A stretch of 64,000 nt of DNA from an uncultured Actinomycetota bacterium (GTDB lineage Bacteria > Actinomycetota > Actinomycetes > Mycobacteriales > CADCTP01), in the NCBI GenBank assembly GCA_963766325.1, contig CAVXZF010000001.1, forward strand, positions 113,447 through 177,446, given 5' to 3'. Position numbers and translations under genes: made by a program. The notes below the pieces were generated by a model that was not told where the DNA came from, searched no databases, and worked only from the letters and a program-made list of their open reading frames with translations. Shown piece after piece: positions 1 to 64,000 of this stretch (the first letter of the stretch is position 1; the number at the start of each line of letters is the position of its first letter).

Positions 1-1698
1 GTTCGCGTTGACGAACCAGCCGGCCCGCGGGTTCACCAGCTGCGGCAGCTCCGCCGCCGGCAGGACCTGGTACGGCGACGCCTGGCCCGGCGCCGGGGAC
101 GTGTCCGGCAGCCACTCGTTCCCGCCCTGCCCGTTGCGGACCAGGTACGGCGGGTTGCCGGTCACCGTGCCGGCCTGCAGGTCCTCGCGCAGCGGCAGCT
201 CACCGCTGGCGAAGTACGCGATCGTGCCGCGGCGGTCGGCGTACGCCCAGTTCTGCGAGCCGACGTCGAAGCTGCGCAGGCCGCGCTTGAAGTCGGCCAG
301 GTCGCGGGCGTCCAGCCACTGCAGGAAGGCGTCCAGCTCCTGGGTGGGGGAGTAGCCGACGTACTGCACCGACAGCGCGGTGCCGCCGGCGGCGTCGAGT
401 TGCACGACCGGGCCGTTGTTGCGGCGCGGCACGATCAGCGTGGCCGGCGGGATCCCGTTGCCGGCCGGCACCGTGCCGACCGTGTCCGGCTGCCCGTCGC
501 CGACCCCGTTGGCGCGGAACGTCTCCGGCACCGCCAGCACCGGCTCCAGCTGTCCCTTGTAGACCGTCGCGAGCCCGCTCGGCGAGGTCGGGTCGGGCCG
601 CACCGCCTCCAGGTAGGTGTCGGTCACGTCCATCGGGTTGGTGGTGGAGCCCCAGGCGATCCACTTGTTCTGGCCCTGGGCGAAGCCGGGCACCCCGGCG
701 AAGCCCTCGCCGGCCGCGTCCAGCCCGGGCGCCCGCAGGTGCACCGGGTAGAAGATCGACGGGTTGGACAGGCCGAGGTGCGGGTCGTTGGCCAGGATCG
801 GCCGGCCGTCCTTGGTGTGCCGGCCGGAGACCACCCACTCGTTGGAGCCGGTGGCGTGCTCGCGGCGGTCCAGCACCTCCTTGAGCACCGGCACCTTCTC
901 GACCGCGGCGCGGTAGCGCGCCCCCAGCCGGGCCGCCGCCGCCAGCCGCGGCCGGTCGAGCGCCGCCACCCGGGACGCCCCGTCGCGGGGCGCCGTCCGG
1001 GTCGCGTCCGGCACCGTCGAGGCGGAGCTGAACGGCGCGTGCGCGACCAGGTCGGTGAGGTAGAGCGCGCGCCCGTCGATCCCGGCCGCGGCGCCGCCGG
1101 CCACGTACGCCTGCAGCTCCGCGCTGTTGTCCGAGTCCAGGTCGAAGGAGAGCTGGAACGAGATCAGCTTGCCGATCACGAGGGTGTCCACCGGCGTCCA
1201 CGGCGCGACCCGGGTCAGCTCCAGCGCGCCGTACTCCGGCGGCAGCGCCCCGCCGGCGGCCAGCTTGGCGTTGACCCCGGCCGCGTACGCCGTCACCGCG
1301 TCCCGCAGCCGAGCCGGCGCGGCCGCCCAGGACCGCTCGGCGGCCCGGCGCAGCCCGAGCGTGCGCAGCTGCACGTCGCTCGGCAGCGCGCCCGGGCCGA
1401 GCAGCTCGGCCAGCGTGCCGGACGCGGTCCGCCGCAGCTGGTCCATCTGGAACAGCCGGTCGGTGCCGTGCAGCCAGCCCTGGGCGAACCACAGGTCGGC
1501 GCGGTTCTCCGCGGTCAGGTGCGCCACCCCGTCGGTGGTGCGCACCAGCCGGACCGGCGCGCTCAGGCCGGACGCGGTGATCGTGGACGTCGCGCCGGCC
1601 GGTGCCGGGGCGCCGGCGGCCGGCAGCCCGGACAGCGGCAGCACGGCGGCGGCGGTGGCGACGGCAGCGGTGACGGCGAGCGCGCGGAGAGAGCGCAC
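1..1698 (-). CDS. Penicillin acylase (S45 Ntn-hydrolase) family protein; C-terminus runs off the left edge of the window
   Basis: My own reverse-strand translation. This frame is not in the ORF track because it has no stop inside the window. GTG at 1698 is preceded by GAGGAGG. There is a signal-like N-terminus (VRSLRALAVTAAVATAAAVLP). Family-typical blocks are WFAQGWLHGTDRLFQMD, TGSNEWVV (Ser nucleophile context) and GWFVNAN. G/C-ending codons dominate. Confidence 0.8.
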   Translation of the reverse strand, partial: MRSLRALAVTAAVATAAAVLPLSGLPAAGAPAPAGATSTITASGLSAPVRLVRTTDGVAHLTAENRADLWFAQGWLHGTDRLFQMDQLRRTASGTLAELLGPGALPSDVQLRTLGLRRAAERSWAAAPARLRDAVTAYAAGVNAKLAAGGALPPEYGALELTRVAPWTPVDTLVIGKLISFQLSFDLDSDNSAELQAYVAGGAAAGIDGRALYLTDLVAHAPFSSASTVPDATRTAPRDGASRVAALDRPRLAAAARLGARYRAAVEKVPVLKEVLDRREHATGSNEWVVSGRHTKDGRPILANDPHLGLSNPSIFYPVHLRAPGLDAAGEGFAGVPGFAQGQNKWIAWGSTTNPMDVTDTYLEAVRPDPTSPSGLATVYKGQLEPVLAVPETFRANGVGDGQPDTVGTVPAGNGIPPATLIVPRRNNGPVVQLDAAGGTALSVQYVGYSPTQELDAFLQWLDARDLADFKRGLRSFDVGSQNWAYADRRGTIAYFASGELPLREDLQAGTVTGNPPYLVRNGQGGNEWLPDTSPAPGQASPYQVLPAAELPQLVNPRAGWFVNAN

Positions 1699-1813
1699 CG
1701 GGCCTCCTCGTCGAGGCGGGGGTCGAGGTGGGACGAGGCGGAGCCTGGCACGTCGGGGCGCCGTTCGGGAAGTGTTCGCCGACCTCGTTGCGGGGAAGTT
1801 GGGGGTGTCGGGG

Positions 1814-3433
1814 TCAGCCGGTCAGGTCGGCCAGCGCGACGTCCTCGGCGCGGACGAACCCGATCCGGTCACCGAAGCCGACCGCGAGGTACGCCCCCGT
1901 CGGCGCCCGCACCGCGGTGGCGTCCAGCAGCACGTACGCCTGCCCGGCCCGCATCGGCTCGGGCAGCAGCGCGGGCTCCGGCCCGGCCACGCCGCCGTAG
2001 ACCGGCACCGCGTCGCGCCCCGGCGCCGGGGTGACCCGCTCGCCGTCGCCGGGCAGCGTCCGCCGGCCGTCCGGGTCGTGCAGCCAGGCCAGCCGGCCGC
2101 CGTACCAGACCGCGGTCCAGCCGCCCCGCCGCTCGGCCACCGCCAGCGACCGGCCGACCGCGGGCTGCCCCGGAAGCACCTCGGCACCGTCGGCCGGCTC
2201 GGCCCGCAGCTGCGCGCCCGGCGCGGCCACCGTCAGCACCCGGTCCGCCCGGTACGCCTCCGCCCGCAGCGGCGCCCCGGCCGCGGCCAGCACCTGGCCC
2301 CAGTCCCAGGCCGGGTCCAGCCGCAGCGGCGCGCCGGCGACCTCGCCGCCGCCGAGCACGTGCGCCCGGTCCAGCGTGAGCCCCTGCCCGGCCAGCCAGC
2401 GCAGCAGCAGGCCCACCGACCGGTACGCCGCCGGGGTCGGCCCGCCCGGACCGGCCTCGACCGCGATGCCGACCGAGCCGGCGTTGTGGGTCGGCCCGGC
2501 GTGCCAGGCGATGTCCTCCAGCCGGACGGTCTGGGTGACCGCGCCGTCGCGGGCCCGGACGACGTAGTGCGGGCTCCAGCGCGAGCTGGCCCGCTGCGCG
2601 GTCGCGATGGTCGCGGTGTAGCCGGCCGGGGTGTCGGTGACGACCACGGTGCGGGTGGCCGCGGCCGGCGTCCGCTCGGCCGGCGCGTAGCCCGCGGTCG
2701 GCGCGAAGCGGCAGGACAGCTCAGCCGGGCACTGCTCGGCGGTGGCGCCGGCGGTGGCGGGGCCGCGGCCGGTGCCCGGCGCGGCCGGCAGCACCGCGTC
2801 CCGGCGGGCCGGCAGCGAGAAGCGCTGGGAGCTGACCACGGCCGGGGCCGCGCCCGCGCGCAGCAGCGCGAAGACGTCGTCGGCGAAGGCCCGGCCGGTC
2901 ATCGCGTCGCCGGTGCCGAAGCGGGCGACCGCGCCGTACCAGCCCGCCAGGGTGCGGGGGAGCGGGCCGCCGGTCGCCTCCTGCGCGTACCGGCGCAGCA
3001 GCGCGGCGGCGCCGCGGGCGTTGTCCGCGGGGGCGTCCCGGACCCGGTCGACCGGGCGGCGCAGCAGCGCGGCCGCCTCGGCCAGCATCCCGGACGCCGG
3101 GTCGGCCGCCGCCCCGGTGCCGCCGGAGCCGGTGCCGCGGCCGTCGAGCGCGGACGGCCCGTCGGTGAGCCGGAACAGCCCGTGCCCGCCCGCCAGGGCC
3201 GGCTCGACGGCGACACCCCAGCCGGTCAGCTGCCCGGCGAGTGCGACCAGCAGCGGGGCCGGCACGCCGAACTCGGCCGCGGCCGCCTCGATCTCCTGCT
3301 GCCGGTCGCCCGACACCGCCGGCACCCCGGCCCGCTCGGCCGGCCGCGCGCCGGCTGTGGCGACCGCCACACCGAGCGTCCCGACGACCCCGACCCCGAC
3401 CAGCGCGACCGCCCGCCGCACCGCCCTGCGCAC
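1814..3433 (-). CDS. Secreted or membrane-anchored cell-wall hydrolase: N-acetylmuramoyl-L-alanine amidase (amidase_2/PGRP-like) with an SH3-like C-terminal region
   Basis: C-terminal 540 aa of track ORF 1814..4336. The internal GTG at 3433 is preceded by AGGAGG. A hydrophobic N-terminal helix (AVALVGVGVVGTLGVAVA) is present. The amidase_2-like block is HYVVRARDGAVTQTVRLEDIAWHAG...GIAVE. The upstream part of the long ORF is Arg/Pro/Gly junk. Confidence 0.7.
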   Translation of the reverse strand: MRRAVRRAVALVGVGVVGTLGVAVATAGARPAERAGVPAVSGDRQQEIEAAAAEFGVPAPLLVALAGQLTGWGVAVEPALAGGHGLFRLTDGPSALDGRGTGSGGTGAAADPASGMLAEAAALLRRPVDRVRDAPADNARGAAALLRRYAQEATGGPLPRTLAGWYGAVARFGTGDAMTGRAFADDVFALLRAGAAPAVVSSQRFSLPARRDAVLPAAPGTGRGPATAGATAEQCPAELSCRFAPTAGYAPAERTPAAATRTVVVTDTPAGYTATIATAQRASSRWSPHYVVRARDGAVTQTVRLEDIAWHAGPTHNAGSVGIAVEAGPGGPTPAAYRSVGLLLRWLAGQGLTLDRAHVLGGGEVAGAPLRLDPAWDWGQVLAAAGAPLRAEAYRADRVLTVAAPGAQLRAEPADGAEVLPGQPAVGRSLAVAERRGGWTAVWYGGRLAWLHDPDGRRTLPGDGERVTPAPGRDAVPVYGGVAGPEPALLPEPMRAGQAYVLLDATAVRAPTGAYLAVGFGDRIGFVRAEDVALADLTG

Positions 3434-3546
3434 CGAAATGCCTCCTGATGTTCCCCGTGAACCCGCGGAAGCGTCGTCAATTCGCGGCCCGTGCGCAAGT
3501 CCCCAGGCCGGTGATCTCTGTCGGACTGCCGGTGGTCTCCGTCGGA

Positions 3547-4371
3547 CTACGGCAGGGCGGGTGGCAGCACCGAGCCGGTGCCGGGGGCGGTGCCGTCCAT
3601 CCCGTCGTCCAGGTCGTCGCCGTCGTCGCCGGGCTCGGCGGCCGGCGACTCGGTCGTCGGCTCCGCCGACGGGGTGGTCGGCGCGGGCTCCGCCGGGGTG
3701 GTCGTCGTCTCGGTCGTCGGCGCCGCCGACGGGGTGGTCGGCGATGGCTGCGCCGGCGCCGGCAGGCTCGGCGTCCGGGTGGCGGTCGGCGCGATCGACC
3801 CAGCGGTGGTGGCCGCCGGCGGGGTGCCGCTCGGGGTGGCGGTCAGCGTGACCGTGCGCACCTGCGGCTGGCCGTCCGGGCCTATGACCACGCTGGTCGT
3901 GACCACCGGGCCGGGCGGGCCGGCGGTGCGCGGGGGCGCGGTCGGCGCCACCACCGGCTCGTCCCGGAGCGCGCCGCCCTGGTCCCGGGTCAGCCCGAGG
4001 GTCACCCCGGCGACGACGGCCAGGCAGGCGGCGGCGGTGAGCGCGGCCGGCGCCCAGCGGCGGGTGGCCGCCGGTGGCGGCCGGCCGACCCCGGCGTCGA
4101 GCTCGGCGTGCTGGTCGTCGATGGCGACGTGGCCGAGCTCGTGCTCGATGACGGCCGCGACCTCGCGCTCGGACAGCGAACGGTTGACCAGGACCGTCCG
4201 CTCCTCGGGCACCCACAGCCCGTCGGCACCGTCGAGGTCGGCGAAGCAGATGGTGACCCCGCGGTCGGCGGCCTGTCTCAGCAGAGACGGATCGACCACG
4301 GAACCCCCGGAGGCGGTCAGGGCGGGCAGCGAGCACGCCTGGGCCAGCGTGCCTGACCTACGAAACCACAC
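3547..4371 (-). CDS. ImmA/IrrE-like zinc metallopeptidase domain, one TM helix and a Pro/Thr-rich tail
   Basis: HEXXH motif (IEHELGHVAID) in a short N-terminal domain, then a predicted TM helix (WAPAALTAAACLAVVAGVTLGL), then a PT-rich low-complexity tail. It lies 38 bp downstream of an XRE gene on the same strand. The start is uncertain: GTG at 4371, or a later GTG near 4300. Confidence 0.55.
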   Translation of the reverse strand: MWFRRSGTLAQACSLPALTASGGSVVDPSLLRQAADRGVTICFADLDGADGLWVPEERTVLVNRSLSEREVAAVIEHELGHVAIDDQHAELDAGVGRPPPAATRRWAPAALTAAACLAVVAGVTLGLTRDQGGALRDEPVVAPTAPPRTAGPPGPVVTTSVVIGPDGQPQVRTVTLTATPSGTPPAATTAGSIAPTATRTPSLPAPAQPSPTTPSAAPTTETTTTPAEPAPTTPSAEPTTESPAAEPGDDGDDLDDGMDGTAPGTGSVLPPALP

Positions 4372-4408
4372 CGGGGGCCGGCACCCAAGCCCCTTCGCGC
4401 AGTCCTGG

Positions 4409-4911
4409 TCAGCGGCGGGGGTCGTCCGGGTCGTCGAGGAAGACGACCGGGCGTCCGGATCGGGCCGCCTCCTCGCGGGCCAGCCGGGCCTGCTCGCGCA
4501 CCCGCGCCTGCTGCTCGCGGCTGAGCTTGGCCCCGCCGTACGCCGCGTAGCGGAGCGGCTCGGCCGGCTCGGCGGCCGCCGGCTCCTCGCCGGCGCGGGC
4601 GCCATTTTGCGCGCGGAGGAACTTGGCGAAGCCCTCGAGCTGGCGCACCTGGTCGCCGGTCAGGCCGTCGGTGGACAGGCCGACCAGCAGCGGGGCCGGC
4701 GGCTCGGGGGCGTCCTGGAGCTCGGCCTCCTCCAGGCTGAGGTAGCCGGCGGCGACCATCAGCTCGAGCATCGGCACCCCGAGCACGGGGCGGACGCGGC
4801 GCAGGTTGGGCACGTCGGGCTGGTTGAGCCCGCGCAGCCAGCGGGACACCATCGACTCGGCGAGGCCGCTGCGGCGGGCCAGCTCGGCCTGCGTCAGCCC
4901 GGCGCTGCGCA
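4409..4911 (-). CDS. XRE-family helix-turn-helix transcriptional regulator
   Basis: HTH_3-like block MRSAGLTQAELARRSGLAESMVSRWLRG. ATG at 4911 follows GGAG with a 6-nt spacer. The frame stays open upstream with no canonical start (ATC 4975, CTG 4999), so the N-terminus is uncertain. Confidence 0.65.
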
Positions 4912-5330
4912 TGGCCGACTCCAGGTAGGCGGCCCAGTCCCGGCCTGGAGCACGGTTGCGGATGCTGCGGACGATGACTCGGCTCTCCCTTGTTGCCAGC
5001 CGCTGCTCGGCTGGTCCCTCGCTCCCGCCGCGCGGCGGCGGGAACCCCGACGTGGCACCCCGTCGTACCGGCCCCCATTGTGGCGCGAATTGCTTGCGCG
5101 CGCACCCCCCCAGCGCTAATCTTCCATGCGTGCAAGCAAGGTAGCCGACAGGCTGCCGCCCGGCCCGCAGGATGCGACCACCCTCGGGCCAGGCGGCGCC
5201 GGCGGGCCGGCCTCCCGCACCGACACGGCTGACGAGCTGTGGGGAGGCCAGACCGCCGGCGCCATGCTCCTCGGGCTCTGAGGGGAAGCTCGAGTAGCAC
5301 ACGAGGACCGCCCCCGCCCTCTCGGCATCC

Positions 5331-6215
5331 GTGACCTCCGAGTGGGTGGGGGCGGTCGTGTGCGTACGGTCCCCGGCGCGCTGGTTCACTGGTCGGGTGA
5401 CCAGCGCCGACGCCGACCCCGGGACCGGGGCCGCCCCGGAGCCCGAGCTCTTCCGCCCGGTCGACCTGCTGCGCCGGCCGGTGCTGCGCGCCGAGGTGCT
5501 GCTCGTGCTCGGCGTCTCGGTCGGCGCGTCCGCGCTCTATGCCGCGCTCTCCCTGCTGCGGCGGCTGCTCGCCCCGGAGCCGCTGTCGCAGAGCCAGGCC
5601 ACCCTCAACAGCTCGTACGCGCCGGACCAGCCCTGGCTCGACCTCGCCTTCCAGCTGGCCGGCATCGGCCTCGGGGTGGTGCCGGCGTTGCTGGCCGTGC
5701 ACCTGCTCACCCGCGACGGCGTGCCGGCCCGGGCGATCGGGCTGGACACCCGCCGGCCGGGCGGCGACCTCGCCCAGGGCGCGGCGCTGGCCGCCGTGGT
5801 CGGCGTGCCGGGCCTGGTGCTCTACCTGGTCGCCCACCAGCTCGGCGCCTCGGCGACGATCGTGCCGTCGGCGCTGCCGGACGTGTGGTGGCGGGTGCCG
5901 GTGCTGGTGCTCTCCGCGCTGACGAACGCGACCCTGGAAGAGGTCGTGGTCGTCGGCTACCTGCTCACCCGGCTGCGCCAGCTCGGCTGGCGGCCGCTGC
6001 CGGCGGTCGGCGCGTCGGCCCTGCTGCGCGGGGCGTACCACCTCTACCAGGGCTTCGGCGGGTTCGTCGGCAACGCGGTGATGGGCCTGCTGTTCGGCTG
6101 GCTCTTCCTGCGCACCCGGCGGGTGATGCCGCTGGTGATCGCGCACACCCTGCTGGACGTGGTCGCCTTCGTCGGCTACACCGCCCTGCAGGGCCGGGTG
6201 TCCTGGCTGCCCTGA
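5331..6215 (+). CDS. CPBP-family (CAAX-type) intramembrane glutamic endopeptidase
   Basis: Multi-TM protein with an EEVVVVGYLLTR (EExxxR-like) motif, a HLYQG...FVGNAVMGLLFGWLF block and a HTLLD motif. The start codon is uncertain; internal GTGs exist. Confidence 0.8.
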   Translation: MTSEWVGAVVCVRSPARWFTGRVTSADADPGTGAAPEPELFRPVDLLRRPVLRAEVLLVLGVSVGASALYAALSLLRRLLAPEPLSQSQATLNSSYAPDQPWLDLAFQLAGIGLGVVPALLAVHLLTRDGVPARAIGLDTRRPGGDLAQGAALAAVVGVPGLVLYLVAHQLGASATIVPSALPDVWWRVPVLVLSALTNATLEEVVVVGYLLTRLRQLGWRPLPAVGASALLRGAYHLYQGFGGFVGNAVMGLLFGWLFLRTRRVMPLVIAHTLLDVVAFVGYTALQGRVSWLP

Positions 6216-6218
6216 GCC

Positions 6219-6290
6219 CTAGGGTGTGTCTGCCGGACATCTGGCGCGGCCGTCGCCCGCATCCACCGACATCCGGCAGACACACCCTAG
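6219..6290. terminator. Perfect 19-bp inverted repeat (CTAGGGTGTGTCTGCCGGA / TCCGGCAGACACACCCTAG) with a 34-nt loop between convergent genes; probable bidirectional hairpin terminator
   Basis: Read directly from the sequence. The arms are 6219-6237 and 6272-6290. The right arm contains the stop codon (CTA at 6287-6289) of the minus-strand LysR gene. Confidence 0.6.
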
Positions 6291-8383
6291 TCCTCGCGGG
6301 GCTCGGCGTGCCGGCCGCGGCGTACGCCGTCGCGGTAGCTGGACAGCCGGCCCCGGACGTCCTGCGGCGAGCGGGTGGCGGCCCCGTTGGGCCTGCTGCC
6401 CGGCTCGCCGGCCTCGCCGCCGACGGTGCCGGGCACGTAGAGCGCCTGCGGGCGGCGCCGGGGCAGCCCGGCCGTGGTGGTGCCGGCGGTGGCCGGCTCG
6501 GCCAGCCGGGCCGCGGCCCGCCAGCCGTCGTCCGCGGGGGTCTGCCAGGACGGGGCCGGCGCGTTCTCGTCCGGCTGGGTGAACCACTCCGACTGCAGGT
6601 CCTCGAAGATCGACAGCCGCACGTCCTCGGTGCTGCCGGCCGGCGCGGGCGGCAGCGAGTCCGGACCGTCGTCGCGGCCGCGGCGCGTCGTGCCGGCGCG
6701 GTCGGCGTACGAGCCCGGGGCCGGCCGGCGGGCCGGGGGAGCGGGCGGGGTCGGCCGGCGGCCGGGCAGGTCGCCCGCCGACAGCGAGCGCACCCCGAGG
6801 TCCGGCGAGGTCGGGATCGGCGGCGGGGCCGGCTCGGCGGCCGCGCGGCCCGGCAGCCCGGGCGGTGGCAGCGGGCTGTTGTCGCGGCGGCGGCGCGGCG
6901 GCTCCCGGTCGGGGTCGAGCTCCCGGCCCGGCCCGCCGGCGGCGGGCCGGCCGTTGCGCGGGGCCTCGCCTCGGGCCGGCTCCGCGGTGCCGTAGCCGGC
7001 GGCCGGCTCGGACCGGTACGGGTCCGGGCGCGGCGGCTCCGGACGCGCCTCGGGCCGCGGCGGGTCGGCGCGATACGCCTCGGCGCGGAACGCGTCCAGC
7101 CCCGCCGCGGTGTCACTCCGCAGCGGGTCGGGACCCGGCGCCGCGCTCCCGGCCCGGTACGGCTCCCGGCCGCCCCCGGCGCGGAAGGCGTCAAGGCCCG
7201 GGGAGCCGGTGCCGTTGGTGTAGCCGTTGGTCGCCGGCTCCGCCGCGGGCCGGGTGCCGGGCGCGTCCCCGGCCCTGCTGTCCGCCCACGGGTCGGCGGC
7301 CCGCCCCCGCGGGCGGGGCACCTCGGTGCCGCGGTCACCGGGGGGCAGCGGGTCGAAGAGCGGGTCCGGCCGGCGCTCGGCCGGTCCGCGCGACCCATAC
7401 GGCTCGCGGCTGCCCGGCACCGGCGGCGCGACCGGCGGGGTCGCGATCGGCGGCGGGGTCGGCGCGGCCGAGGCGGTCACCCCGGAGACGGCGGCGGCGA
7501 CCCGCCGGGCCGCCTGGCCCAGCGCGTCCAGGAGCCGCACCACGGCCGGGTCCGCGGCGGCGGACCGGCGCACCACCGCGATCACGGTCCGGCGCAGGCC
7601 GGCGTCGACCGCCGTCAGGAACCGCACCCCGTCCACCGGCACCGGCACCGAGCTGGCCGGCACCAGCGCCACCCCGACCCCGGCCGCGACCAGCGCGAGC
7701 GCCAGCCCGTCCTCGGCGGCGTGGCCGACCAGCCGCGGCTCGAAGCCGGCGGTGGCCGCGACCCGTTCCAGCGCGGTGAGCGCGTCGCCGCCGACCGGCC
7801 CGCCGACCCAGCGCTCGTCGGCCAGCTCGGCCAGCCGGACGCTGGCGCCGGTGAGCCGGTGCCGGGCCGGCACCGCGACCAGCAGCGGCTCGGTGAGCAG
7901 CTCCCGCCGCTGCACGTCGTCCTCGGTGCGCCGCGGCACCGCGGCGGCGAACTCGCCGACCACGGCCACGTCCAGCCGCTCGGTGCCGAGCGCGCCGGCC
8001 CGCTCGTCGGCCAGCTGCTGCACCCGCAGGTCGAGGTCGGGGGCGGCGGCGCGCAGGGTGGCCAGCGCGTCCGGCAGCAGCGCGCGGCCGGCGGCGGCGC
8101 CGATGCCCAGCCGCAGCACCCCGGCGGCCCGGCCGGCCACCGCGGCGGCGTCGGACTCGGCCGCCTCCAGCTGCGCCAGCAGCCGCCCCGCGTGCCCGGC
8201 CAGCCGGCGGCCGGCCGGGGTGAGCCGGTCGCCCTCGGCCAGGGTCAGGCCCAGCTCACGCTCGAGCGCGGACAGCTGCGCGGCGGCGTCCGGCGGCGCC
8301 GTCCCCAGCGCCCGCGCGGCCGCGGGCAGCTCCCCGTGCTCGGAGACCGCCAGCAGAACGCGGAGTCGACCCACATCGAGCAT
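6287..8383 (-). CDS. LysR-family transcriptional regulator fused to a roughly 400-aa Pro/Arg/Ala-rich disordered C-terminal extension
   Basis: ATG at 8383 gives MLDVGRLRVLLAVSEHGELPAAARALG (LysR wHTH). A LysR substrate-binding-like region follows (LRLGIG..., VGFEPRLVGHAAEDGLALALVAAGVGVALVP). The low-complexity tail ends with ...GLPRRRPQALYVPG...RSPQDVRGRLSSYRDGVRRGR. Confidence 0.8.
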   Translation of the reverse strand: MLDVGRLRVLLAVSEHGELPAAARALGTAPPDAAAQLSALERELGLTLAEGDRLTPAGRRLAGHAGRLLAQLEAAESDAAAVAGRAAGVLRLGIGAAAGRALLPDALATLRAAAPDLDLRVQQLADERAGALGTERLDVAVVGEFAAAVPRRTEDDVQRRELLTEPLLVAVPARHRLTGASVRLAELADERWVGGPVGGDALTALERVAATAGFEPRLVGHAAEDGLALALVAAGVGVALVPASSVPVPVDGVRFLTAVDAGLRRTVIAVVRRSAAADPAVVRLLDALGQAARRVAAAVSGVTASAAPTPPPIATPPVAPPVPGSREPYGSRGPAERRPDPLFDPLPPGDRGTEVPRPRGRAADPWADSRAGDAPGTRPAAEPATNGYTNGTGSPGLDAFRAGGGREPYRAGSAAPGPDPLRSDTAAGLDAFRAEAYRADPPRPEARPEPPRPDPYRSEPAAGYGTAEPARGEAPRNGRPAAGGPGRELDPDREPPRRRRDNSPLPPPGLPGRAAAEPAPPPIPTSPDLGVRSLSAGDLPGRRPTPPAPPARRPAPGSYADRAGTTRRGRDDGPDSLPPAPAGSTEDVRLSIFEDLQSEWFTQPDENAPAPSWQTPADDGWRAAARLAEPATAGTTTAGLPRRRPQALYVPGTVGGEAGEPGSRPNGAATRSPQDVRGRLSSYRDGVRRGRHAEPRED

Positions 8384-8535
8384 GGGAGGCAGGCTAACGG
8401 CCCGGAGCGGAGCAGTGCCCACCTGTACCGGGCCGAATGTGCCGATCCACGCGCGATCTGCGTCGAAGATCACGTACGGTCGGGGAACCGCTCCGCTGAG
8501 TCCCCAAATACTGTGACCATGCTCACAACACGATG

Positions 8536-10389
8536 TCAGCGTGTCGGCGTGGTCGCGCCGACGTACATCGAGTCGAGGACCTCGCGGTAGCGGTGCTCCA
8601 CCACCCGGCGCTTGACCTTCATGCTCGGGGTCAGCTCGCCCGCCTCAATGGTGAGGTCCTGCTCGAGGATGCGGAAGTCCTTGATCGTCTCCCACCGGGC
8701 CAGCGTGCCGTTGAGCTCGGCGACCGCCGTCTCGACCTCGACCCGCACCTGCGGGTGCCGGGACAGCGCCGCCGGGTCGGTCTCGGCCACGCCGTGGCTG
8801 GTCGCCCACAGCGCGAGCGCGTCCGGGTCCAGCGTGACCAGCGCGGTGCAGTAGTTGCGGCCGTCCCCGTGCACGATGAACTGGCCGGCCAGGGGGCACA
8901 GCGCCGGGAAGGCACTCTCGATCGGCGTCGGCGCGACGTACTTGCCGCCGGAGGTCTTGATCAGGTCCTTCTTCCGGCCGGTGATCCGGAGCAGGCCGTC
9001 CGGGTCGAGCTCGCCGAGGTCGCCGGAGTGCAGCCAGCCCTCGTCGTCCAGCGTCTCGGCGGTCGCCTCGGGCAGCTCGTGGTAGCCGCGCATCACGCCC
9101 GGCCCGCGCAGCAGCACCTCGCCGTCCTCGGCGATCCGCACCTCGGAGCCCGGCAGCGCCGGGCCGACGGTGCCGAAGCGGAAAGTCTCCGGCACGTTGA
9201 CGCAGATCGCGGCAGACGTCTCGGTCAGCCCGTAGCCCTCCAGCACCAGCAGGCCGCCGGCGTGGAACCAGCGGGACACCTCGGGGGACAGCGGCGCGCT
9301 GCCGGAGATGAAGATCCGGATCCGGCCGCCGAAGCGGTCCCGCAGCTTGGCCAGCACCAGCCGGTCGGCCAGCGCGTGCTTGGCGGCCAGCAGCCCGGTC
9401 GGCTCCCGGCGCTGCTGGCGCAGCTCGGAGACCTGCCGGCCGACACCGAAGGCCCAGTGGAAGAGCCTGGCCTTGACCCCGCCCTGCGCGGCGACCGCGC
9501 TCGCCACCCGGCTGTGCATCTTCTCGTAGATGCGCGGCGGACCGACCATCACCGTCGGGCGGACCACGGGCAGGTTGTCGATGATCTTGTCGACCCGGCC
9601 GTCGACCGCGGTGGCGAAGCCGATCTTCAGCTGGGCGGCGATCAGCATCTTGCCCAGCGAGTGGGACAGCGGCAGCCACATGTACTGCACGTCGTCCGGG
9701 CCGATCAGGCCGAGCTGGTCGGCCGCGTCCCCCTCGTACACCCAGTTGTCGTGCACCAGCCGGACGCCCTTGGGCTTGCCGGTCGTGCCGGAGGTGTAGA
9801 TGAGCGTGGCCAGCGTCTCCGGGCCGATCCCGTCGACCGAGCGGCGGACCGCCTCCGGGTCGGTGGCCAGGTGTGCCCGACCGCGTTCGGCCAGCTGGGC
9901 CAGGGACAGCTCGTTGTCCCCGCCGGCCGCGCCGGAGTCGTCCATGGTGACCACGGTGCGAAGGTCGGGCAGGTCGAGCCCGCGCAGCAGCTCCAGCTTG
10001 GCCGCGTCCTCGACCACGGCGACGACCGCGCCGGAGTCGGTGACGATGTGCCGGACCTCCTCGGCCGGCGAGGACGGGTAGATCGCGGTGGTCGCCGCGC
10101 CGGCGCAGTTGATGGCCAGGTCGGCGAGGATCCAGTCCAGCCGGGTGGTGGCCAGCAGCGCGACCCGGTCCTGCGGCGCCAGCCCGAGCGCGAGCAGCCC
10201 GGCGGCGAGCTCGTCGACCCGCCGGCCGGCCGCGGCCCAGGTCACCGACTCCCACGTCTCGGTGCCGTCCGGTCCGGGCACCGGGTGCCGGAAGGCCTCC
10301 TGGTCGGGCCGCGAGGTGACCCGGTCCCGCAGCAGGTGCGCCACTGACTGTGCTCGTCCGGTCTCCTGGCCGCTGGACTGAATGGTCAC
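8536..10389 (-). CDS. Long-chain fatty-acid--CoA ligase (FadD15-like AMP-forming acyl-CoA synthetase)
   Basis: AMP-binding motifs YTSGTTGKPKGV, GYGLTETS, SGDLG, TGRKKDLIKTSGGKYVAP and LTPSMKVKRR. GTG at 10389 is preceded by GGGAGG. Confidence 0.85.
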   Translation of the reverse strand: MTIQSSGQETGRAQSVAHLLRDRVTSRPDQEAFRHPVPGPDGTETWESVTWAAAGRRVDELAAGLLALGLAPQDRVALLATTRLDWILADLAINCAGAATTAIYPSSPAEEVRHIVTDSGAVVAVVEDAAKLELLRGLDLPDLRTVVTMDDSGAAGGDNELSLAQLAERGRAHLATDPEAVRRSVDGIGPETLATLIYTSGTTGKPKGVRLVHDNWVYEGDAADQLGLIGPDDVQYMWLPLSHSLGKMLIAAQLKIGFATAVDGRVDKIIDNLPVVRPTVMVGPPRIYEKMHSRVASAVAAQGGVKARLFHWAFGVGRQVSELRQQRREPTGLLAAKHALADRLVLAKLRDRFGGRIRIFISGSAPLSPEVSRWFHAGGLLVLEGYGLTETSAAICVNVPETFRFGTVGPALPGSEVRIAEDGEVLLRGPGVMRGYHELPEATAETLDDEGWLHSGDLGELDPDGLLRITGRKKDLIKTSGGKYVAPTPIESAFPALCPLAGQFIVHGDGRNYCTALVTLDPDALALWATSHGVAETDPAALSRHPQVRVEVETAVAELNGTLARWETIKDFRILEQDLTIEAGELTPSMKVKRRVVEHRYREVLDSMYVGATTPTR

Positions 10390-10602
10390 CGCTGACCTCC
10401 CTGATCGCGCCGCTGCGCTCAGGTTGCCAGAAACGCGCCCGGCGTGGTGCGGACGCAAAGCGGCCAGGAGCCCACGGGGGGAGGCTCCTGGCCGCGGGCG
10501 GATAATACCCGGGAGTAGGTCCCGTCCGCACCCACCCGTGTGCGCCCGGCGCGTCGTGGGCAGGACGGCAGGCAGGCAGCGACCACCTTGGAGGACCCGA
10601 CC

Positions 10603-10830
10603 ATGCTCTTCGCCCTGCTCCGCACCCGGCTCAAGGCGCTCGTCGTCACGCTGCTGATTGGGCTGGCCGCGCCCCGGGTGGCCCGGGCCCTGCGCGCCTT
10701 CGGCCAGCGCCGGAGCCGGGCCGGCGGCGGCGTGCTGACCACCACCGTCCCGCTCACCGCGGCCGACGCCCTGGAGAAGGTGGCCGTCTGGGCCCGCCCG
10801 CCGAAGAAGCAGCGCCGCGGCCGGCGCTGA
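10603..10830 (+). CDS. Small hypothetical membrane protein
   Basis: ATG at 10603 follows GGAGG. One hydrophobic helix (LKALVVTLLIGLAAP) and a basic C-terminus. No recognisable domain. Confidence 0.35.
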   Translation: MLFALLRTRLKALVVTLLIGLAAPRVARALRAFGQRRSRAGGGVLTTTVPLTAADALEKVAVWARPPKKQRRGRR

Positions 10831-10908
10831 GTGCCGTGTCCTGACGCCGACCTGTCGACAAACCGGTCAGTCGGGATCCAACTGCGGAGTCCACGGTCAG
10901 GTCGCGCC

Positions 10909-11580
10909 TCAGTCCATCGTGGCCGGCAGCGACACCGCGGTCGCGAGCAGGCCGTCGCCGACCGCGTACGCGCCCGGGAAGACCGTGACGGTCCGGCCGG
11001 CGACCGGCGGCAGGCCGGGGACGAGCAGCTCGGCGGTGAACGTGCCGCGGGCCGGGTCCGGGCCGGGGGTGAAGGCCAGCCGGGCGTCCTCGAAGCCGAG
11101 CCAGCACCGGGCCAGCGGGAACCACGCCTTGTAGACGCTCTCCTTGGCCGAGAACAGCAGCCGGTCCCAGTGCACCCCGGCCGGCAGCGCCCGCAGCTCG
11201 CGCCGCTCCACCGGCAGGGACACCCGGTCCAGCACGCCCTCGGGCAGCTCGGCGTGCGGCTCGGCGTCGATCCCGACCGTGGCCAGGTCGCTGGCCCAGG
11301 CGACCGCGGCGGCGCCGTACCCGGCGCAGTGGGTCAGGCTGCCGACCACCCCTGCCGGCCACAGCGGCTCCCGCTTGTCCCCGGACAGCAGCGGCGCCGG
11401 CGGCAGCCCGAGCCGGCCCAGCGCCTGCCGCGCGCAGGTCCGCACGGTGGTGAACTCGGCCCGTCGCTTGGCCACCGCCCGCGCCACCAGCGGCTCCTCC
11501 TCGGGCAGCAGCGCCTCGCCGGGCAGCGGGCCGCGGGCGTCGACCACCACCGCGGCCGGCGGCACCAGCCCGGAGATCAC
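10909..11580 (-). CDS. pptT: 4'-phosphopantetheinyl transferase, Sfp/EntD/PptT type
   Basis: Motifs WPAGVVGSLTHCAGYGAAAV, VGIDAEPH and FSAKESVYKAW. GTG at 11580 overlaps the stop of the upstream gene (GTGA). Confidence 0.85.
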   Translation of the reverse strand: MISGLVPPAAVVVDARGPLPGEALLPEEEPLVARAVAKRRAEFTTVRTCARQALGRLGLPPAPLLSGDKREPLWPAGVVGSLTHCAGYGAAAVAWASDLATVGIDAEPHAELPEGVLDRVSLPVERRELRALPAGVHWDRLLFSAKESVYKAWFPLARCWLGFEDARLAFTPGPDPARGTFTAELLVPGLPPVAGRTVTVFPGAYAVGDGLLATAVSLPATMD

Positions 11581-12476
11581 CGGCTGACCCGGGACGCCGG
11601 CCAGATCGGCGAGTCCGGCTCCGGCTCCGGCGCGGGGGTGGGCAGCACGTCGCGGAGCACGCCGCGGCGCAGCGAGTGCTTCTTCCACTCGCGCGGGTAG
11701 CCGATCGACACCTCCTCGAACCGCACCCCGTCCTCCCAGGTCGTGCGCGGGATGTGCAGGTGGCCGTAGACCACCGCGGCGGCGTCGAAGCGGGTGTGCC
11801 AGTCGGCGGTCAGCTCGGTGCCGCACCAGATGGCGAACTCCGGGTGCCGCAGCACCAGCGTCGGCAGCCGGGTCAGCGGCCAGTGGTTGATCAGCACCGG
11901 CCGGCTGCCCGGGGGCAGCGCGGCCAGCCGGGCCGCGGTCAGCTCGACCCGGGCCCGGCACCAGGCCGGCCGGTCCGGCCACGGGTCCGGGTGCAGCAGG
12001 AACTCGTCGGTGCAGACCACGTTGGCCGCGTACGCCGCCTTGAGCGCCTGCTCGGCGGTGTCGTGGCCGGGCATCCGGAACGTGTAGTCGTAGAGCAGCA
12101 GCATCGGCGCCAGCACCACCGGCCCGCCCGGGCCGGTCCAGGTGACGAAGTCGTCCTCCGGGCTGACCACGCCCAGGCGCCGGCACAGCTCGACCAGGTG
12201 CTCGTAGCGGGCCTGGCCGCGCAGCTGCACCTCGTCCGTGCGGGCGGTCCACAGGTCGTGGTTGCCCGGCGACCAGACCACCCGCTCGAAGCGGTCGGCG
12301 AGCAGCGCCAGCGCCCACTCGATGTCCTCGACCGTCTCGGCGATGTCGCCCGCGACGATCAGCCAGTCACCGTCCGAGCGCGGCCGCAGCCGCTCCTCGA
12401 CCAGCGTCCGGTTTTCCGCGTACGAGATGTGCAGGTCGCTCGTCGCCCAGAGCCGACCCTGCCGGACAACAGTCAT
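11577..12476 (-). CDS. Calcineurin-like metallophosphoesterase; position and architecture match the mycobacterial PptH (Rv2795c-type phosphopantetheinyl hydrolase) upstream of pptT
   Basis: Metallophosphoesterase motifs SDLH, GDIAE, GNHD and GHLH. It is translationally coupled (4-nt overlap) to the PPTase gene. Confidence 0.7.
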   Translation of the reverse strand: MTVVRQGRLWATSDLHISYAENRTLVEERLRPRSDGDWLIVAGDIAETVEDIEWALALLADRFERVVWSPGNHDLWTARTDEVQLRGQARYEHLVELCRRLGVVSPEDDFVTWTGPGGPVVLAPMLLLYDYTFRMPGHDTAEQALKAAYAANVVCTDEFLLHPDPWPDRPAWCRARVELTAARLAALPPGSRPVLINHWPLTRLPTLVLRHPEFAIWCGTELTADWHTRFDAAAVVYGHLHIPRTTWEDGVRFEEVSIGYPREWKKHSLRRGVLRDVLPTPAPEPEPDSPIWPASRVSR

Positions 12477-12524
12477 GCACCGACCCTAACCGGGCGGAGC
12501 CGGGCGCCGTGGATCAGCAGGAGG

Positions 12525-13838
<1,314 letters not shown>

Positions 13839-14002
13839 GGGTGGCGCCCCCTCTCGACGCGCGGGAGCTGGGCCCGCGGCGCGTTACCCGACGGTAATGG
13901 ATCGCCGTGGCACGGGCAGGGGCGAGGGTCGGTGAGCCGGCGCACAACCGGCTCCCGACGGTGTGGACCCCTCCCGTCGTGGTGACACTGCGTTATCGGG
14001 TC

Positions 14003-14031
14003 TTGACGGATGCGGCGAGTGTTTCTACGGT
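14003..14031 (+). promoter_or_regulatory. Sigma-70 (HrdB-type)-like promoter candidate: TTGACG-N17-TACGGT
   Basis: Read directly: TTGACG at 14003-14008, a 17-nt spacer, TACGGT at 14026-14031. It sits inside a 660-bp low-GC intergenic region, about 470 nt upstream of the ACC operon start. Confidence 0.3.
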
Positions 14032-14499
14032 CCTTTCCAGAATCGCATACCGACGGAATGCATGTATTTGCTGGCACACCGGCTTTGCCGGGGCTGACCT
14101 CGAGGGCGTGACACGCATATCGGGGTTCGGATTTAGGTCGGCTCCGCGAATTCCGGACGTCGCCGGCTGCCTCCGTCTGCCGGGAACGGCCAGGCCCGCA
14201 GGCCGTCGTTGGGCCGAACGGCGCCCTGGCCACTAGTCCGATGCGAGGCCCCCTCAGTGCTCCCCGCCGGATCCCTGCCTTAGTGGGCAATTCCCGGTGC
14301 CGGAACCGGACATGCTTTGCGTGCGTCGACGACAATTGCCGGCGGAAGCATGGTGGTGCGTCTCCTCATCGCTGGTTGAGGATCGAGGTCGGCCTGGCTA
14401 ACGTCTGGGCACCGAGAGCGAATCCCCCGCAATTGCCGCGGCTCGGACATAGCTCACTCTTGACCCGCCGACCGCGTTCCGTCCGGAAGGAGCCTCCCC

Positions 14500-16233
14500 G
14501 TGCGAGACCGGTCCCGGGTTGCGGAGCTCCGTCGACACCTGGACACGGTGCCGGCCGGCACCTGGGTGGAGTGCCCGCAGTGCCGGACGCCCCTCTACCG
14601 CTCCCGGCTGCAGCGGGCCGGCGGGGTCTGCCAGGGCTGCAACCGGCACCTGCGCATCCCGGTGGGGGACCGGGTGGCCGTGCTCACCGACGCCGGCTCG
14701 TTCACCGAGCGCGACGCCGGGCTCGCCTCGCCCGACCCGCTCGGCTTCACCGACCGCAAGCCGTACGCGGAGCGCCTCGCCGCCGCCAGGGACAAGCTCG
14801 GCCGGGCCGACGCCGCCGCCTGGGGCACCGCCGAGATCGGCGGCCGGCCGGTCGCGCTCTGCGTCCTCGACTTCGACTTCATGGGCGGCAGCATGGGCGC
14901 GGTCGTGGGGGAGAAGGTCACCCGCGCCGCCGAGCTGGCCCGCTCCCGCCGCATCCCGCTGGTCACCTGCTCGGCCTCCGGCGGCGCCCGGATGCAGGAG
15001 GGCGTGCTGTCCCTGCTGCAGATGGCCAAGACCGCGGCCGCGCTGGGCCGGCTCGCCGAGGCCGGGGTGCCGCACTTCTCGGTGCTCACCGACCCGGTCT
15101 ACGGCGGGGTGATGGCCTCCTTCGCCTCGCTGGCCGACGTCATCCTGGCCGAGCCGGGCGCCCGGGCCGGGTTCGCCGGCCCGCAGGTGATCCAGCAGAC
15201 CATCCGGCAGACCCTGCCGACCGGCTTCCAGACCGCCGAGTTCCTGCTCGCCCACGGGCACATCGACGCCGTGGTGCCGCGCGGCGAGCTGCACGCGGTG
15301 CTCGGGCGGCTGGTCGCCTTCCACGCGGCCGCCGAGGCCGGCGAGCGGCCGGTGGCCTCCGGCGGCCGGGCCGCCGCGGTGGCCGCCGCCGACGGCGACC
15401 CGTGGGAGGGCGTCGGGTTGGCCCGGCACCCGCAGCGGCCGCTGGCCGAGGAGTACCTGGCCGGCCTGGTCACCGACTTCGTGGAGCTGCGCGGCGACCG
15501 GGAGAGCAGCGACGACCCGGCCGTCGTCGGCGGGCTCGGCCGGCTCGGCGGCGCCCCGGTGGTCGTGGTCGCGCACCGCAAGGGCCGCGGCACCCGGGAC
15601 GCGGTGGCCCGCAACTTCGGCATGCCGCACCCGGCGGGCTACCGCAAGGCGCGCCGCCTGATGGAGTACGCGCAGCGCTACCGGGCCCCGCTGGTGACGC
15701 TGGTCGACACCCCGGGGGCGTACCCGGGCCTGGCCGCCGAGGAGGGCAACCAGAGCGGCGCCATCGCGGCCAACCTGGTCACCCTGGCCGGCCTGCGGAC
15801 CCCGGTGGTGACCGCGGTCGTCGGCGAGGGCGGCAGCGGCGGCGCGCTCGCGCTCGGCGTCGGCGACCGGCTGCTGATGCTGGAGCACTCGACGCTCTCG
15901 GTGATCAGCCCGGAGGGCTGCGCCACCATCCTGTTCGGCGACGCCGGGCAGGCGCCGCGCGCCGCCCGCGAGCTGGCCCTGACCGCGCCCGCGCTGGCCG
16001 CGCTCGGCCTGGTCGACGAGGTGGTGCCGGAGCCGGCCGGCGGCGCGCACGCGGACCGGCCGGCCACCGTGGCCGCGCTGGGCGAGGCGCTGGTCCGGCA
16101 CCTGGCCGCGCTGGCCGAGGAGCCGGTCGAGGTGCTGCTCAAGGAGCGCCGGCGGCGGCTGCGGGCGGTCGGCCCGACGGTGCCCGCCGACGGCGCCGGG
16201 ACCGTGGAGGCGGACGCCGATGCCGACCGCTGA
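14500..16233 (+). CDS. Acetyl-CoA carboxylase carboxyltransferase, fused beta-alpha (AccD-AccA) subunits
   Basis: N-terminal Zn-ribbon CPQC...CQGC, AccD block FDFMGGSMG, and AccA block RPL..., GMPHPAGYRKARRLM, VDTPGAYPG. GTG at 14500 is preceded by GGAAGGAG. Confidence 0.9.
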   Translation: MRDRSRVAELRRHLDTVPAGTWVECPQCRTPLYRSRLQRAGGVCQGCNRHLRIPVGDRVAVLTDAGSFTERDAGLASPDPLGFTDRKPYAERLAAARDKLGRADAAAWGTAEIGGRPVALCVLDFDFMGGSMGAVVGEKVTRAAELARSRRIPLVTCSASGGARMQEGVLSLLQMAKTAAALGRLAEAGVPHFSVLTDPVYGGVMASFASLADVILAEPGARAGFAGPQVIQQTIRQTLPTGFQTAEFLLAHGHIDAVVPRGELHAVLGRLVAFHAAAEAGERPVASGGRAAAVAAADGDPWEGVGLARHPQRPLAEEYLAGLVTDFVELRGDRESSDDPAVVGGLGRLGGAPVVVVAHRKGRGTRDAVARNFGMPHPAGYRKARRLMEYAQRYRAPLVTLVDTPGAYPGLAAEEGNQSGAIAANLVTLAGLRTPVVTAVVGEGGSGGALALGVGDRLLMLEHSTLSVISPEGCATILFGDAGQAPRAARELALTAPALAALGLVDEVVPEPAGGAHADRPATVAALGEALVRHLAALAEEPVEVLLKERRRRLRAVGPTVPADGAGTVEADADADR

Positions 16234-16693
16234 GCCCACCGACCTGGACCGCGTGCTGGGCGCCACCCGGCAGCTGGTGGAGCTGGTCCGCAGCCGCGGC
16301 CTGGCCCGGCTGTCGGTGGACGCCGGCCCGGTGCGCTGGGAGATCGCCGGCGCCGCGGCGGCCCGCCCGGACAGCGTGCTGGTCGCCGGGGTGCCGGTGG
16401 CCGGGGTGCCGGTCGCGGTGCCGGTGCCGGCCGAGCCCCCGGGTGAGCCCGTGTTGGCCCCGCTGGTCGGGGTCTTCTACCGCTCGCCCAGCCCGGGCGC
16501 GCCGCCCTTCGTCGAGGTCGGCCAGCCGGTCGCCGAGGGCCAGCAGGTCGCGATCGTCGAGGCCATGAAGATGATGAACGAGGTGGTGGCGGAGAGCGCC
16601 GGGGTGCTCCGCGAGGTGCACGTCGCGGACGCCGCCATCGTCGAGCTCGGCCAGCGGCTGTTCACGATCGAGCCGGTCCCGGTGCCGGCGTGA
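16220..16693 (+). CDS. accB: Biotin carboxyl carrier protein
   Basis: Biotinylation motif EAMKMMNE near the C-terminus. The start overlaps the CT gene end. Confidence 0.9.
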   Translation: MPTAEPTDLDRVLGATRQLVELVRSRGLARLSVDAGPVRWEIAGAAAARPDSVLVAGVPVAGVPVAVPVPAEPPGEPVLAPLVGVFYRSPSPGAPPFVEVGQPVAEGQQVAIVEAMKMMNEVVAESAGVLREVHVADAAIVELGQRLFTIEPVPVPA

Positions 16694-18150
16694 CCGCCGC
16701 CACCCCCGGGCCCGGCCCGGTCCCCGCCCGCGGCGCCGGCCCTGCCCCCGCCGGACCCGGCCGCTCCGGCGTGGGCAAGGTGCTGGTCTGCAACCGCGGC
16801 GAGGTCGCGGTGCGGATCGTGCGGGCCTGCCACGACCTCGGGCTGCCCGCCGTGGTCGCGCACTCCGACGCCGACCGGGACTCCCGCGCCGTGCAGCTGG
16901 CCGATGAGGCGGTGTGCATCGGCGCCGGCCCGGCCGGCCGCAGCTACCTCAACGTGCCGGCGATCCTGTACGCCTGCGCCCGCACCGGCGCCGACGCGGT
17001 GCACCCCGGCTACGGCTTCCTGGCCGAGGACCCGTACTTCGCCGAGGCCTGCGAGCAGGCCGGCATCACCTTCATCGGCCCGCCGGCCGAGGTGATCCGG
17101 CTGATGGGCGACAAGATCGCGGCCCGGGCGGCGGTGGCGGCGGCCGGGGTGCCGGTCTCGCCCGGCTCGGCCGGCGCGCTCACCGACACCGCCGACGCGC
17201 TCGCCTGCGCCGAGCAGGTCGGCTACCCGGTGCTGCTCAAGGCCGCGGCCGGCGGCGGCGGGCGCGGGCTGCGCCGGGTCGACTCTGCGGCCGAGCTGCC
17301 GGCTGCGCTGGCCGCCACCCGGGCGGCGGCCCGCTCGCTGTTCTTCGACGACCGCGTGTACCTGGAGAAGTTCGTCCCGGCCGCCCGGCACGTCGAGGTG
17401 CAGGTGCTGGCCGACCGGTACGGCACCGTGGTCCACCTCGGCGAGCGGGACTGCTCTATCCAGCGCCGGCACCAGAAGCTGGTCGAGGAGTCGCCGTCCA
17501 CCGTGCTCACCGACGCCCAGCGGGACGCGCTGTGCGAGGCCGCGGTGCGCGGCGCGGCCAGCATCGGCTACGCCAGCGCCGGCACGGTCGAGTTCCTCGT
17601 CGACGGAACCGGCAGCTCCGCCTCCGCAGCCTTCCTGGAGATGAACACGCGCATCCAGGTCGAGCACCCGGTCACTGAGATGCGCACCGGCATCGACCTG
17701 GTGGAGTGGATGATCCGGGTCGCCGCTGGCGAGCCGCTCGACTTCCGCCAGGCCGACGTGCGCCCCCGCGGGCACGCGCTGGAGTGCCGGATCAACGCCG
17801 AGGACGTCAGCCGGGACTGGGCCGGCTCGTTCGGCGAGCTCACCGGCTTCGCCCCGCCGCTGGGCGCCGGCGTCCGGGTCGACACCCACGGCTACCCGGG
17901 CTACCGGCTCCCGCCGTACTACGACTCCCTGCTCGCCAAGGTGGTCGTGCTCGGCGAGACCCGGGCCGACGCGCTGCGCCGGATGGAGCGGGCGCTGGCC
18001 GAGTTCGACTGCACCGGGGTGAGCACCACCCTCGACTTCCACCGGCAGTTGCTGCGGCACGGCGTCTTCCGTGCCGGCACGCACCGCCTCGACTTCCTCG
18101 ACCGGTACCTGACCCCGCACGGGGTCCTCGAGGCGGAGGACACGCGATGA
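16690..18150 (+). CDS. accC: Biotin carboxylase
   Basis: KVLVCNRGEVAVRIVRA, ATP-grasp blocks (YPVLLKAAAGGGGRG, VEVQVLADRYG) and EMNTRIQVEHPVTE. GTGA overlap with accB. Confidence 0.9.
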   Translation: MTAATPGPGPVPARGAGPAPAGPGRSGVGKVLVCNRGEVAVRIVRACHDLGLPAVVAHSDADRDSRAVQLADEAVCIGAGPAGRSYLNVPAILYACARTGADAVHPGYGFLAEDPYFAEACEQAGITFIGPPAEVIRLMGDKIAARAAVAAAGVPVSPGSAGALTDTADALACAEQVGYPVLLKAAAGGGGRGLRRVDSAAELPAALAATRAAARSLFFDDRVYLEKFVPAARHVEVQVLADRYGTVVHLGERDCSIQRRHQKLVEESPSTVLTDAQRDALCEAAVRGAASIGYASAGTVEFLVDGTGSSASAAFLEMNTRIQVEHPVTEMRTGIDLVEWMIRVAAGEPLDFRQADVRPRGHALECRINAEDVSRDWAGSFGELTGFAPPLGAGVRVDTHGYPGYRLPPYYDSLLAKVVVLGETRADALRRMERALAEFDCTGVSTTLDFHRQLLRHGVFRAGTHRLDFLDRYLTPHGVLEAEDTR

Positions 18151-19307
18151 CCCGCCCGTCCGCGACCCGGAAGGCCGATGAGATGAGCACGCGAGGACGC
18201 CGCGACCCGCGCCCGACGTCGGCCCCGGTCATCGAGCACGACCGGGCCCGCCGGGCCCGCGTGCTCGAGCAGTGGGAGGCCAGCCGGTGCCGCCCGGCGG
18301 CGGCGCCGCGGCCGCGGCGCGAGCCCGACACCCCGCTGGCGGTCCGCCGGACCGACGCCCGCCCGACCGGCAGCCGGCTGCGCGGCCGTCCGCCGTACGG
18401 CTACCAGGTGGTCGTCGTGCACTGCCCCGACGGCCCCGTGCACGTGCTGGAGCCGGACGACCGGACCGCGCCGGTGGTGCGCCGCATCTTCACCGACTAC
18501 CTGGCCGGGCACGGCCTGCAGCGGATCGCCGAGGGCCTGACCGCGGACACCGTGCCCTGCCCGTCCGCGCACGACCGGTCCCGCAACCCGCACCACGGCG
18601 GCTTCGCCTGGTCCAAGGGCGCCGTCCGGGCGATCCTGGTCAACCCGCGCTACACCGGCCGGTCCAAGTGGGACGCGGTCGAGCCGGACAACTGCCCGCC
18701 GCCGCCGGCGTACGAGCCGCTGGTCGACCCGAGCATCTTCCACCAGGTCCAGCAGGAGTTCGCGGCCAAGCGGCACGCGCGCAGCGCCAACCCGGAGCGC
18801 GGCCTGCGGGCGTACGTCTTCCGTGGCCTGCTCCGCTGCGGCATCTGCAACCGGCTGATGCAGGGCGCCTGGAACAACGACGAGTCGTACTACCGGTGCC
18901 GCATCCCGGAGGAGTACGCGACCGCCAACCGGATCTCCCACCCGCGCAACGTCTACCTGCGCGAGCGGCGGCTGCAGCCGGCGCTGGACGGCTGGCTGAT
19001 GGCCACCTGCGCACCGGCCCGGCTGGTCCAGCTGGTCCGCGGCGCCGGCCGGCACCCGCTCGGCGAGGCCGACGCCGGGCTGACCGCGACGCTGAGCCGG
19101 TCGGTGCGCGCGCTGCGCGACGCCAGCCCGTCCGAGGCCGCGGACACGTACGCGTCGCTGCGGCTGCGGCTGGTGTACTACCCGCCGCAGCAGCTGGTCC
19201 GGGCCAAGATCGCGCTCGGCCCGCGGGAGGTGCCGGTCCGCGGCCTCATCGACCTCAAGCGCACCGCCGGCCCGGAGCTCGTGGCCGGTCCCAGCGGCGC
19301 CGGGTGA
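18147..19307 (+). CDS. Large-serine-recombinase-derived protein lacking the N-terminal resolvase catalytic domain (Recombinase domain plus zinc-ribbon only)
   Basis: PPYGYQVV... recombinase-domain start, VNPRYTG, and the zinc-ribbon LLRCGICNRLMQGAWNNDESYYRCR. The first 85 or so aa are Arg/Pro-rich with no YxRxS-type serine motif. ATGA overlap with accC. The KS gene starts 3 nt after its stop. Host-like GC3. Confidence 0.7.
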   Translation: MTRPSATRKADEMSTRGRRDPRPTSAPVIEHDRARRARVLEQWEASRCRPAAAPRPRREPDTPLAVRRTDARPTGSRLRGRPPYGYQVVVVHCPDGPVHVLEPDDRTAPVVRRIFTDYLAGHGLQRIAEGLTADTVPCPSAHDRSRNPHHGGFAWSKGAVRAILVNPRYTGRSKWDAVEPDNCPPPPAYEPLVDPSIFHQVQQEFAAKRHARSANPERGLRAYVFRGLLRCGICNRLMQGAWNNDESYYRCRIPEEYATANRISHPRNVYLRERRLQPALDGWLMATCAPARLVQLVRGAGRHPLGEADAGLTATLSRSVRALRDASPSEAADTYASLRLRLVYYPPQQLVRAKIALGPREVPVRGLIDLKRTAGPELVAGPSGAG

Positions 19308-19310
19308 GCG

Positions 19311-20516
19311 GTGCGCCGGCGGGTGGCCGTCACCGGGCTGGGCCCGGTGTCGAGCATCGGGATCGGGGTGGACGAGTTCGCCGCCGGGCTGCGGGCCGGG
19401 CGCTCCGGGATCGGCCCGGTGGCGAGCTTCGACACCACCGGCTTCCCGCACTTCATGGCCGGGGAGGTCGTCGACTTCGAGCCGAAGGCGCTGGTCCGCT
19501 CGGTGGAGCCGGACCAGTGGGGGCGCTCCAGCCTGTTCGCCGCCGCCGCGGCCCGGCTGGCGGTGACCGACTCCGGGATCGACCTCGAGGTGCTGGCCGC
19601 GGCCCGGGCCGGCTCCAGCATCGGCACCACCAGCGGTGAGTCGCAGCTGGTGGAGTCGCTGGCCGCGGCCTGGCTGCACGCCGGCCTGCCGGCGCTGTCC
19701 GGCGACCTGACCCGGCGGCTGCCCGCGGCCCGGCTGGCCGTCGCGGTCAACCGCGAGCTCGGGCTGACCGGCGAGGCGGTCACCGTGTCCACCGCCTGCT
19801 CGGCCGCCAACCACGCCCTCGGCTACGCGTACGACCAGGTCTCCTCCGGGGAGGCGGACTACATGGTGGCCGGCGGGGCCGACTCGGTCTGCCGGTCCGC
19901 GCACGCCGGCCACTTCCGGATGGGCGTGCTGGCCGCCCTGGCCTGCGCGCCGTTCGACAAGGACCGCAGCGGCATCCTCACCGGCGAGGGCGGGGCGGTG
20001 CTGTTCCTGGAGCCGCTGGACGGCGCGCTGGCCCGGGGCGCCCGGGTGTACGCCGAGATGCTCGGCTACGCCGCCAACTTCGCCGCCGGCTTCCCGGCCG
20101 CGCACCCCGGCCCGATCGCCGACTGCATCCGCCGCGCGCACGCCAACGCCGGGGTGCGGCCCGGCGAGGTGGACTACATCTGCGCGCACGGGGTCGGCAC
20201 CCCGGCCGACGACGCGGCCGAGTTCGCCGCCGTGCGGGACGTCTTCGGCGACCGGCCGCCGCCGATCAGCTCGATCAAGTCGATGATCGGCCACACCATG
20301 GGTGCGGCCAGCGGCTTCGGCGCGATCGCGGCCGCGCTGGCCATCACCCGCGGCTTCCTGCCGCCGACCGTCAACTTCCGCACCCCGGACGAGACCATGA
20401 CCAACATCGACCCGGTCGCCAACGCGTCCCGGCCGGCCGCGGTCGACGTGGTGCAGAACAACTGCTTCGCCGCCGGCGGGAGCAACGCGGTCACCGTGCT
20501 CGGGCGGGCCGCGTGA
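19311..20516 (+). CDS. Beta-ketoacyl synthase, type II PKS/FAS KS-alpha-like
   Basis: Active-site Cys context VSTACSAANHA. Catalytic His contexts ICAHGVGTP and SMIGHTMGAASG. Confidence 0.85.
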   Translation: MRRRVAVTGLGPVSSIGIGVDEFAAGLRAGRSGIGPVASFDTTGFPHFMAGEVVDFEPKALVRSVEPDQWGRSSLFAAAAARLAVTDSGIDLEVLAAARAGSSIGTTSGESQLVESLAAAWLHAGLPALSGDLTRRLPAARLAVAVNRELGLTGEAVTVSTACSAANHALGYAYDQVSSGEADYMVAGGADSVCRSAHAGHFRMGVLAALACAPFDKDRSGILTGEGGAVLFLEPLDGALARGARVYAEMLGYAANFAAGFPAAHPGPIADCIRRAHANAGVRPGEVDYICAHGVGTPADDAAEFAAVRDVFGDRPPPISSIKSMIGHTMGAASGFGAIAAALAITRGFLPPTVNFRTPDETMTNIDPVANASRPAAVDVVQNNCFAAGGSNAVTVLGRAA

Positions 20517-21775
20517 CCGCGCCGGCGCCCCCGCGCCGGCCGCGCCGGGCCGGCACCGGCACGCTCGGCATCTCCGGCTGGGGCGCGGTCAGCTCGGCCG
20601 GCGCCCGCACCGAGGACTTCACCGCGGCCGTGCTCGCCGGCCCGGCCGGGCCGGCCCACGTGGACGGGCTGTTCGACGAGGCGCTGCCGGGCGACGAGGC
20701 GTACGCGCTGCTCGACTTCGCGGTGCCCGACCACCTCGGCCGGGAGAACACCGCCGGCGGTGCCGGCGCTGCCGGCTTCGCCGGCGTCGACCGGGCCACC
20801 GCGCTCGCCCTGGTCGCCTGCGGGCAGGCGCTGGCCGACAGCGACCTGACCGTGGACGACGGCAACCGGCACCGGGTCGGGGTGGTGCTCGGCACCACGC
20901 TGGGCAGCCTGCGCTCGGCCAGCGACTGCAGCCGGCAGACGCTGGTGCGGGAGCGGCCGTACCTGGTCGACCCGCAGCTGTTCGCCAACACCGGGCTGCA
21001 CCGGGCGGCCGGCCGGGCCGCCGGCTGGTTCGGCCTCACCGGGGTCAACGCCACCGTGGCGGGCGCCCAGCTGGCCGGGCTGGCCGCGCTGCGCTACGCC
21101 GGCAGCCAGCTGCGCCGCGGGCACGCCGACGCGCTGCTGGCCGGCGGGGTGGAGGAGCTCAGCCCGCACGCGGCCTGGGTGGCCGAGCACACCTTCCGGG
21201 GCGAGGAGCACCGGGTGCCGGTGGGGGAGGGCGCCGGCGTCTTCGTCGTCGAGGACGCCGCCGCGATGCGGGCCGCCGGCCGCCGGCCCCAGGCGGAGGT
21301 GCTCGCGGTCGAGATCGGGCAGTACGCCCCGCCGGGCGGCGACCCGGACCCGGCCACCGGGCTGGCCCGGTGCATCACCGACGCGCTGGCCACCGCCGGC
21401 GTCGCGCCGGCCGACGTGTGGGCGGTGGCGACGGGGGAGAGCGGCGTACGGGCGCTGGACCTGGTGGAGCAGGAGGCGGTCGACCGGGTGGTCCGGCACG
21501 CCCGCTGCCTGCGGGTGAAGGAGACGGTCGGGGACGGGCCGGCCGCGGCCGCCTCGCTGCAGCTGGCCGGGCTGCTCGCCCACCACCGGGCCGCGCCGGT
21601 CCTGGACGGCCGGGTCTCGCTGGTCACGTCCTGCTCGCCGGACGGCGCGGTCGGCGTCGCGGTGGTCCGCGCCTGGTCCCGGCCCGCGGCCGAGCGGGCC
21701 CCGGCCGAGCAGTCCCCGGCCGGCCACTCCCCGGCCGGGGCGTGGCCGGCCGGGGCCTGGCCGCGGCCTGGCTAG
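20513..21775 (+). CDS. KS-beta / chain-length-factor-like ketosynthase partner (no active-site Cys)
   Basis: KS fold, but the Cys position reads NATVAGAQLAG (Gln in place of Cys, as in CLFs). 4-nt overlap with the KS-alpha gene. Pro/Ala-rich C-terminal tail. Confidence 0.75.
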   Translation: MTAPAPPRRPRRAGTGTLGISGWGAVSSAGARTEDFTAAVLAGPAGPAHVDGLFDEALPGDEAYALLDFAVPDHLGRENTAGGAGAAGFAGVDRATALALVACGQALADSDLTVDDGNRHRVGVVLGTTLGSLRSASDCSRQTLVRERPYLVDPQLFANTGLHRAAGRAAGWFGLTGVNATVAGAQLAGLAALRYAGSQLRRGHADALLAGGVEELSPHAAWVAEHTFRGEEHRVPVGEGAGVFVVEDAAAMRAAGRRPQAEVLAVEIGQYAPPGGDPDPATGLARCITDALATAGVAPADVWAVATGESGVRALDLVEQEAVDRVVRHARCLRVKETVGDGPAAAASLQLAGLLAHHRAAPVLDGRVSLVTSCSPDGAVGVAVVRAWSRPAAERAPAEQSPAGHSPAGAWPAGAWPRPG

Positions 21776-22851
21776 CCGCCGCCGGCCCGGACCAGCCCGC
21801 CGGCGGCGAAGACCGCCTCCACCTCGGGGTCGTCCAGCGCGCCCAGCTGGGCGAAGTAGCGGACCATCTGCCGGGTGGTGGACCAGGTGTAGTCGCGGAC
21901 CAGGTCGGCCGGGAACACCTCGGCCACCACCTGCTCGCCCTCGTCCCGGCTGAGCCCGGCGGCGAGCAGGTCGTCGCCGACCGCGGCCGCGTCCGGCCGC
22001 AGGAAGCAGTCGACCAGCGCCGGCACCAGCAGCGCGGCGGCCCGCCGGTCGCCCGGGTCGAGCTGGCCCCACAGCTGGCGGAGGAACAGCGCGAAGTAGC
22101 GGTGGTGCCGGCCCTCGTCGGCGAGGTGGTCGCGCAGCACCTCGCGCACCGCGGCGGCCACCCCGGGGTCGTCGGGCACCTCGGCCAGCGTGGCCGAGAT
22201 CAGCGTCTCCGAGATGATCACGAACATCAGGTCGACCAGCGGTCGGGTCCGCTCGTCGGCCGCCGCCCGGACCCCGGCCAGCCGGCGCAGGAAGAACGGC
22301 TCCGGCGGCAGCGCCGGCCGGACCCCGGTCGCCTCCCGGACCTGGATGATCAGGTCGGCGGAGAAGAGCGCGTGGTACGCCTCGTCGCAGTAGATCTTGT
22401 ACGCGTCCAGCCGCATCGCCTCGGGCAGCTGCAGCCCGAGCGTGTCGTGTGCGATGCCGAGCACGGTCCGGTTGACCACCACGTGTTCGAGCCGGGCAGT
22501 GAAATCGAGATATCGGTAGAGGTGCTGCACGAGCAATGTCCGGAACCGGTCCGCCGGCAATGCGCGCACCAGCGGGTGCCGGGCGACCGGGACGAGGTCG
22601 GGGGAGAAGAAGTGCGGCGCCGGGTCGTCCGGGGCGAGCATCCGGCGCGGTTGGGAGCGGACGGTGGACTTCTCGTACCAGGACCGGAACGGGCTGCGGT
22701 AGTCGCCACCAGCCATGTCGGCCTCGGCAGCCAGCGCGTCGGTCAACTCCCGGCGCGGGCAGACCGCCGCCGCGGGGCACCCGATGAACATACCGATCGT
22801 GCCGCACATGCGGGCGATCAACTCCATCCGGACACAGGGCTCCCCAACCAT
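21772..22851 (-). CDS. AurF-like (p-aminobenzoate N-oxygenase family) di-iron oxygenase
   Basis: Carboxylate/His ligand blocks YCDEAYHALF, ISETLISATL and ADEGRHHRYF. An alternative start is ATG at 22716 (MAGGDYRSPFRSWYEKS). The stop overlaps the convergent CLF stop in a CTAG. Confidence 0.75.
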   Translation of the reverse strand: MVGEPCVRMELIARMCGTIGMFIGCPAAAVCPRRELTDALAAEADMAGGDYRSPFRSWYEKSTVRSQPRRMLAPDDPAPHFFSPDLVPVARHPLVRALPADRFRTLLVQHLYRYLDFTARLEHVVVNRTVLGIAHDTLGLQLPEAMRLDAYKIYCDEAYHALFSADLIIQVREATGVRPALPPEPFFLRRLAGVRAAADERTRPLVDLMFVIISETLISATLAEVPDDPGVAAAVREVLRDHLADEGRHHRYFALFLRQLWGQLDPGDRRAAALLVPALVDCFLRPDAAAVGDDLLAAGLSRDEGEQVVAEVFPADLVRDYTWSTTRQMVRYFAQLGALDDPEVEAVFAAGGLVRAGGG

Positions 22852-23054
22852 ACCTGCGGGTCACGAATCGTGCGATGTGAGGGTGGAGCGCCATGATCGG
22901 AAGAAGCGGTTCGAACAGGGAGGGTTGACTTGTCGTCGCCCAATCCTCTAGAAAAATCGTGCGTCGGCGCTATCTGGCGGGCCACGACGGTGCCTCCGGA
23001 CGTCCGGGGTCTCCGTCACCACACCCGTCTCGCGACGAGCAGCAGGGAAGGCTG

Positions 23055-23132
23055 GTGAGCCAGATGCGCAAGTACAGCAAGCCTGTCGTCAAGACGGTGG
23101 AGAAGGGCACGATCTTCGCGGCCGCCGCGTAG
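23055..23132 (+). CDS. Candidate ribosomal precursor/scaffold peptide: (VSQ)MRKYSKPVVKTVEKGTIFAAAA
   Basis: Not in the ORF track because it is shorter than 60 aa. GGGAAGG lies upstream. Alternative start is ATG at 23064. 24 of 25 codons end in G/C. The in-frame upstream extension to GTG 22959 has 10 of 32 A/T-ending codons. It has a YxxP leader-like motif. It lies 126 bp upstream of an AsnB homologue carrying an RRE, on the same strand. Confidence 0.45.
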   Translation: MSQMRKYSKPVVKTVEKGTIFAAAA

Positions 23133-23258
23133 CTCGGCCCGCGGCGGGGCCGTGCTCGCCCCAGGCGGCACGGCTCCGCCGTTCCCGACCCGGCTCCGCC
23201 GGTCTGTCGTCACCCGGCCGGTCCCGACCGCCCGGCCCCGGCGAGGAGGGGTGCCCTG

Positions 23259-25490
23259 GTGTGTGGCTTGGCCGGTCTGGCGCGACTGCACGGGGCGCCC
23301 CTGGAGGAGTCGGCGGACGCCGTGCTGGCCGGGATGGCCCGCGCGGTGGCCCACCGCGGCCCGGACGAGACCGTGGTGCGGCGGGACGGCCCGGTCGGGC
23401 TCGCCTTCACCCGGCTGTCCCTGGTCGACCCCGAGGGCGGCGGCCAGCCGCTGGAGAGCGCGGACGGCAGCGCGGTGCTGATCGCCAACGGCGAGGTCTA
23501 CAACCACCGCGCGCTCGCGGCCACCCTGCCGCCGGACGTGCGGCTGCGCACCGGCTCCGACTGCGAGGTGCTGGTCCATCTCTACCGCGAGCGCGGCCTG
23601 CGCTTCTTCGACGACGTGCACGGCATGGTGTCGATCGTCATCTGGGACAGGCGGGAGCAGCGGCTGCTGCTGGTCCGGGACCGGTTCGCGATCAAGCCGC
23701 TCTACTGGGCCCGGATCGGCGACCGGATCGCGTTCAGCTCGGAGATGAAGGCGCTGCTCGGCGTCCCCGGTTGCCCGCGCGCGCTGGACTGGGGCCTGGC
23801 CCTGTCCGACCAGGCGCTGACCAGCGAGGCGGTGACCGAGCCGGGCCGGCCGACCAGCTGGTTCACCGGGATCGAGCAGGTGCCGGCCGGCACCATCGTC
23901 GACATCGACCTGCGCACCGGCGAGGCCCGCGAGCACCGCTACTGGTCGCTCGACATCGGCGGCGCCGGCAGTGACGGTGCGGCGGCGCCCTCCGACGAGG
24001 AGTACGTCCGCCGCTACGCCGAGCTGCTCGACGAGTCGGTCCGCGACTGCCTGATGGCCGACGTGGAGATCGGCCTGTTCCTCTCCGGCGGGGTCGACTC
24101 GGCCGCGGTCGCCGCGCTCGCCGCCCGGGCCGGGGCCAACCTGCACACCTTCACCGCGCTGTCCGGCGCGACCGCGCTCAACGGCGACGCCGAGCACGCC
24201 CACCTGGCCGCCGGCCAGCTCGGCCTGCCCAACCACCAGGTCCTCTTCGACGCCCGGCGGGTGCCGTCGGTGACCGAGTGGGAGCGGCTGCTCTGGCTCA
24301 CCGAGATGCCGCAGTGCGGTCCCGAGCAGTTCTACAAGTTCGAGCTGCACCGGTACGCCAAGGCGGTCCGGCCCGGGGTCAAGGCGATGCTGCTGGGCGC
24401 CGCCGCGGACGAGTACGCCGGCGGCTACACCGAGCTGATGGCGCTCGGCGGCGGCTGGCCCGGCTTCCTGGAGGTCGCCGGCCGGCTGGCCCGGACCCGG
24501 GCGCTGCGCCGCCGGCCGGGGCTCGCCACCTGGTGGGACGGGTCCCAGCCGGCGCTGCTCACCGACGCCGTGGTGGACGCCTTCGCCGAGCCGCCCGGGG
24601 ACCCGTACGCGGCCTTCGTGCGCTGGAAGGCCCGCGACATCGTGCAGTACAACTGCTGGCACGAGGACCGCACCGCCGGCGGCAACGGCATCGAGGCCCG
24701 GGTGCCGTTCCTGGACCACCGGCTGGTCGAGCTGGCCGCCTCCGTGCCGCCGGAGCGGCGCGAGCGGCTGCTGTGGGACAAGCGGATGGTCCGGGAGGCG
24801 GTCCGCGACGTGCTGCCGCCGGTGCTCGCCGAGCGGGAGAAGGTGCCGTTCTTCCACGGCGAGGGCGTGCGCTACGCGCACCGCACCTTCATCGCCATGC
24901 TGGCCCAGGACGGCGCCGAGCTGGTCGAGCGGGCCTGCGCCTCGCCCAACGGGCAGCGCTTCCTCGACCGCGGCGCGATGCTGGGCCACCTCGCCGACCT
25001 GCAGCGCGACCCGGCCGCCGGGCACGTCGAGACGCTGCTCCGGCTGGTCAACCTGGGCCTGCTGGACGCGATGCTCACCGACCTGCCGGCGCCCCCGGTG
25101 ACCACCGAGTTCGCGACCGTCCCGCAGGCCCGGCCGGTCACCGACTGGGCCGCCGAGCGAGCCGAGATCCTCGAGCTGACGCTGCCGCGGCGGCCGGTCG
25201 GCCCGGCCGACGTGCCCCGGCTCGCCGACGGCGTCGAGCTGCTCGCGCCGCTGGCCGAGGAGACCGGCGAGATCGTCTACGTCGCCGTGAACGGCCAGAT
25301 CGAGTACGTGGTGGCTGCCGCCGAGGACCCGGCCTGGCTGCGCTTCCTGCGCGGCGTGGACGGCCGCCGGTCGGTCGCCAAGCTGCTCGCCGACTCCGGC
25401 GACGAGCTCGCCGACGTCCGCGACGTGCTGCTGGACGCGGTGGAGTACGGCATCCTCGACCTGGCCGACCCGGCACCGGCGGAGGGCTGA
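23259..25490 (+). CDS. Asparagine synthetase (glutamine-hydrolysing) homologue with a C-terminal PqqD-like RiPP recognition element (RRE)
   Basis: GTG-Cys2 (MCGLAG) is the N-terminal nucleophile. Also present are RLSLVDPEGGGQP, NGEVYNH, SDCEV and the PP-loop LSGGVDSA. About 120 extra C-terminal aa (VPRLADGVELLAP..IVYVAVNGQIEYVV..AWLRFLRGVDGRRSVAKLLA..ELADVRDVLLDAVEYGILDL) fit the 3-strand plus 3-helix PqqD/RRE pattern. RBS is GAGGAGGGG. Confidence 0.85.
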   Translation: MCGLAGLARLHGAPLEESADAVLAGMARAVAHRGPDETVVRRDGPVGLAFTRLSLVDPEGGGQPLESADGSAVLIANGEVYNHRALAATLPPDVRLRTGSDCEVLVHLYRERGLRFFDDVHGMVSIVIWDRREQRLLLVRDRFAIKPLYWARIGDRIAFSSEMKALLGVPGCPRALDWGLALSDQALTSEAVTEPGRPTSWFTGIEQVPAGTIVDIDLRTGEAREHRYWSLDIGGAGSDGAAAPSDEEYVRRYAELLDESVRDCLMADVEIGLFLSGGVDSAAVAALAARAGANLHTFTALSGATALNGDAEHAHLAAGQLGLPNHQVLFDARRVPSVTEWERLLWLTEMPQCGPEQFYKFELHRYAKAVRPGVKAMLLGAAADEYAGGYTELMALGGGWPGFLEVAGRLARTRALRRRPGLATWWDGSQPALLTDAVVDAFAEPPGDPYAAFVRWKARDIVQYNCWHEDRTAGGNGIEARVPFLDHRLVELAASVPPERRERLLWDKRMVREAVRDVLPPVLAEREKVPFFHGEGVRYAHRTFIAMLAQDGAELVERACASPNGQRFLDRGAMLGHLADLQRDPAAGHVETLLRLVNLGLLDAMLTDLPAPPVTTEFATVPQARPVTDWAAERAEILELTLPRRPVGPADVPRLADGVELLAPLAEETGEIVYVAVNGQIEYVVAAAEDPAWLRFLRGVDGRRSVAKLLADSGDELADVRDVLLDAVEYGILDLADPAPAEG

Positions 25491-25491
25491 C

Positions 25492-26289
25492 ATGGGGATG
25501 GACACCTCGACCGCGGTCGCCGAGCTCACCGCGGCCGGCCTGCTGCCGGCCGAGCGGCACGCGGTGCTGGTGGTCGGCTCGGTCGCCTGGGGCTGGGACA
25601 CCCCGACCAGCGACCTCGACCTGTGCGTGGTCGCCCCGCGGCAGTGGCCGGGCGGGCCGGACGGCCCGACCAACCCGGTCAGCTCGCTGCCGGTGCTGCT
25701 GGAGCCGGACGACATCAAGGTCGAGGTGACCAAGGTCGCCGGCCGCCCCTGCCAGCTGAAGTACTGGACCGACGCCCAGGTCACCCAGACCCTGGGCAAG
25801 GTCGGCTGGGACGCGTTCGAGTCCGGTGCGCTGACCCAGGGCGTGCTCAGCGCCGAGGAGTACGCGCTGCTCCAGATCCTGCCCCGGGCCATCCCGCTGG
25901 AGGGCGCGGACTGGCTGCGGGTGGCGCAGGAGCGGCTGCACGCCTCGGCCGCCCGGGCGATGGCCTGCCAGCGGCTGCTGGCGTTCTCCGACGGGCTCGC
26001 CGAGGACGCGGCCGGTCACATCCGGGCCGGCGACACCGACAGCGCGGTGCTCACCGCCTGGCTGGCGTACGGGCGGGCGGTCGACGCGGTGATGGCCAGC
26101 CACGGCGAGCTGGCCGACAACCCGAAGTGGCGGGCCCGCCGGGTCCGCGAGATGGCCGTGCCGGAGCTGCCGTACGCGGACTTCTGGGCGGTGACCACGA
26201 TGCGCGACCTGGACCCGGACGATCCGGTGCGGTGGGTCACCCGGACCGTCCGGGCCTGCCAGCAGCTGGCCGCGCGGGTCGACTTCTAG
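25492..26289 (+). CDS. Pol-beta-superfamily nucleotidyltransferase-domain protein with a helical C-terminal domain
   Basis: GSVAWGWDTPTSDLDLCVV (G[SG]...D.D NTase motif). It starts 1 nt after the AsnB-RRE stop. Confidence 0.65.
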   Translation: MGMDTSTAVAELTAAGLLPAERHAVLVVGSVAWGWDTPTSDLDLCVVAPRQWPGGPDGPTNPVSSLPVLLEPDDIKVEVTKVAGRPCQLKYWTDAQVTQTLGKVGWDAFESGALTQGVLSAEEYALLQILPRAIPLEGADWLRVAQERLHASAARAMACQRLLAFSDGLAEDAAGHIRAGDTDSAVLTAWLAYGRAVDAVMASHGELADNPKWRARRVREMAVPELPYADFWAVTTMRDLDPDDPVRWVTRTVRACQQLAARVDF

Positions 26290-26290
26290 G

Positions 26291-26345
26291 CCGTGTCTCG
26301 ACCCGCTGGCGGCGCGGGCCGAGAGACACGCCTAGGGTGTGTCTG
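26291..26345. terminator. Imperfect inverted repeat (CGTGTCTCG ... CGAGAGACACG) followed by a CCTAGG-centred palindrome AGACACGCCTAGGGTGTGTCT, between convergent genes
   Basis: Read directly from the sequence. It contains a third copy of the 14-mer CTAGGGTGTGTCTG also seen at 6219 and 6277 (reverse complement). Confidence 0.4.
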
Positions 26346-27318
26346 GGCGAGGGCTGCCGGCCGGGCCGGCGCCGGCCCGCCAGTCGGCCGCCCGGACCGA
26401 GCCGATCGCCTTGCCGATCCCGGGCACGTCGGAGTTGATGAAGCAGGCGCCCAGCAGGGCCAGGTCCCACTCGTCGAGCTTGACCCCGGTGTCGGCGACG
26501 GCCGCGGCGAACGGCGCCCAGGCGATCGGCCCGCCGGCCCGCATCCGGTCCAGGTCGGTCCGCAGCCGGTCCGCGGCCGGTCCGGTCCGGCGCTCGTCCG
26601 GCAGCGCGGCCAGCGCGTCGGCGGCCCGCTCCACGGCGGCGGCGGCGTCCATGTCCCGGACCACCCGGCGGTCGGCCTCCAGCGCCTCGTCCAGCAGCGC
26701 CCGGTCGGCGGCCGGCAGCGGCGCCCGGTCCCGCAGCGCGGCCAGCACCCGGGCCCGCGGCGCGGGCTCCAGCAGGATGCCCAGCTCGCGGACGAGGTCG
26801 ACCGGCTCGTCGGCGACGTGCACGTAGCTGAACACCTTGGCCGGCTGGCCCAGCCGGGCGCGCAGGCAGCCCGGCCACTGGTCGGCGACGTCGGCCGGGC
26901 CCTTGAGCCCGGCCAGCCGCACGGTGGCCGGCACGTCGCCGGGGTCGTCGTGCCGCAGCGCCAGCAACAGCGCCGGCCGGCGCAGGATCAGGTCGTTGAC
27001 CGCCAGCCGGTCCCAGCTGGCCGGGGTGAGCTGGTAGCGCCACAGCTCCCGCCAGGTGAAGCGGGTCAGCACCGGCCGCTCGACCGCGAGCACGGTGAAG
27101 CCCTCGTCGGCCAGGAAGCCGTGCACGGTGCCGAGCTTGCCGGCGGCCAGCCCGTCCGGCTTCATCATCAGCGTCGCGCCGTGCCACAGCACCCCGGCGG
27201 CGTCGTCGCCGAGCACCTCGTGCGTGCTGCGCAGCGACTCCCGGAAGTAGACCTCGTCGCGGTAGTGCTCGGCCTTCTCCGCCGAGCGGGTGAGCGCGGA
27301 CCAGTCCAGGGTGGCGAT
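26332..27318 (-). CDS. Nucleoside-diphosphate-kinase-fold protein with a roughly 150-aa helical C-terminal domain (paralogue 1)
   Basis: C-terminal part of track ORF 26332..28119. NDK-like blocks LMMKPDGLAAGKLGTVHGFLADEGFTV and SYVHVADEPVDLVRELGILL (His in the NDK phospho-His context). It is a paralogue of 29639..30619. No canonical start follows the strong RBS GGAGAGGAG (ATC 27318, CTG 27309), so the start is uncertain. Confidence 0.6.
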   Translation of the reverse strand: MATLDWSALTRSAEKAEHYRDEVYFRESLRSTHEVLGDDAAGVLWHGATLMMKPDGLAAGKLGTVHGFLADEGFTVLAVERPVLTRFTWRELWRYQLTPASWDRLAVNDLILRRPALLLALRHDDPGDVPATVRLAGLKGPADVADQWPGCLRARLGQPAKVFSYVHVADEPVDLVRELGILLEPAPRARVLAALRDRAPLPAADRALLDEALEADRRVVRDMDAAAAVERAADALAALPDERRTGPAADRLRTDLDRMRAGGPIAWAPFAAAVADTGVKLDEWDLALLGACFINSDVPGIGKAIGSVRAADWRAGAGPAGSPRPDTP

Positions 27319-27332
27319 GACGGCTCCTCTCC

Positions 27333-28397
27333 TCAGGGCCCGCCGACGCGGGCGATCACGGCCTCGACGAAGACGCCGGTGGGCACCCCGCGGCCGGCCT
27401 CCAGGCCGCCGGGCCGCAGGTCGGAGGTGAGCGCGCGGCCCTCGGCCAGCACGCCCTCGACCGCGGCCCGGACCCGGGCGGCCGGCCCGGCCAGCCCGAG
27501 GTGGGCCAGAAGCAGCGCCCCGGACAGGATCATCGCGGTCGGGTTGAGCACGCCCCGCCCGGCCCAGGCCGGCGCCGAGCCGTGGGTGGCCTCGAAGACC
27601 GCGCAGCCGGGGCCGAGGTTGGCGCCCGGGGCCACGCCCAGCCCGCCGACGGTGGCGGCGGCGACGTCGGAGGCGATGTCGCCGTACAGGTTTTGCAGGA
27701 GCAGCACGCCGGACAGCCCGCCGCGGGCCACCGCCGCGAGCGCGTCGGCCAGCCCGAGCTCGGCGTACGGCACCTCGGGCACCTCCGCGGCGGCGGCTCG
27801 GGCGGCGGCCAGGAACAGCCCGTCGGTCTCCGGGTAGAGCTGGGGGAGCGCGGCCGCGGTCACCGGCCCGCCGCCGGCCGCCGCCGTGGCGAAGGCGTGC
27901 CGGGCCACCCGCAGCGAGCCGGCCCAGGAGATCGCCTTGACCGAGACCTCGCGGCCCTCCTCGAGGCCGAGCCGGGCGGCCAGCTCGGCGTGCCCGGGCT
28001 CGCCCGGCCCGCTCTCCCAGCCGGCGTAGATGTCCTCGGTGTTCTCCCGGACCACGGTGAGGTCGACGCCCGGGCGCACCGCGGGCACCCCGGGCAGCGC
28101 GCGGGCCGGCCGCACGCACGCGTAGAGGTCGAGGGCCTGCCGGAGCCGGATGTTCACGCTGCGGTGGCCGCTGCCGGCCTGGGTGGTGGTCGGGCCCTTG
28201 AGCGCGGCGCCGACCCGGCGGACCGCCTCGACGGTCGCGTCGGGCAGCGCGGTGCCCAGCCGGGCCGCGGTGCCGGCCCCGGCCTCGGCCGGCACCCAGC
28301 GCAGCGCGCCGCCGGTCGCGGCGTCGAGCACCTGCCGGGCCGCGGCCACCAGCTCGGGACCGCTGTCGTCGCCGGGGATGACCACCGCTTCGACCAC
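27333..28397 (-). CDS. Isocitrate/isopropylmalate dehydrogenase family enzyme (FrbB-like)
   Basis: VVIPGDDSGPELV, VVRENTEDIYAG, NLYGDIASD and ATHGSAP. Internal GTG at 28397 of track ORF 27333..30545. Confidence 0.8.
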   Translation of the reverse strand: MVEAVVIPGDDSGPELVAAARQVLDAATGGALRWVPAEAGAGTAARLGTALPDATVEAVRRVGAALKGPTTTQAGSGHRSVNIRLRQALDLYACVRPARALPGVPAVRPGVDLTVVRENTEDIYAGWESGPGEPGHAELAARLGLEEGREVSVKAISWAGSLRVARHAFATAAAGGGPVTAAALPQLYPETDGLFLAAARAAAAEVPEVPYAELGLADALAAVARGGLSGVLLLQNLYGDIASDVAAATVGGLGVAPGANLGPGCAVFEATHGSAPAWAGRGVLNPTAMILSGALLLAHLGLAGPAARVRAAVEGVLAEGRALTSDLRPGGLEAGRGVPTGVFVEAVIARVGGP

Positions 28398-28490
28398 CCC
28401 GTCACGATAACTGCCCGCGACGGCCGGCTCGCGACTCCTGCACCGATTGGCGTCTACTGCCCGTTCCGCCCGGACGGTTACAGTGCCGGG

Positions 28491-29627
28491 ATGGACAGGC
28501 GCAGAGTCGTCATCGTCGGGGCGAGCGGGTCGATCGGCCGGCAGGCACGCGAGGTGGTGGCCCGCTCGGACATCCTCGACGTGGTCGGGCTGGTCGTGCT
28601 GCGCGACACCGGCTCGCTGGTCGAGGCGGTCGCGGAGACCGGCTGCCGCGAGGTCGCGGTGGTCGACGGCGACGCCCGGGCCGCGCTGAGGGCGCCCGAT
28701 GGCGTCACCGTGCACGCCGAGCCGGCCGCGCTGCTCGACGCCGCCCAGCCGGACATCGTGCTCAACGCGGCCGTCGGCTCGGCCGGCCTGTCCTGGACGC
28801 TGGAGACCGCGGCCCGCGGGCTCGACATGGCCCTGGCCAACAAGGAGTCGCTGGTCGCCGGCGGTCCGGTGGTGGCCCGGATCCTGCGCGAGTCCGGGTG
28901 CAAGGTGGTGCCGGTCGACTCCGAGCACTCCGCGCTGCACCAGCTGCTGGAGTTCAGCCGGCACGCGCGGACGCTGACCATCACCGCGTCCGGCGGCCCG
29001 TTCCGCGGTCGGGCCTGGGCCGACCTGGCCGAGGTGACCGTCGAGGCCGCGCTCAAGCACCCCAACTGGTCGATGGGCCGCAAGAACACGATCGACTCGG
29101 CCACCCTGGTCAACAAGGGCCTGGAGATGATCGAGGCCCGCTACCTCTTCGACTGGCCGGCCGACGACATCGAGGTGGCGGTGCAGGCCCAGTCGGTGCT
29201 GCACGCCGCGGTGACGCTGACCGACGGCACCCTGATCGCCACCCTGTCGCCGCCGGACATGCGGCGCAGCATCTCGTACGCGCTGCACCACCCGGACAGC
29301 GTGGACATCGGGCTGCCGCCGGCCAGGGTGGCCGACCTCGGGCCGCTGGCGTTCGAGCCGGTGCCGACCGACTTTCCCGGGGTGCCGCTGGCCCGGGAGG
29401 CGATGCGGCTGGAGGACCGCGGCGGCACGGCGGCGTACAACGCGGCCAACGAGGTGGCGGTCGAGGCGTTCCTCGGCGGCGCGCTGCGCTTCACCGAGAT
29501 CGTCGAGGTGATCGAGGCCGCCCTGGACCGGCTGCCGGACGCGCCGGTGACCACGGTGGACGAGGTGCTGGCGCTGGACGCCGAGGTGCGCGCGGTGGCC
29601 CGGCAGCGGGTCGGCGGGGTGCGCTGA
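28491..29627 (+). CDS. dxr: 1-deoxy-D-xylulose-5-phosphate reductoisomerase homologue located inside the phosphonate cluster (probable self-resistance copy, DxrB-like)
   Basis: VGASGSIGRQA, LANKESLV, PVDSEHSALHQ and HPNWSMGRKNTIDSATLVNKGLEMIEA. ATG at 28491. Confidence 0.9.
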   Translation: MDRRRVVIVGASGSIGRQAREVVARSDILDVVGLVVLRDTGSLVEAVAETGCREVAVVDGDARAALRAPDGVTVHAEPAALLDAAQPDIVLNAAVGSAGLSWTLETAARGLDMALANKESLVAGGPVVARILRESGCKVVPVDSEHSALHQLLEFSRHARTLTITASGGPFRGRAWADLAEVTVEAALKHPNWSMGRKNTIDSATLVNKGLEMIEARYLFDWPADDIEVAVQAQSVLHAAVTLTDGTLIATLSPPDMRRSISYALHHPDSVDIGLPPARVADLGPLAFEPVPTDFPGVPLAREAMRLEDRGGTAAYNAANEVAVEAFLGGALRFTEIVEVIEAALDRLPDAPVTTVDEVLALDAEVRAVARQRVGGVR

Positions 29628-29638
29628 CCGGAGGCCGG

Positions 29639-30619
29639 TCACGCCTCCAGCCAGGCCTGCAGGGTCGGCGTCGGCAGCAGGTCCGGCGCCTCCAGCCGCT
29701 CCATCACCATCAGCTCGGCGGCGACCGACAGCACGTCCCACAGGACGGCGGGCACGGTCACGTCCAGCGGGGCGGCGAGCTCGCGGATCCGCATCCAGTC
29801 CAGCCGGGCGCCGGCCGCCAGCTCCGCCTCGAGCGCGGCGGCGACGGCCGCCCCGCCGGGCCGGGCCGCCAGCCGGCCCAGCGCCGCGTGCGGGTCCAGG
29901 TCGTGCGGCGGGTGCGCCGCCTCCAGCCGCTCGATCCGCTCCGCCAGCCGGAGGTCGGCCGGTCGCAGGCCGGCCGCCTCGGCCAGCAGCCGGCGGCGCT
30001 CGTCCCGGTCGAAGAAGACGGCCAGCTCGCGGACGACGTCGGCCGGCTCGTCCGCGGCGTGCACGAACGTGAACAGCCCGCTGACCGACCGCAGCGTGGA
30101 CCGCAGCGTGCCGGCCGGCCGGCTGGCCGCGTCGTAGCCGCCCTTGAGGTTGCTGAGCCGGACCGACGCCGGCACCGGCCCGGGCGGCGCCGTGAACAGG
30201 ACCACGAGCATGTCGGTGGCGGCGAAGAGCAGGGTGCACAGGTCGAGGCGGTCCACCCGCATGCGGTTCCAGTTCCACCGCCACAGCGCGCGCATGCCGT
30301 GCCGGTCGAGCCGGACGTTGCCGGCCGCGACCGGGACGAAGCCCTGCGCGGCGGCGAAGTCGAGCGCGGCCGCGATGCGCCGGCCGACCACCGCGTCCGG
30401 CTTGAAGCTGAGCAGGGCCAGCGACTGCAGCACCTCCACCGCGCGGTCGCCGTGCAGCGCCCGCAGGTCCCACCAGCTCTCGCGGAAGTCCAGGTCCTCC
30501 CGGTAGTCCCGGCGCTTGCGGGGCAGCACGGTCAACCGGCGCCACTCCCGGTCGTCCGGCAGCGGGTCCGGCGGTCGGCGGTCCCGCTCCCGGCCGGGGA
30601 CGGTGATCTGCGCGGTCAT
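29639..30619 (-). CDS. Nucleoside-diphosphate-kinase-fold protein with a helical C-terminal domain (paralogue 2)
   Basis: LLSFKPDAVVGRRIAAALDFAAAQGFV and FTFVHAADEPADVVRELAVFF. It aligns by eye along its length with 26332..27318. It starts 4 nt after the TauD-like gene stop. Confidence 0.6.
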   Translation of the reverse strand: MTAQITVPGRERDRRPPDPLPDDREWRRLTVLPRKRRDYREDLDFRESWWDLRALHGDRAVEVLQSLALLSFKPDAVVGRRIAAALDFAAAQGFVPVAAGNVRLDRHGMRALWRWNWNRMRVDRLDLCTLLFAATDMLVVLFTAPPGPVPASVRLSNLKGGYDAASRPAGTLRSTLRSVSGLFTFVHAADEPADVVRELAVFFDRDERRRLLAEAAGLRPADLRLAERIERLEAAHPPHDLDPHAALGRLAARPGGAAVAAALEAELAAGARLDWMRIRELAAPLDVTVPAVLWDVLSVAAELMVMERLEAPDLLPTPTLQAWLEA

Positions 30620-30623
30620 CGGC

Positions 30624-31646
30624 TCAGCCGGCGACCTTCGCGGCGTCGCCGACCAGCTCCATGCCCCAGCGGTGGGTGGACATGAAGGTCGGGAACTGCC
30701 GCGCGTCGTGCACGTTGATCCACATCCGGAGCAGGTGCCGGCGGGACTCCTCGGGGACGTCGCCGTGCTCGTACGCCGAGCGCCGGTGCACGGTCACGTT
30801 GTCGTCGACCAGCTGCAGGTCGCCGGGCTCCAGCCGCATCGAGACGTGGCTCTCCTCCCGCGCCGGCACCTCCTCGAAGGCGTCCAGCGCCTCCCGCTGC
30901 ACCGGGGTCAGGGTCAGCCCCATCCGCTCCGGCCCGGACTCGGCGAACTGGCGCAGGAAGTACCGGCAGATGACCTCGCCGTTGTAATAGCCGAAGACGG
31001 CGTTCGGGTACGCCGGCGGCTCGCCCGGCGGCTCCTCGCCGCGGTAGTCGTACAGGAAGCCGGCGTAGTAGACGCCGAGCAGCTCCCGCTTGGTGCGCAG
31101 GATCTCGTTGTAGATGTGGTGCGCGCTGGCCACCGAGAAGACGCCGCCCGCCTCGGCCTGGCGCAGGCACAGCAGCGCGGCGAGGTCCGGCGCGTCGCTG
31201 TGGTAGGGCAGCGACTCGTTGGTCTGGTAGCCGCGGACGGTCTTGCTGGCCTTGATGGCGACGCCGCGGTCCTTGATCGAGACGATCCGATCGCCGCGGC
31301 CGTTCTGCCGCACGCCGACGCCGAGGTGGGTGCCGAGCGCCCAGGCGACCGCCTGCGCCTCGGCCAGCTGCAGCCCCTCGATCGGCACCCCCTTGAGCAG
31401 CGCCAGCCCGCGGCCGTGCTCCAGCTGGTCGACGATCCGCTTGATCAGCGGCCCGACCAGCGGCAGGTCGACGTCGTCGCGGGACGCGAGGGCGACGGTG
31501 CCGTGCTCGGTCAGCTTCTCGGCGGCCCGGGTGACCTCGGCCCGCATCGGCCCGGTCAGCTCGTACGTCCACCCGGCGGGATCCTCGACATCCTCCCGGC
31601 GCCACACTGACGGGCCGGTGATCGGCTCCGTCCGGATGCTGGTCAT
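30624..31646 (-). CDS. TauD/TfdA-family Fe(II)/2-oxoglutarate dioxygenase (FrbJ-like)
   Basis: LPYHSD (HxD facial-triad context) and ...VTVHRRSAY. ATGA overlap with the aconitase gene. Confidence 0.75.
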   Translation of the reverse strand: MTSIRTEPITGPSVWRREDVEDPAGWTYELTGPMRAEVTRAAEKLTEHGTVALASRDDVDLPLVGPLIKRIVDQLEHGRGLALLKGVPIEGLQLAEAQAVAWALGTHLGVGVRQNGRGDRIVSIKDRGVAIKASKTVRGYQTNESLPYHSDAPDLAALLCLRQAEAGGVFSVASAHHIYNEILRTKRELLGVYYAGFLYDYRGEEPPGEPPAYPNAVFGYYNGEVICRYFLRQFAESGPERMGLTLTPVQREALDAFEEVPAREESHVSMRLEPGDLQLVDDNVTVHRRSAYEHGDVPEESRRHLLRMWINVHDARQFPTFMSTHRWGMELVGDAAKVAG

Positions 31647-34231
31647 GCGGATCCCTTCTCTGTGCTGGTACGGATCGCGGCGATCGCCGCGGGCAGCGCC
31701 CCGCCGGCCCGCCAGACCGCGGTCTCGGCCGGCGTGTCCAGCCGCACCCGCATCGACCAGGCCAGCCCGCTGCCGTCCGCCCGGGTGGCCCGCACGGTGG
31801 CTCGTCCGCCATCCAGCCAGCCCTCGGCCGGCCCGGCCGGCAGCTCGACGTCGAGCCGCTCGGTGCCGTCCAGGCCCAGCTCGTCCGGCCCCTCGCCGGC
31901 CTCGAACTGCAGCGGCAGGATGCCGACCCCGACCAGGTTGCTGCGGTGGATCCGCTCGAAGGAGCCGGCCAGCACGGCCCGCACCCCGAGCAGCGCCGGG
32001 CCCTTGGCGGCCCAGTCGCGCGAGCTGCCGACGCCGTAGTTGCGGCCGGCCAGGATGACCAGCGGCACCCCCTCGGCCCGGTAGCGGTCGGCCGCGTCCA
32101 CCAGCGCCAGCACCTCGCCGGAGGGCTGGTGGGTCGTGTACGGCCCCGGCCGGTCGGCCAGCGCGTTGCGGAACCGCGGGTTGCCGAAGACGCCGCGCAG
32201 CAGCACGTCGTGGTTGGCCCTGCGGGTGCCGAAGCTGCCGAAGTCGGCCGGCGGCACCCCGAGCGAGCGCAGGTAGCGGCCGGCCACCGAGGCCGGCGCG
32301 ATCCCGCCGGCCGGCGAAATGTGGTCGGTGGTGGTCAGGTCGGGCGCCCGCACCAGCACCCGGGCCCCGCGAAGCGGCCCCGCCGGGTCGAAGGCGGGCA
32401 GCGCGAACGGGGTCGGCCGCACGTAGGTCGACTCCGCCGGCCAGTCGTAGAGCGGGCCGGTCGGGGCGGCCAGCCCCTCCCAGGCGTCGTCGCCGCGGAG
32501 CAGGTCGCGGCGCTGGCCGGCGTACAGGTCCGGGGTGAGGTGGGCCAGCGCGGCGTCCACCTCGGCCGCGGTCGGCCACAGGTCGGCCAGCGTCGCGGTC
32601 GAGCCGGCCTGCAGCGGGCCGGCGGTGAGGTCGCGGGTCACGTCACCGGCCAGCGCGTACGCGACCACCAGCGGCGGGGAGGCGAGGTACGCGGCGTCGA
32701 CGTCGGCGTGGATGCGGCCCTCGAAGTTGCGGTTGCCGGACAGCACCGCGACCCGGGGCCGGCCGGGCCGGTCGGCGGCCGCCGGGAGCAGCGGCCCGCT
32801 GTTGCCGATGCAGGTGCCGCAGCCGTAGCCGGCGACGTGGAAGCCGAGCTTCTCCAGCGCGGGCAGCAGCCCGGCCGCGTCCAGGTGCGCGGTGACCGCG
32901 GGGGAGCCCGGGGTCATGCTCGTCTTCACCCAGTCCGGCGGGCGCAGCCCGCGCTCGACCGCCTTGGCCGCGACCAGGCCGGCGGTCACCATCGAGCGGG
33001 AGTTGGCGGTGTTGGTGCAGCTGGTGATCGCGGCCAGCACCACCTCGCCGCCGGTGCCGCCACCGTCGCCGGCGGGCAGGCTCGCCGGCACCTGGGAGAG
33101 CGCGACGGTCTGCTCCGGCCGGGTCGGCCCGGCCAGCACCGGCTCGACCTCGGCCAGGTCGACCTCGACCACCCGCGCGAACGTGGCCTCGTCGCGGGCG
33201 CCGAAGGTGCCCTGCCAGCGGTGGTACGCCTCCACCAGCGCCACCTGCGCCGGGTCGCGGCCGGTCAGCCGGAGGTAGTCCAGCGTCCGGTCGTCGACCG
33301 GGAAGAGCGCGACCGTGCTGCCGTACTCCGGGGCCATGTTGGCGACGGTGGCCCGGTCCGGCGCCGACAGCGTCGCCACGCCCGGGCCGAGGAACTCCAG
33401 CATCGCGCCGACCACGCCGGCCGCCCGCAGCTGCCGGGTGACGGTGAGCGCGAGGTCGGTCGCGGTGGCCGGCGGGCGCAGCGCGCCACGCAGCCGCACC
33501 CCGACCAGCTCGGGCAGCGGGATGGAGACCGCGCCGCCGAGCGCGACACCGACCGCCTCGACCCCGCCGACGCCCCAGCCGAGCACGCCCAGCCCGTTGA
33601 CCATCGGGGTGTGCGAGTCGGTGCCGAGCACGAAGTCGTACGCGAGCAGGTCGGGCCGCTGCGGGTCCGGGCAGACCAGCCGGGCCAGCGCCTCCAGGTG
33701 GATCTGGTGCACGATGCCGCGCCCGGGCGGCACGATCCGCAAGCCCTCGAACGCGCCGGCCGCCCACTTGAGGAAGCGGAAGCGCTCGGCGTTGTGGGCG
33801 AACTCGTACGCCATGTTGTCCCGCAGCGCGCCCGGCCGCCGGCTGGCCTGCACCTCGACGCTGTGGTCGACGACGAGGTCGACCGGCAGGGTCAGGTCCA
33901 GCGCGGCCGCCGGGATGCCGAGCTCGGTGGCGGTCCGCCGGGCGGAGGCGACGTCGGCCAGCACCGGGATGCCGCTGTGGTCCTGCAGCACCAGCCGGGT
34001 CGGCCGGATGCGCAGCTCGCCGGGGTCGGCGGCCGGGACCGGGTCGAGCAGCCGCTGGGCGGTGCCGAGCGCCCGGTCCAGCTCGCCCGGGGCGGCGGTG
34101 CGGAGCACGTTCTCGGCCAGCATGATGGCGGTGCGCGGGGCGGTGGCGAGGCCGCTCAGGCCGGCGCGGGCCAGGTCGACGTACCGGACCGGGCCGCCCG
34201 GACCGTCCCGCTCGGTGACGAGCTCGCTCAT
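31643..34231 (-). CDS. Aconitase family hydratase (FrbA-like; 2-phosphonomethylmalate isomerase candidate)
   Basis: 862 aa with aconitase blocks VVDHSVEVQ, GTDSHTPMVNGLGVLGWGVGG, ITSCTNT, CGTCIGNSG and NRNFEGR, plus the swivel domain. Confidence 0.9.
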   Translation of the reverse strand: MSELVTERDGPGGPVRYVDLARAGLSGLATAPRTAIMLAENVLRTAAPGELDRALGTAQRLLDPVPAADPGELRIRPTRLVLQDHSGIPVLADVASARRTATELGIPAAALDLTLPVDLVVDHSVEVQASRRPGALRDNMAYEFAHNAERFRFLKWAAGAFEGLRIVPPGRGIVHQIHLEALARLVCPDPQRPDLLAYDFVLGTDSHTPMVNGLGVLGWGVGGVEAVGVALGGAVSIPLPELVGVRLRGALRPPATATDLALTVTRQLRAAGVVGAMLEFLGPGVATLSAPDRATVANMAPEYGSTVALFPVDDRTLDYLRLTGRDPAQVALVEAYHRWQGTFGARDEATFARVVEVDLAEVEPVLAGPTRPEQTVALSQVPASLPAGDGGGTGGEVVLAAITSCTNTANSRSMVTAGLVAAKAVERGLRPPDWVKTSMTPGSPAVTAHLDAAGLLPALEKLGFHVAGYGCGTCIGNSGPLLPAAADRPGRPRVAVLSGNRNFEGRIHADVDAAYLASPPLVVAYALAGDVTRDLTAGPLQAGSTATLADLWPTAAEVDAALAHLTPDLYAGQRRDLLRGDDAWEGLAAPTGPLYDWPAESTYVRPTPFALPAFDPAGPLRGARVLVRAPDLTTTDHISPAGGIAPASVAGRYLRSLGVPPADFGSFGTRRANHDVLLRGVFGNPRFRNALADRPGPYTTHQPSGEVLALVDAADRYRAEGVPLVILAGRNYGVGSSRDWAAKGPALLGVRAVLAGSFERIHRSNLVGVGILPLQFEAGEGPDELGLDGTERLDVELPAGPAEGWLDGGRATVRATRADGSGLAWSMRVRLDTPAETAVWRAGGALPAAIAAIRTSTEKGSA

Positions 34232-34275
34232 CCGCCCCCTCCATACCCGAGGGCGTGACGCCCTAGTGTCCGGAT

Positions 34276-35061
34276 GTGCTCACTCTGGTCGTGACCGCGG
34301 ACACCGACCCCGAGCTGCTCGCGGAGGCCCGCCGGCTGGTCCCGGCGGCCGGGCTGGTCGGCCCGGACGACCTGCGGCCGGGTCGGCCGGCCGTGGTGCT
34401 GCCGCTGGCCGACGACCCGACCGCGGCCCGGGCGGCCGAGCGGCGGCTGCGGCACGCGGTGGGCGCGCTGGCCGCGGTGGTGGACACCCGGCCCCGGCTG
34501 GTGCTCGACGTGGCCTCCTTTACCAGCGCGGCCGGCGAGCTGCCGCCCGGCGCGCTGCGCGAGGGCACCGCGATCGGCTGGAGCGACACCGACGAGGCCG
34601 CGGTCGACGCGCTGCTCGACCTGGCCGGCCGGCTGGCCGGCGACCGGCCGCTCACCGCCGTGCACAAGGGCAACAGCATCAAGCGCACCGACGGCCTGCT
34701 GGCCCGCCGGGCCCGCGCCCGCGGGCTGGACACGGTGATCGTGGACCACTTCGCCGCTCAGCTGGTCACCGACCCGGACCGCTTCGGCTGCGTGGTCACC
34801 CACGAGCTCTACGCCGCGCTGCTGCTCGGCACGCTGGCCGGCGCCCGGGGAGAGCCGGCGCCCCGGCACCACCGGCTGGTGACTGGCGGGGCCGGGCACG
34901 AGGTGCACGTCGCCGACCACCCGGCGCTGCGGGACGCGGCGGAGCCGGCCGAGCAGCGGCGCCGGCTCGGGCTGGCCGCGGTCCGGGCCGCCGTCGCCGC
35001 CGCCCTGGACGGGTCCGCCGCGCTGGACGGGTCCGCCGGCCCGGCCGGAGCGGGTCACTGA
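34276..35061 (+). CDS. Degenerate isocitrate/isopropylmalate-dehydrogenase-like protein (probable pseudoenzyme or accessory subunit)
   Basis: Distant IDH-like order (LTLVVTADTDPEL in place of GDGIGPE; VDHFAAQLVTDPDRFGCVVTHELYAALLLGT in place of ...NLFGDILSD), so the metal- and substrate-binding Asp residues are not conserved. GTG start. High GC3. Confidence 0.45.
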   Translation: MLTLVVTADTDPELLAEARRLVPAAGLVGPDDLRPGRPAVVLPLADDPTAARAAERRLRHAVGALAAVVDTRPRLVLDVASFTSAAGELPPGALREGTAIGWSDTDEAAVDALLDLAGRLAGDRPLTAVHKGNSIKRTDGLLARRARARGLDTVIVDHFAAQLVTDPDRFGCVVTHELYAALLLGTLAGARGEPAPRHHRLVTGGAGHEVHVADHPALRDAAEPAEQRRRLGLAAVRAAVAAALDGSAALDGSAGPAGAGH

Positions 35062-36185
35062 GCGAGCTGGGCCTGGTAGAGCGGCTCGAGCTCGCTGTCC
35101 TCGACCGCCCCGCCGCGCTCGATGGCGAGCCTGCGGACGGCGACCAGGGTCGCGCCGAGCGCCTTCTCGTCCGGCTCGATGCCGCGCTCGGCCAGCAGGT
35201 GCGCGACCAGGGCGCGGCCGCTGTGCTTGCCCAGCACGTACCGCCGGATGTTGCCGACCTCCTCGGGCGGGAACGGCTCGAAGGTCGAGGTGTCGCGCAG
35301 CATCGCGTTGACGTGGATGCCGGACTCGTGGGCGAAGACGTTGGGCCCCACGATCGGCTGCCACGGCAGCACCGGCAGCCGGAGGAACTCGGTCAGCTGC
35401 CGGCTCAGCTCGGTCAGCCGGGTCTGGTCGATGCCGAGGTCCACGCCGTGGAACTTCTTGAGGATCAGCACCACCTGGGCCATGTCGGCCATCCCGGCGC
35501 GCTCGCCGATCCCGTTGATCGTGGTGTGGAAGTAGCGCGCGCCCGCGGCCAGCCCGGCGATCGTGTTGGCGGTGGCGTAGCCGTAGTCGTTGTGCGCGTG
35601 GCACTGCAGGTCGATGTCGGCGGCCTCGCGGACCAGCCGGACCCGGTCGCCGTAGCCGGCCGGGTCGAGCATGCCCACGGTGTCGGACAGCCGCAGCCGG
35701 TCGGCGCCCGCCTCGGCGACCACGCGGGCGTACTCCTGCAGGAAGGACGGCTCGGTCCGGGCCAGGTCCTCGGCGCTGATCGACACGTACGCCCCGGCGT
35801 CCTTGCCGATCTTGATCAGCTCGGCCGCGGTGCTCAGCAGCCAGGCCCGGTCCTTGCGGACGCTGCGGTCCAGGTGCACCGAGGAGGTCGGCAGTCCGAT
35901 GTGGACGGCCTCGTAGCCCAGGTCGAGGGACTGCTGGACGTCCTCGCGGACCCCGCGGTTCCAGGCCACCAGCCGGGCCCGGTCCTTGAGGCCGACGGCG
36001 TAGCGGAGGAAGTCGAGCTCCTCGCCGCCCATGGCCGGGATGCCGACCTCGATGCTGCTGACCCCCATGTCCAGCAGTGCGTGCAGCACCGCCTTCTTCT
36101 GGTCGAGGGAGAGGGCGACCCCGGGGGTCTGCTCACCGTCCCTGAGCGTGGTGTCCTCGAGGACGATGTCGGCGCGCAGAGTCAC
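35055..36185 (-). CDS. Homocitrate synthase / HMGL-like enzyme (FrbC-like 2-phosphonomethylmalate synthase candidate)
   Basis: LEDTTLRDGEQTPGV, IEVGIPAMG, HAHNDYGYATANT and HESGIHV. Confidence 0.85.
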   Translation of the reverse strand: MTLRADIVLEDTTLRDGEQTPGVALSLDQKKAVLHALLDMGVSSIEVGIPAMGGEELDFLRYAVGLKDRARLVAWNRGVREDVQQSLDLGYEAVHIGLPTSSVHLDRSVRKDRAWLLSTAAELIKIGKDAGAYVSISAEDLARTEPSFLQEYARVVAEAGADRLRLSDTVGMLDPAGYGDRVRLVREAADIDLQCHAHNDYGYATANTIAGLAAGARYFHTTINGIGERAGMADMAQVVLILKKFHGVDLGIDQTRLTELSRQLTEFLRLPVLPWQPIVGPNVFAHESGIHVNAMLRDTSTFEPFPPEEVGNIRRYVLGKHSGRALVAHLLAERGIEPDEKALGATLVAVRRLAIERGGAVEDSELEPLYQAQLAQ

Positions 36186-36340
36186 TTGCCCTCCGGATGT
36201 ACGGATTCACCCCGGCAGCGAGATTTCCGACCGAAGCTACGTCCCGATTCAGCCATGGGTCAAGAAGTCCCGGTCAGGTTTGCGAAGGGGCGGATGGCAT
36301 GATTGTGTGGCTCCGGGCCTCCTGCGCTTTCCGGGGGGAA

Positions 36341-37165
36341 ATGACGGTGTCGCACGATCTGTCCCGAGGGCCGCTGGTGACCGCGGAGAGGCTCGCCGCC
36401 GACCTGACCGCGCTCGGGCTGCCAGCCGGCGCGACCGTGCTCGTGCACAGCTCGCTGTCCAGCCTGGGCTGGGTCTGCGGCGGCGGGCCGGCCCTGCTGG
36501 CGGCGCTGGAGCGCGCGCTCGGCCCGGACGGGACCGTGATCACGCCGACCTTCACCCCCGACCTGTCCGACCCGGCCGGCTGGCGGCGGCCGCCGGTGCC
36601 GGAGTCGTGGTGGGCCGAGATCCGCCGGTCGATGCCGCCGTACGACCCGGCGCGGACCCCGAGCCGCAACATGGGCACGCTGGCCGAGCTGGTCCGCACC
36701 CAGCCGGGCGCGGTGCGCAGCCCGCACCCGCAGACCTCGTTCGCCGGGCTCGGCCCGCAGGCCGGCCCGCTGCTGCGGCACCACCCGCCGGCGCCCCGGC
36801 TGGGTCCGGCCTCGCCGCTGGACGCGATGTGCCGGGCCGGCGCGCTGGTGCTCTTCCTCGGCGTCGGCTGGCGCCGCAACACCAGCTTCCACCTGGCGGA
36901 ATACCGCGCCGCGTACCCGGGCCGGCGGGAGGCCGAGCGGCTCGTCCCGGTCGACGACGGCACCGGCCGGGTGCGCTGGCAGCCGTGCCGGGACCTCGTC
37001 TTCTTCGAGGACGACTTCGAGCCGATGGGCGCCGCCTGCCTGCCCCGGGTGGCCGGCGCCCGCACCGGCCGGGTCGGCGCCGCCGCCGCGGTCCTGCTCC
37101 CGCAGGAGGAGCTGGTCGCCGCGTCCGCCGAGTGGATGCTGGCCCACCGCCGGCTCGCCGCCTGA
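36341..37165 (+). CDS. AAC(3)-family N-acetyltransferase (FrbF-like)
   Basis: VLVHSSLSSLGWVCGG..., TVITPTFT and NTSFHLAEY, typical of aminoglycoside 3-N-acetyltransferase-fold enzymes. ATG at 36341 follows GGGGGGAA. Confidence 0.8.
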   Translation: MTVSHDLSRGPLVTAERLAADLTALGLPAGATVLVHSSLSSLGWVCGGGPALLAALERALGPDGTVITPTFTPDLSDPAGWRRPPVPESWWAEIRRSMPPYDPARTPSRNMGTLAELVRTQPGAVRSPHPQTSFAGLGPQAGPLLRHHPPAPRLGPASPLDAMCRAGALVLFLGVGWRRNTSFHLAEYRAAYPGRREAERLVPVDDGTGRVRWQPCRDLVFFEDDFEPMGAACLPRVAGARTGRVGAAAAVLLPQEELVAASAEWMLAHRRLAA

Positions 37166-38451
37166 TGACCGGCGGGACGCCCGGGCCGGCGCTGGCGGTG
37201 TGCGGCCTCGGGCCGGCCGGCAGCGGGCTGCTCGTCGCCGCCGCCCGCGAGGGCCGGCTGGACCAGCTGCTCGACGGCGGCGTCGTCGGGCTCGACCCGC
37301 GCGGGCCGACCGACCTGGCCGGCGGGCTGGGCCGCTACCGGATCGCCGCCAACAGCCTGGGCAAGGTCTTCCTGGAGTGCCTGGACTCACCGGCGGGGGA
37401 GACGCTGCTGGCCGGGCTGGCCGGCAGCCCGGAGGCGGCCGCGCTGCGCGCGCACGCCGAGGACTACCCGCCGCTGCCGGTGATCGGCCCGTTCGTGGCC
37501 CGGGTGGCCGAGCGGGTGGCCGGCGCGCTGGCCGCGCACCCGGCCTGCCGGCTGCTGCCCGGCGTGGCGGTGACCGCGTTGAACGTCGACACTGTCGGTT
37601 CGGCCGGCATCACCGTGCTCGACTCGGCCCGCGGCCGGCACCGGGTGCGGGCGGCGGTGCTGACCCTCGGCGGCGCCGAGCGGACCGACACCGCCGACGG
37701 GCTGCTGCGCTCGGCCGCCGCGGCCGGGCTGGTCGGCCGGGTGCTGCCCGGCCACGCGGTGATCAGCGACCCCGCCGCGGTGGCCGGCGAGCCGGCGGTG
37801 ACCGTGCTCGGCGGCTCGCACAGCGGCTGGGCGGTGGCGGCCCGGCTGGTCTCCACCGGCGGCGGCCTGGTGACGCTGGTGCAGCGCCGGCCGCCGCCGA
37901 TCTTCTACCCGTCGGCGGCCGAGGCGGCCGCGGACGGCTACGGCTTCCACCCGGTGAGCGACGTGTGCCCGCTCAGCGGGCGGGTGCACCGCTTCGGCGG
38001 GCTGCGCGGGCCGGCCCGGGACCTGGCGCTGCGAGCCGCCCGCGGCGGCGCGGCCCGGTTCCGGCTGGTCACCGACGCCGGCCCGTGGACGCCGGCCCGG
38101 CTCGCCGCGCTCGGCGTGCTGCCGGCGCCGGCGGTGGTGGCCTGCTTCGGCTACGGCCCGCGGCTGCCGGAGCTGAGGAGGGACGGCCGGCCGCTGCGGC
38201 TGCGCACCGCCGGCGGCGCGCTGGACACCGGCACCGACGGGGTGGTCCGCGACGAGGCCGGGGCGGTGGTGCCGGGGCTGTTCGCGTACGGCCTCGGCGC
38301 CGGCCTGCGGCCGAGCCGGGAGGTCGGCGGCGAGCCGGCGTACCAGGGCCGGCTGGACGGGGTGTGGATCTACCAGCACGACGCCGGCGGCCGGGTGCTG
38401 CGGGTGCTGCTCGACCACCTCGCCACCGTCGAGCCGGTCCGGGGGAGCTGA
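37165..38451 (+). CDS. FAD-dependent N-hydroxylase-like oxidoreductase (FrbG-like)
   Basis: N-terminal dinucleotide-binding motif AVCGLGPAGSGLLVAAA and a second GxGxxG-like VLGGSHSGWAVA. TGATG junction with the acetyltransferase gene. Confidence 0.6.
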   Translation: MTGGTPGPALAVCGLGPAGSGLLVAAAREGRLDQLLDGGVVGLDPRGPTDLAGGLGRYRIAANSLGKVFLECLDSPAGETLLAGLAGSPEAAALRAHAEDYPPLPVIGPFVARVAERVAGALAAHPACRLLPGVAVTALNVDTVGSAGITVLDSARGRHRVRAAVLTLGGAERTDTADGLLRSAAAAGLVGRVLPGHAVISDPAAVAGEPAVTVLGGSHSGWAVAARLVSTGGGLVTLVQRRPPPIFYPSAAEAAADGYGFHPVSDVCPLSGRVHRFGGLRGPARDLALRAARGGAARFRLVTDAGPWTPARLAALGVLPAPAVVACFGYGPRLPELRRDGRPLRLRTAGGALDTGTDGVVRDEAGAVVPGLFAYGLGAGLRPSREVGGEPAYQGRLDGVWIYQHDAGGRVLRVLLDHLATVEPVRGS

Positions 38452-38454
38452 GAG

Positions 38455-40260
38455 ATGGGCGGACGCATCCCTGGCCGGGCCGTGGTGCTCGCCGCGGGGC
38501 TGGGCCGGCGACTGGGGCGGGCGTCCCGGGACGTGCCCAAGCCGCTGACCGAGGTCGGCGGCGAGCCGATCCTGGCCCGGACCATCCGCGCCCTGGCCGG
38601 CGCCGGCGTGCGCGAGGTGGTGCTGGTCACCGGCCACCTCGCCGACGTGGTGCGGGAGCGGGTCGGCGACTCGTACGCCGGGGTGGAGGTCCGCTACGCG
38701 CACAACCCGCGCTACGCGGAGACCAACAACCTCTACTCGCTGTGGTGCGCCCGGCAGTGGCTGGACCGGGACGTGCTGCTGGCCGAGGGCGACGTCGCCT
38801 TCGGGCCGGAGCTGCTCGGCACGGTGCCGGCCGGCTGCCGGGACAACGTCGTCTTCGCCGGCGCCCACGCCCGCGACCTGCGCGGCACGGTGGTGCGGCG
38901 GGACCCGGCCGGGCGGGTGAGCGCGTACCTGACCGACCGGGACCAGCCCGAGCACGTCGGCACCGCCGGCACGCTGAAGACGGCCAACGTCTACCTGCTG
39001 CGCGGCGGCTACCTGCGGGACGCGTTCGTGCCGGCGCTGGACGCCGAGGTGGCGGCCGGGCGGGTGCACGGCTACTACGACTACGCGCTGGCCGCGTCCT
39101 TCGGCGCCGCCCGCTGGGTGGTCGCCGACGTGTCCGCGGTGCCCTGGTACGAGGTGGACGACCCGGGCGACCGGGTCCAGGCCGAGTACGTCTTCGGCAC
39201 CCCGGCCGAGCGCCGGGCGCTGCTGGGCCGGCTGCACGGCTCCCACTGGCGCTTCGGCGTCCGGGACCACGAGCTGCTCTGCAACGTGCACTTCCCCCCG
39301 GAGCGGATGCTGCGGGCGATGGCCGGCGCGCTCGGCCCGCTGGTCCGGCACTACCCGGTCGGGTCGGGGCTGCTGGCCGAGCTGGTCGCCTCGGTGGCGG
39401 ACCGGTCGCCGGCCGAGGTGGCGGTGGCTAACGGCAGCGCCGAGCTGATCAAGCTGCTGCCGCAGCTGCCGGGTCGGGTCGCGGTGCCGGTGCCGGGCTT
39501 CAACGAGTACGAGAACGTGCTGCGGCCCGGGCAGCTGGTGCCCTTCCCGCTGGACCCGCCGGACTTCGGGCTGGACGTGGACGCGTACGCGCGGCTGGTC
39601 AAGGAGCACGACTGCCGGGTCGCCGTGGTGGTCTCGCCGAACAACCCGACCAGCGTCGCGGTGCCGGCGGCCGAGCTGCGCCGGCTGTGCGAGCTGGTCG
39701 CGCCGGCGGTTGTGCTGCTGGACGAGTCGTTCGTCGACTTCGCCGCCCCGCCGGCCGGCTCGCTGCTGCCCGACCTGGACGACCACCCCAACCTGGTGGT
39801 GCTCAAGAGCGTGAGCAAGGTGTACGGCGTCGGCGGGCTGCGGCTGGGCTTCAGCGCGACCGCGGACCCGCGGGCGGCCGCCTGGATCGCGGCCCGGCTG
39901 CCGATCTGGAACGTCAACGGGGTGGCCGAGGAGTTCCTCCGGCTGCTGCCGCACTTCCGGTCCGACTTCGAGGCCAGCTGCGCCCAGGTGCGGGCGGAGA
40001 GCCGGGAGCTGGCGCGGTGCCTGGCCGAGCTGCCCGGGGTGCACGTGGTGCCGCCGGACGCGAACTTCGTCTTCCTCCGGCTGCCGGCCGGTCAGGTGGC
40101 CGCCGAGGTCGCGGACGCGCTCTTCGCCGCCGCCGGCATCCTCACCAAGGACTGCGGCGGCAAGACGATGCCGGGCGGGGAGCGCTGGCTGCGGGTCGCC
40201 AGCCGCACCCGGGACGAGAACGCCGCGGTCGTCGATGGCCTCCGCGCGGTCCTCGGCTAG
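38455..40260 (+). CDS. Bifunctional nucleotidyltransferase / PLP-dependent decarboxylase (FrbH-like)
   Basis: N-terminal AVVLAAGLGRRLG...PKPL (LicC/NTP_transf_3-like). C-terminal class I/II aminotransferase/CobD-like domain with SPNNPTS and the PLP-Lys context LKSVSKVYGVGGLRLGF. Confidence 0.85.
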   Translation: MGGRIPGRAVVLAAGLGRRLGRASRDVPKPLTEVGGEPILARTIRALAGAGVREVVLVTGHLADVVRERVGDSYAGVEVRYAHNPRYAETNNLYSLWCARQWLDRDVLLAEGDVAFGPELLGTVPAGCRDNVVFAGAHARDLRGTVVRRDPAGRVSAYLTDRDQPEHVGTAGTLKTANVYLLRGGYLRDAFVPALDAEVAAGRVHGYYDYALAASFGAARWVVADVSAVPWYEVDDPGDRVQAEYVFGTPAERRALLGRLHGSHWRFGVRDHELLCNVHFPPERMLRAMAGALGPLVRHYPVGSGLLAELVASVADRSPAEVAVANGSAELIKLLPQLPGRVAVPVPGFNEYENVLRPGQLVPFPLDPPDFGLDVDAYARLVKEHDCRVAVVVSPNNPTSVAVPAAELRRLCELVAPAVVLLDESFVDFAAPPAGSLLPDLDDHPNLVVLKSVSKVYGVGGLRLGFSATADPRAAAWIAARLPIWNVNGVAEEFLRLLPHFRSDFEASCAQVRAESRELARCLAELPGVHVVPPDANFVFLRLPAGQVAAEVADALFAAAGILTKDCGGKTMPGGERWLRVASRTRDENAAVVDGLRAVLG

Positions 40261-41117
40261 GCCTCCAGGGCCTGCCAGGCGGCCAGCTGCTGCAGGGCGA
40301 AGATGTCGGCGACCGAGGCGATCCGGCCCTCCAGCGGGGTCGACTCGCCCCGCTCCAGCAGCGTGCGGAAGGTGTCCCGGAGCGAGGAGACCGTCGCCCG
40401 CAGCCCCTGGTTGGCGTAGATGACCACGGCCGCGCCGGCCTTGACCACGTCGTCGAACTGCCAGTCCGGGTACGTCGTGGGGACCAGCACCACCGGGCAG
40501 CGGCCGTCCCAGCGGTCCAGGAACGCGGTGACCTCGTCCCGGGTCGGGGCCTTGGAGTGCACCAGCACGGCGTCGCAGCCGGCGTCCGCGTACGCCTGGC
40601 AGCGCCGCAGCGCCTCGTCGACGCCGAGCCCGCTGATCAGCGCCTCGGTGCGGGCGATCAGGAAGAAGTCGTCGGTCCGCTGGGCCGCCTTGGCGACCTC
40701 GAGCTTGCGGCTGAACTCCGGGGTCGGCAGCAGGGTCTGCTCGCCGCCGGCGAAGCTGTTCATCTTCGGGTAGAGCTTGTCCTCGACGCAGACCGCGGTG
40801 ATGCCGGCGCCCTCGTACTCATGGACCATGTGCGCGATGTTGAGATTGTTGCCATAGCCGGAGTCGCAGTCGGCGACCACCGGGATGCGCAGCGCCTTTT
40901 GGATGTTGGTCGCGGCCTCGAGGTATTCGGTCATCGTCAGCACGCTCGCGTCCGGCAGGCAGCGGGCGGCCGAGATCTCGAAGCTTGACGACCAGACCGC
41001 CTGGAAGCCGGCCTCCTGGGCGAGCACCCCGCCGATCGCCTCGTGCGCCCCGGCGACCCGGATCGAGCCGTGGTCCCTGAGGACGGCACGGAATGAGGGA
41101 TATCGGGGTCTCAGCAC
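40257..41117 (-). CDS. pepM: Phosphoenolpyruvate phosphomutase
   Basis: ICL/PEPM fold with the PepM-diagnostic EDKxxxxxNS motif (VEDKLYPKMNSF) and DCDSGYGN. GTG at 41117 follows GAGGAG. Confidence 0.9.
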   Translation of the reverse strand: MLRPRYPSFRAVLRDHGSIRVAGAHEAIGGVLAQEAGFQAVWSSSFEISAARCLPDASVLTMTEYLEAATNIQKALRIPVVADCDSGYGNNLNIAHMVHEYEGAGITAVCVEDKLYPKMNSFAGGEQTLLPTPEFSRKLEVAKAAQRTDDFFLIARTEALISGLGVDEALRRCQAYADAGCDAVLVHSKAPTRDEVTAFLDRWDGRCPVVLVPTTYPDWQFDDVVKAGAAVVIYANQGLRATVSSLRDTFRTLLERGESTPLEGRIASVADIFALQQLAAWQALEA

Positions 41118-41199
41118 GACTATCTGCTCCTCAACGGACTAAGGTCGCCAAACGTACTGAACGCCTAGAGCGTAGTGTCTGGTTACGGACATCACCAAA

Positions 41200-41997
41200 C
41201 TATCCGACTTCGTCCGCACGCAGGATGACCAGCCGGTACGGCGCCGGCACGGTGAACGCGTCCCCGTCGGGCCGGCCGGCCCGGGCGAAGGCGTCGGTCA
41301 GCGCCCGCTCGGCCGCCGGCCAGCGGCCGGCCGCCTCCAGGTGGGCGCGGACCTCGAGGATCGGCCCGGACCTCGCGGCGAAGAAGCGCGCCGCCGCGGG
41401 CGCGTCGGGGAAGCGCAGCGGCAGCGTGTGGTCGGTGACCGAGACCAGCTCGGCGCCGGTGCCGGTGAAGAAGCCGCGCAGCCGGTCCTCCTCGGCCCAG
41501 TGCGCCGGCACCGCCGGCGACCGGTCCGGCACCGGCTCGTCGAGCAGGGCGGTGAGCACGGCGCGGAAGCAGCCGGGCGCCGCGCCCGGGGTGAAGGCGG
41601 TCAGCCCGATCCGGCCGCCGGGCGCGCAGACCCGGACCAGCTCGCGGGCGGCCGCGGTGGGGTCGTCGGCGTAGCCGACGCCGAAGCAGGACAGCACGCG
41701 CTCGGCGGTCCGGTCGCCGAGCGGCAGCCGCTGGCAGTCGCCCACCGCCATGCCGGCTGCCGGCAGGCGGGAGCGGGCCGCCGTCAGCAGCGGGGGACAG
41801 GCGTCGAGGAGGGTGACGGCGGCCGCGCCGGCGGCCAGGGCGGCCGCGGCGACGTTGCCGGTGCCGGCGGCGACGTCGAGCACGGACCGGCCGGTGACGC
41901 CGACCGCGCGGACCAGCTCGGCGGCGGCCGGCTCGAAGAGCGCCGCGACGGCCGGGTAGTCGCCGCGGGCCCAGGTCGCGGCCGGGTCGGTCGGCAC
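41200..41997 (-). CDS. Class I SAM-dependent methyltransferase
   Basis: Motif I VLDVAAGTGNVA, followed by an acidic-residue loop LLDACP and the downstream CQRLPLGDRTAERVLSCFGV. The start abuts the NRPS stop. Confidence 0.75.
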   Translation of the reverse strand: MPTDPAATWARGDYPAVAALFEPAAAELVRAVGVTGRSVLDVAAGTGNVAAAALAAGAAAVTLLDACPPLLTAARSRLPAAGMAVGDCQRLPLGDRTAERVLSCFGVGYADDPTAAARELVRVCAPGGRIGLTAFTPGAAPGCFRAVLTALLDEPVPDRSPAVPAHWAEEDRLRGFFTGTGAELVSVTDHTLPLRFPDAPAAARFFAARSGPILEVRAHLEAAGRWPAAERALTDAFARAGRPDGDAFTVPAPYRLVILRADEVG

Positions 41998-44900
41998 TCA
42001 GCCGGCCCCGCAGCCGGCCCCGTAGCCGGCGAGGTGGGCGGCGAGGCCGGCCACCGCGGGCCGGGCGACGATGCCGTCGTGGTCGGTGTCCAGGTAGACC
42101 GCCGGCCGGCCGAGCGCCTCGTGCAGCCGGACCAGGCCCCGGCGCGCGGTGGCGGCGCGGGCAGCGAAGAGGTCCACCGGGACGTCCGGCACGACCGGCC
42201 GGTGTTCGCGCAGGGCCCGGTGGTTCGCCTGGTAGACGGCGAACAGCCGCTGCTCGCCGGCCGGCTCCGCGGCGAGGTCGGCACGGAACTCGCGCTCCAC
42301 GTCCGCGGGGTCGGCCGGCGGCCCGGCCGGGTCGGCGGCGGCCCAGCCGTCGAGGACGACCACGCGGCGGACCACGCCCGGCCCGAGCCGGCGCGCGATC
42401 TCCAGCGCGATCACCCCGCCCATCGACCAGCCGGCCAGCACGACGTCCCCGCCGGGCACCGCGGCGGCCAGCTGCTGGCCGTACCGGTCGGCGAGCTCGG
42501 CCACCGACCCCGCGACCGGCCCGCCGTCCAGCCCGGCGTGCTGCGCCCCGAGCACGACCGGCCCGGGCGGCAGCGCCTCGACCAGCTCGCGGTAGCAGAG
42601 CACGCCCCCGCCGATCGGGTGCACCAGCACGACCGCGCCGGCCCCGGACCCCGCCCGCAGCGGCACCAGCCCGTGCCCGGCCGGCGCCGTCCCCTCATCG
42701 AGCAGCGCCGCCTGCGCCGCCGGCGTCGGGTGCTCGAAGAGGTGCCGCAGGCTCAGCGCGCCGCCGAGCCGGTCCCGGATGCGGTTCATCAGCTGGACCG
42801 CGGCCCGGGAGTTGCCGCCGGCGGCGAAGAAGTCGGCGGTGGCCGAGACCTCGTCCCGGCCGAGCACCTCGGCCCACAGCGCCACCACGGCCCGCTCGGT
42901 GGCCGTACGCGGTGCCACGACCTCCTCGACCGCCGGCCCGGCGTCCCGGGCGGCGGCGACCAGCCGGACCCGGTCCACCTTGCCGTTGCCGGTCAGCGGC
43001 AGCTCGTCCAGCACGGACAGCTCGCGGGGCACCATGTACGCCGGCAGCCACCCCGCCAGCGCCGCCCGCACCGCCGCCAGGTCCGGCTCGCCGGCGGCGG
43101 GGACGACGAAGGCGGCGAGGCGGCGGTCGTGGCCGGGCTCGCCGACCACGACGGCGGCCGCGGCCCGCACGCCGGGGCAGCGCAGCAGCGTCGACTCCAC
43201 CTCGCCGAGCTCGATCCGGTAGCCGTCGATCTTGACCTGGTCGTCGGCCCGGCCGAGGAACTCCAGGCAGCCGTCCGGCCGGTACCGGGCCAGGTCGCCG
43301 GTGCGGTAGAGCCGCTCGCTGCCGTCCGGCCGGACGAGGAAGCTCGCCGCGGTCCGCTCCGGGTCCCGGTGGTAGCCGCGGGCCAGCCCGGCCCCGGCGA
43401 TGTGCAGGTCGCCCGGCACCCAGGTCGGCACGTCGGCCAGCCGGCGGTCCAGCACGTGCATCCGCTGGTTGGTGAGCGGGTGCCCGTACGGGACGCTCGG
43501 CCAGCCGGGGTCGGGGTCGCCGACCGGGTACGAGTTGGACCAGATCGCCGCCTCGGTGGCGCCCCCCAGCGCGACCAGCCGGGCGTCCGGGGCGGCGGCA
43601 CGCAGCCGGGCCGGCAGCGACACCGGCACCCAGTCGCCGCTGAGCAGCACCAGCCGCAGCCCGCCGAGCGCGCCGGCGGCCTCCGGCCCGAGGTGGTCCA
43701 GGAGCAGCTCGAGGATCGCCGGCACCGAGTTCCACACCGTCACCCCGTGCTCGCCGACCAGCCGCGCCCAGGCCGCCGGGTCGGGCGGGCCGGGCGCGAC
43801 GCCGACCACCGCGCCGCCGGCGCCGAGCAGCCCGAAGAGGTCGAAGACCGACAGGTCGAAGCTCAGCGCGGACAGCCCGAGCGTCCGGTCCGCCCCGGTG
43901 ACGGCGAACCGCTCGGTGATGTCCCGGACCGTGTTCAGCGCGGCCCGGTGCGACACCGCCACGCCCTTGGGCCGGCCGGTCGACCCCGAGGTGTAGATGA
44001 CGTACGCGAGGTCGCCCGGGTCGCCGGGGCCCGGCCGGACCGGCCGCGCGCCCGCCCCGCTCCCGACCTCGACGCCCCCGACCTCGACCACCGGCACCGC
44101 CGGGCCGCCGGCGACCGGCTCGCCGACCAGCGCGCGGGCGCCGCTCTGGTCGAGCAGCCAGGCCACCCGCTCGGCCGGCCAGCCGGGGTCCACCGGCAGG
44201 TACGCGCCGCCGGCCTGCAGCACGCCGAGCACCGCCGCCACCTGCTGCCAGCGCCGGCCCGCCCGGACCGCGACCAGGTCCCCGGCCGCGATCCCGGCCG
44301 CCCCCAGCCGGCCGGCGAGGTCAGCGGCGTGGCCGTGCAGCTCGCCGTACGTCAGCGCCACGTCCCCGTCGAGGACCGCGACCCGCTCCGGCGACCGCGC
44401 GGCCACGGACAGGAAGCCGTCCTGCAGGCGCCCGTCCGGCAGCGGCCCGGCCGTGTGGTTGGCCCGCCACCGGGCCAGCAGCTGGCCGGCCGGCAGCGGC
44501 ACGGTCGCCGGGTCGAGCCGGTCCCAGTCCGCGCCGGGCGCCAGCAGCCGGTCCAGCAGCCCGCGGTGGAAGGCGAACGCCTCGTCGAGCAGCCCGTCCG
44601 GGAACGCGTCGTCCACCGCGTCCCAGTTGAGCACCAGCTCGTCGCCGTCGCCGTACGCCTGGTGGTCGAGCAGGACCTGCGGGGTGGCGATGCCGGAGTC
44701 CACCAGCCGCCAGCCCGGCGCGGTCAGCTCGGGCGGCGCTGGGGACTCCGTCGGTCCGGTCAGACCGCGGCCGGGGGCGAAGACGTACGGGACGAAGCTG
44801 CTCTCCGCCGAGCGGTGGGCGGTGCTGAACCGGCGCAGCACCTCCATCCCGGACACGTCGTGGTGAGCGACGGCGGCGTAGAGCTGCTCCTGGAGCGCCC

Positions 44901-47637
44901 GCGCCCGCTCGGCGAACGAGCCGTCGGCGTCGCGGCAGTCCAGCAGCACGGTGGTGCCGAGGTTGCCGAGGACGTCGTCGCTCTCGCCGGAGGCCGGCCG
45001 CAGCCCGGACAGCGCGGTCAGGCTGAAGTCCGGCCGGGCCGACCAGCGCCGCAGCGTGGTCCCGTACGCGGTCGCCAGCACCGCGCTCACCGTCAGCCCG
45101 TGCCGGGCGCAGCGCTCCCGCAGCACCGCCGCCTCGGCCGCCGGCAGCCGGGTGTGGCGGCGGGTGAAGGCGGACCGGTCCGGCAGCCGGTCCCGCAGCG
45201 GCAGGCCGGGTCCCGGCGGCAGGTCGCCGGCCACCGCCGCCCAGTGCCGCAGCGCGGCCGCCCGGCGGCGGGCCGGCGGGTCGGTGGCCGCGGCGACCAG
45301 GTCCCGGTAGCGCCCCGAGGGCGGCGGCAGCTCGACCTCCGGCCGGCGCAGCAGCGCGGCCAGCTCGGCCAGGAACCGGCGCAGCGACTGCCCGTCCAGC
45401 GCGGCCAGCCGGACCACCAGCAGGACCCGCCAGCCGTCGGCGAGCCGGGCCACCCGGACCGCGAACGGCGGGCCGGTCGCCTCGTCCGGCAGGTCCGCGA
45501 CGGCGGCGGCCCGCTCCTTCTCCAGCGCGCCGTCCAGGTCGGCTCCGCGCAGGTCGGTCCCGTCCAGGTCGGCCCCGCGCAGGTCCGTCTCCGCGGGGCG
45601 GGGGACGGGCACCGCGGGCAGCACGGTCTGACTTCCGTCCGGGCCGACGACGGTGCGCAGCACGTCGTGCCGGGCCACCAGCCGGGCCAGCGCCGCGTGC
45701 AGCGCGTCGGGGTCGAGCAGCGCCACCTGGTACTCGTGCCGGACGTGGGCGACCGTGCTCAGCGGGTAGAGGCCGCGGGCGCCGAGCCAGTACGCGCGCT
45801 GCAGGTCGGTCGGCTCGAAGGCGTCCCCGGGGGCGCGGTCGGGGCCGGGCTCGGCGGCCGGGCTCTCCTCGGCGGCCGCGCGGACCGCGGTGACCAGGTC
45901 GCGCAGCACCGGGTGGCCGACCACCGTGTGCACCGAGACGACCGCGGCGCCGGCCGGTCCCGCGGTCTCGTCGGCGACCGCCTGCAGCCGGTTGGCCAGC
46001 CGCATCGCGGCCAGCGAGTCGCCGCCGGCGGCGAAGAAGTCCTCGTCGGGCGCGCCGGTGGCCGCGCTCAGCACCGCGCACCACTCGGCGGCCACCCGCC
46101 CTGCCAACCCGCCGCCGGGGCTGTCCGGCGCGGGCGTGGTGGCCAGGGCGGGCAGCGCGGCCCGGTCGAGCTTGCCGTTGGGCAGCAGCGGCAGCCGGTC
46201 GAGCACGTGCACCCGCGGCGGCACCATGTACGCCGGCAGCGCCCGGCCCAGCCCCGCCCGCAGCTCGGCCGGGGTGAGCGTGGCGGCGGCGTACAGGACC
46301 AGGTCGTGGTCGCTGCCCCGGGCCGGCTCGGCCAGCACCGCGACGGTGGTCACCCCGGGCAGGGTGGCCGCCGCGGTCTCGATCTCGCCCAGCTCGATCC
46401 GGTAGCCGTGCACCTTGACCCGCTGGTCGCGGCGCCCGACGTAGCGCAGCACGCCGGCGGGGTCAGCCACCACCCGGTCGCCGGTGCGGTAGAGCAGCGC
46501 CGACGCCGCCCCCGGCCACCGGTCGGCGACGAACCGGTCCTCCTCGGCCGGGTCGCCGCCGAGGTAGCCGCTGGCGATCCCCGGGCCGCCGACCAGCAGC
46601 TCGCCGGGCGTGCCGGGCGCGGCCGGGGTGCCGTCGTCGCCGAGCACGAGCAGCCGGGCGCCGGCCACCGCCGAGCCCATCGGGGAGGTGCCGGCCTCGT
46701 CCGGCCGGCACCGCCAGTGGGTGACCAGCGGGGCCTCGCTGAGCGCGTACACGTTGTGCAGCGTGGTGTCCGGCAGCACCTTGCCCGCGAGCGCGCGCAG
46801 CTCGGGGGTGAGCACCTCGCCGCCGCAGACGACGTGCCGCAGGCCGGTGCAGCCGGCCGCGCCCCGGGCGTCGAGGAAGAGCCGGAACGACGACGGGATG
46901 AAGGTCGTCACGCTCACCCGGTGCCGCCGCACCAGGTCGGCCAGCAGCGGCAGGTTGGCCTCCTCGCCGGGCGGTACGACCACGGTCGCGCCGCCGGTGA
47001 GCAGCGGCCAGAGCAGGTGCCGCAGCACGCTGACGAAGCTCACCGAGGTCTTGAACAGGTGCCGGTCGGCCGGGCCGAGCCCGAACGTGCGCGCGGCCCA
47101 GTCGATCCCGGCGCAGCAGGCCCGGTGCGACAGCACCACGCTCTTCGGCCGCCCGGTCGACCCCGAGGTCGCCACGACGATCGCCGCCGCCTCCGCGTCG
47201 ACCGCCGCGATGGGGCCGGCCTCCGGGGCGGGCGGGGGAGTGGCGGCCAGCGGGACGGTGCGGGGGACGGCGAGGTCGTCGCGGCCCGCGCCGGCGGGGA
47301 CGAGCAGCGCGGCCGGGCCGGCGTCGGCGAGCACGGCGCGCAGCCGGCCGGCCGGGTCGCGCGGGTCGAGCAGGACCGCCGCGGCGCCGGTCCGGAGCAC
47401 GCCGAGCAGCGCGGCCACGTACGCCGCCGACCGCGGCAGGCACAGCGCCACCGTGTCGCCCGGCCCCACACCCGCCCCGTCGGCGCCCGGCCCGGCGGTC
47501 AGGCGGGCCGCGATGGTGCCGGCCCAGGCGTCCAGCTCGCCGTACGGGAGCACCAGGTCGCCGGCGAGGACGGCGACCGCGTCCGGGTCGGTGCGCACCT
47601 GCGCGGCGAACCGGCCCGGCACCGTCGGCGGGCTCAC
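41998..47637 (-). CDS. Bimodular NRPS: A(non-amino-acid-type)-T-Cy-A(Cys-like)-T-TE
   Basis: A1: ATSGSTGRPKSV, YRTGD, GRRDQRVKVHGYRIELGEIE. T1: FFAAGGDSLAAMRL. Cy: FEPTDLQRAYWLGAR, with RLAALDGQS in place of DxxxxD/HHxxxDG. A2: YTSGSTGRPKGV, LSFDLSVFDLFG, GGATEAAIWSN. T2: FFAAGGNSRAAV. TE: GWSMGG. GTG at 47637 is in a GTGA overlap with the upstream ALDH-like gene. Confidence 0.9.
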   Translation of the reverse strand: MSPPTVPGRFAAQVRTDPDAVAVLAGDLVLPYGELDAWAGTIAARLTAGPGADGAGVGPGDTVALCLPRSAAYVAALLGVLRTGAAAVLLDPRDPAGRLRAVLADAGPAALLVPAGAGRDDLAVPRTVPLAATPPPAPEAGPIAAVDAEAAAIVVATSGSTGRPKSVVLSHRACCAGIDWAARTFGLGPADRHLFKTSVSFVSVLRHLLWPLLTGGATVVVPPGEEANLPLLADLVRRHRVSVTTFIPSSFRLFLDARGAAGCTGLRHVVCGGEVLTPELRALAGKVLPDTTLHNVYALSEAPLVTHWRCRPDEAGTSPMGSAVAGARLLVLGDDGTPAAPGTPGELLVGGPGIASGYLGGDPAEEDRFVADRWPGAASALLYRTGDRVVADPAGVLRYVGRRDQRVKVHGYRIELGEIETAAATLPGVTTVAVLAEPARGSDHDLVLYAAATLTPAELRAGLGRALPAYMVPPRVHVLDRLPLLPNGKLDRAALPALATTPAPDSPGGGLAGRVAAEWCAVLSAATGAPDEDFFAAGGDSLAAMRLANRLQAVADETAGPAGAAVVSVHTVVGHPVLRDLVTAVRAAAEESPAAEPGPDRAPGDAFEPTDLQRAYWLGARGLYPLSTVAHVRHEYQVALLDPDALHAALARLVARHDVLRTVVGPDGSQTVLPAVPVPRPAETDLRGADLDGTDLRGADLDGALEKERAAAVADLPDEATGPPFAVRVARLADGWRVLLVVRLAALDGQSLRRFLAELAALLRRPEVELPPPSGRYRDLVAAATDPPARRRAAALRHWAAVAGDLPPGPGLPLRDRLPDRSAFTRRHTRLPAAEAAVLRERCARHGLTVSAVLATAYGTTLRRWSARPDFSLTALSGLRPASGESDDVLGNLGTTVLLDCRDADGSFAERARALQEQLYAAVAHHDVSGMEVLRRFSTAHRSAESSFVPYVFAPGRGLTGPTESPAPPELTAPGWRLVDSGIATPQVLLDHQAYGDGDELVLNWDAVDDAFPDGLLDEAFAFHRGLLDRLLAPGADWDRLDPATVPLPAGQLLARWRANHTAGPLPDGRLQDGFLSVAARSPERVAVLDGDVALTYGELHGHAADLAGRLGAAGIAAGDLVAVRAGRRWQQVAAVLGVLQAGGAYLPVDPGWPAERVAWLLDQSGARALVGEPVAGGPAVPVVEVGGVEVGSGAGARPVRPGPGDPGDLAYVIYTSGSTGRPKGVAVSHRAALNTVRDITERFAVTGADRTLGLSALSFDLSVFDLFGLLGAGGAVVGVAPGPPDPAAWARLVGEHGVTVWNSVPAILELLLDHLGPEAAGALGGLRLVLLSGDWVPVSLPARLRAAAPDARLVALGGATEAAIWSNSYPVGDPDPGWPSVPYGHPLTNQRMHVLDRRLADVPTWVPGDLHIAGAGLARGYHRDPERTAASFLVRPDGSERLYRTGDLARYRPDGCLEFLGRADDQVKIDGYRIELGEVESTLLRCPGVRAAAAVVVGEPGHDRRLAAFVVPAAGEPDLAAVRAALAGWLPAYMVPRELSVLDELPLTGNGKVDRVRLVAAARDAGPAVEEVVAPRTATERAVVALWAEVLGRDEVSATADFFAAGGNSRAAVQLMNRIRDRLGGALSLRHLFEHPTPAAQAALLDEGTAPAGHGLVPLRAGSGAGAVVLVHPIGGGVLCYRELVEALPPGPVVLGAQHAGLDGGPVAGSVAELADRYGQQLAAAVPGGDVVLAGWSMGGVIALEIARRLGPGVVRRVVVLDGWAAADPAGPPADPADVEREFRADLAAEPAGEQRLFAVYQANHRALREHRPVVPDVPVDLFAARAATARRGLVRLHEALGRPAVYLDTDHDGIVARPAVAGLAAHLAGYGAGCGAG
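45531..45590. repeat. In-frame 30-bp tandem duplication inside the NRPS Cy domain, encoding (T/A)DLRGADLDG x2 (A(D/N)LXX pentapeptide-repeat-like)
   Basis: Two adjacent 30-bp units with 3 mismatches, read directly. The protein reads ETDLRGADLDGTDLRGADLDGA. Confidence 0.8.
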
Positions 47638-49001
47638 CGGCGGATGACCGCCTTCGTCCGCATCAGGAACTCGCCGAGGTAGCCGTCGTGCGGCAGGTGC
47701 GGCGCGGTCCGCAGCGTGCGGAGGTCGCCGACGTACACGTTGCGGATCGTCGGCTCGGCCACCAGCCGGTCGACCAGCTCCTCGTCGCCGGTGCTGACCG
47801 CGAGCACGAGCGTGTCCCGCAGCGGCCCGACGCCATCGGCCGGCGACCAGGGCGCGACCCAGACGCAGGGGAAGCCGAGCTCGACCCCGGTCTGCGGCGC
47901 GTCGGCCCGGTCGACCTGCACGACCGCCGGCCGCAGCACCGCGCTGCCGTCGGGCAGCTCGTCGACCAGCCCGTCCCCGCCGAGCCGGACCGTGCAGCCG
48001 CGGGCCCGGGCCCGCAGGTGGTCCTCCAGCCGCTTCGCCGCGCCGAGCGGCTGCACCGGCAGCCGGGCGTCGGGGTGCTCCGGCGGCAGGCTCGGCAGCG
48101 CGGCCAGCCGCTCGGCCAGCGCGGTCGCCACCGGGGTCGGGTCGCCCTCGACGTACACCGCGGTGGCGTTGGTGCACGCGGTCCCGCCCTCGTCACTGAC
48201 CGCGCCGACCACGGCGTCGAGCTGGTCGGGCCAGTCCCCGCTCGCGGTGAGCAGGATCTTCGACCGGCCGGGACCCTGCCCGAGCACGGTCGAGCTGGTG
48301 GCGTAGCGGTCCATCACGTCCTGGCCGCCGTACACCAGCGCCAGGTCGGCCGCCGCGACCAGCCGGTCCGCGGTGGCGTGCTCGGTCGGCAGCAGCACCA
48401 GCCGGTCCGGCCCGAAGCCGGCCTCCCGCAGCGCGGTGACCAGCCGGAACGGGGTGAGCGGCTCGCGCCGGGACGGCCGGACCGCGACCCGGTAGCCCAG
48501 CGCCAGCGCCTCCAGCCAGGGCGCGTGCACGGCCGGGTGGTTGCCGGCCGCGAGCACCGCGAGCACGTCGCCGCGCCGGGTCCACACCGCGCGCCCGTCC
48601 GGGCCGGCCGCCCGCCAGTCGGCGACCGCGCCCGTCGGCCGGGCGCAGTCGACCGCCGTGGTCACGTGCCCGGCGGCCCGCCGGACGAACTCGGCCGCGG
48701 TCCGCACCACCGCCAGCGGCATCCCGGACACCCGGCTGACCAGCCGCTGGTGCTCCTCGACCGGCAGCCCGGCGACCGTGCCGCCGGCGAACGCCGCCCC
48801 GGCCGCCCGCAGCGCCGCCAGCCGCTCGCCGGCCGGCAGCTCGGGCGCCCGGGCCAGCGCGCTCATCGCCCGGGCCACGAACAGCGGCGGCACCACGCTC
48901 AGCTCGGCCACCGGCGCCCCGGCCACGTCCTCGACCGGCTGCCGGTTGCGCGCCGCGTACGGACCCGTGGGCCCGAGCGCGGTCAGCGCGATCGGCGCCA
49001 C
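47634..49001 (-). CDS. Aldehyde-dehydrogenase-superfamily protein (LuxC/EhpG-like reductase candidate)
   Basis: ALDH-like order with the Cys context GGTACTNATAVYV and a Rossmann-like AAGNHPAV..VRPS segment. GTG at 49001 abuts the ligase stop. Confidence 0.65.
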   Translation of the reverse strand: MAPIALTALGPTGPYAARNRQPVEDVAGAPVAELSVVPPLFVARAMSALARAPELPAGERLAALRAAGAAFAGGTVAGLPVEEHQRLVSRVSGMPLAVVRTAAEFVRRAAGHVTTAVDCARPTGAVADWRAAGPDGRAVWTRRGDVLAVLAAGNHPAVHAPWLEALALGYRVAVRPSRREPLTPFRLVTALREAGFGPDRLVLLPTEHATADRLVAAADLALVYGGQDVMDRYATSSTVLGQGPGRSKILLTASGDWPDQLDAVVGAVSDEGGTACTNATAVYVEGDPTPVATALAERLAALPSLPPEHPDARLPVQPLGAAKRLEDHLRARARGCTVRLGGDGLVDELPDGSAVLRPAVVQVDRADAPQTGVELGFPCVWVAPWSPADGVGPLRDTLVLAVSTGDEELVDRLVAEPTIRNVYVGDLRTLRTAPHLPHDGYLGEFLMRTKAVIRR

Positions 49002-50144
49002 CTAGTAGACCCCCTCGATCACGTCCTCACCGCCGAAGACGGCGAACGGCCCGACGTCGGACAGCGAGTCGCCGAGCTGGCCGGGCAGCGGCTCGACCCG
49101 GGTGGCCAGGTCCCGCTCGGCGTTGTTGGGGATGAACATCGACCGGCTGACGTGGTTCATCACCACCTGGCCGCGGGCGCCGTACGGCACCCGCCCGCCG
49201 GTCTCCGGGTCGACCACGGAGAAGGTGACGTGCGGGGAGAACGGGTCGAAGACCCGCGGCTCGTCCTCGGGCAGCCCCATCCGGTCCACCGTCGGGCACA
49301 TGCCCATCGTCCCGCCGTACGAGCTGTGCAGCTGCACGTCCGGGAACACCTCGGTGCGCAGCAGGTGCTCGGTGTCGGCGTCGATGCTGGCGCCGCCCCA
49401 GTGCACCGCCCGCACCTTCTTGCGGATCAGCTCGACCAGGTCGTCCCGCTCGGCCATCCGCTCCAGCAGCGGCGGGGTGGTGACCATCGCGCCGATCGGC
49501 TGGCTCGCCAGCACCGACGCCGCCTGCTCGACCAGGTGGTCGGCGTACGCGGCCGCCTGGTCCGGCTGGCCGGCGGCGATGACCTTCTTCACCCAGCGCG
49601 GGTCCAGGTCGACGTGGAACGGGATGCCGCCCCGGCGCCGGCACAGCTCGGCGGCGAACTGCCCGATGACGTGCGGGCCGGTCGGGGTGAGCACCAGGAA
49701 GTCGAGCTCGCTGGGGAAGCCGCGCTCGTCCAGCCGGCGGCTGACCCACTCCAGGTAGCGGTCCTCCCAGTCGCCGAGCAGCAGCACCTTCTTCGGCACG
49801 CCGGTGGTGCCGCCGCTCTCGTAGACGCCGGTGACCCGGACCCGGTCGCCGTAGCCGCGGGGGATCAGGTCCCGGACCGGGGTGTCCCGGAACTCGTCCA
49901 CCACGTTGGGGAACAGGCGCAGGTCCTCGTACGTCCGGACGTCGGCGCGCGGGTCGAAGTCGAGCGAGGCGGCCTTGTCCAGCCAGAACGGCGAGCCGGT
50001 GTCCGGGTCGAAGTGCCAGTCGATGGCGGCCCGGACGACGGCCATCCCGTCGGGGATCTCGTCGACCGGCCAGTCCAGGGCCGAGGTGGGCTTGGTCAAA
50101 AGTCCGACTCCCCAGGCTGCGGCGGCGCTGCCGGTCCCGGCCAC
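49002..50144 (-). CDS. Adenylate-forming enzyme lacking the usual C-terminal subdomain (PaaK/LuxE/EhpF-like acyl-AMP ligase)
   Basis: P-loop-like ESGGTTGVPKKV, about 370 aa. An alternative TTG start at 50099 follows GGGGAG. Confidence 0.6.
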   Translation of the reverse strand: MAGTGSAAAAWGVGLLTKPTSALDWPVDEIPDGMAVVRAAIDWHFDPDTGSPFWLDKAASLDFDPRADVRTYEDLRLFPNVVDEFRDTPVRDLIPRGYGDRVRVTGVYESGGTTGVPKKVLLLGDWEDRYLEWVSRRLDERGFPSELDFLVLTPTGPHVIGQFAAELCRRRGGIPFHVDLDPRWVKKVIAAGQPDQAAAYADHLVEQAASVLASQPIGAMVTTPPLLERMAERDDLVELIRKKVRAVHWGGASIDADTEHLLRTEVFPDVQLHSSYGGTMGMCPTVDRMGLPEDEPRVFDPFSPHVTFSVVDPETGGRVPYGARGQVVMNHVSRSMFIPNNAERDLATRVEPLPGQLGDSLSDVGPFAVFGGEDVIEGVY

Positions 50145-50309
50145 GCTAGCCGCGGGTCGGGCGGTTCGGCAAGGTATCGGCCCGGTTGGGCGAATCAGCC
50201 GGGCACGACCACCGTGATCTCGTGCTCCCCGGTCTGTACGGCCGCGCCTGCCGGTCGGCCGGCGCCGCGCCGCGGGGACCGCGCGGGCGGCGAGCCGGTC
50301 CAGGACCGG

Positions 50310-51545
50310 TCAGCCGGCCCGGCTCTCGTCCGCTTCCGCATCGGCAGGCTCCGGGTCCGGCTCGGGAGCGGGCCGCTCCGCGACGACCCAGCGGACGACC
50401 AGCCCGGCGACCAGCGCCCAGAACGCGGCGCCCACCCCGAGCACGGCCACCCCGGACGCGCCGACCAGCACGGTGACCGCGGCGGGGACCCGGTCGGCCG
50501 GCTCGGCCAGCGCGTCGGCCAGCGCGAGCCCGAGCGTGCCGAGCAGCGCCAGCCCGGCCGCGGCCGGCATCACCCCGGCGGGCGCGGCGGCGACCAGCGC
50601 GGCCAGCCCCGCGCACCCGGCCGCGAGCACCAGGTAGCTGACCGCGGCAGACACGCAGGCCAGCCAGCGCCGGGACCGGTCCGGGCCGGCGTCCGGCCCG
50701 GCGGTCAGCGCCGCCGTGATGGCGGCCAGGTTGACCGCGTGCGCGCCCAGTGGCGCCCCGAGCAGGGTCCCGGTCCCGGTCACCGCCATCGTCTCCCGCC
50801 ACGGCACCCGCCAGCCGAAGCTGGCCATCACCGCGACGCCCGGGACGTTCTGCGAGGCCATGGTGACGACGTACAGCGGGAGCGCGATGCCGACCACCGC
50901 GGCGACCGTCCAGCGCGGGGTGGTCCAGGTCAGCGTGGGCAGCAGGTCGGCGGCGTCGATCGCCGACCCGGCCTCCACCACCACCACGACGAGCGCCACC
51001 GCCAGCGCCGCCGGCACCGCCCACCGCCGGGACACCCGCTGCATCACCAGCCAGGTCAGCACCACCGGCCCGACCAGCAGCGGCGTGTCGGCCAGCGCGG
51101 TGACCGGCTTGATGCACAACGGCAGCAGCACCCCGGCCAGCATCGCCCGCGCCAGGCTGGCCGGGATCGCCGCGATCAGCTCACCCAGCTTCGGCACCAG
51201 CCCGGTGGCCACGATCAGCACCCCCGTCACCAGGAACGCCCCCACCGCCGCCGGCCACCCGCCGGCCACCGCCCCGGTCGACGCCAGCAGCGCCGCCCCC
51301 GGCGTCGACCACGCCAGCGACACCGGCGTCCGGTGCCGCACGCTCAACCACAGCGTCCCGAACGCCTGCAGCGCGCACACCGCCAGCAACCCCGACGCCG
51401 CCTGCCCCGGCGTCGCCCCCACCGCGGCCAATCCCGCCAACACCACCACGAACGAACTGCTGAACCCCACCAGCGCCGTCACCACGCCGGCCAGCACCGG
51501 CCCCGGGGCGTTCCTCACCACTGCGCGACCACCACGGCGAGCCAT
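50310..51545 (-). CDS. BenE-family benzoate/H+ symporter-like membrane transporter
   Basis: About 12 predicted TM segments. Family-typical N-terminus VLAGVVTALVGFSSSFVVVLAG and ...ASQNVPGVAVM. Confidence 0.7.
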   Translation of the reverse strand: MARRGGRAVVRNAPGPVLAGVVTALVGFSSSFVVVLAGLAAVGATPGQAASGLLAVCALQAFGTLWLSVRHRTPVSLAWSTPGAALLASTGAVAGGWPAAVGAFLVTGVLIVATGLVPKLGELIAAIPASLARAMLAGVLLPLCIKPVTALADTPLLVGPVVLTWLVMQRVSRRWAVPAALAVALVVVVVEAGSAIDAADLLPTLTWTTPRWTVAAVVGIALPLYVVTMASQNVPGVAVMASFGWRVPWRETMAVTGTGTLLGAPLGAHAVNLAAITAALTAGPDAGPDRSRRWLACVSAAVSYLVLAAGCAGLAALVAAAPAGVMPAAAGLALLGTLGLALADALAEPADRVPAAVTVLVGASGVAVLGVGAAFWALVAGLVVRWVVAERPAPEPDPEPADAEADESRAG

Positions 51546-51661
51546 GCTGCCTCACCGCTGACCGCCCGAGCCGTTCGCCCCGTCCCGGGCGGGGCAGCGC
51601 CGGCCCGCCCGGCGTCGGGACTACGCTCTCGATCGCTTCGGTCGGCGGAGGGTGCGGTCGA

Positions 51662-53980
51662 GTGGTCGAGGTCGGCTGGTTGCGGAGCCTGGGTCCGGAG
51701 GGGCTGGCCCGGCTGCTGGAGCGGCGGCCGGAGGGGTGCCTGCCGCCGGTGCCGCGGGCGCTGTCGGAGCTCGCCGAGCGGCTCGCCGAGCCGGCCGCGG
51801 TCGTCGCGCTGCTGCGGCGGCTCGAGTTGCCGGTGGTGCAGGTGATCGAGGCGCTGACCGCGCTGGGCGGCGTCGGGGTCGACCGCGGCGCGGTGACGCG
51901 ACTGCTCGGCCCCGACCGGTCGGCCGACGTGGCCCGGATCCTCGCCGACCTGGCCGAGCTGGGTGTGCTCACCGGCGGGACCGAGGTGACCCTGGTCGAG
52001 CCGGCCCGCGCCGCGTTCGGCAGCCCGCTGGGGCTGGGACCTCCGGCGGGCGCGCTGCTGGCGTGGCTGACGGCGGACGAGCTGCGGGTGCTCGCCGGCA
52101 CCCTCGGCCTGCGGCCACCGCACCGCAAGGCCGATCTCCTCGCGGCCGTGACCGCTGGGCTCCGCGATGCCGACCGGGTCCGCTCAATGATGGCTCAGGC
52201 GCCGGCGGAGGTCCGGGTGCTGCTGGACGAGGTCGCCCGCACGGGTAGTCCGGTCGAGGAGCCGCTGCACTTCTCGTTGCGCACCTCCCGGCCGTCGCGG
52301 CCCGAGCACTGGGCCCGGCTCCGGGGGCTGCTGCTGCCGGCCGGGCCGTGGACCGGCGTGCTCGCGATGCCGGCGGAGGTCGGCCTGGCGCTGCGCGGGA
52401 CTGGGTGGACGGCGCCGTTCGCCCCGGATCCACCGGTCGTCGCCCGGGTCCCGGTCGCCCGGCCGGCGGTGGAGCGGGAGGCGATGGCGGCGGGCGGGTC
52501 CCTGCTGCGCGCGGTGACCGGACTGCTGGACGCGGCCGGCCGCGCCCCGGTCGCGGTCCTGCGCGCCGGCGGGATCGGGGTGCGGGAGCTGCGCCGGTTG
52601 GCCAAGCTCGCCGGCTGCGGTTCCGGCGAGCTGAAGCTCGCGCTGTCGGTTGCCCACGCGGCCGGCCTGCTGGCGCTCGCCGAGGACGGTGCGGTGCCGT
52701 CCGAGCAGTACGACGAGTGGCTGGCCAGCGAGCCGCCGGAGCGCCTCGCGGCCCTGCTCGCGGCGTGGTGGACGTTGCCCTACGTGCCCGGCGCCGACCT
52801 GGAAGCCGGCTGGCGGCCCGTGGACCAGGCTGCGGGCGCCCTGCGGGCCGCGGTGCTGGCCGAGGCCGACCGGGAGCCCGGTGCGGTCGCCGGTGACCTG
52901 GCCGCGCTGGTGTTCTGGCGGCGCCCGTACGGCCTCGGTGAGTCGGATCCGCGGGCGCGACTGGACGCGACCTGGGCCGAGGCGGCCCTGGTCGGCGCGG
53001 CCGGTGCCGGCGGGGTCAGCGCGGCCGGGCAGGCGCTGCTCCGGGGCGACCTGGCGGCCTTGCCGGCGACCCTGGCCGGCGTGGGCGCCACGGTCGGCAC
53101 CTGCACCCTCCAGGCCGACCTCACCGCGGTGGTCACCGGCCCGCCGACCGCTCGCCTCGCCGCTGTCCTCGACTCCGTCGCCGACCGGGAGACATCGGGA
53201 GTGGCCTCGGTCTGGCGGTTCGACAGCCGGAGCATCCGGCGCGCGCTGGACGCCGGACACAGCGCCGAGGAGCTGGAAGCGGCCCTGGCCGACCTCGCGC
53301 CGGCCGGGATTCCGCAGCCGCTGGCCTACCTCATCCGGGACGCCGGCCGCCGGCACGGCCGGATCCGCGGCCAGGCCGCCGCCTGCTGCTTGCGCTCGGA
53401 TGACGCGGCGTTGGTCGCCGAGGCGGCCGCCGACCGGCGGCTGCGCCAGCTGGGTCTGCGCCTCGTGGCGCCCACGGTCTTGGTGGGCGACCGCCCGCTG
53501 GCCGAGACGCTCGCGGTGCTGCGGGCCGCCGGCTACGCCCCACTCGCGGAGGACGCCGGCGGCACGCCGGTCTGGGAGCGCCCGGCGAGCCGTCGCGGCG
53601 TCGTGCCGGGAGCGCGGCCCGGCGTCCCGCGGCGGCCGCTGCGGGACCGGCCGGACCGGCCGGCCACAGCCGAGCCGCGGCCGCTGGCGGCCACCCTCCT
53701 CGCGCGGGCCGACGACGTGGTGCCGGCGACCTCCGCCACGCTGGCCGCGGTACGACGAGGCGCCCCGCGGCTCACCGCCGGTGAGGCGCGCCTGCTCGCC
53801 CACGCCCTCGACACCGGCAGCCCGGTGCGGATCGACTACCTCAGCAGCACCGGCTCGACGACCAGCCGGGTCATCGACGACCTCGAGCTGGACCGCGGGG
53901 CGATCGACGCCTGGTGCCAGCTGCGCGACGACCAGCGCCGGTTCGCGCTCGGCGGCATCCTGGCCGTCGCACCGGCCTGA
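51662..53980 (+). CDS. Large Ala/Leu/Arg-rich conserved actinobacterial protein, possibly the helicase-associated (XPB-partner, Helicase_C_3-like) family
   Basis: 772 aa, GTG after GGAGGG, consistent GC3. The assignment rests only on my recollection of the family's N-terminal L..L.P..LA.LL..RPE pattern, so the functional call has low confidence. Confidence 0.45.
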   Translation: MVEVGWLRSLGPEGLARLLERRPEGCLPPVPRALSELAERLAEPAAVVALLRRLELPVVQVIEALTALGGVGVDRGAVTRLLGPDRSADVARILADLAELGVLTGGTEVTLVEPARAAFGSPLGLGPPAGALLAWLTADELRVLAGTLGLRPPHRKADLLAAVTAGLRDADRVRSMMAQAPAEVRVLLDEVARTGSPVEEPLHFSLRTSRPSRPEHWARLRGLLLPAGPWTGVLAMPAEVGLALRGTGWTAPFAPDPPVVARVPVARPAVEREAMAAGGSLLRAVTGLLDAAGRAPVAVLRAGGIGVRELRRLAKLAGCGSGELKLALSVAHAAGLLALAEDGAVPSEQYDEWLASEPPERLAALLAAWWTLPYVPGADLEAGWRPVDQAAGALRAAVLAEADREPGAVAGDLAALVFWRRPYGLGESDPRARLDATWAEAALVGAAGAGGVSAAGQALLRGDLAALPATLAGVGATVGTCTLQADLTAVVTGPPTARLAAVLDSVADRETSGVASVWRFDSRSIRRALDAGHSAEELEAALADLAPAGIPQPLAYLIRDAGRRHGRIRGQAAACCLRSDDAALVAEAAADRRLRQLGLRLVAPTVLVGDRPLAETLAVLRAAGYAPLAEDAGGTPVWERPASRRGVVPGARPGVPRRPLRDRPDRPATAEPRPLAATLLARADDVVPATSATLAAVRRGAPRLTAGEARLLAHALDTGSPVRIDYLSSTGSTTSRVIDDLELDRGAIDAWCQLRDDQRRFALGGILAVAPA

Positions 53981-54011
53981 CGCTGCCCCCGGCCAGGAGG
54001 GCGGGCCGAGG

Positions 54012-54854
54012 CTAGCCGAGCACCTTGGCCAGCTGGGTGGCCCGGGCGACCAGCCGCCCCGTGCCGTCGCGGATCTCGCAGGTCTGGTCGACCCACTGCG
54101 CGTCGATGAGCTTTGCCTCGGTCACCAGCCGGACCGGCCCCGGGGCGGGGACCGCGCGGACGTAGACGGTGAGCTCGACCGTGGACGCCCAGGAGCCGAA
54201 GGCGGTGTCCCACGTCGCCGGTGGGAACGCGTCGGCGGCCCAGAGCAGGGCGACCGGGTCCAGGCCGGCCTCGCCAGGCAGGTCGACCCAGCCGCGCAGC
54301 TGGCCGCCCCCGCCGGGGCGGCCCTTCGTCACCTCGTACGACGCCGGCTCCAGCCGGAGGTCGACCTGCTCCAGCATGGCGACGTGCAGACCGTCGGGCG
54401 TGATCGGGTCCGCCCGCCGGCAGTCGGCGAACGGGACGGGCTCGCGCTCCGGCTGGTCGGCCTCCCAGCGCGGTGCCTCGGCCAGGGCGACGCCGCTGGT
54501 GCCGACCAGGGCCTCCAGGCAGGCCCGCCCGCCCTGGCTCATCCGGACCCGGACCTGGCTGAGCGAACGGCCGCGGCGCAGCACCTCGCCCTCGATGTCG
54601 ACCGGACCGGGATCGGGTGAACGCAGGAAGTGGGCGCTGGCCGCGACGACCGGGTGGGAGTCGGTCAGCGCCGACGCGGCCCGGCCGAGGAAGGCCACCA
54701 GGTAACCGCCGTTGGGCCGGCCGGCCAGCGTCCACTCGCCGTTCACGTCGGCGTCGAAGAGCGTCCCGGACCGGGCGCGGACGGCGGTCGCCGCCGAGAA
54801 GGTGACCGGAGCGGCCGCCACCTCACCGCCGGCTTCCGTCACGTTCGTAGACAT
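54012..54854 (-). CDS. Acyl-CoA thioesterase, double hot-dog (TesB-like / thioesterase-like superfamily)
   Basis: Internal ATG at 54854 of track ORF 54012..55247. NGGYLVAFLGRA and ...RGRSLSQVRVRMSQ blocks are typical of the PF13622-type family. Confidence 0.65.
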   Translation of the reverse strand: MSTNVTEAGGEVAAAPVTFSAATAVRARSGTLFDADVNGEWTLAGRPNGGYLVAFLGRAASALTDSHPVVAASAHFLRSPDPGPVDIEGEVLRRGRSLSQVRVRMSQGGRACLEALVGTSGVALAEAPRWEADQPEREPVPFADCRRADPITPDGLHVAMLEQVDLRLEPASYEVTKGRPGGGGQLRGWVDLPGEAGLDPVALLWAADAFPPATWDTAFGSWASTVELTVYVRAVPAPGPVRLVTEAKLIDAQWVDQTCEIRDGTGRLVARATQLAKVLG

Positions 54855-55230
54855 TTGACGGACGGTAGTAGCCGGACACTGATCGTCGCAAGCTGGTACG
54901 TACGGATTGGACCTACTGTCCGGTACCTGATAGTAAGCGCGGCAAGGCGAGGGTGCGCAGAGTTGGGCATGCTTCGAGACTTCAAAAGAAGAATGATTGG
55001 TCTTTCCCTGACTCTGACCAGAGGAGCACTCGTGCCGCATGACCTGGGCAGGAACGGCTGGATCGGGGAAAGCCGGGGGCATGTCGCAGGGGTCCGACAC
55101 GTGAATTGCGGCAGCAAAGCAAAAACAGGATCGGCAACGCCGTCCGCAGGGCGAAACGGACATCAAAGCTTTGTGGCCCCGGGCCAGGTGAGCCGGTGAG
55201 TCATCATTACGACGGAGAGCTGGCATTCGC

Positions 55231-58200
55231 ATGACCGACGCCCCCAATCAGGCTAATGCCGGCTCCGACGAACAGAAGCTGCGCACTTACCTCCGGAAGG
55301 TGACCGCGGATCTCGTCGGCGCCAACCGCCGGCTGCGCGAGCTGGGGGAGCGCGACCTCGAGCCGGTCGCGATCGTCGGCATGAGTTGCCGGTACCCGGG
55401 CGGCGTGAGCTCCCCGGACGAGTTCTGGGAGCTGGTCGCGGCCGGCCACGACGCGGTGAGCGGACTGCCGACCGACCGCGGCTGGAACCTCGAGCGCCTG
55501 CTGGACCCGGAGGCCGAGCCCGACCGGCCCGGGACGGTCACCACCCGCGGCGGCGGGTTCCTGGCCGCGCCGGGCGACTTCGACGCGGGCTTCTTCGGGT
55601 TCAGCCCCCGGGAGGCGCTGGCGACCGACCCGCAGCAGCGGCTGATGCTGGAGGCCGCCTGGGAGGCGCTGGAGGACGCGCGGATCGACCCGACGTCGCT
55701 GCGCGGCACCGACGCCGGCGTCTTCTGCGGCGTGATGTCCTCCGACGAGTACGCCTCCCAGAGGCTGCCGGAGCTGGAGGGCTTCCGGCTCACCGGCACC
55801 GGCATCAGCGTGGTCTCCGGCCGGCTGGCGTACGCGCTGGGGCTGGAAGGCCCCACCATGACGATCGACACCGCCTGCTCGTCATCGCTGGTCGCGCTGC
55901 ACCTGGCCATCCGGTCCCTGCGCGCCCAGGAGTGCCCGCTTGCCCTGGTGGGCGGGGTCACGGTGATGTCCGGCCCGTTCGCGCTGCTGGAGTTCAGCCG
56001 CAAGGGCGGGCTCTCGCCGGACGGCCGCTGCCGGTCGTACGCAGCCGACGCGGACGGGACCGGGTTCTCCGACGGGCTCGGGCTGCTGGTGGTGGAGCGG
56101 CTGTCGGACGCCCGCCGCAACGGACGCCGCATCCTCGGCCTGGTCCGCGGCAGCGCGGTGAACTCCGACGGGGCCAGCAACGGCCTCACCGCGCCCAACG
56201 GGCGCGCCCAGGAGCAGGTCATCCGGCGGGCGCTGGCCAGCGCCGGGCTCGGCCCGGGCGACGTCGACGCCGTCGAGGGGCACGGCACCGGGACCAGGCT
56301 GGGCGACCTGGTCGAGGCCCAGGCGCTGCTGGCGACGTACGGCCGGGAGCGCCCGGCCGGCCCGCTTCGGCTGGGCTCGGTCAAGTCGAACATCGGCCAC
56401 CCCTCGGCCGCTGCCGGCGTCGCCGGGATCATCAAGATGGTCCAGGCGATGCGGCACGGCACGCTGCCGCCGACGCTGCACGGCGACCCGCCGTCGCCGC
56501 TCGTCGACTGGGACCCCGACCGGATCCGGCTGCTCACCGCGGCCGAGGACTGGCCGGCGGCCGAGCAGCGGCCACGCCGGGCCGGCATCTCGGCCTTCGG
56601 CATGAGCGGGACCAACGCGCACGTGATCGTGGAGGAGGCCCCGCCGCCGGCGGAGGAGCCGGCCGGGCGGTCGGGCGGCGCGCCCGGGGTGCTGCCGGTC
56701 CTGGTCTCGGCCCGGACCGAGCCGGCGCTGCGGGCGCAGGCGGGGCGGCTGCGGGACCACCTGCGGGACCGGCCCGAGCTGGACCTGCTCGACGTCGCGT
56801 ACTCGGCCGTGACCACCCGGGCCCAGCTGGAGCAGCGCGCGGCGGTGCTCGCCGCCGACCGGTCCGAGCTGCTCGCCGGCCTCGACGCGCTCACCGCGGG
56901 CGGGCCGGCAGCCGGGGTGGTGCGCGGCCGCACGGTCGGTGGCAAGACGGCCTTCGTGCTGCCCGGCCAGGGAGTCGGGGCGGGGGGGACGGCGGCGGAG
57001 CTGGCGGCCGCGTACCCGGTCTTCGCCGCGGCGCTCGACGAGGTGGCCGCGGAGCTGGACCCGCGGCTCGGCCGGTCCACCCGCGAGCTGCTGACCGCTG
57101 AGGCGGACGGGCCGGCGGCGTCCTTCGCGCTCGGGGTGGCGCTCTTCCGCCTGGTCGAGTCGTACGGGATGCGCCCGGACCACCTGGTCGGGTCGTCGGT
57201 CGGCGAGGTCGCCGCGGCGCACCTGGCCGGGGTGCTGTCGCTCGCGGACGCCTGCGCGCTGGTGGCCGCGCTGGTCCGGGCCGAGTCGGTGCCGGCCGAC
57301 CTGCGGCGGGTCGCGGCCGGGCTGCGCTACGACCGGCCGCGGGTTCCGGTGGTCTCCACGCTGACCGGCAAGCCGGCCTCGGCCGAGCTGGCCGATCCCG
57401 AGCACTGGGTCGAGCACGGCCAGCAGCCGGCGGCCCGGTTCGCCGACGCCCTGCGCACCCTGCACGGCGAGGGGGTGACCCGCTTCGTCGAGCTCGGACC
57501 CGACGGGTCGCTGGCCGGGTTGGTGACCGGGGCGCTGGACGAGGGCGCCGCCGCGGTCGTGGTGCCGGTCGTGCCGCCGCGGGGCGGCACCGGAGGGTTC
57601 GCCGGGTTCCTCGGCCGGGCGCACGCCGTCGGGGTGGCGCTCGACTGGCGGGCCTTCTACGCCGGCCGGGGGGCGCGGTCGGTGTCGCTGCCGACCTACG
57701 CGTTCCAGCGCGAGCGCTACTTCGTGCCGCCGGGCACCGGCCCCGACGAGCCGGCCCGGGACCGGCCGGCCAGTGGCTCGCTCTTCGCCGTCGACTGGGT
57801 CCCGGTCGAGCTCCCCGACGACGCCGCCCCGCTTCCGGTGGCGAGCCTCGGCGGCGCCGGCGGGCCGGAGTGCTTCGCCGACCTGGACGCGCTGGAGCGG
57901 GCCGTCGCCGCCGGCGCCCCGCGGCCCGACGTCGTCGTCACCACGGTGGAACACCCCGGCGGCGAGCCGGCCGCCGCGGCGCTCACGGTGGCGGAGCGCG
58001 CGCTGGCGCTGGTGCAGGCCTGGCTGGCCCAGGAGTGGTTGGGCGACGCCCGGCTGGTGCTGGTCACCCGGGGTGCGGTCGCGGTCGGCGACGCGCCGAT
58101 CGGGGACGCCGCGCCGGCGCTGGCCGCGGTCTGGGGCCTGGTGAGCGCCGCGCAGTCCGAGCACCCGGACCGGTTCGTGCTGGTGGACGTGGCCGGCGGC

Positions 58201-59673
58201 GCGCCGGACCGGGCCGCGCCGGACTGGGCCGCGCTGGACTGGGCCGCGCTGGACTGGGCCGCGCTGGACTGGGCCGCGCTGGTCGCGGTGGACGAGCCGC
58301 GGCTGGCTCTGCGGGACGGGCGGGCGCTGGCGCCGCGGCTGGTTCCGGCCCCGCCCGCGCCGGCCGGCCGGCGGGTGCTCGACCCGGACGGGACGGTCCT
58401 GGTCACCGGCGGCACGGGCGGTCTGGGCGCGGTCCTGGCCCGGCACCTGGTGTCGGCGTACGGGACCCGCCGGCTGGTGCTGGCCAGCCGGCGCGGTCCG
58501 GGCGCGCCCGGCGCGGCCGAGCTGGTGGCCGAGCTGGCCGGAGCGGGCGCCGAGGTCTCGGCGGTCGCCTGCGACGTCGCCGACCGCGACCAGCTCGCCG
58601 CGCTGATCGGATCCCTGGACCACCCGCTGACCGCGGTGGTGCACGCCGCCGGGGTGCTCGACGACGGCCTGGTCGAGTCGCTGACCGCGGACCGCCTGGC
58701 CGCGGTGCTGCGCCCCAAGCTGGACGCGGCGCTGCACCTGGACGAGCTGACCGCGGGCGCGGACCTGGCCGCGTTCGTGCTGTTCTCCTCGGTCGCCGCG
58801 CTGATCGGCAGCCCCGGCCAGGGCAACTACGCCGCCGCCAACGCCGCCCTGGACGCGCTCGCGCACCGGCGCCGGGCTGCCGGGCGCCCGGCCACCGCGC
58901 TGGCCTGGGGGCTGTGGGCGGACGCGGGCGGCATGGCCCGGGAGCTGGACGGGCTCGACCGGGCCCGGCTGGAGCGCCGGGGCGTCGGCGCGCTGCCGAC
59001 GGAGCAGGGGCTGGCCCTGTTCGACGCGGCCCTGCGCCTCGACGCGGCGCTGCTGGCGCCGGTGCGGCTCGACCCGGCCGCGCTGCGCGAGCAGGCCCGG
59101 TCCGGCCTGCTGCCGGCGCTGCTGCGCGGGCTCGTCCCGACGCCGCCGCGGACGGGCGGGACCGGGGTCGAGTCGCTGGCCCGGCGGTTGGCCGGGGTCG
59201 CCGAGGCAGACCGCGAGCGGCTCGTGCTCGACCTGGTCCGGACCGAGGTCGCGGCCGTCCTCGCGCACACCGGCCCGGGCGAGGTCGACCCGCGGCGCGC
59301 CTTCACCGACCTGGGCCTCGGCTCGCTCGGGGCGATCGAGCTGCGCAGCCGGCTCACCCGGGCCACCGGCGTCCGGCTGCCGGCGACGCTCATCTTCGAC
59401 CACCCGACGCCGGCCGAGGTGACCCGGCTGCTGCTGGCCGAGGCCGGCGGCGGCGCCCCGGCCGAGCTGCCGCTGGATCAGCAGCTGGCCCGGCTCGAGG
59501 CCACGGTGGCCACGGTCCCGGCCGGCGACCGGCCCTGGGTGGCCGGCCGGCTGCGGGACCTGCTCGACACGGTCGCCGCCGACGGCGAGCAGCGCACGAG
59601 CGAGCTGATCGAGGCGGCGACCACCGCGGACGAGGTGCTCCGCCTGATCGAGGTCGACCTCGGCGACCGCTGA
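55231..59673 (+). CDS. Type I modular PKS, one module: N-docking-KS-AT(decayed)-KR(B-type LDD)-ACP-C-docking
   Basis: KS: [33 protein letters not shown] region: only about 190 aa, with GSSVGE instead of GHSxGE and no YASH/HAFH segment. KR: [10 protein letters not shown]..., [31 protein letters not shown]: [11 protein letters not shown]. Confidence 0.9.
58206..58280. repeat. 15-bp in-frame tandem repeat GGACTGGGCCGCGCT: 4 perfect copies (58221-58280) plus 1 diverged copy, encoding (DWAAL)4
   Basis: Read directly. The protein reads [30 protein letters not shown], in the inter-domain region before the KR. The paralogous position in the next module has a single PDWAAL. Confidence 0.9.
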
Positions 59674-59721
59674 CACCCCACTGACGACCACCACCCGAGA
59701 CCGATCCGCAGGAGACACGTC

Positions 59722-62700
59722 ATGAGCGGCGCGGGCACCGACCAGGACAAGCTCGTCCAGTACCTGAAGAAGATGGCGGTCGATCTCAACGAGACCCGGG
59801 TCCGGCTGCGGGAGCTGCAGTACCGCGGCCGCGAGCCGCTGGCCATCGTGGGGATGAGCTGCCGCTACCCGGGCGGCGTGACCTCCCCGGCCGAGCTGTG
59901 GCAGCTGGTCGCCGACGGCCGCATCGGGACCTCGGAGTTCCCCCGCGACCGCGGCTGGGACGTGGACAACCTCTACGACCCGGACCCCGACCACCCCGGC
60001 ACCGCCTACACCCGCGGCGGTGGCTTCCTGCAGGGCGCCGGCGACTTCGACGCCGAGTTCTTCGGGATCAGCCCGCGCGAGGCGATGGCGATGGATCCGC
60101 AGCAGCGGATCCTGCTGGAGGCGGCCTGGGAGGCGTTCGAGGACGCCGGCATCGACCCGACCGCGCTGCGCGGCAGCGACACCGGGGTCTTCTGCGGGGT
60201 GATGTACTCCGACTACGGCTTCGTCGCCGCGACCAGCGACCGGCGCCCGGAGATCGAGGGCTATCTGACCATCGCCTCGGCCGGCAGCGTCGCCTCCGGC
60301 CGGATCAGCTACAGCTTCGGCTTCGTCGGCCCGGCGGTGTCGGTGGACACGGCCTGCTCGTCCTCGCTCGTCGCGGTCGACCTGGCCTGCTCCGCGCTGC
60401 GCGCGCGGGACTGCTCGCTGGCGCTGGTCGGCGGGGTGACCGTGCTGGCCCGGCCGAGCATCTTCGTCGAGTTCAGCCGGCAGCGGGCGCTCTCGCCGGA
60501 TGGCCGGTGCAAGGCGTACGCGGCCGCCGCCGACGGGGTGGCCTGGGCCGAGGGAGTCGGCCTGCTGGTGCTGGAGCGGCTGTCGGACGCGCAGCGCAAC
60601 GGGCACCGGGTGCTCGGCCTGGTCCGCGGCAGCGCGGTCAACCAGGACGGGGCCAGCAACGGGCTGACCGCGCCGAACGGCCCGTCCCAGGAGCGGGTGA
60701 TCCGGCAGGCGCTGGCCGACGCCGGCCTGACCGCGGCCGACGTGGACGCCGTCGAGGGGCACGGCACCGGCACCCCGCTGGGCGACCCGATCGAGGCCCA
60801 GGCCCTGCTCGCCACGTACGGGCAGGGCCGGGCGCACGGCCCGTTCCGGCTCGGCTCGATCAAGTCCAACATCGGTCACACCCAGGCCGCGGCCGGCGTC
60901 GCCGGGATGATCAAGATGGTCCAGGCGATGCGGCACGGCGTGCTGCCCCGCACCCTGCACGTCGACCGCCCCTCACCGCACATCGACTGGAGCGCCGGCG
61001 CGGCGGCGTTGCTGACCGAGGCCGAGCCCTGGCCGGAGACCGGGCGGCCGCGGCGGGCGGCGGTCTCCTCCTTCGGCGTCAGCGGGACCAACGCGCACGT
61101 CGTCCTGGAGGAGCCGCCGGCGGCCCCGGTCGAGCCCGAGCCGGCGCCGGCCGCACCGCCGCCGGTCGTCCCGGTGCTGCTGTCGGCCCGCAGCGACGCG
61201 GCCCTGCGGGTGCAGGCCGACCGGCTGCGTGCCCACCTCATCGCCCGGCCCGACCTCACCCTGCTCGACACCGGCTTCTCGCAGGCGACCACGCGGGCCC
61301 ACCTCGAGCGCCGCGCCGCGGTGGTCGCCGCCGACCGCGGCGCGCTGCTGGCCGGGCTCGGCGCACTGGCCACGGGCGAGTCGGCACCAGACGTGCTGGA
61401 CGGCGTCGAGACCGGCGACCAGGCGGTCTTCGTCTTCCCCGGCCAGGGCGCGCAGTGGCCGGAGATGGCCCGGGCCCTGCTCGACACCGCGCCGGTCTTC
61501 GCGGCCGAGATCGCCGCCTGCGACGAGGCCCTGGCCGAGCACGTGGACTGGCGGCTGATCGACGTGCTCCGCGGAGCGCCGGGCGCGCCGCCGCTGGAGC
61601 GCGTCGACGTCGTGCAGCCCGCGCTCTTCGCGATGATGGTCGCGCTGGCCGCGCTGTGGCGCGCGTACGGCGTCGAGCCGGCCGCCGTCGTCGGCCACTC
61701 GCAGGGCGAGATCGCGGCCGCGTACGTGGCTGGCGGGTTGTCGCTGCCCGACGCCGCCCGGGTGGTGGCGCTGCGCAGCCGCGCGGTGGCCGAGCGGCTG
61801 GCCGGGCTCGGCGGGATGGTGTCGATCACGCAACCCCTCGACCGCGTCGAGGAGCGCATCGCCGCGTACGGCGGGCGGGTGTCGGTCGCGGCCGTGAACG
61901 GCCCGTCCGCGGTGGTCGTCGCCGGTGAGCCCGCGGCGCTGGACGACCTGCTGGCCGGCTGCGAGCGGGACGAAGTGCGGGCCCGGCGGGTGCCGGTGGA
62001 CTACGCCTCGCACTCGGCCGCCGTCGAGACGATCGAGGCCGAGCTGCTGGACACACTCGCGCCGATCAGGCCCCGGTCCGGACCGGTCCCGTTCTACTCG
62101 ACCGCGGCCGGCCGCTTCCTCGACATGGCCGAGCTGGACGCCGAGTACTGGTACCGCAACCTGCGCGGGCGGGTCGGGTTCGAGCCGGCGGTTCGCGCCC
62201 TGGTCGACACCGGGACCAGCTGCTTCGTCGAGGTCTCGGCCCACCCGGTGCTGACCATGGCGGTGGAGCAGACGATCGAGGCGCTCGACGCCGCGGACCG
62301 GGTCCGGGTGGTCGGTTCGCTGCGCCGCGACGAGGGCGGCCCAGACCGGTTCGCGTCGTCGCTGGCCGAGGCCCACGTCGCGGGCGTCCGTGTGGACTGG
62401 GCTGCCTTCTACGCCGGCACCGGCGCCCGGCGGGTCGAGCTGCCGACGTACGCGTTCCAGCGCGAGCGCTACTGGCTGATGCCCGGCGCCGGGGTCGGCA
62501 ACCTGGCGGCGGCCGGGGTCGGCCGGCTCGATCACCCGGTGCTGGCGTTCTCGGTGGCCGTCGGGGACCGCGACGAGTGGGTCTTCACCGGGCGCCTCGC
62601 CCAGGAGGCGCAGCCGTGGACGCAGGACCACGCGGTCCTGGGCACGGTGCTGGTACCGGGCGCGGCCCTGGTCGAGCTGGCGCTGGCCGCCGGCGGCCGG

Positions 62701-64000
62701 CTGGGCTGTCCGGTGGTGGAGGAGCTGGTGCTCTCGGCGCCGCTGGTGCTGCCGGCCGACGCCGGGGTGCAGGTGCAGGTCACGGTGGCGCCGGCCGGGG
62801 CCGACGGGCGCCGTGAGGTGGCCGTCTACTCGCGACCGGAGGCCGCGGGCGAGGACGTCGGGTCGGAGGCGACCTGCCACGCGCGGGGGACCCTGGCCCC
62901 GGACGCGGGGGCGACGGTTGCGGCGGCGCCGTTCCCGGCGGTGTGGCCGCCGGCCGGGGCCGAGCCGGTCCGGGTCGACGGGCTCTACCCGCGCCTGGCC
63001 GAGGCTGGGTACGACTACGGGCCGCTCTTCCAGGGCCTGCGGGCGGCCTGGCGGTCCGGCGACGAGGTCTTCGCCGAGGTGGCCCTGCCCGCCGGTGCGG
63101 CCACGGCCGGCTTCGGCCTGCACCCGGCGCTGCTGGACGCGGCCCTGCACGGCATCCTGCTCGGCAAGGACGGCGAGTCCGCGATCGAGCTTCCCTTCTC
63201 GTGGTCGGGGGTGCGGCTCGGCTCGGCGGCCGGCGGCCCGGTGCGGGTGCGGATCGCGCCGGCCGGCGAGTCGGCGCTGCGGGTCGAGCTGGTCGGCGCG
63301 GACGGGGCGCCGGTCGCGACCGTGGACCGGCTCGCCCTGCGCCCGCTGGATCGGGCCGGGCTGGACCGCGGCCAGCGGTCGGCCGGCAGCGCGCTGTACG
63401 TCCTGGACTGGACGCCGGTCAGCCCGGCTCCCGGAGCGCCGGCGCGGGTGGCGCACCTCGGCACCGGCGGCGGAACGGGGGGCGGGGACCGGTTCGCCGA
63501 CCTGGCCGCGCTGGAGGCGGTGCTCGCGGCCGGCGCGCCGGCGCCCGAGCTGGTCGTCGCCGCCGTGCCCGGCCCGGTCGGGGCACCGGCGGCGGCGGCC
63601 CGGGCGACGGCCGAGCGGGCGCTGGCGCTGGTGCAGGGCTGGGTGGCCAGCGAGCGGCTGGCCGACGCGCGGCTGGTGGTGGTGACCAGCGGCGGGGTCG
63701 CGGTGGGCGACGAGGCGGCCGAGCCGGGCCTGGCGCCGGTCTGGGGCTTGGTGCGGTCGGCGCAGTCCGAGCACCCGGGCCGCTTCCTGCTCGTCGACCT
63801 CGACCCGGCCGATCCCGACCCGGCCGGCCTCGACGAGGACGCCGAGCCGGACTGGGCCGCGCTGGCCGGGCTGGACGAGCCGCAGCTGGCGGTCCGGGCC
63901 GGCCGGCTGCTCGCCCCCCGGCTGGGCCGGGCCCCGGCCGGGCCGGCCGGCCCGGCCTGGCGGCTGTCGATCGAGCGCAAGGGGTCGCTGGACGACCTGG
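59722..64000 (+). CDS. Type I modular PKS (partial; continues past the window): N-docking-KS-AT(methylmalonyl-type)-DH-(ER start...)
   Basis: My own translation; this frame is not in the track because it has no stop in the window. ATG at 59722 follows AGGAGA. KS: [36 protein letters not shown]: [23 protein letters not shown]: [11 protein letters not shown], ...YGPLFQG. It ends with [14 protein letters not shown]. Confidence 0.9.

What the first reader, a model, noticed from the sequence alone, without database searches (positions are those of the whole stretch)
22950..26289. Leader-only peptide ending in AAAA, AsnB homologue with fused RRE, and nucleotidyltransferase inside a phosphonate cluster: candidate scaffold-peptide (RiPP-like)-phosphonate hybrid system
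What the sequence shows:
- An unannotated short ORF (23055/23064..23132) encodes (VSQ)MRKYSKPVVKTVEKGTIFAAAA. GC3 switches sharply exactly at this ORF: 24/25 G/C-ending codons, against 22/32 in the in-frame upstream stretch.
- The peptide has a YxxP(x)V motif like the RRE-bound YxxPxL of lasso-type leaders. It has almost no core, just a C-terminal Ala4.
- A small hairpin (GCCGTGC...GCACGGC, 23149-23174) follows it. Hairpins in this position are often seen after RiPP precursor genes.
- 126 bp downstream on the same strand is a 743-aa asparagine synthetase homologue. It keeps the Cys2 glutaminase nucleophile and the SGGVDSA PP-loop. It carries about 120 extra C-terminal residues that fit a PqqD-like RiPP recognition element.
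- A Pol-beta NTase gene starts 1 nt after its stop.

Inference:
- A carboxylate-adenylating amidotransferase that can dock a leader peptide suggests chemistry at the peptide C-terminus. That could be amidation, or ligation of an amine such as an aminophosphonate made by the neighbouring genes. This would be analogous in logic, not in enzymology, to scaffold-peptide (pearlin-type) pathways.
- An Ala-Ala-X(phosphonate) fragment released by proteolysis would resemble Trojan-horse phosphonopeptides.
- Alternatively, the NTase-fold protein could transfer a phosphonyl group from the CMP-phosphonate intermediates (FrbH-like product) to a peptide hydroxyl (Y4, S5, T11 or T16).

I know of no described pathway with this gene combination.
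Basis: partly seen in the sequence, partly recalled or inferred. Interest (0 to 1): 0.9.

Follow-up and report, generated by a model that had tools for sequence, protein, structure and literature searches.

The report
Scaffold-peptide cassette beside a phosphonate cluster
A real 22-residue peptide gene, an asparagine-synthetase-like enzyme with a built-in peptide-docking domain and a nucleotidyltransferase form a fosfazinomycin-type cassette (described in a September 2026 preprint), here joined to an FR-900098-type phosphonate pathway, so the cluster may build a peptide-masked version of that antimalarial-class compound.

Summary
Every sequence observation checks out. The 22-codon ORF (23064-23132) is a genuine gene. 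Same-length homologues with invariant Y4, K6 and P7 lie about 85-130 bp upstream of the same AsnB family in more than 12 other loci, each followed by a strong hairpin. The 743-aa AsnB keeps Cys2 and the PP-loop. It is 51% identical to FzmA, and its C-terminus models as a winged-helix RRE. The next gene has an ANT(4')-type nucleotidyltransferase fold.

The combination is no longer undescribed. A preprint of 24 Sep 2026 (PMC13622209) shows that FzmA derivatises the C-terminus of the 22-mer FzmZ and that the nucleotidyltransferase FzmU then attaches an activated phosphonate. One of my fetched loci is that very cluster.

The window carries a different variant:
- The partner pathway is FR-900098-type (PepM, FrbA/B/C/F/H/J-like genes, in-cluster Dxr).
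- There is an AurF-like oxygenase instead of hydrazine genes.
- There are two NDK-like paralogues.
- There is no discrete RRE and no MFS exporter.

The same cassette-plus-frb arrangement recurs in two related metagenomic contigs. One lacks the neighbouring polyketide genes.

Two caveats apply. The nucleotidyltransferase has Q88 where relatives have E/D and evolves fast. Most family cassettes are not phosphonate-linked.

Verdict: new variant of a known kind.

The parts
21772..22851 (-). AurF-like diiron oxygenase, transcribed divergently from the peptide gene. By comparison with homologues that begin MCGTVGMF, the likely true start is 22809.
   Evidence: Pfam PF11583, E = 5e-28. It clusters with neighbours of the AsnB family in 12 loci. 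Two ExxH motifs (DEAYH, DEGRHH) are read directly from the translation. The preprint reports AurF-like genes next to 60% of this AS-like cluster.
22915..22960 (+). Upstream stretch conserved with L081, containing TTGACT, an 18-nt spacer and TAGAAA. It is a possible promoter for the peptide/AsnB operon.
   Evidence: It is nearly identical to L081, whereas the region just upstream of it (about 22876-22910) is clearly more diverged. The consensus scan did not call a promoter here, so this is weak.
23064..23132 (+). FzmZ-type scaffold (precursor) peptide gene: MRKYSKPVVKTVEKGTIFAAAA, 22 aa, with a YxxP docking motif and a C-terminal Ala.
   Evidence: There are 14 homologous 22-codon genes in the same position. 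Y4, K6 and P7 are invariant. FzmZ itself (L004) is MKVYVKPEAKKVDQGTIVAAVR.
23141..23182 (+). GC-rich stem-loop directly after the peptide stop codon, with no U-tract. It is probably an attenuator or a transcript-stability element.
   Evidence: z = -3.8; conserved in L081 with z = -4.7. An equivalent 11-18 bp hairpin follows the precursor gene in 10 of 10 other loci examined.
23259..25490 (+). FzmA-family asparagine-synthetase-like enzyme, 743 aa. It has a Cys2 glutaminase domain, a PP-loop synthetase domain and a fused C-terminal RRE.
   Evidence: It is 51% identical to FzmA of Streptomyces sp. NRRL F-2747. It differs at only 5 of 130 positions that are invariant in the other family members, four of them conservative (P232D is not).
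25206..25472 (+). RRE-like winged-helix domain within the AsnB homologue (residues about 650-738).
   Evidence: AF2 model: pLDDT 87.7, strands 48-51, 55-58, 68-73 and 76-82, then three helices. Foldseek hits include TruD/LynD, the PbtF RRE, ThcOx, MccB and TbtB, but all at E >= 4e-3. G679, D701 and G702 are invariant. The preprint describes the family as RRE-fused.
25492..26289 (+). Pol-beta/ANT-type nucleotidyltransferase, 265 aa, the presumed FzmU counterpart. It carries Q88 where relatives have E/D.
   Evidence: It accompanies the AsnB family in 10 of 15 full-length genome loci and also in L081, L082 and L086.
26332..27324 (-). NDK-like protein 1, 330 aa, with the catalytic-type His retained in YVHVADEP.
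   Evidence: Pfam NDK, E = 7e-7; PDB NDK matches. Homologues are found near or inside other cassettes.
29639..30619 (-). NDK-like protein 2, 326 aa, a paralogue of NDK-like 1 (37% identity), embedded among the phosphonate genes.
   Evidence: Its counterpart is the second NDK-like gene in L083 (40% identity).
27333..28397 (-). Isocitrate/isopropylmalate dehydrogenase (FrbB-like).
28491..29627 (+). DXP reductoisomerase encoded in the cluster, the target or self-resistance copy expected for a fosmidomycin/FR-900098-class product.
30624..36185 (-). TauD-type dioxygenase (FrbJ-like, 30624-31646), aconitase (FrbA-like, 31643-34231) and homocitrate-synthase-like enzyme (FrbC-like, 35055-36185). A 261-aa IDH-related gene lies on the + strand at 34276-35061.
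36341..40260 (+). N-acetyltransferase (FrbF-like, 36341-37165), a 428-aa two-Rossmann flavoprotein (FrbG-like, 37165-38451) and a nucleotidyltransferase/PLP-enzyme fusion (FrbH-like, 38455-40260).
   Evidence: GxGxxG motifs are read from the translation.
40257..41117 (-). PEP mutase.
   Evidence: PF13714, E = 1e-51.

Best explanation
The locus is a fosfazinomycin-type scaffold-peptide cassette working with the adjacent FR-900098-type phosphonate pathway.

Proposed sequence of events:
1. The 22-residue peptide is made ribosomally. Its N-terminal YxxP region docks on the winged-helix RRE fused to the C-terminus of the AsnB homologue.
2. That enzyme adenylates the peptide's C-terminal Ala carboxylate with ATP. 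It replaces AMP with a small nitrogen nucleophile released in its Cys2 glutaminase domain. The nucleophile is ammonia from Gln, or hydroxylamine or hydrazine from a gamma-glutamyl donor. The product is a peptide C-terminal amide, hydroxamate or hydrazide.
3. The AurF-like diiron oxygenase probably supplies or creates an N-O function. No hydrazine-forming genes are present.
4. The ANT-fold nucleotidyltransferase joins an activated form of the phosphonate to this new nucleophile. The activated form would be a phosphonate diphosphate made with the two NDK-like proteins, or the CMP-phosphonate made by the FrbH-like enzyme.
5. Cellular aminopeptidases trim the scaffold. This leaves an Ala-linked, peptide-permease-importable pro-drug of a DXP-reductoisomerase inhibitor.

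Shown here:
- The peptide gene is real and conserved.
- The enzyme belongs to the FzmA family.
- The C-terminal domain has an RRE-like fold and the downstream protein has a nucleotidyltransferase fold.
- The cassette composition and its synteny with frb-type genes.

Shown elsewhere for homologues: the chemistry of FzmA, FzmZ and FzmU.

Inferred for this locus:
- The identity of the nucleophile.
- The role of the AurF-like protein.
- The role of the NDK-like proteins.
- Coupling to the phosphonate.
- The final product.
For: - Precursor family: 14 genes of exactly 22 codons in the same position, with invariant Y4/K6/P7 and synonymous variation at P7.
- AsnB: 51% identity to FzmA over 740 residues. 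The Gln-site and PP-loop residues are invariant. TIGR01536 is passed.
- RRE: AF2 model and Foldseek matches, plus the preprint's description of this SSN cluster.
- Nucleotidyltransferase: GS...DxD signature and ANT(4') fold.
- Cassette partners: the nucleotidyltransferase, AurF-like gene, PqqD and MFS recur around the family. This matches the preprint's co-occurrence figures of 62%, 60%, 79% and 54%.
- Demonstrated chemistry in homologues: FzmA/FzmZ/FzmU, including FzmA's use of Gln and Glu-NHOH.
- Linkage to the phosphonate genes:
  - The nucleotidyltransferase stop lies 42 bp from NDK-like 1, and the frb-like genes follow.
  - The second NDK-like paralogue lies between Dxr and the TauD gene.
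  - NDK-like genes belong to stand-alone cassettes elsewhere (L086, L083), so cassette-type and frb-type genes are interleaved here.
  - The same cassette-plus-frb arrangement is found in L081 (89% AsnB identity).
  - It is also found in a more diverged JGI contig (NDK-like 71% identical) that lacks the KS/CLF genes and still has the discrete PqqD.
- Other FzmA-family/PepM hybrids exist: fzm itself (L002, L004) and L010. The preprint notes such uncharacterised BGCs.
- Selection: AsnB and AurF are under purifying selection between the window and L081 (dN/dS 0.27 and 0.22).
Against: - No experiment bears on this locus.
- The linkage to frb-type genes is seen in only one lineage (window, L081 and the JGI contig). 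It could be inherited adjacency.
- The closest non-syntenic relatives (L082 and L086, 62% identity) and most family members are stand-alone cassettes without phosphonate genes.
- The window lacks the discrete RRE and the MFS exporter that usually follow the nucleotidyltransferase.
- The nucleotidyltransferase has Q88 where every other member examined outside its own sub-clade has E or D. That position is on the strand expected to carry a catalytic carboxylate. Its dN/dS against L081 is 0.67.
- No homologue of the ATP-grasp kinase FzmF lies in the phosphonate part. The one ATP-grasp match in the window is a bona fide biotin carboxylase.
- I could not compare the NDK-like proteins with FzmK, or the nucleotidyltransferase with FzmU. 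Those sequences were out of reach.
- No hydrazine-forming genes, no FzmH-like methyltransferase match and no dedicated peptidase were found.
Confidence: 0.55

Rival explanations
1. The cassette is an independent RiPP-like system that merely lies next to the phosphonate cluster. It derivatises the peptide C-terminus (amide or hydroxamate). The nucleotidyltransferase then adds an ordinary nucleotide rather than a phosphonate. After trimming this would give, for example, an aminoacyl-nucleotide mimic. The phosphonate cluster makes free FR-900098-type compounds on its own.
For: - Most family cassettes, including the closest non-syntenic ones, have no phosphonate genes.
- ANT-type enzymes normally transfer NMP.
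- NDK-like genes accompany non-phosphonate cassettes and other BGCs.
- The frb-like gene set looks self-sufficient for an FR-900098-type product.
Against: - The cassette here has lost the exporter and the discrete RRE that stand-alone versions carry.
- It is interleaved with frb genes through the second NDK-like paralogue.
- The cassette-frb pairing persists in a relative with only 71% NDK-like identity while the other flank differs.
- Three kinds of PepM-linked FzmA-family clusters now exist.
Confidence: 0.3
2. The cassette in this lineage is a decaying remnant. The peptide and AsnB genes may still be expressed, but the pathway is incomplete and makes no finished product.
For: - The discrete PqqD and the MFS are missing.
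- The nucleotidyltransferase has Q88 in place of the conserved acidic residue, shared with its three closest relatives.
- Nucleotidyltransferase dN/dS is 0.67, against 0.22-0.30 for its neighbours.
- A recombinase gene and an apparently inserted ACC/KS block point to recent rearrangement.
Against: - All cassette ORFs are intact with GC3 of about 0.99.
- AsnB and AurF are under purifying selection.
- The peptide ORF, its ribosome-binding site and its upstream region are almost unchanged between the window and L081.
- FzmT, the discrete RRE, was dispensable in vitro in fzm.
- Gln can still ligate a metal, so Q88 need not be inactivating.
Confidence: 0.08
3. Either the AsnB homologue ligates the amine of an aminophosphonate (3-aminopropylphosphonate or 2-amino-4-phosphonobutyrate) directly to the C-terminal Ala. 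Or the nucleotidyltransferase phosphonylates a Tyr, Ser or Thr side chain of the peptide.
For: - Aminophosphonate intermediates are expected from the FrbH-like route (established FR-900098 pathway knowledge).
- Y4 is invariant.
- ANT-type enzymes act on hydroxyl groups.
Against: - The glutaminase nucleophile and Gln-site residues are fully conserved.
- FzmA uses gamma-glutamyl donors of small nucleophiles.
- Y4 belongs to the YxxP docking motif.
- T16 is not conserved and some peptides lack it.
- In fzm the acceptor is the C-terminal hydrazide.
Confidence: 0.05
4. The AsnB homologue serves the neighbouring type II polyketide genes as a small-molecule amidotransferase, or is a lasso cyclase. 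On this view the short ORF is incidental.
For: KS/CLF genes lie 1.5 kb away. AsnB homologues occur in some aromatic polyketide clusters (general knowledge). The YxxP motif resembles lasso leaders.
Against: - The cassette occurs without KS/CLF in the JGI contig and in more than 12 other loci.
- The lasso cyclase model scores 172 bits against a cutoff of 525.
- There is no B-type leader peptidase, no possible macrolactam core, and Cys2 is retained.
- The short ORF is strongly conserved.
Confidence: 0.02

Closest known systems
Fosfazinomycin late-stage assembly: FzmZ (22-mer), FzmA (AS-like with fused RRE), FzmH, FzmF/FzmK (kinases), FzmT (RRE), FzmU (nucleotidyltransferase). bioRxiv 24 Sep 2026, PMC13622209.
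   Same: - A 22-residue YxxP peptide gene lies directly upstream of an AS-like enzyme with Cys2, a PP-loop and a fused RRE (51% identity to FzmA).
- A Pol-beta-type nucleotidyltransferase is present.
- A PepM-based phosphonate pathway is adjacent.
- A hairpin follows the precursor gene.
- No dedicated protease is encoded.
   Different: - The peptide ends in Ala (AAAA), not Val-Arg.
- The phosphonate pathway is FR-900098-type (homocitrate-synthase route, FrbH-like CMP activation, in-cluster Dxr), not Me-HPnA.
- There are no hydrazine-forming genes. An AurF-like oxygenase is present instead.
- No FzmH or FzmI match was found.
- There is no ATP-grasp FzmF counterpart. Two NDK-like paralogues are present instead.
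- The discrete RRE (FzmT) is absent.
- The nucleotidyltransferase carries Q88.
FR-900098 (frb) cluster of Streptomyces rubellomurinus (from established knowledge of the pathway).
   Same: PepM, a homocitrate-synthase-like enzyme, aconitase, IDH-like enzymes, a nucleotidyltransferase/PLP fusion (FrbH-like), an N-acetyltransferase, a flavoprotein, a TauD-type dioxygenase and a Dxr copy are all present.
   Different: - A scaffold-peptide cassette and two NDK-like genes are attached.
- No clear FrbI-type CMP hydrolase lies within the cluster. A metallophosphoesterase lies about 15 kb away at 11577-12476.
- The known frb products are free phosphonates, not peptide conjugates.
Pearlins (scaffold peptides extended by PEARL enzymes, e.g. 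3-thiaglutamate and ammosamide pathways; general knowledge).
   Same: The logic is the same. A small ribosomal peptide serves only as a handle on whose C-terminus a small molecule is built and then cut off.
   Different: The enzymology is unrelated. There is no LanB-like aminoacyl-tRNA ligase. Here an ATP-dependent amidotransferase acts on the carboxylate.
Microcin C (MccA/MccB) peptidyl-nucleotide Trojan horse.
   Same: A short ribosomal peptide is modified at its C-terminus with a phosphorus-containing group by a nucleotide-handling enzyme that bears an RRE-like peptide clamp. The product is activated by peptidase trimming in the target cell. MccB appears among the structural matches of the RRE model.
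   Different: There is no ThiF-like MccB and no C-terminal Asn. Two separate enzymes (AS-like plus Pol-beta nucleotidyltransferase) would do the work.
Lasso peptide cyclases, and the C-terminal amidating or nitrile-forming AS-like enzymes (TsrC; the nitrilobacillin enzyme, PMC13060819).
   Same: They share the asparagine-synthetase fold acting on a ribosomal peptide carboxylate, and RRE-guided recognition of a YxxP-type leader.
   Different: The window protein is not a lasso cyclase (NF033535 scores 172 against a cutoff of 525, and Cys2 is retained). It belongs to a different SSN cluster (cluster 58 of the preprint) with a fused RRE and nucleotidyltransferase/AurF partners.

Membership tests
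FzmA-type AS-like peptide C-terminal derivatising enzymes (SSN cluster 58 of PMC13622209) | Asparagine synthetase B architecture with an N-terminal Cys nucleophile, Gln-site residues and a PP-loop | tested here: met
   The protein starts MCG. R52/L53, N77/G78/E79 and D101 are invariant. SGGVDS lies at 276-281. GATase_7 and Asn_synthase domains are found, and TIGR01536 scores 304 against a cutoff of 267.
FzmA-type AS-like peptide C-terminal derivatising enzymes (SSN cluster 58 of PMC13622209) | More than about 40% identity to FzmA (the SSN threshold used by the authors) | tested here: met
   51% identity over 740 aligned residues to the FzmA gene of Streptomyces sp. NRRL F-2747 in L004.
FzmA-type AS-like peptide C-terminal derivatising enzymes (SSN cluster 58 of PMC13622209) | Fused C-terminal RiPP recognition element | tested here: met
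   The AF2 model of residues 605-743 has pLDDT 87.7 and a winged-helix layout of strands followed by three helices. Foldseek matches include RRE-bearing TruD/LynD, PbtF, ThcOx, MccB and TbtB, but the best E-value is only 4e-3. There is no Pfam PqqD hit. The feature is met on fold, not on sequence statistics.
FzmA-type AS-like peptide C-terminal derivatising enzymes (SSN cluster 58 of PMC13622209) | Adjacent 21/22-mer precursor peptide with an N-terminal YxxP motif | tested here: met
   23064-23132, 22 codons, Y4-S-K-P7. It is homologous to FzmZ and 12 other precursors.
FzmA-type AS-like peptide C-terminal derivatising enzymes (SSN cluster 58 of PMC13622209) | Typical neighbours: nucleotidyltransferase, AurF-like gene, discrete RRE, MFS transporter | tested here: inconclusive
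   The nucleotidyltransferase and the AurF-like gene are present. The discrete PqqD and the MFS are absent from the whole 64 kb. These are frequent, not obligatory, partners (54-79%).
FzmA-type AS-like peptide C-terminal derivatising enzymes (SSN cluster 58 of PMC13622209) | [quoted passage not shown] | not testable with these tools
   This needs an enzyme assay with the synthetic 22-mer.
FzmU-type nucleotidyltransferase | Pol-beta nucleotidyltransferase signature and fold | tested here: met
   G29-S30...S40-D41-x-D43 are invariant. The model has pLDDT 90.9. The fold matches ANT(4')/kanamycin nucleotidyltransferase at E = 2.4e-6 and TM 0.59-0.63.
FzmU-type nucleotidyltransferase | Full set of catalytic carboxylates | tested here: inconclusive
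   Residue 88 is Gln in the window and in P0121-P0123. It is Glu or Asp in the 25 other relatives in which the motif could be located. Its assignment as a catalytic residue rests on strand position and spacing, not on a residue-level structural alignment.
FzmU-type nucleotidyltransferase | Sequence homology to FzmU itself, and pairing with a discrete RRE gene | not tested
   fzmT/fzmU lie outside the 6-kb flanks of L002 and L004, and no further genome scan was available. In other cassettes the homologous nucleotidyltransferase is paired with a PqqD gene. In the window it is not.
FR-900098-type phosphonate pathway | PepM, homocitrate-synthase-like enzyme, aconitase, IDH, FrbH-like fusion, N-acetyltransferase, N-hydroxylase, TauD dioxygenase and a resistant Dxr | tested here: met
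   Pfam domains for all except the hydroxylase. The 428-aa candidate has two GxGxxG-type motifs but no Pfam or PDB match. A CMP-hydrolase (FrbI) counterpart was not identified.
Lasso peptide system | Cyclase matching the lasso model, a B-type leader peptidase, and a core with an N-terminal Gly/Ala/Ser/Cys plus Asp/Glu at position 7-9 | tested here: not met
   NF033535 scores 172 bits against a cutoff of 525. No transglutaminase-like peptidase was found among the Pfam-scanned genes of the window or the conserved gene clusters of the related loci. The peptide has no such core.
Pearlin (PEARL) pathways | LanB-like peptide aminoacyl-tRNA ligase acting on the scaffold peptide | tested here: not met
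   No LanB-type domain appears in any scanned gene of the window. Only the scaffold logic is shared.

The most novel reading that the evidence does not exclude
The cluster makes a peptide-masked ('Trojan horse') FR-900098/fosmidomycin-class DXP-reductoisomerase inhibitor by a second, hydrazine-independent way of joining a phosphonate to a ribosomal scaffold peptide. In this reading:
- The C-terminal Ala is converted to an amide or hydroxamate, with the AurF-like oxygenase providing the N-O group.
- A pair of NDK-like phosphotransferases, or the CMP ester from the FrbH-like enzyme, activates the phosphonate.
- An ANT-fold transferase forms an N-P or O-P bond.

By extension, the many stand-alone cassettes of this family would make aminoacyl-nucleotide-like conjugates whose last residue (Ala, Arg, Val or Thr) is encoded by the peptide gene.
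Probability: 0.3. Interest if true: 0.8.

Novelty: new variant of a known kind. Interest (0 to 1): 0.6.

Why it matters
If the coupling is real, there are three consequences.

1. Scaffold-peptide assembly of phosphonates would not be a peculiarity of fosfazinomycin. It would be a portable module that different phosphonate pathways have recruited.
2. It would predict an unknown natural pro-drug form of an FR-900098-type Dxr inhibitor. Uptake, normally through GlpT-type transporters, limits this compound class. A peptide-permease route would change its spectrum.
3. It would give concrete candidate functions to three protein families that accompany hundreds of actinomycete cassettes and have no assigned role: the AurF-like oxygenases, the 320-aa NDK-like paralogue pairs, and the ANT-fold transferases.

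The AS-like enzyme is also of practical interest as a peptide C-terminal amidation, hydroxamate or hydrazide biocatalyst with a different C-terminal specificity (Ala).

Tried and rejected
- **Pfam PqqD on the C-terminal 130 residues:** no hit. hhalign of the C-terminal profile against a single discrete PqqD was not significant, although it aligned the DG motif. The RRE call therefore rests on the AF2/Foldseek result and on the preprint.
- **Discrete PqqD or MFS in the window:** none found with tblastn or HMMs built from the related loci.
- **FzmT/FzmU in L002 and L004:** not within the 6-kb flanks. No FzmA orthologue was among the 120 listed homologues, so the far end of the fzm cluster could not be fetched. 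FzmK's protein family is not stated in the held text.
- **Consensus promoter/terminator scan of 22700-23400:** nothing called.
- **Profile search of the nucleotidyltransferase against PDB sequences:** only the GS...DxD segment aligned, so Q88 could not be mapped residue by residue.
- **Lasso cyclase membership:** rejected.
- **AsnB as a polyketide amidotransferase:** rejected, because the cassette occurs without KS/CLF.
- **The window's ATP-grasp protein (16690-18150) as an FzmF counterpart:** rejected. It has all three biotin-carboxylase domains and sits with carboxyltransferase genes in the window (14500-16233) and with carboxyltransferase/BCCP genes in L081.
- **FzmB against the window's methyltransferase:** no match.
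- **Papers:** the supplementary files of the preprint are not held. The nitrilobacillin paper says nothing about this cluster. PMC2819980 and PMC13380299 are not held.

Full report
**Setting**

The window has 76.7% G+C. I mapped genes by third-position G+C and by Pfam and NCBIfam scans. The order around the finding is:
- acetyl-CoA carboxylase genes (14500-18150);
- a serine-recombinase-like gene (18183-19307);
- KS/CLF of a type II PKS (19311-21775);
- an AurF-like diiron oxygenase on the minus strand (21772-22851);
- the short ORF (23064-23132);
- the AsnB homologue (23259-25490);
- the nucleotidyltransferase-like gene (25492-26289);
- a phosphonate cluster with an FR-900098-type gene set.

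The phosphonate cluster comprises:
- NDK-like 1 (26332-27324, minus strand);
- an IDH-type dehydrogenase;
- DXP reductoisomerase;
- NDK-like 2 (29639-30619, minus strand);
- a TauD dioxygenase;
- an aconitase;
- a truncated IDH-like gene;
- a homocitrate-synthase-like gene;
- an N-acetyltransferase;
- a 428-aa two-Rossmann flavoprotein;
- an FrbH-like nucleotidyltransferase/PLP fusion;
- PEP mutase (to 41117).

**Checking the observation**

- The ORF reads MRKYSKPVVKTVEKGTIFAAAA from ATG 23064, with GGGAAGG 12 nt upstream.
- G+C at third positions is 24/25 in the ORF against 22/32 upstream.
- The hairpin is longer than described. It spans 23141-23182, and the 71-nt stretch folds at -47.5 kcal/mol with z = -3.8.
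- The AsnB homologue begins MCG, carries SGGVDSA and passes the asparagine-synthase equivalog model.
- The next gene starts 1 nt after its stop and has the GS...SDLDL signature.

**Is the short ORF a gene?**

Yes. A protein search showed that the 743-aa protein belongs to a large actinomycete family of 720-770-aa AsnB homologues. They align end to end, including the C-terminal extension.

I scanned one genome per species with the family-specific C-terminal half. This returned 15 loci with full-length relatives. In 11 of them a 22-codon ORF lies 31-115 bp (in most loci 83-115 bp) upstream of the AsnB gene. The same holds in three contigs fetched through close homologues (L081, L082, L086).

Across 14 such genes:
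- the length is always 22 codons;
- Y4, K6 and P7 are invariant;
- K10 and V12 are kept in 13 of 14;
- P7 uses four different synonymous codons;
- the last four residues vary freely, and the final residue is A, R, V or T.

AAAA is therefore a feature of this lineage only (L081 has AVAA). Between the window and L081 the ORF differs in one codon. Its upstream region is nearly unchanged, whereas the spacer to the AsnB gene has indels. A strong G+C-rich hairpin follows the stop codon in all ten other loci examined. Its position is conserved but its sequence is not.

**The conserved cassette**

I clustered the predicted proteins of these loci. The AsnB family travels with:
- an AurF-like oxygenase (12 loci; this includes the window's 21772-22851 gene);
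- the nucleotidyltransferase-like protein (10 loci);
- a roughly 95-aa PqqD protein (10 loci; Pfam PF05402);
- an MFS or ABC exporter.

The window has no discrete PqqD and no such exporter anywhere in its 64 kb.

**Folds**

Residues 605-743 of the AsnB homologue were modelled with 15 relatives. They give a confident domain (pLDDT 87.7) of four strands, three helices and a terminal strand. Its PDB matches are weak in E-value (4e-3 at best). They include proteins that carry RiPP recognition elements: TruD, LynD, the PbtF RRE bound to peptide, ThcOx, MccB and TbtB.

The downstream protein models at pLDDT 90.9. It matches kanamycin nucleotidyltransferase ANT(4') over its whole length (E = 2.4e-6, TM about 0.6), followed by LinB and AadA.

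**What is known**

[quoted passage not shown] It reports the following.
- An SSN cluster ('cluster 58') of AS-like enzymes has a fused C-terminal RRE.
- Genome neighbourhoods of this cluster hold discrete RREs (79%), nucleotidyltransferases (62%), AurF-like proteins (60%) and MFS transporters (54%).
- Each BGC encodes a 21/22-mer peptide with an N-terminal YxxP motif.
- FzmA, a member of the cluster, puts hydrazine from glutamylhydrazide on the C-terminal Arg carboxylate of the 22-mer FzmZ. It also accepts ammonia from Gln and hydroxylamine from Glu-NHOH.
- FzmH methylates the hydrazide.
- FzmF and FzmK phosphorylate the phosphonate twice.
- The nucleotidyltransferase FzmU joins the phosphonate diphosphate to the peptide hydrazide.
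- The discrete RRE FzmT is dispensable in vitro.
- A general aminopeptidase releases fosfazinomycin B.

My locus L004 is the producer strain named in that paper. Its precursor reads MKVYVKPEAKKVDQGTIVAAVR. Its FzmA is 51% identical to the window protein over 740 residues. The authors also note uncharacterised FzmA homologues in other PepM-containing clusters. I could not check whether this one is among their examples, because no supplementary files are held.

**Does the cassette belong to the phosphonate genes here?**

For coupling:
- The cassette abuts the frb-type genes.
- The two NDK-like paralogues are 37% identical to each other and retain a His in YVHVADEP. They are not part of the classical frb set, as far as I know from the literature. 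Their family does accompany cassettes elsewhere. One lies directly after the MFS gene in L086. An orthologous pair lies about 9.5 kb from the cassette in Streptomyces sp. NPDC029080.
- One of the window's two copies sits between Dxr and the TauD gene, so cassette-type and frb-type genes are interleaved.
- The same arrangement occurs in L081 (AsnB 89% identical).
- It also occurs in a more diverged JGI contig (NDK-like 71% identical). That contig keeps the discrete PqqD, lacks KS/CLF, and has the recombinase gene directly next to AurF. That recombinase is followed by the citrate synthase/metallophosphoesterase/PPTase trio found at 10909-13838 in the window. The cassette therefore travels with the frb genes, not with the polyketide genes, which look inserted.
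- L010 is a further, different cassette-plus-PepM/Ppd/Fe-ADH hybrid.

Against coupling:
- All three copies of the frb-linked arrangement may be one inherited configuration.
- The nearest non-syntenic relatives (L082, L086) are stand-alone cassettes.
- The nucleotidyltransferase carries Q88 where every other member examined outside its own sub-clade has E or D. The residue lies on strand 85-93, the position expected for a catalytic carboxylate. This assignment is an inference. The only support I have is spacing and the existence of AadA E87Q crystal structures among the fold matches.
- Between the window and L081, dN/dS is 0.67 for the nucleotidyltransferase. It is 0.27 for AsnB, 0.22 for AurF and 0.30 for the IDH. 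With third positions at 99% G+C, dS is compressed, so only the relative values mean anything.

**Most likely mechanism**

By homology, the peptide docks through its YxxP region on the fused RRE. The enzyme adenylates the C-terminal Ala carboxylate and replaces AMP with a small nitrogen nucleophile generated at Cys2. The window has no hydrazine-forming genes but does have the AurF-like oxygenase. I therefore favour an amide or a hydroxamate. This is inference.

The ANT-fold enzyme would then attach the phosphonate. In fzm the donor is a phosphonate diphosphate. Here the candidates are a diphosphate made by the NDK-like pair or the CMP-phosphonate made by the FrbH-like enzyme. Both are inferred.

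Trimming by aminopeptidases would leave an Ala-linked conjugate of a Dxr inhibitor. A dedicated M28 aminopeptidase sits next to the cassette in L001/L083 and next to NDK-like and nucleotidyltransferase genes in L088. None is in the window.

My confidence is about 0.9 that this is a FzmZ/FzmA/FzmU-family cassette acting on the peptide C-terminus. It is about 0.55 that it is functionally joined to the phosphonate pathway.

**Rivals**

- An independent cassette that is merely adjacent (0.3).
- A decaying remnant (0.08).
- A polyketide amidotransferase or lasso cyclase (0.02; rejected).

**Novelty and score**

This locus differs in the phosphonate pathway, the probable nucleophile, the probable activating enzymes and the C-terminal residue. 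That makes it a new variant of a known kind. Interest is 0.6.

Noticed in passing
window 25753-25755 (codon 88 of the nucleotidyltransferase gene 25492-26289): Gln replaces the Glu/Asp found in every other family member outside this sub-clade (motif RRW[E/D]hxYW). The change is shared by the three closest metagenomic relatives but not by L081. The gene's dN/dS against L081 is 0.67, compared with 0.22-0.30 for its neighbours.
   Followed up: partly
window 26332-27324 and 29639-30619; L083 10001-12171; L085 2911-3915 and 7528-8448; L086 6566-7465: A family of roughly 300-400-aa NDK-like proteins with a retained His often occurs as paralogue pairs inside biosynthetic clusters. This includes non-phosphonate ones, such as a Bradyrhizobium-type cluster with a truncated class II tRNA-synthetase-like gene, two B12-radical SAM genes and an MccF-like S66 peptidase. 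Their function is unassigned.
   Followed up: partly
window 18183-19307, with 10909-13838: A serine-recombinase-like gene separates the ACC genes from KS/CLF. In a related JGI contig the recombinase lies directly beside the AurF-like gene. It is followed there by the citrate synthase/metallophosphoesterase/PPTase trio that lies about 5 kb further away in the window. The ACC plus KS/CLF block therefore looks like an insertion.
   Followed up: partly
window 22750-22809 (N-terminus of the AurF-like protein): A Cys-rich N-terminal extension, MCGTIGMFIGCPAAAVCP, is shared by the AurF-like proteins of L001, L005, L006 and L011. It is absent from those of L003, L007-L010 and L012.
   Followed up: no
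window 41200-50144: A SAM methyltransferase, a bimodular NRPS (A-T-C-A-T-TE, 1879 aa), an aldehyde-dehydrogenase-like gene and an AMP-binding fragment lie directly beyond PEP mutase on the minus strand. They could be a second, conventional route to a phosphonopeptide, or a separate cluster.
   Followed up: no
L010 3431-12731 (Streptomyces sp. NPDC001093): This is another hybrid of the cassette (nucleotidyltransferase, peptide MQKYSKPTAKTVTQAACLKKVV, AsnB, AurF-like) with PepM, PnPy decarboxylase and an Fe-alcohol dehydrogenase. It is distinct from both fzm and the window.
   Followed up: partly
L001 2299-4143 / L083 1034-2869; L088 316-2166: A 611-616-aa M28 aminopeptidase is encoded next to the cassette in Streptomyces sp. 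NPDC029080, and next to NDK-like and nucleotidyltransferase genes in L088. It is a candidate dedicated scaffold-trimming peptidase. None is present in the window.
   Followed up: partly
L009 2288-2356 and 2949-3017; L012 2484-3245 and 11603-12355: Some cassettes carry two precursor genes (L009) or two nucleotidyltransferase genes (L012). Two family members (P0011, P0117) have a second, Pfam-recognisable PqqD domain fused after the C-terminal RRE.
   Followed up: no
window 37165-38451: The 428-aa protein in the FrbG position has two GxGxxG-type dinucleotide-binding motifs. It has no Pfam match at E <= 0.1 and no PDB sequence match at E <= 1.
   Followed up: partly
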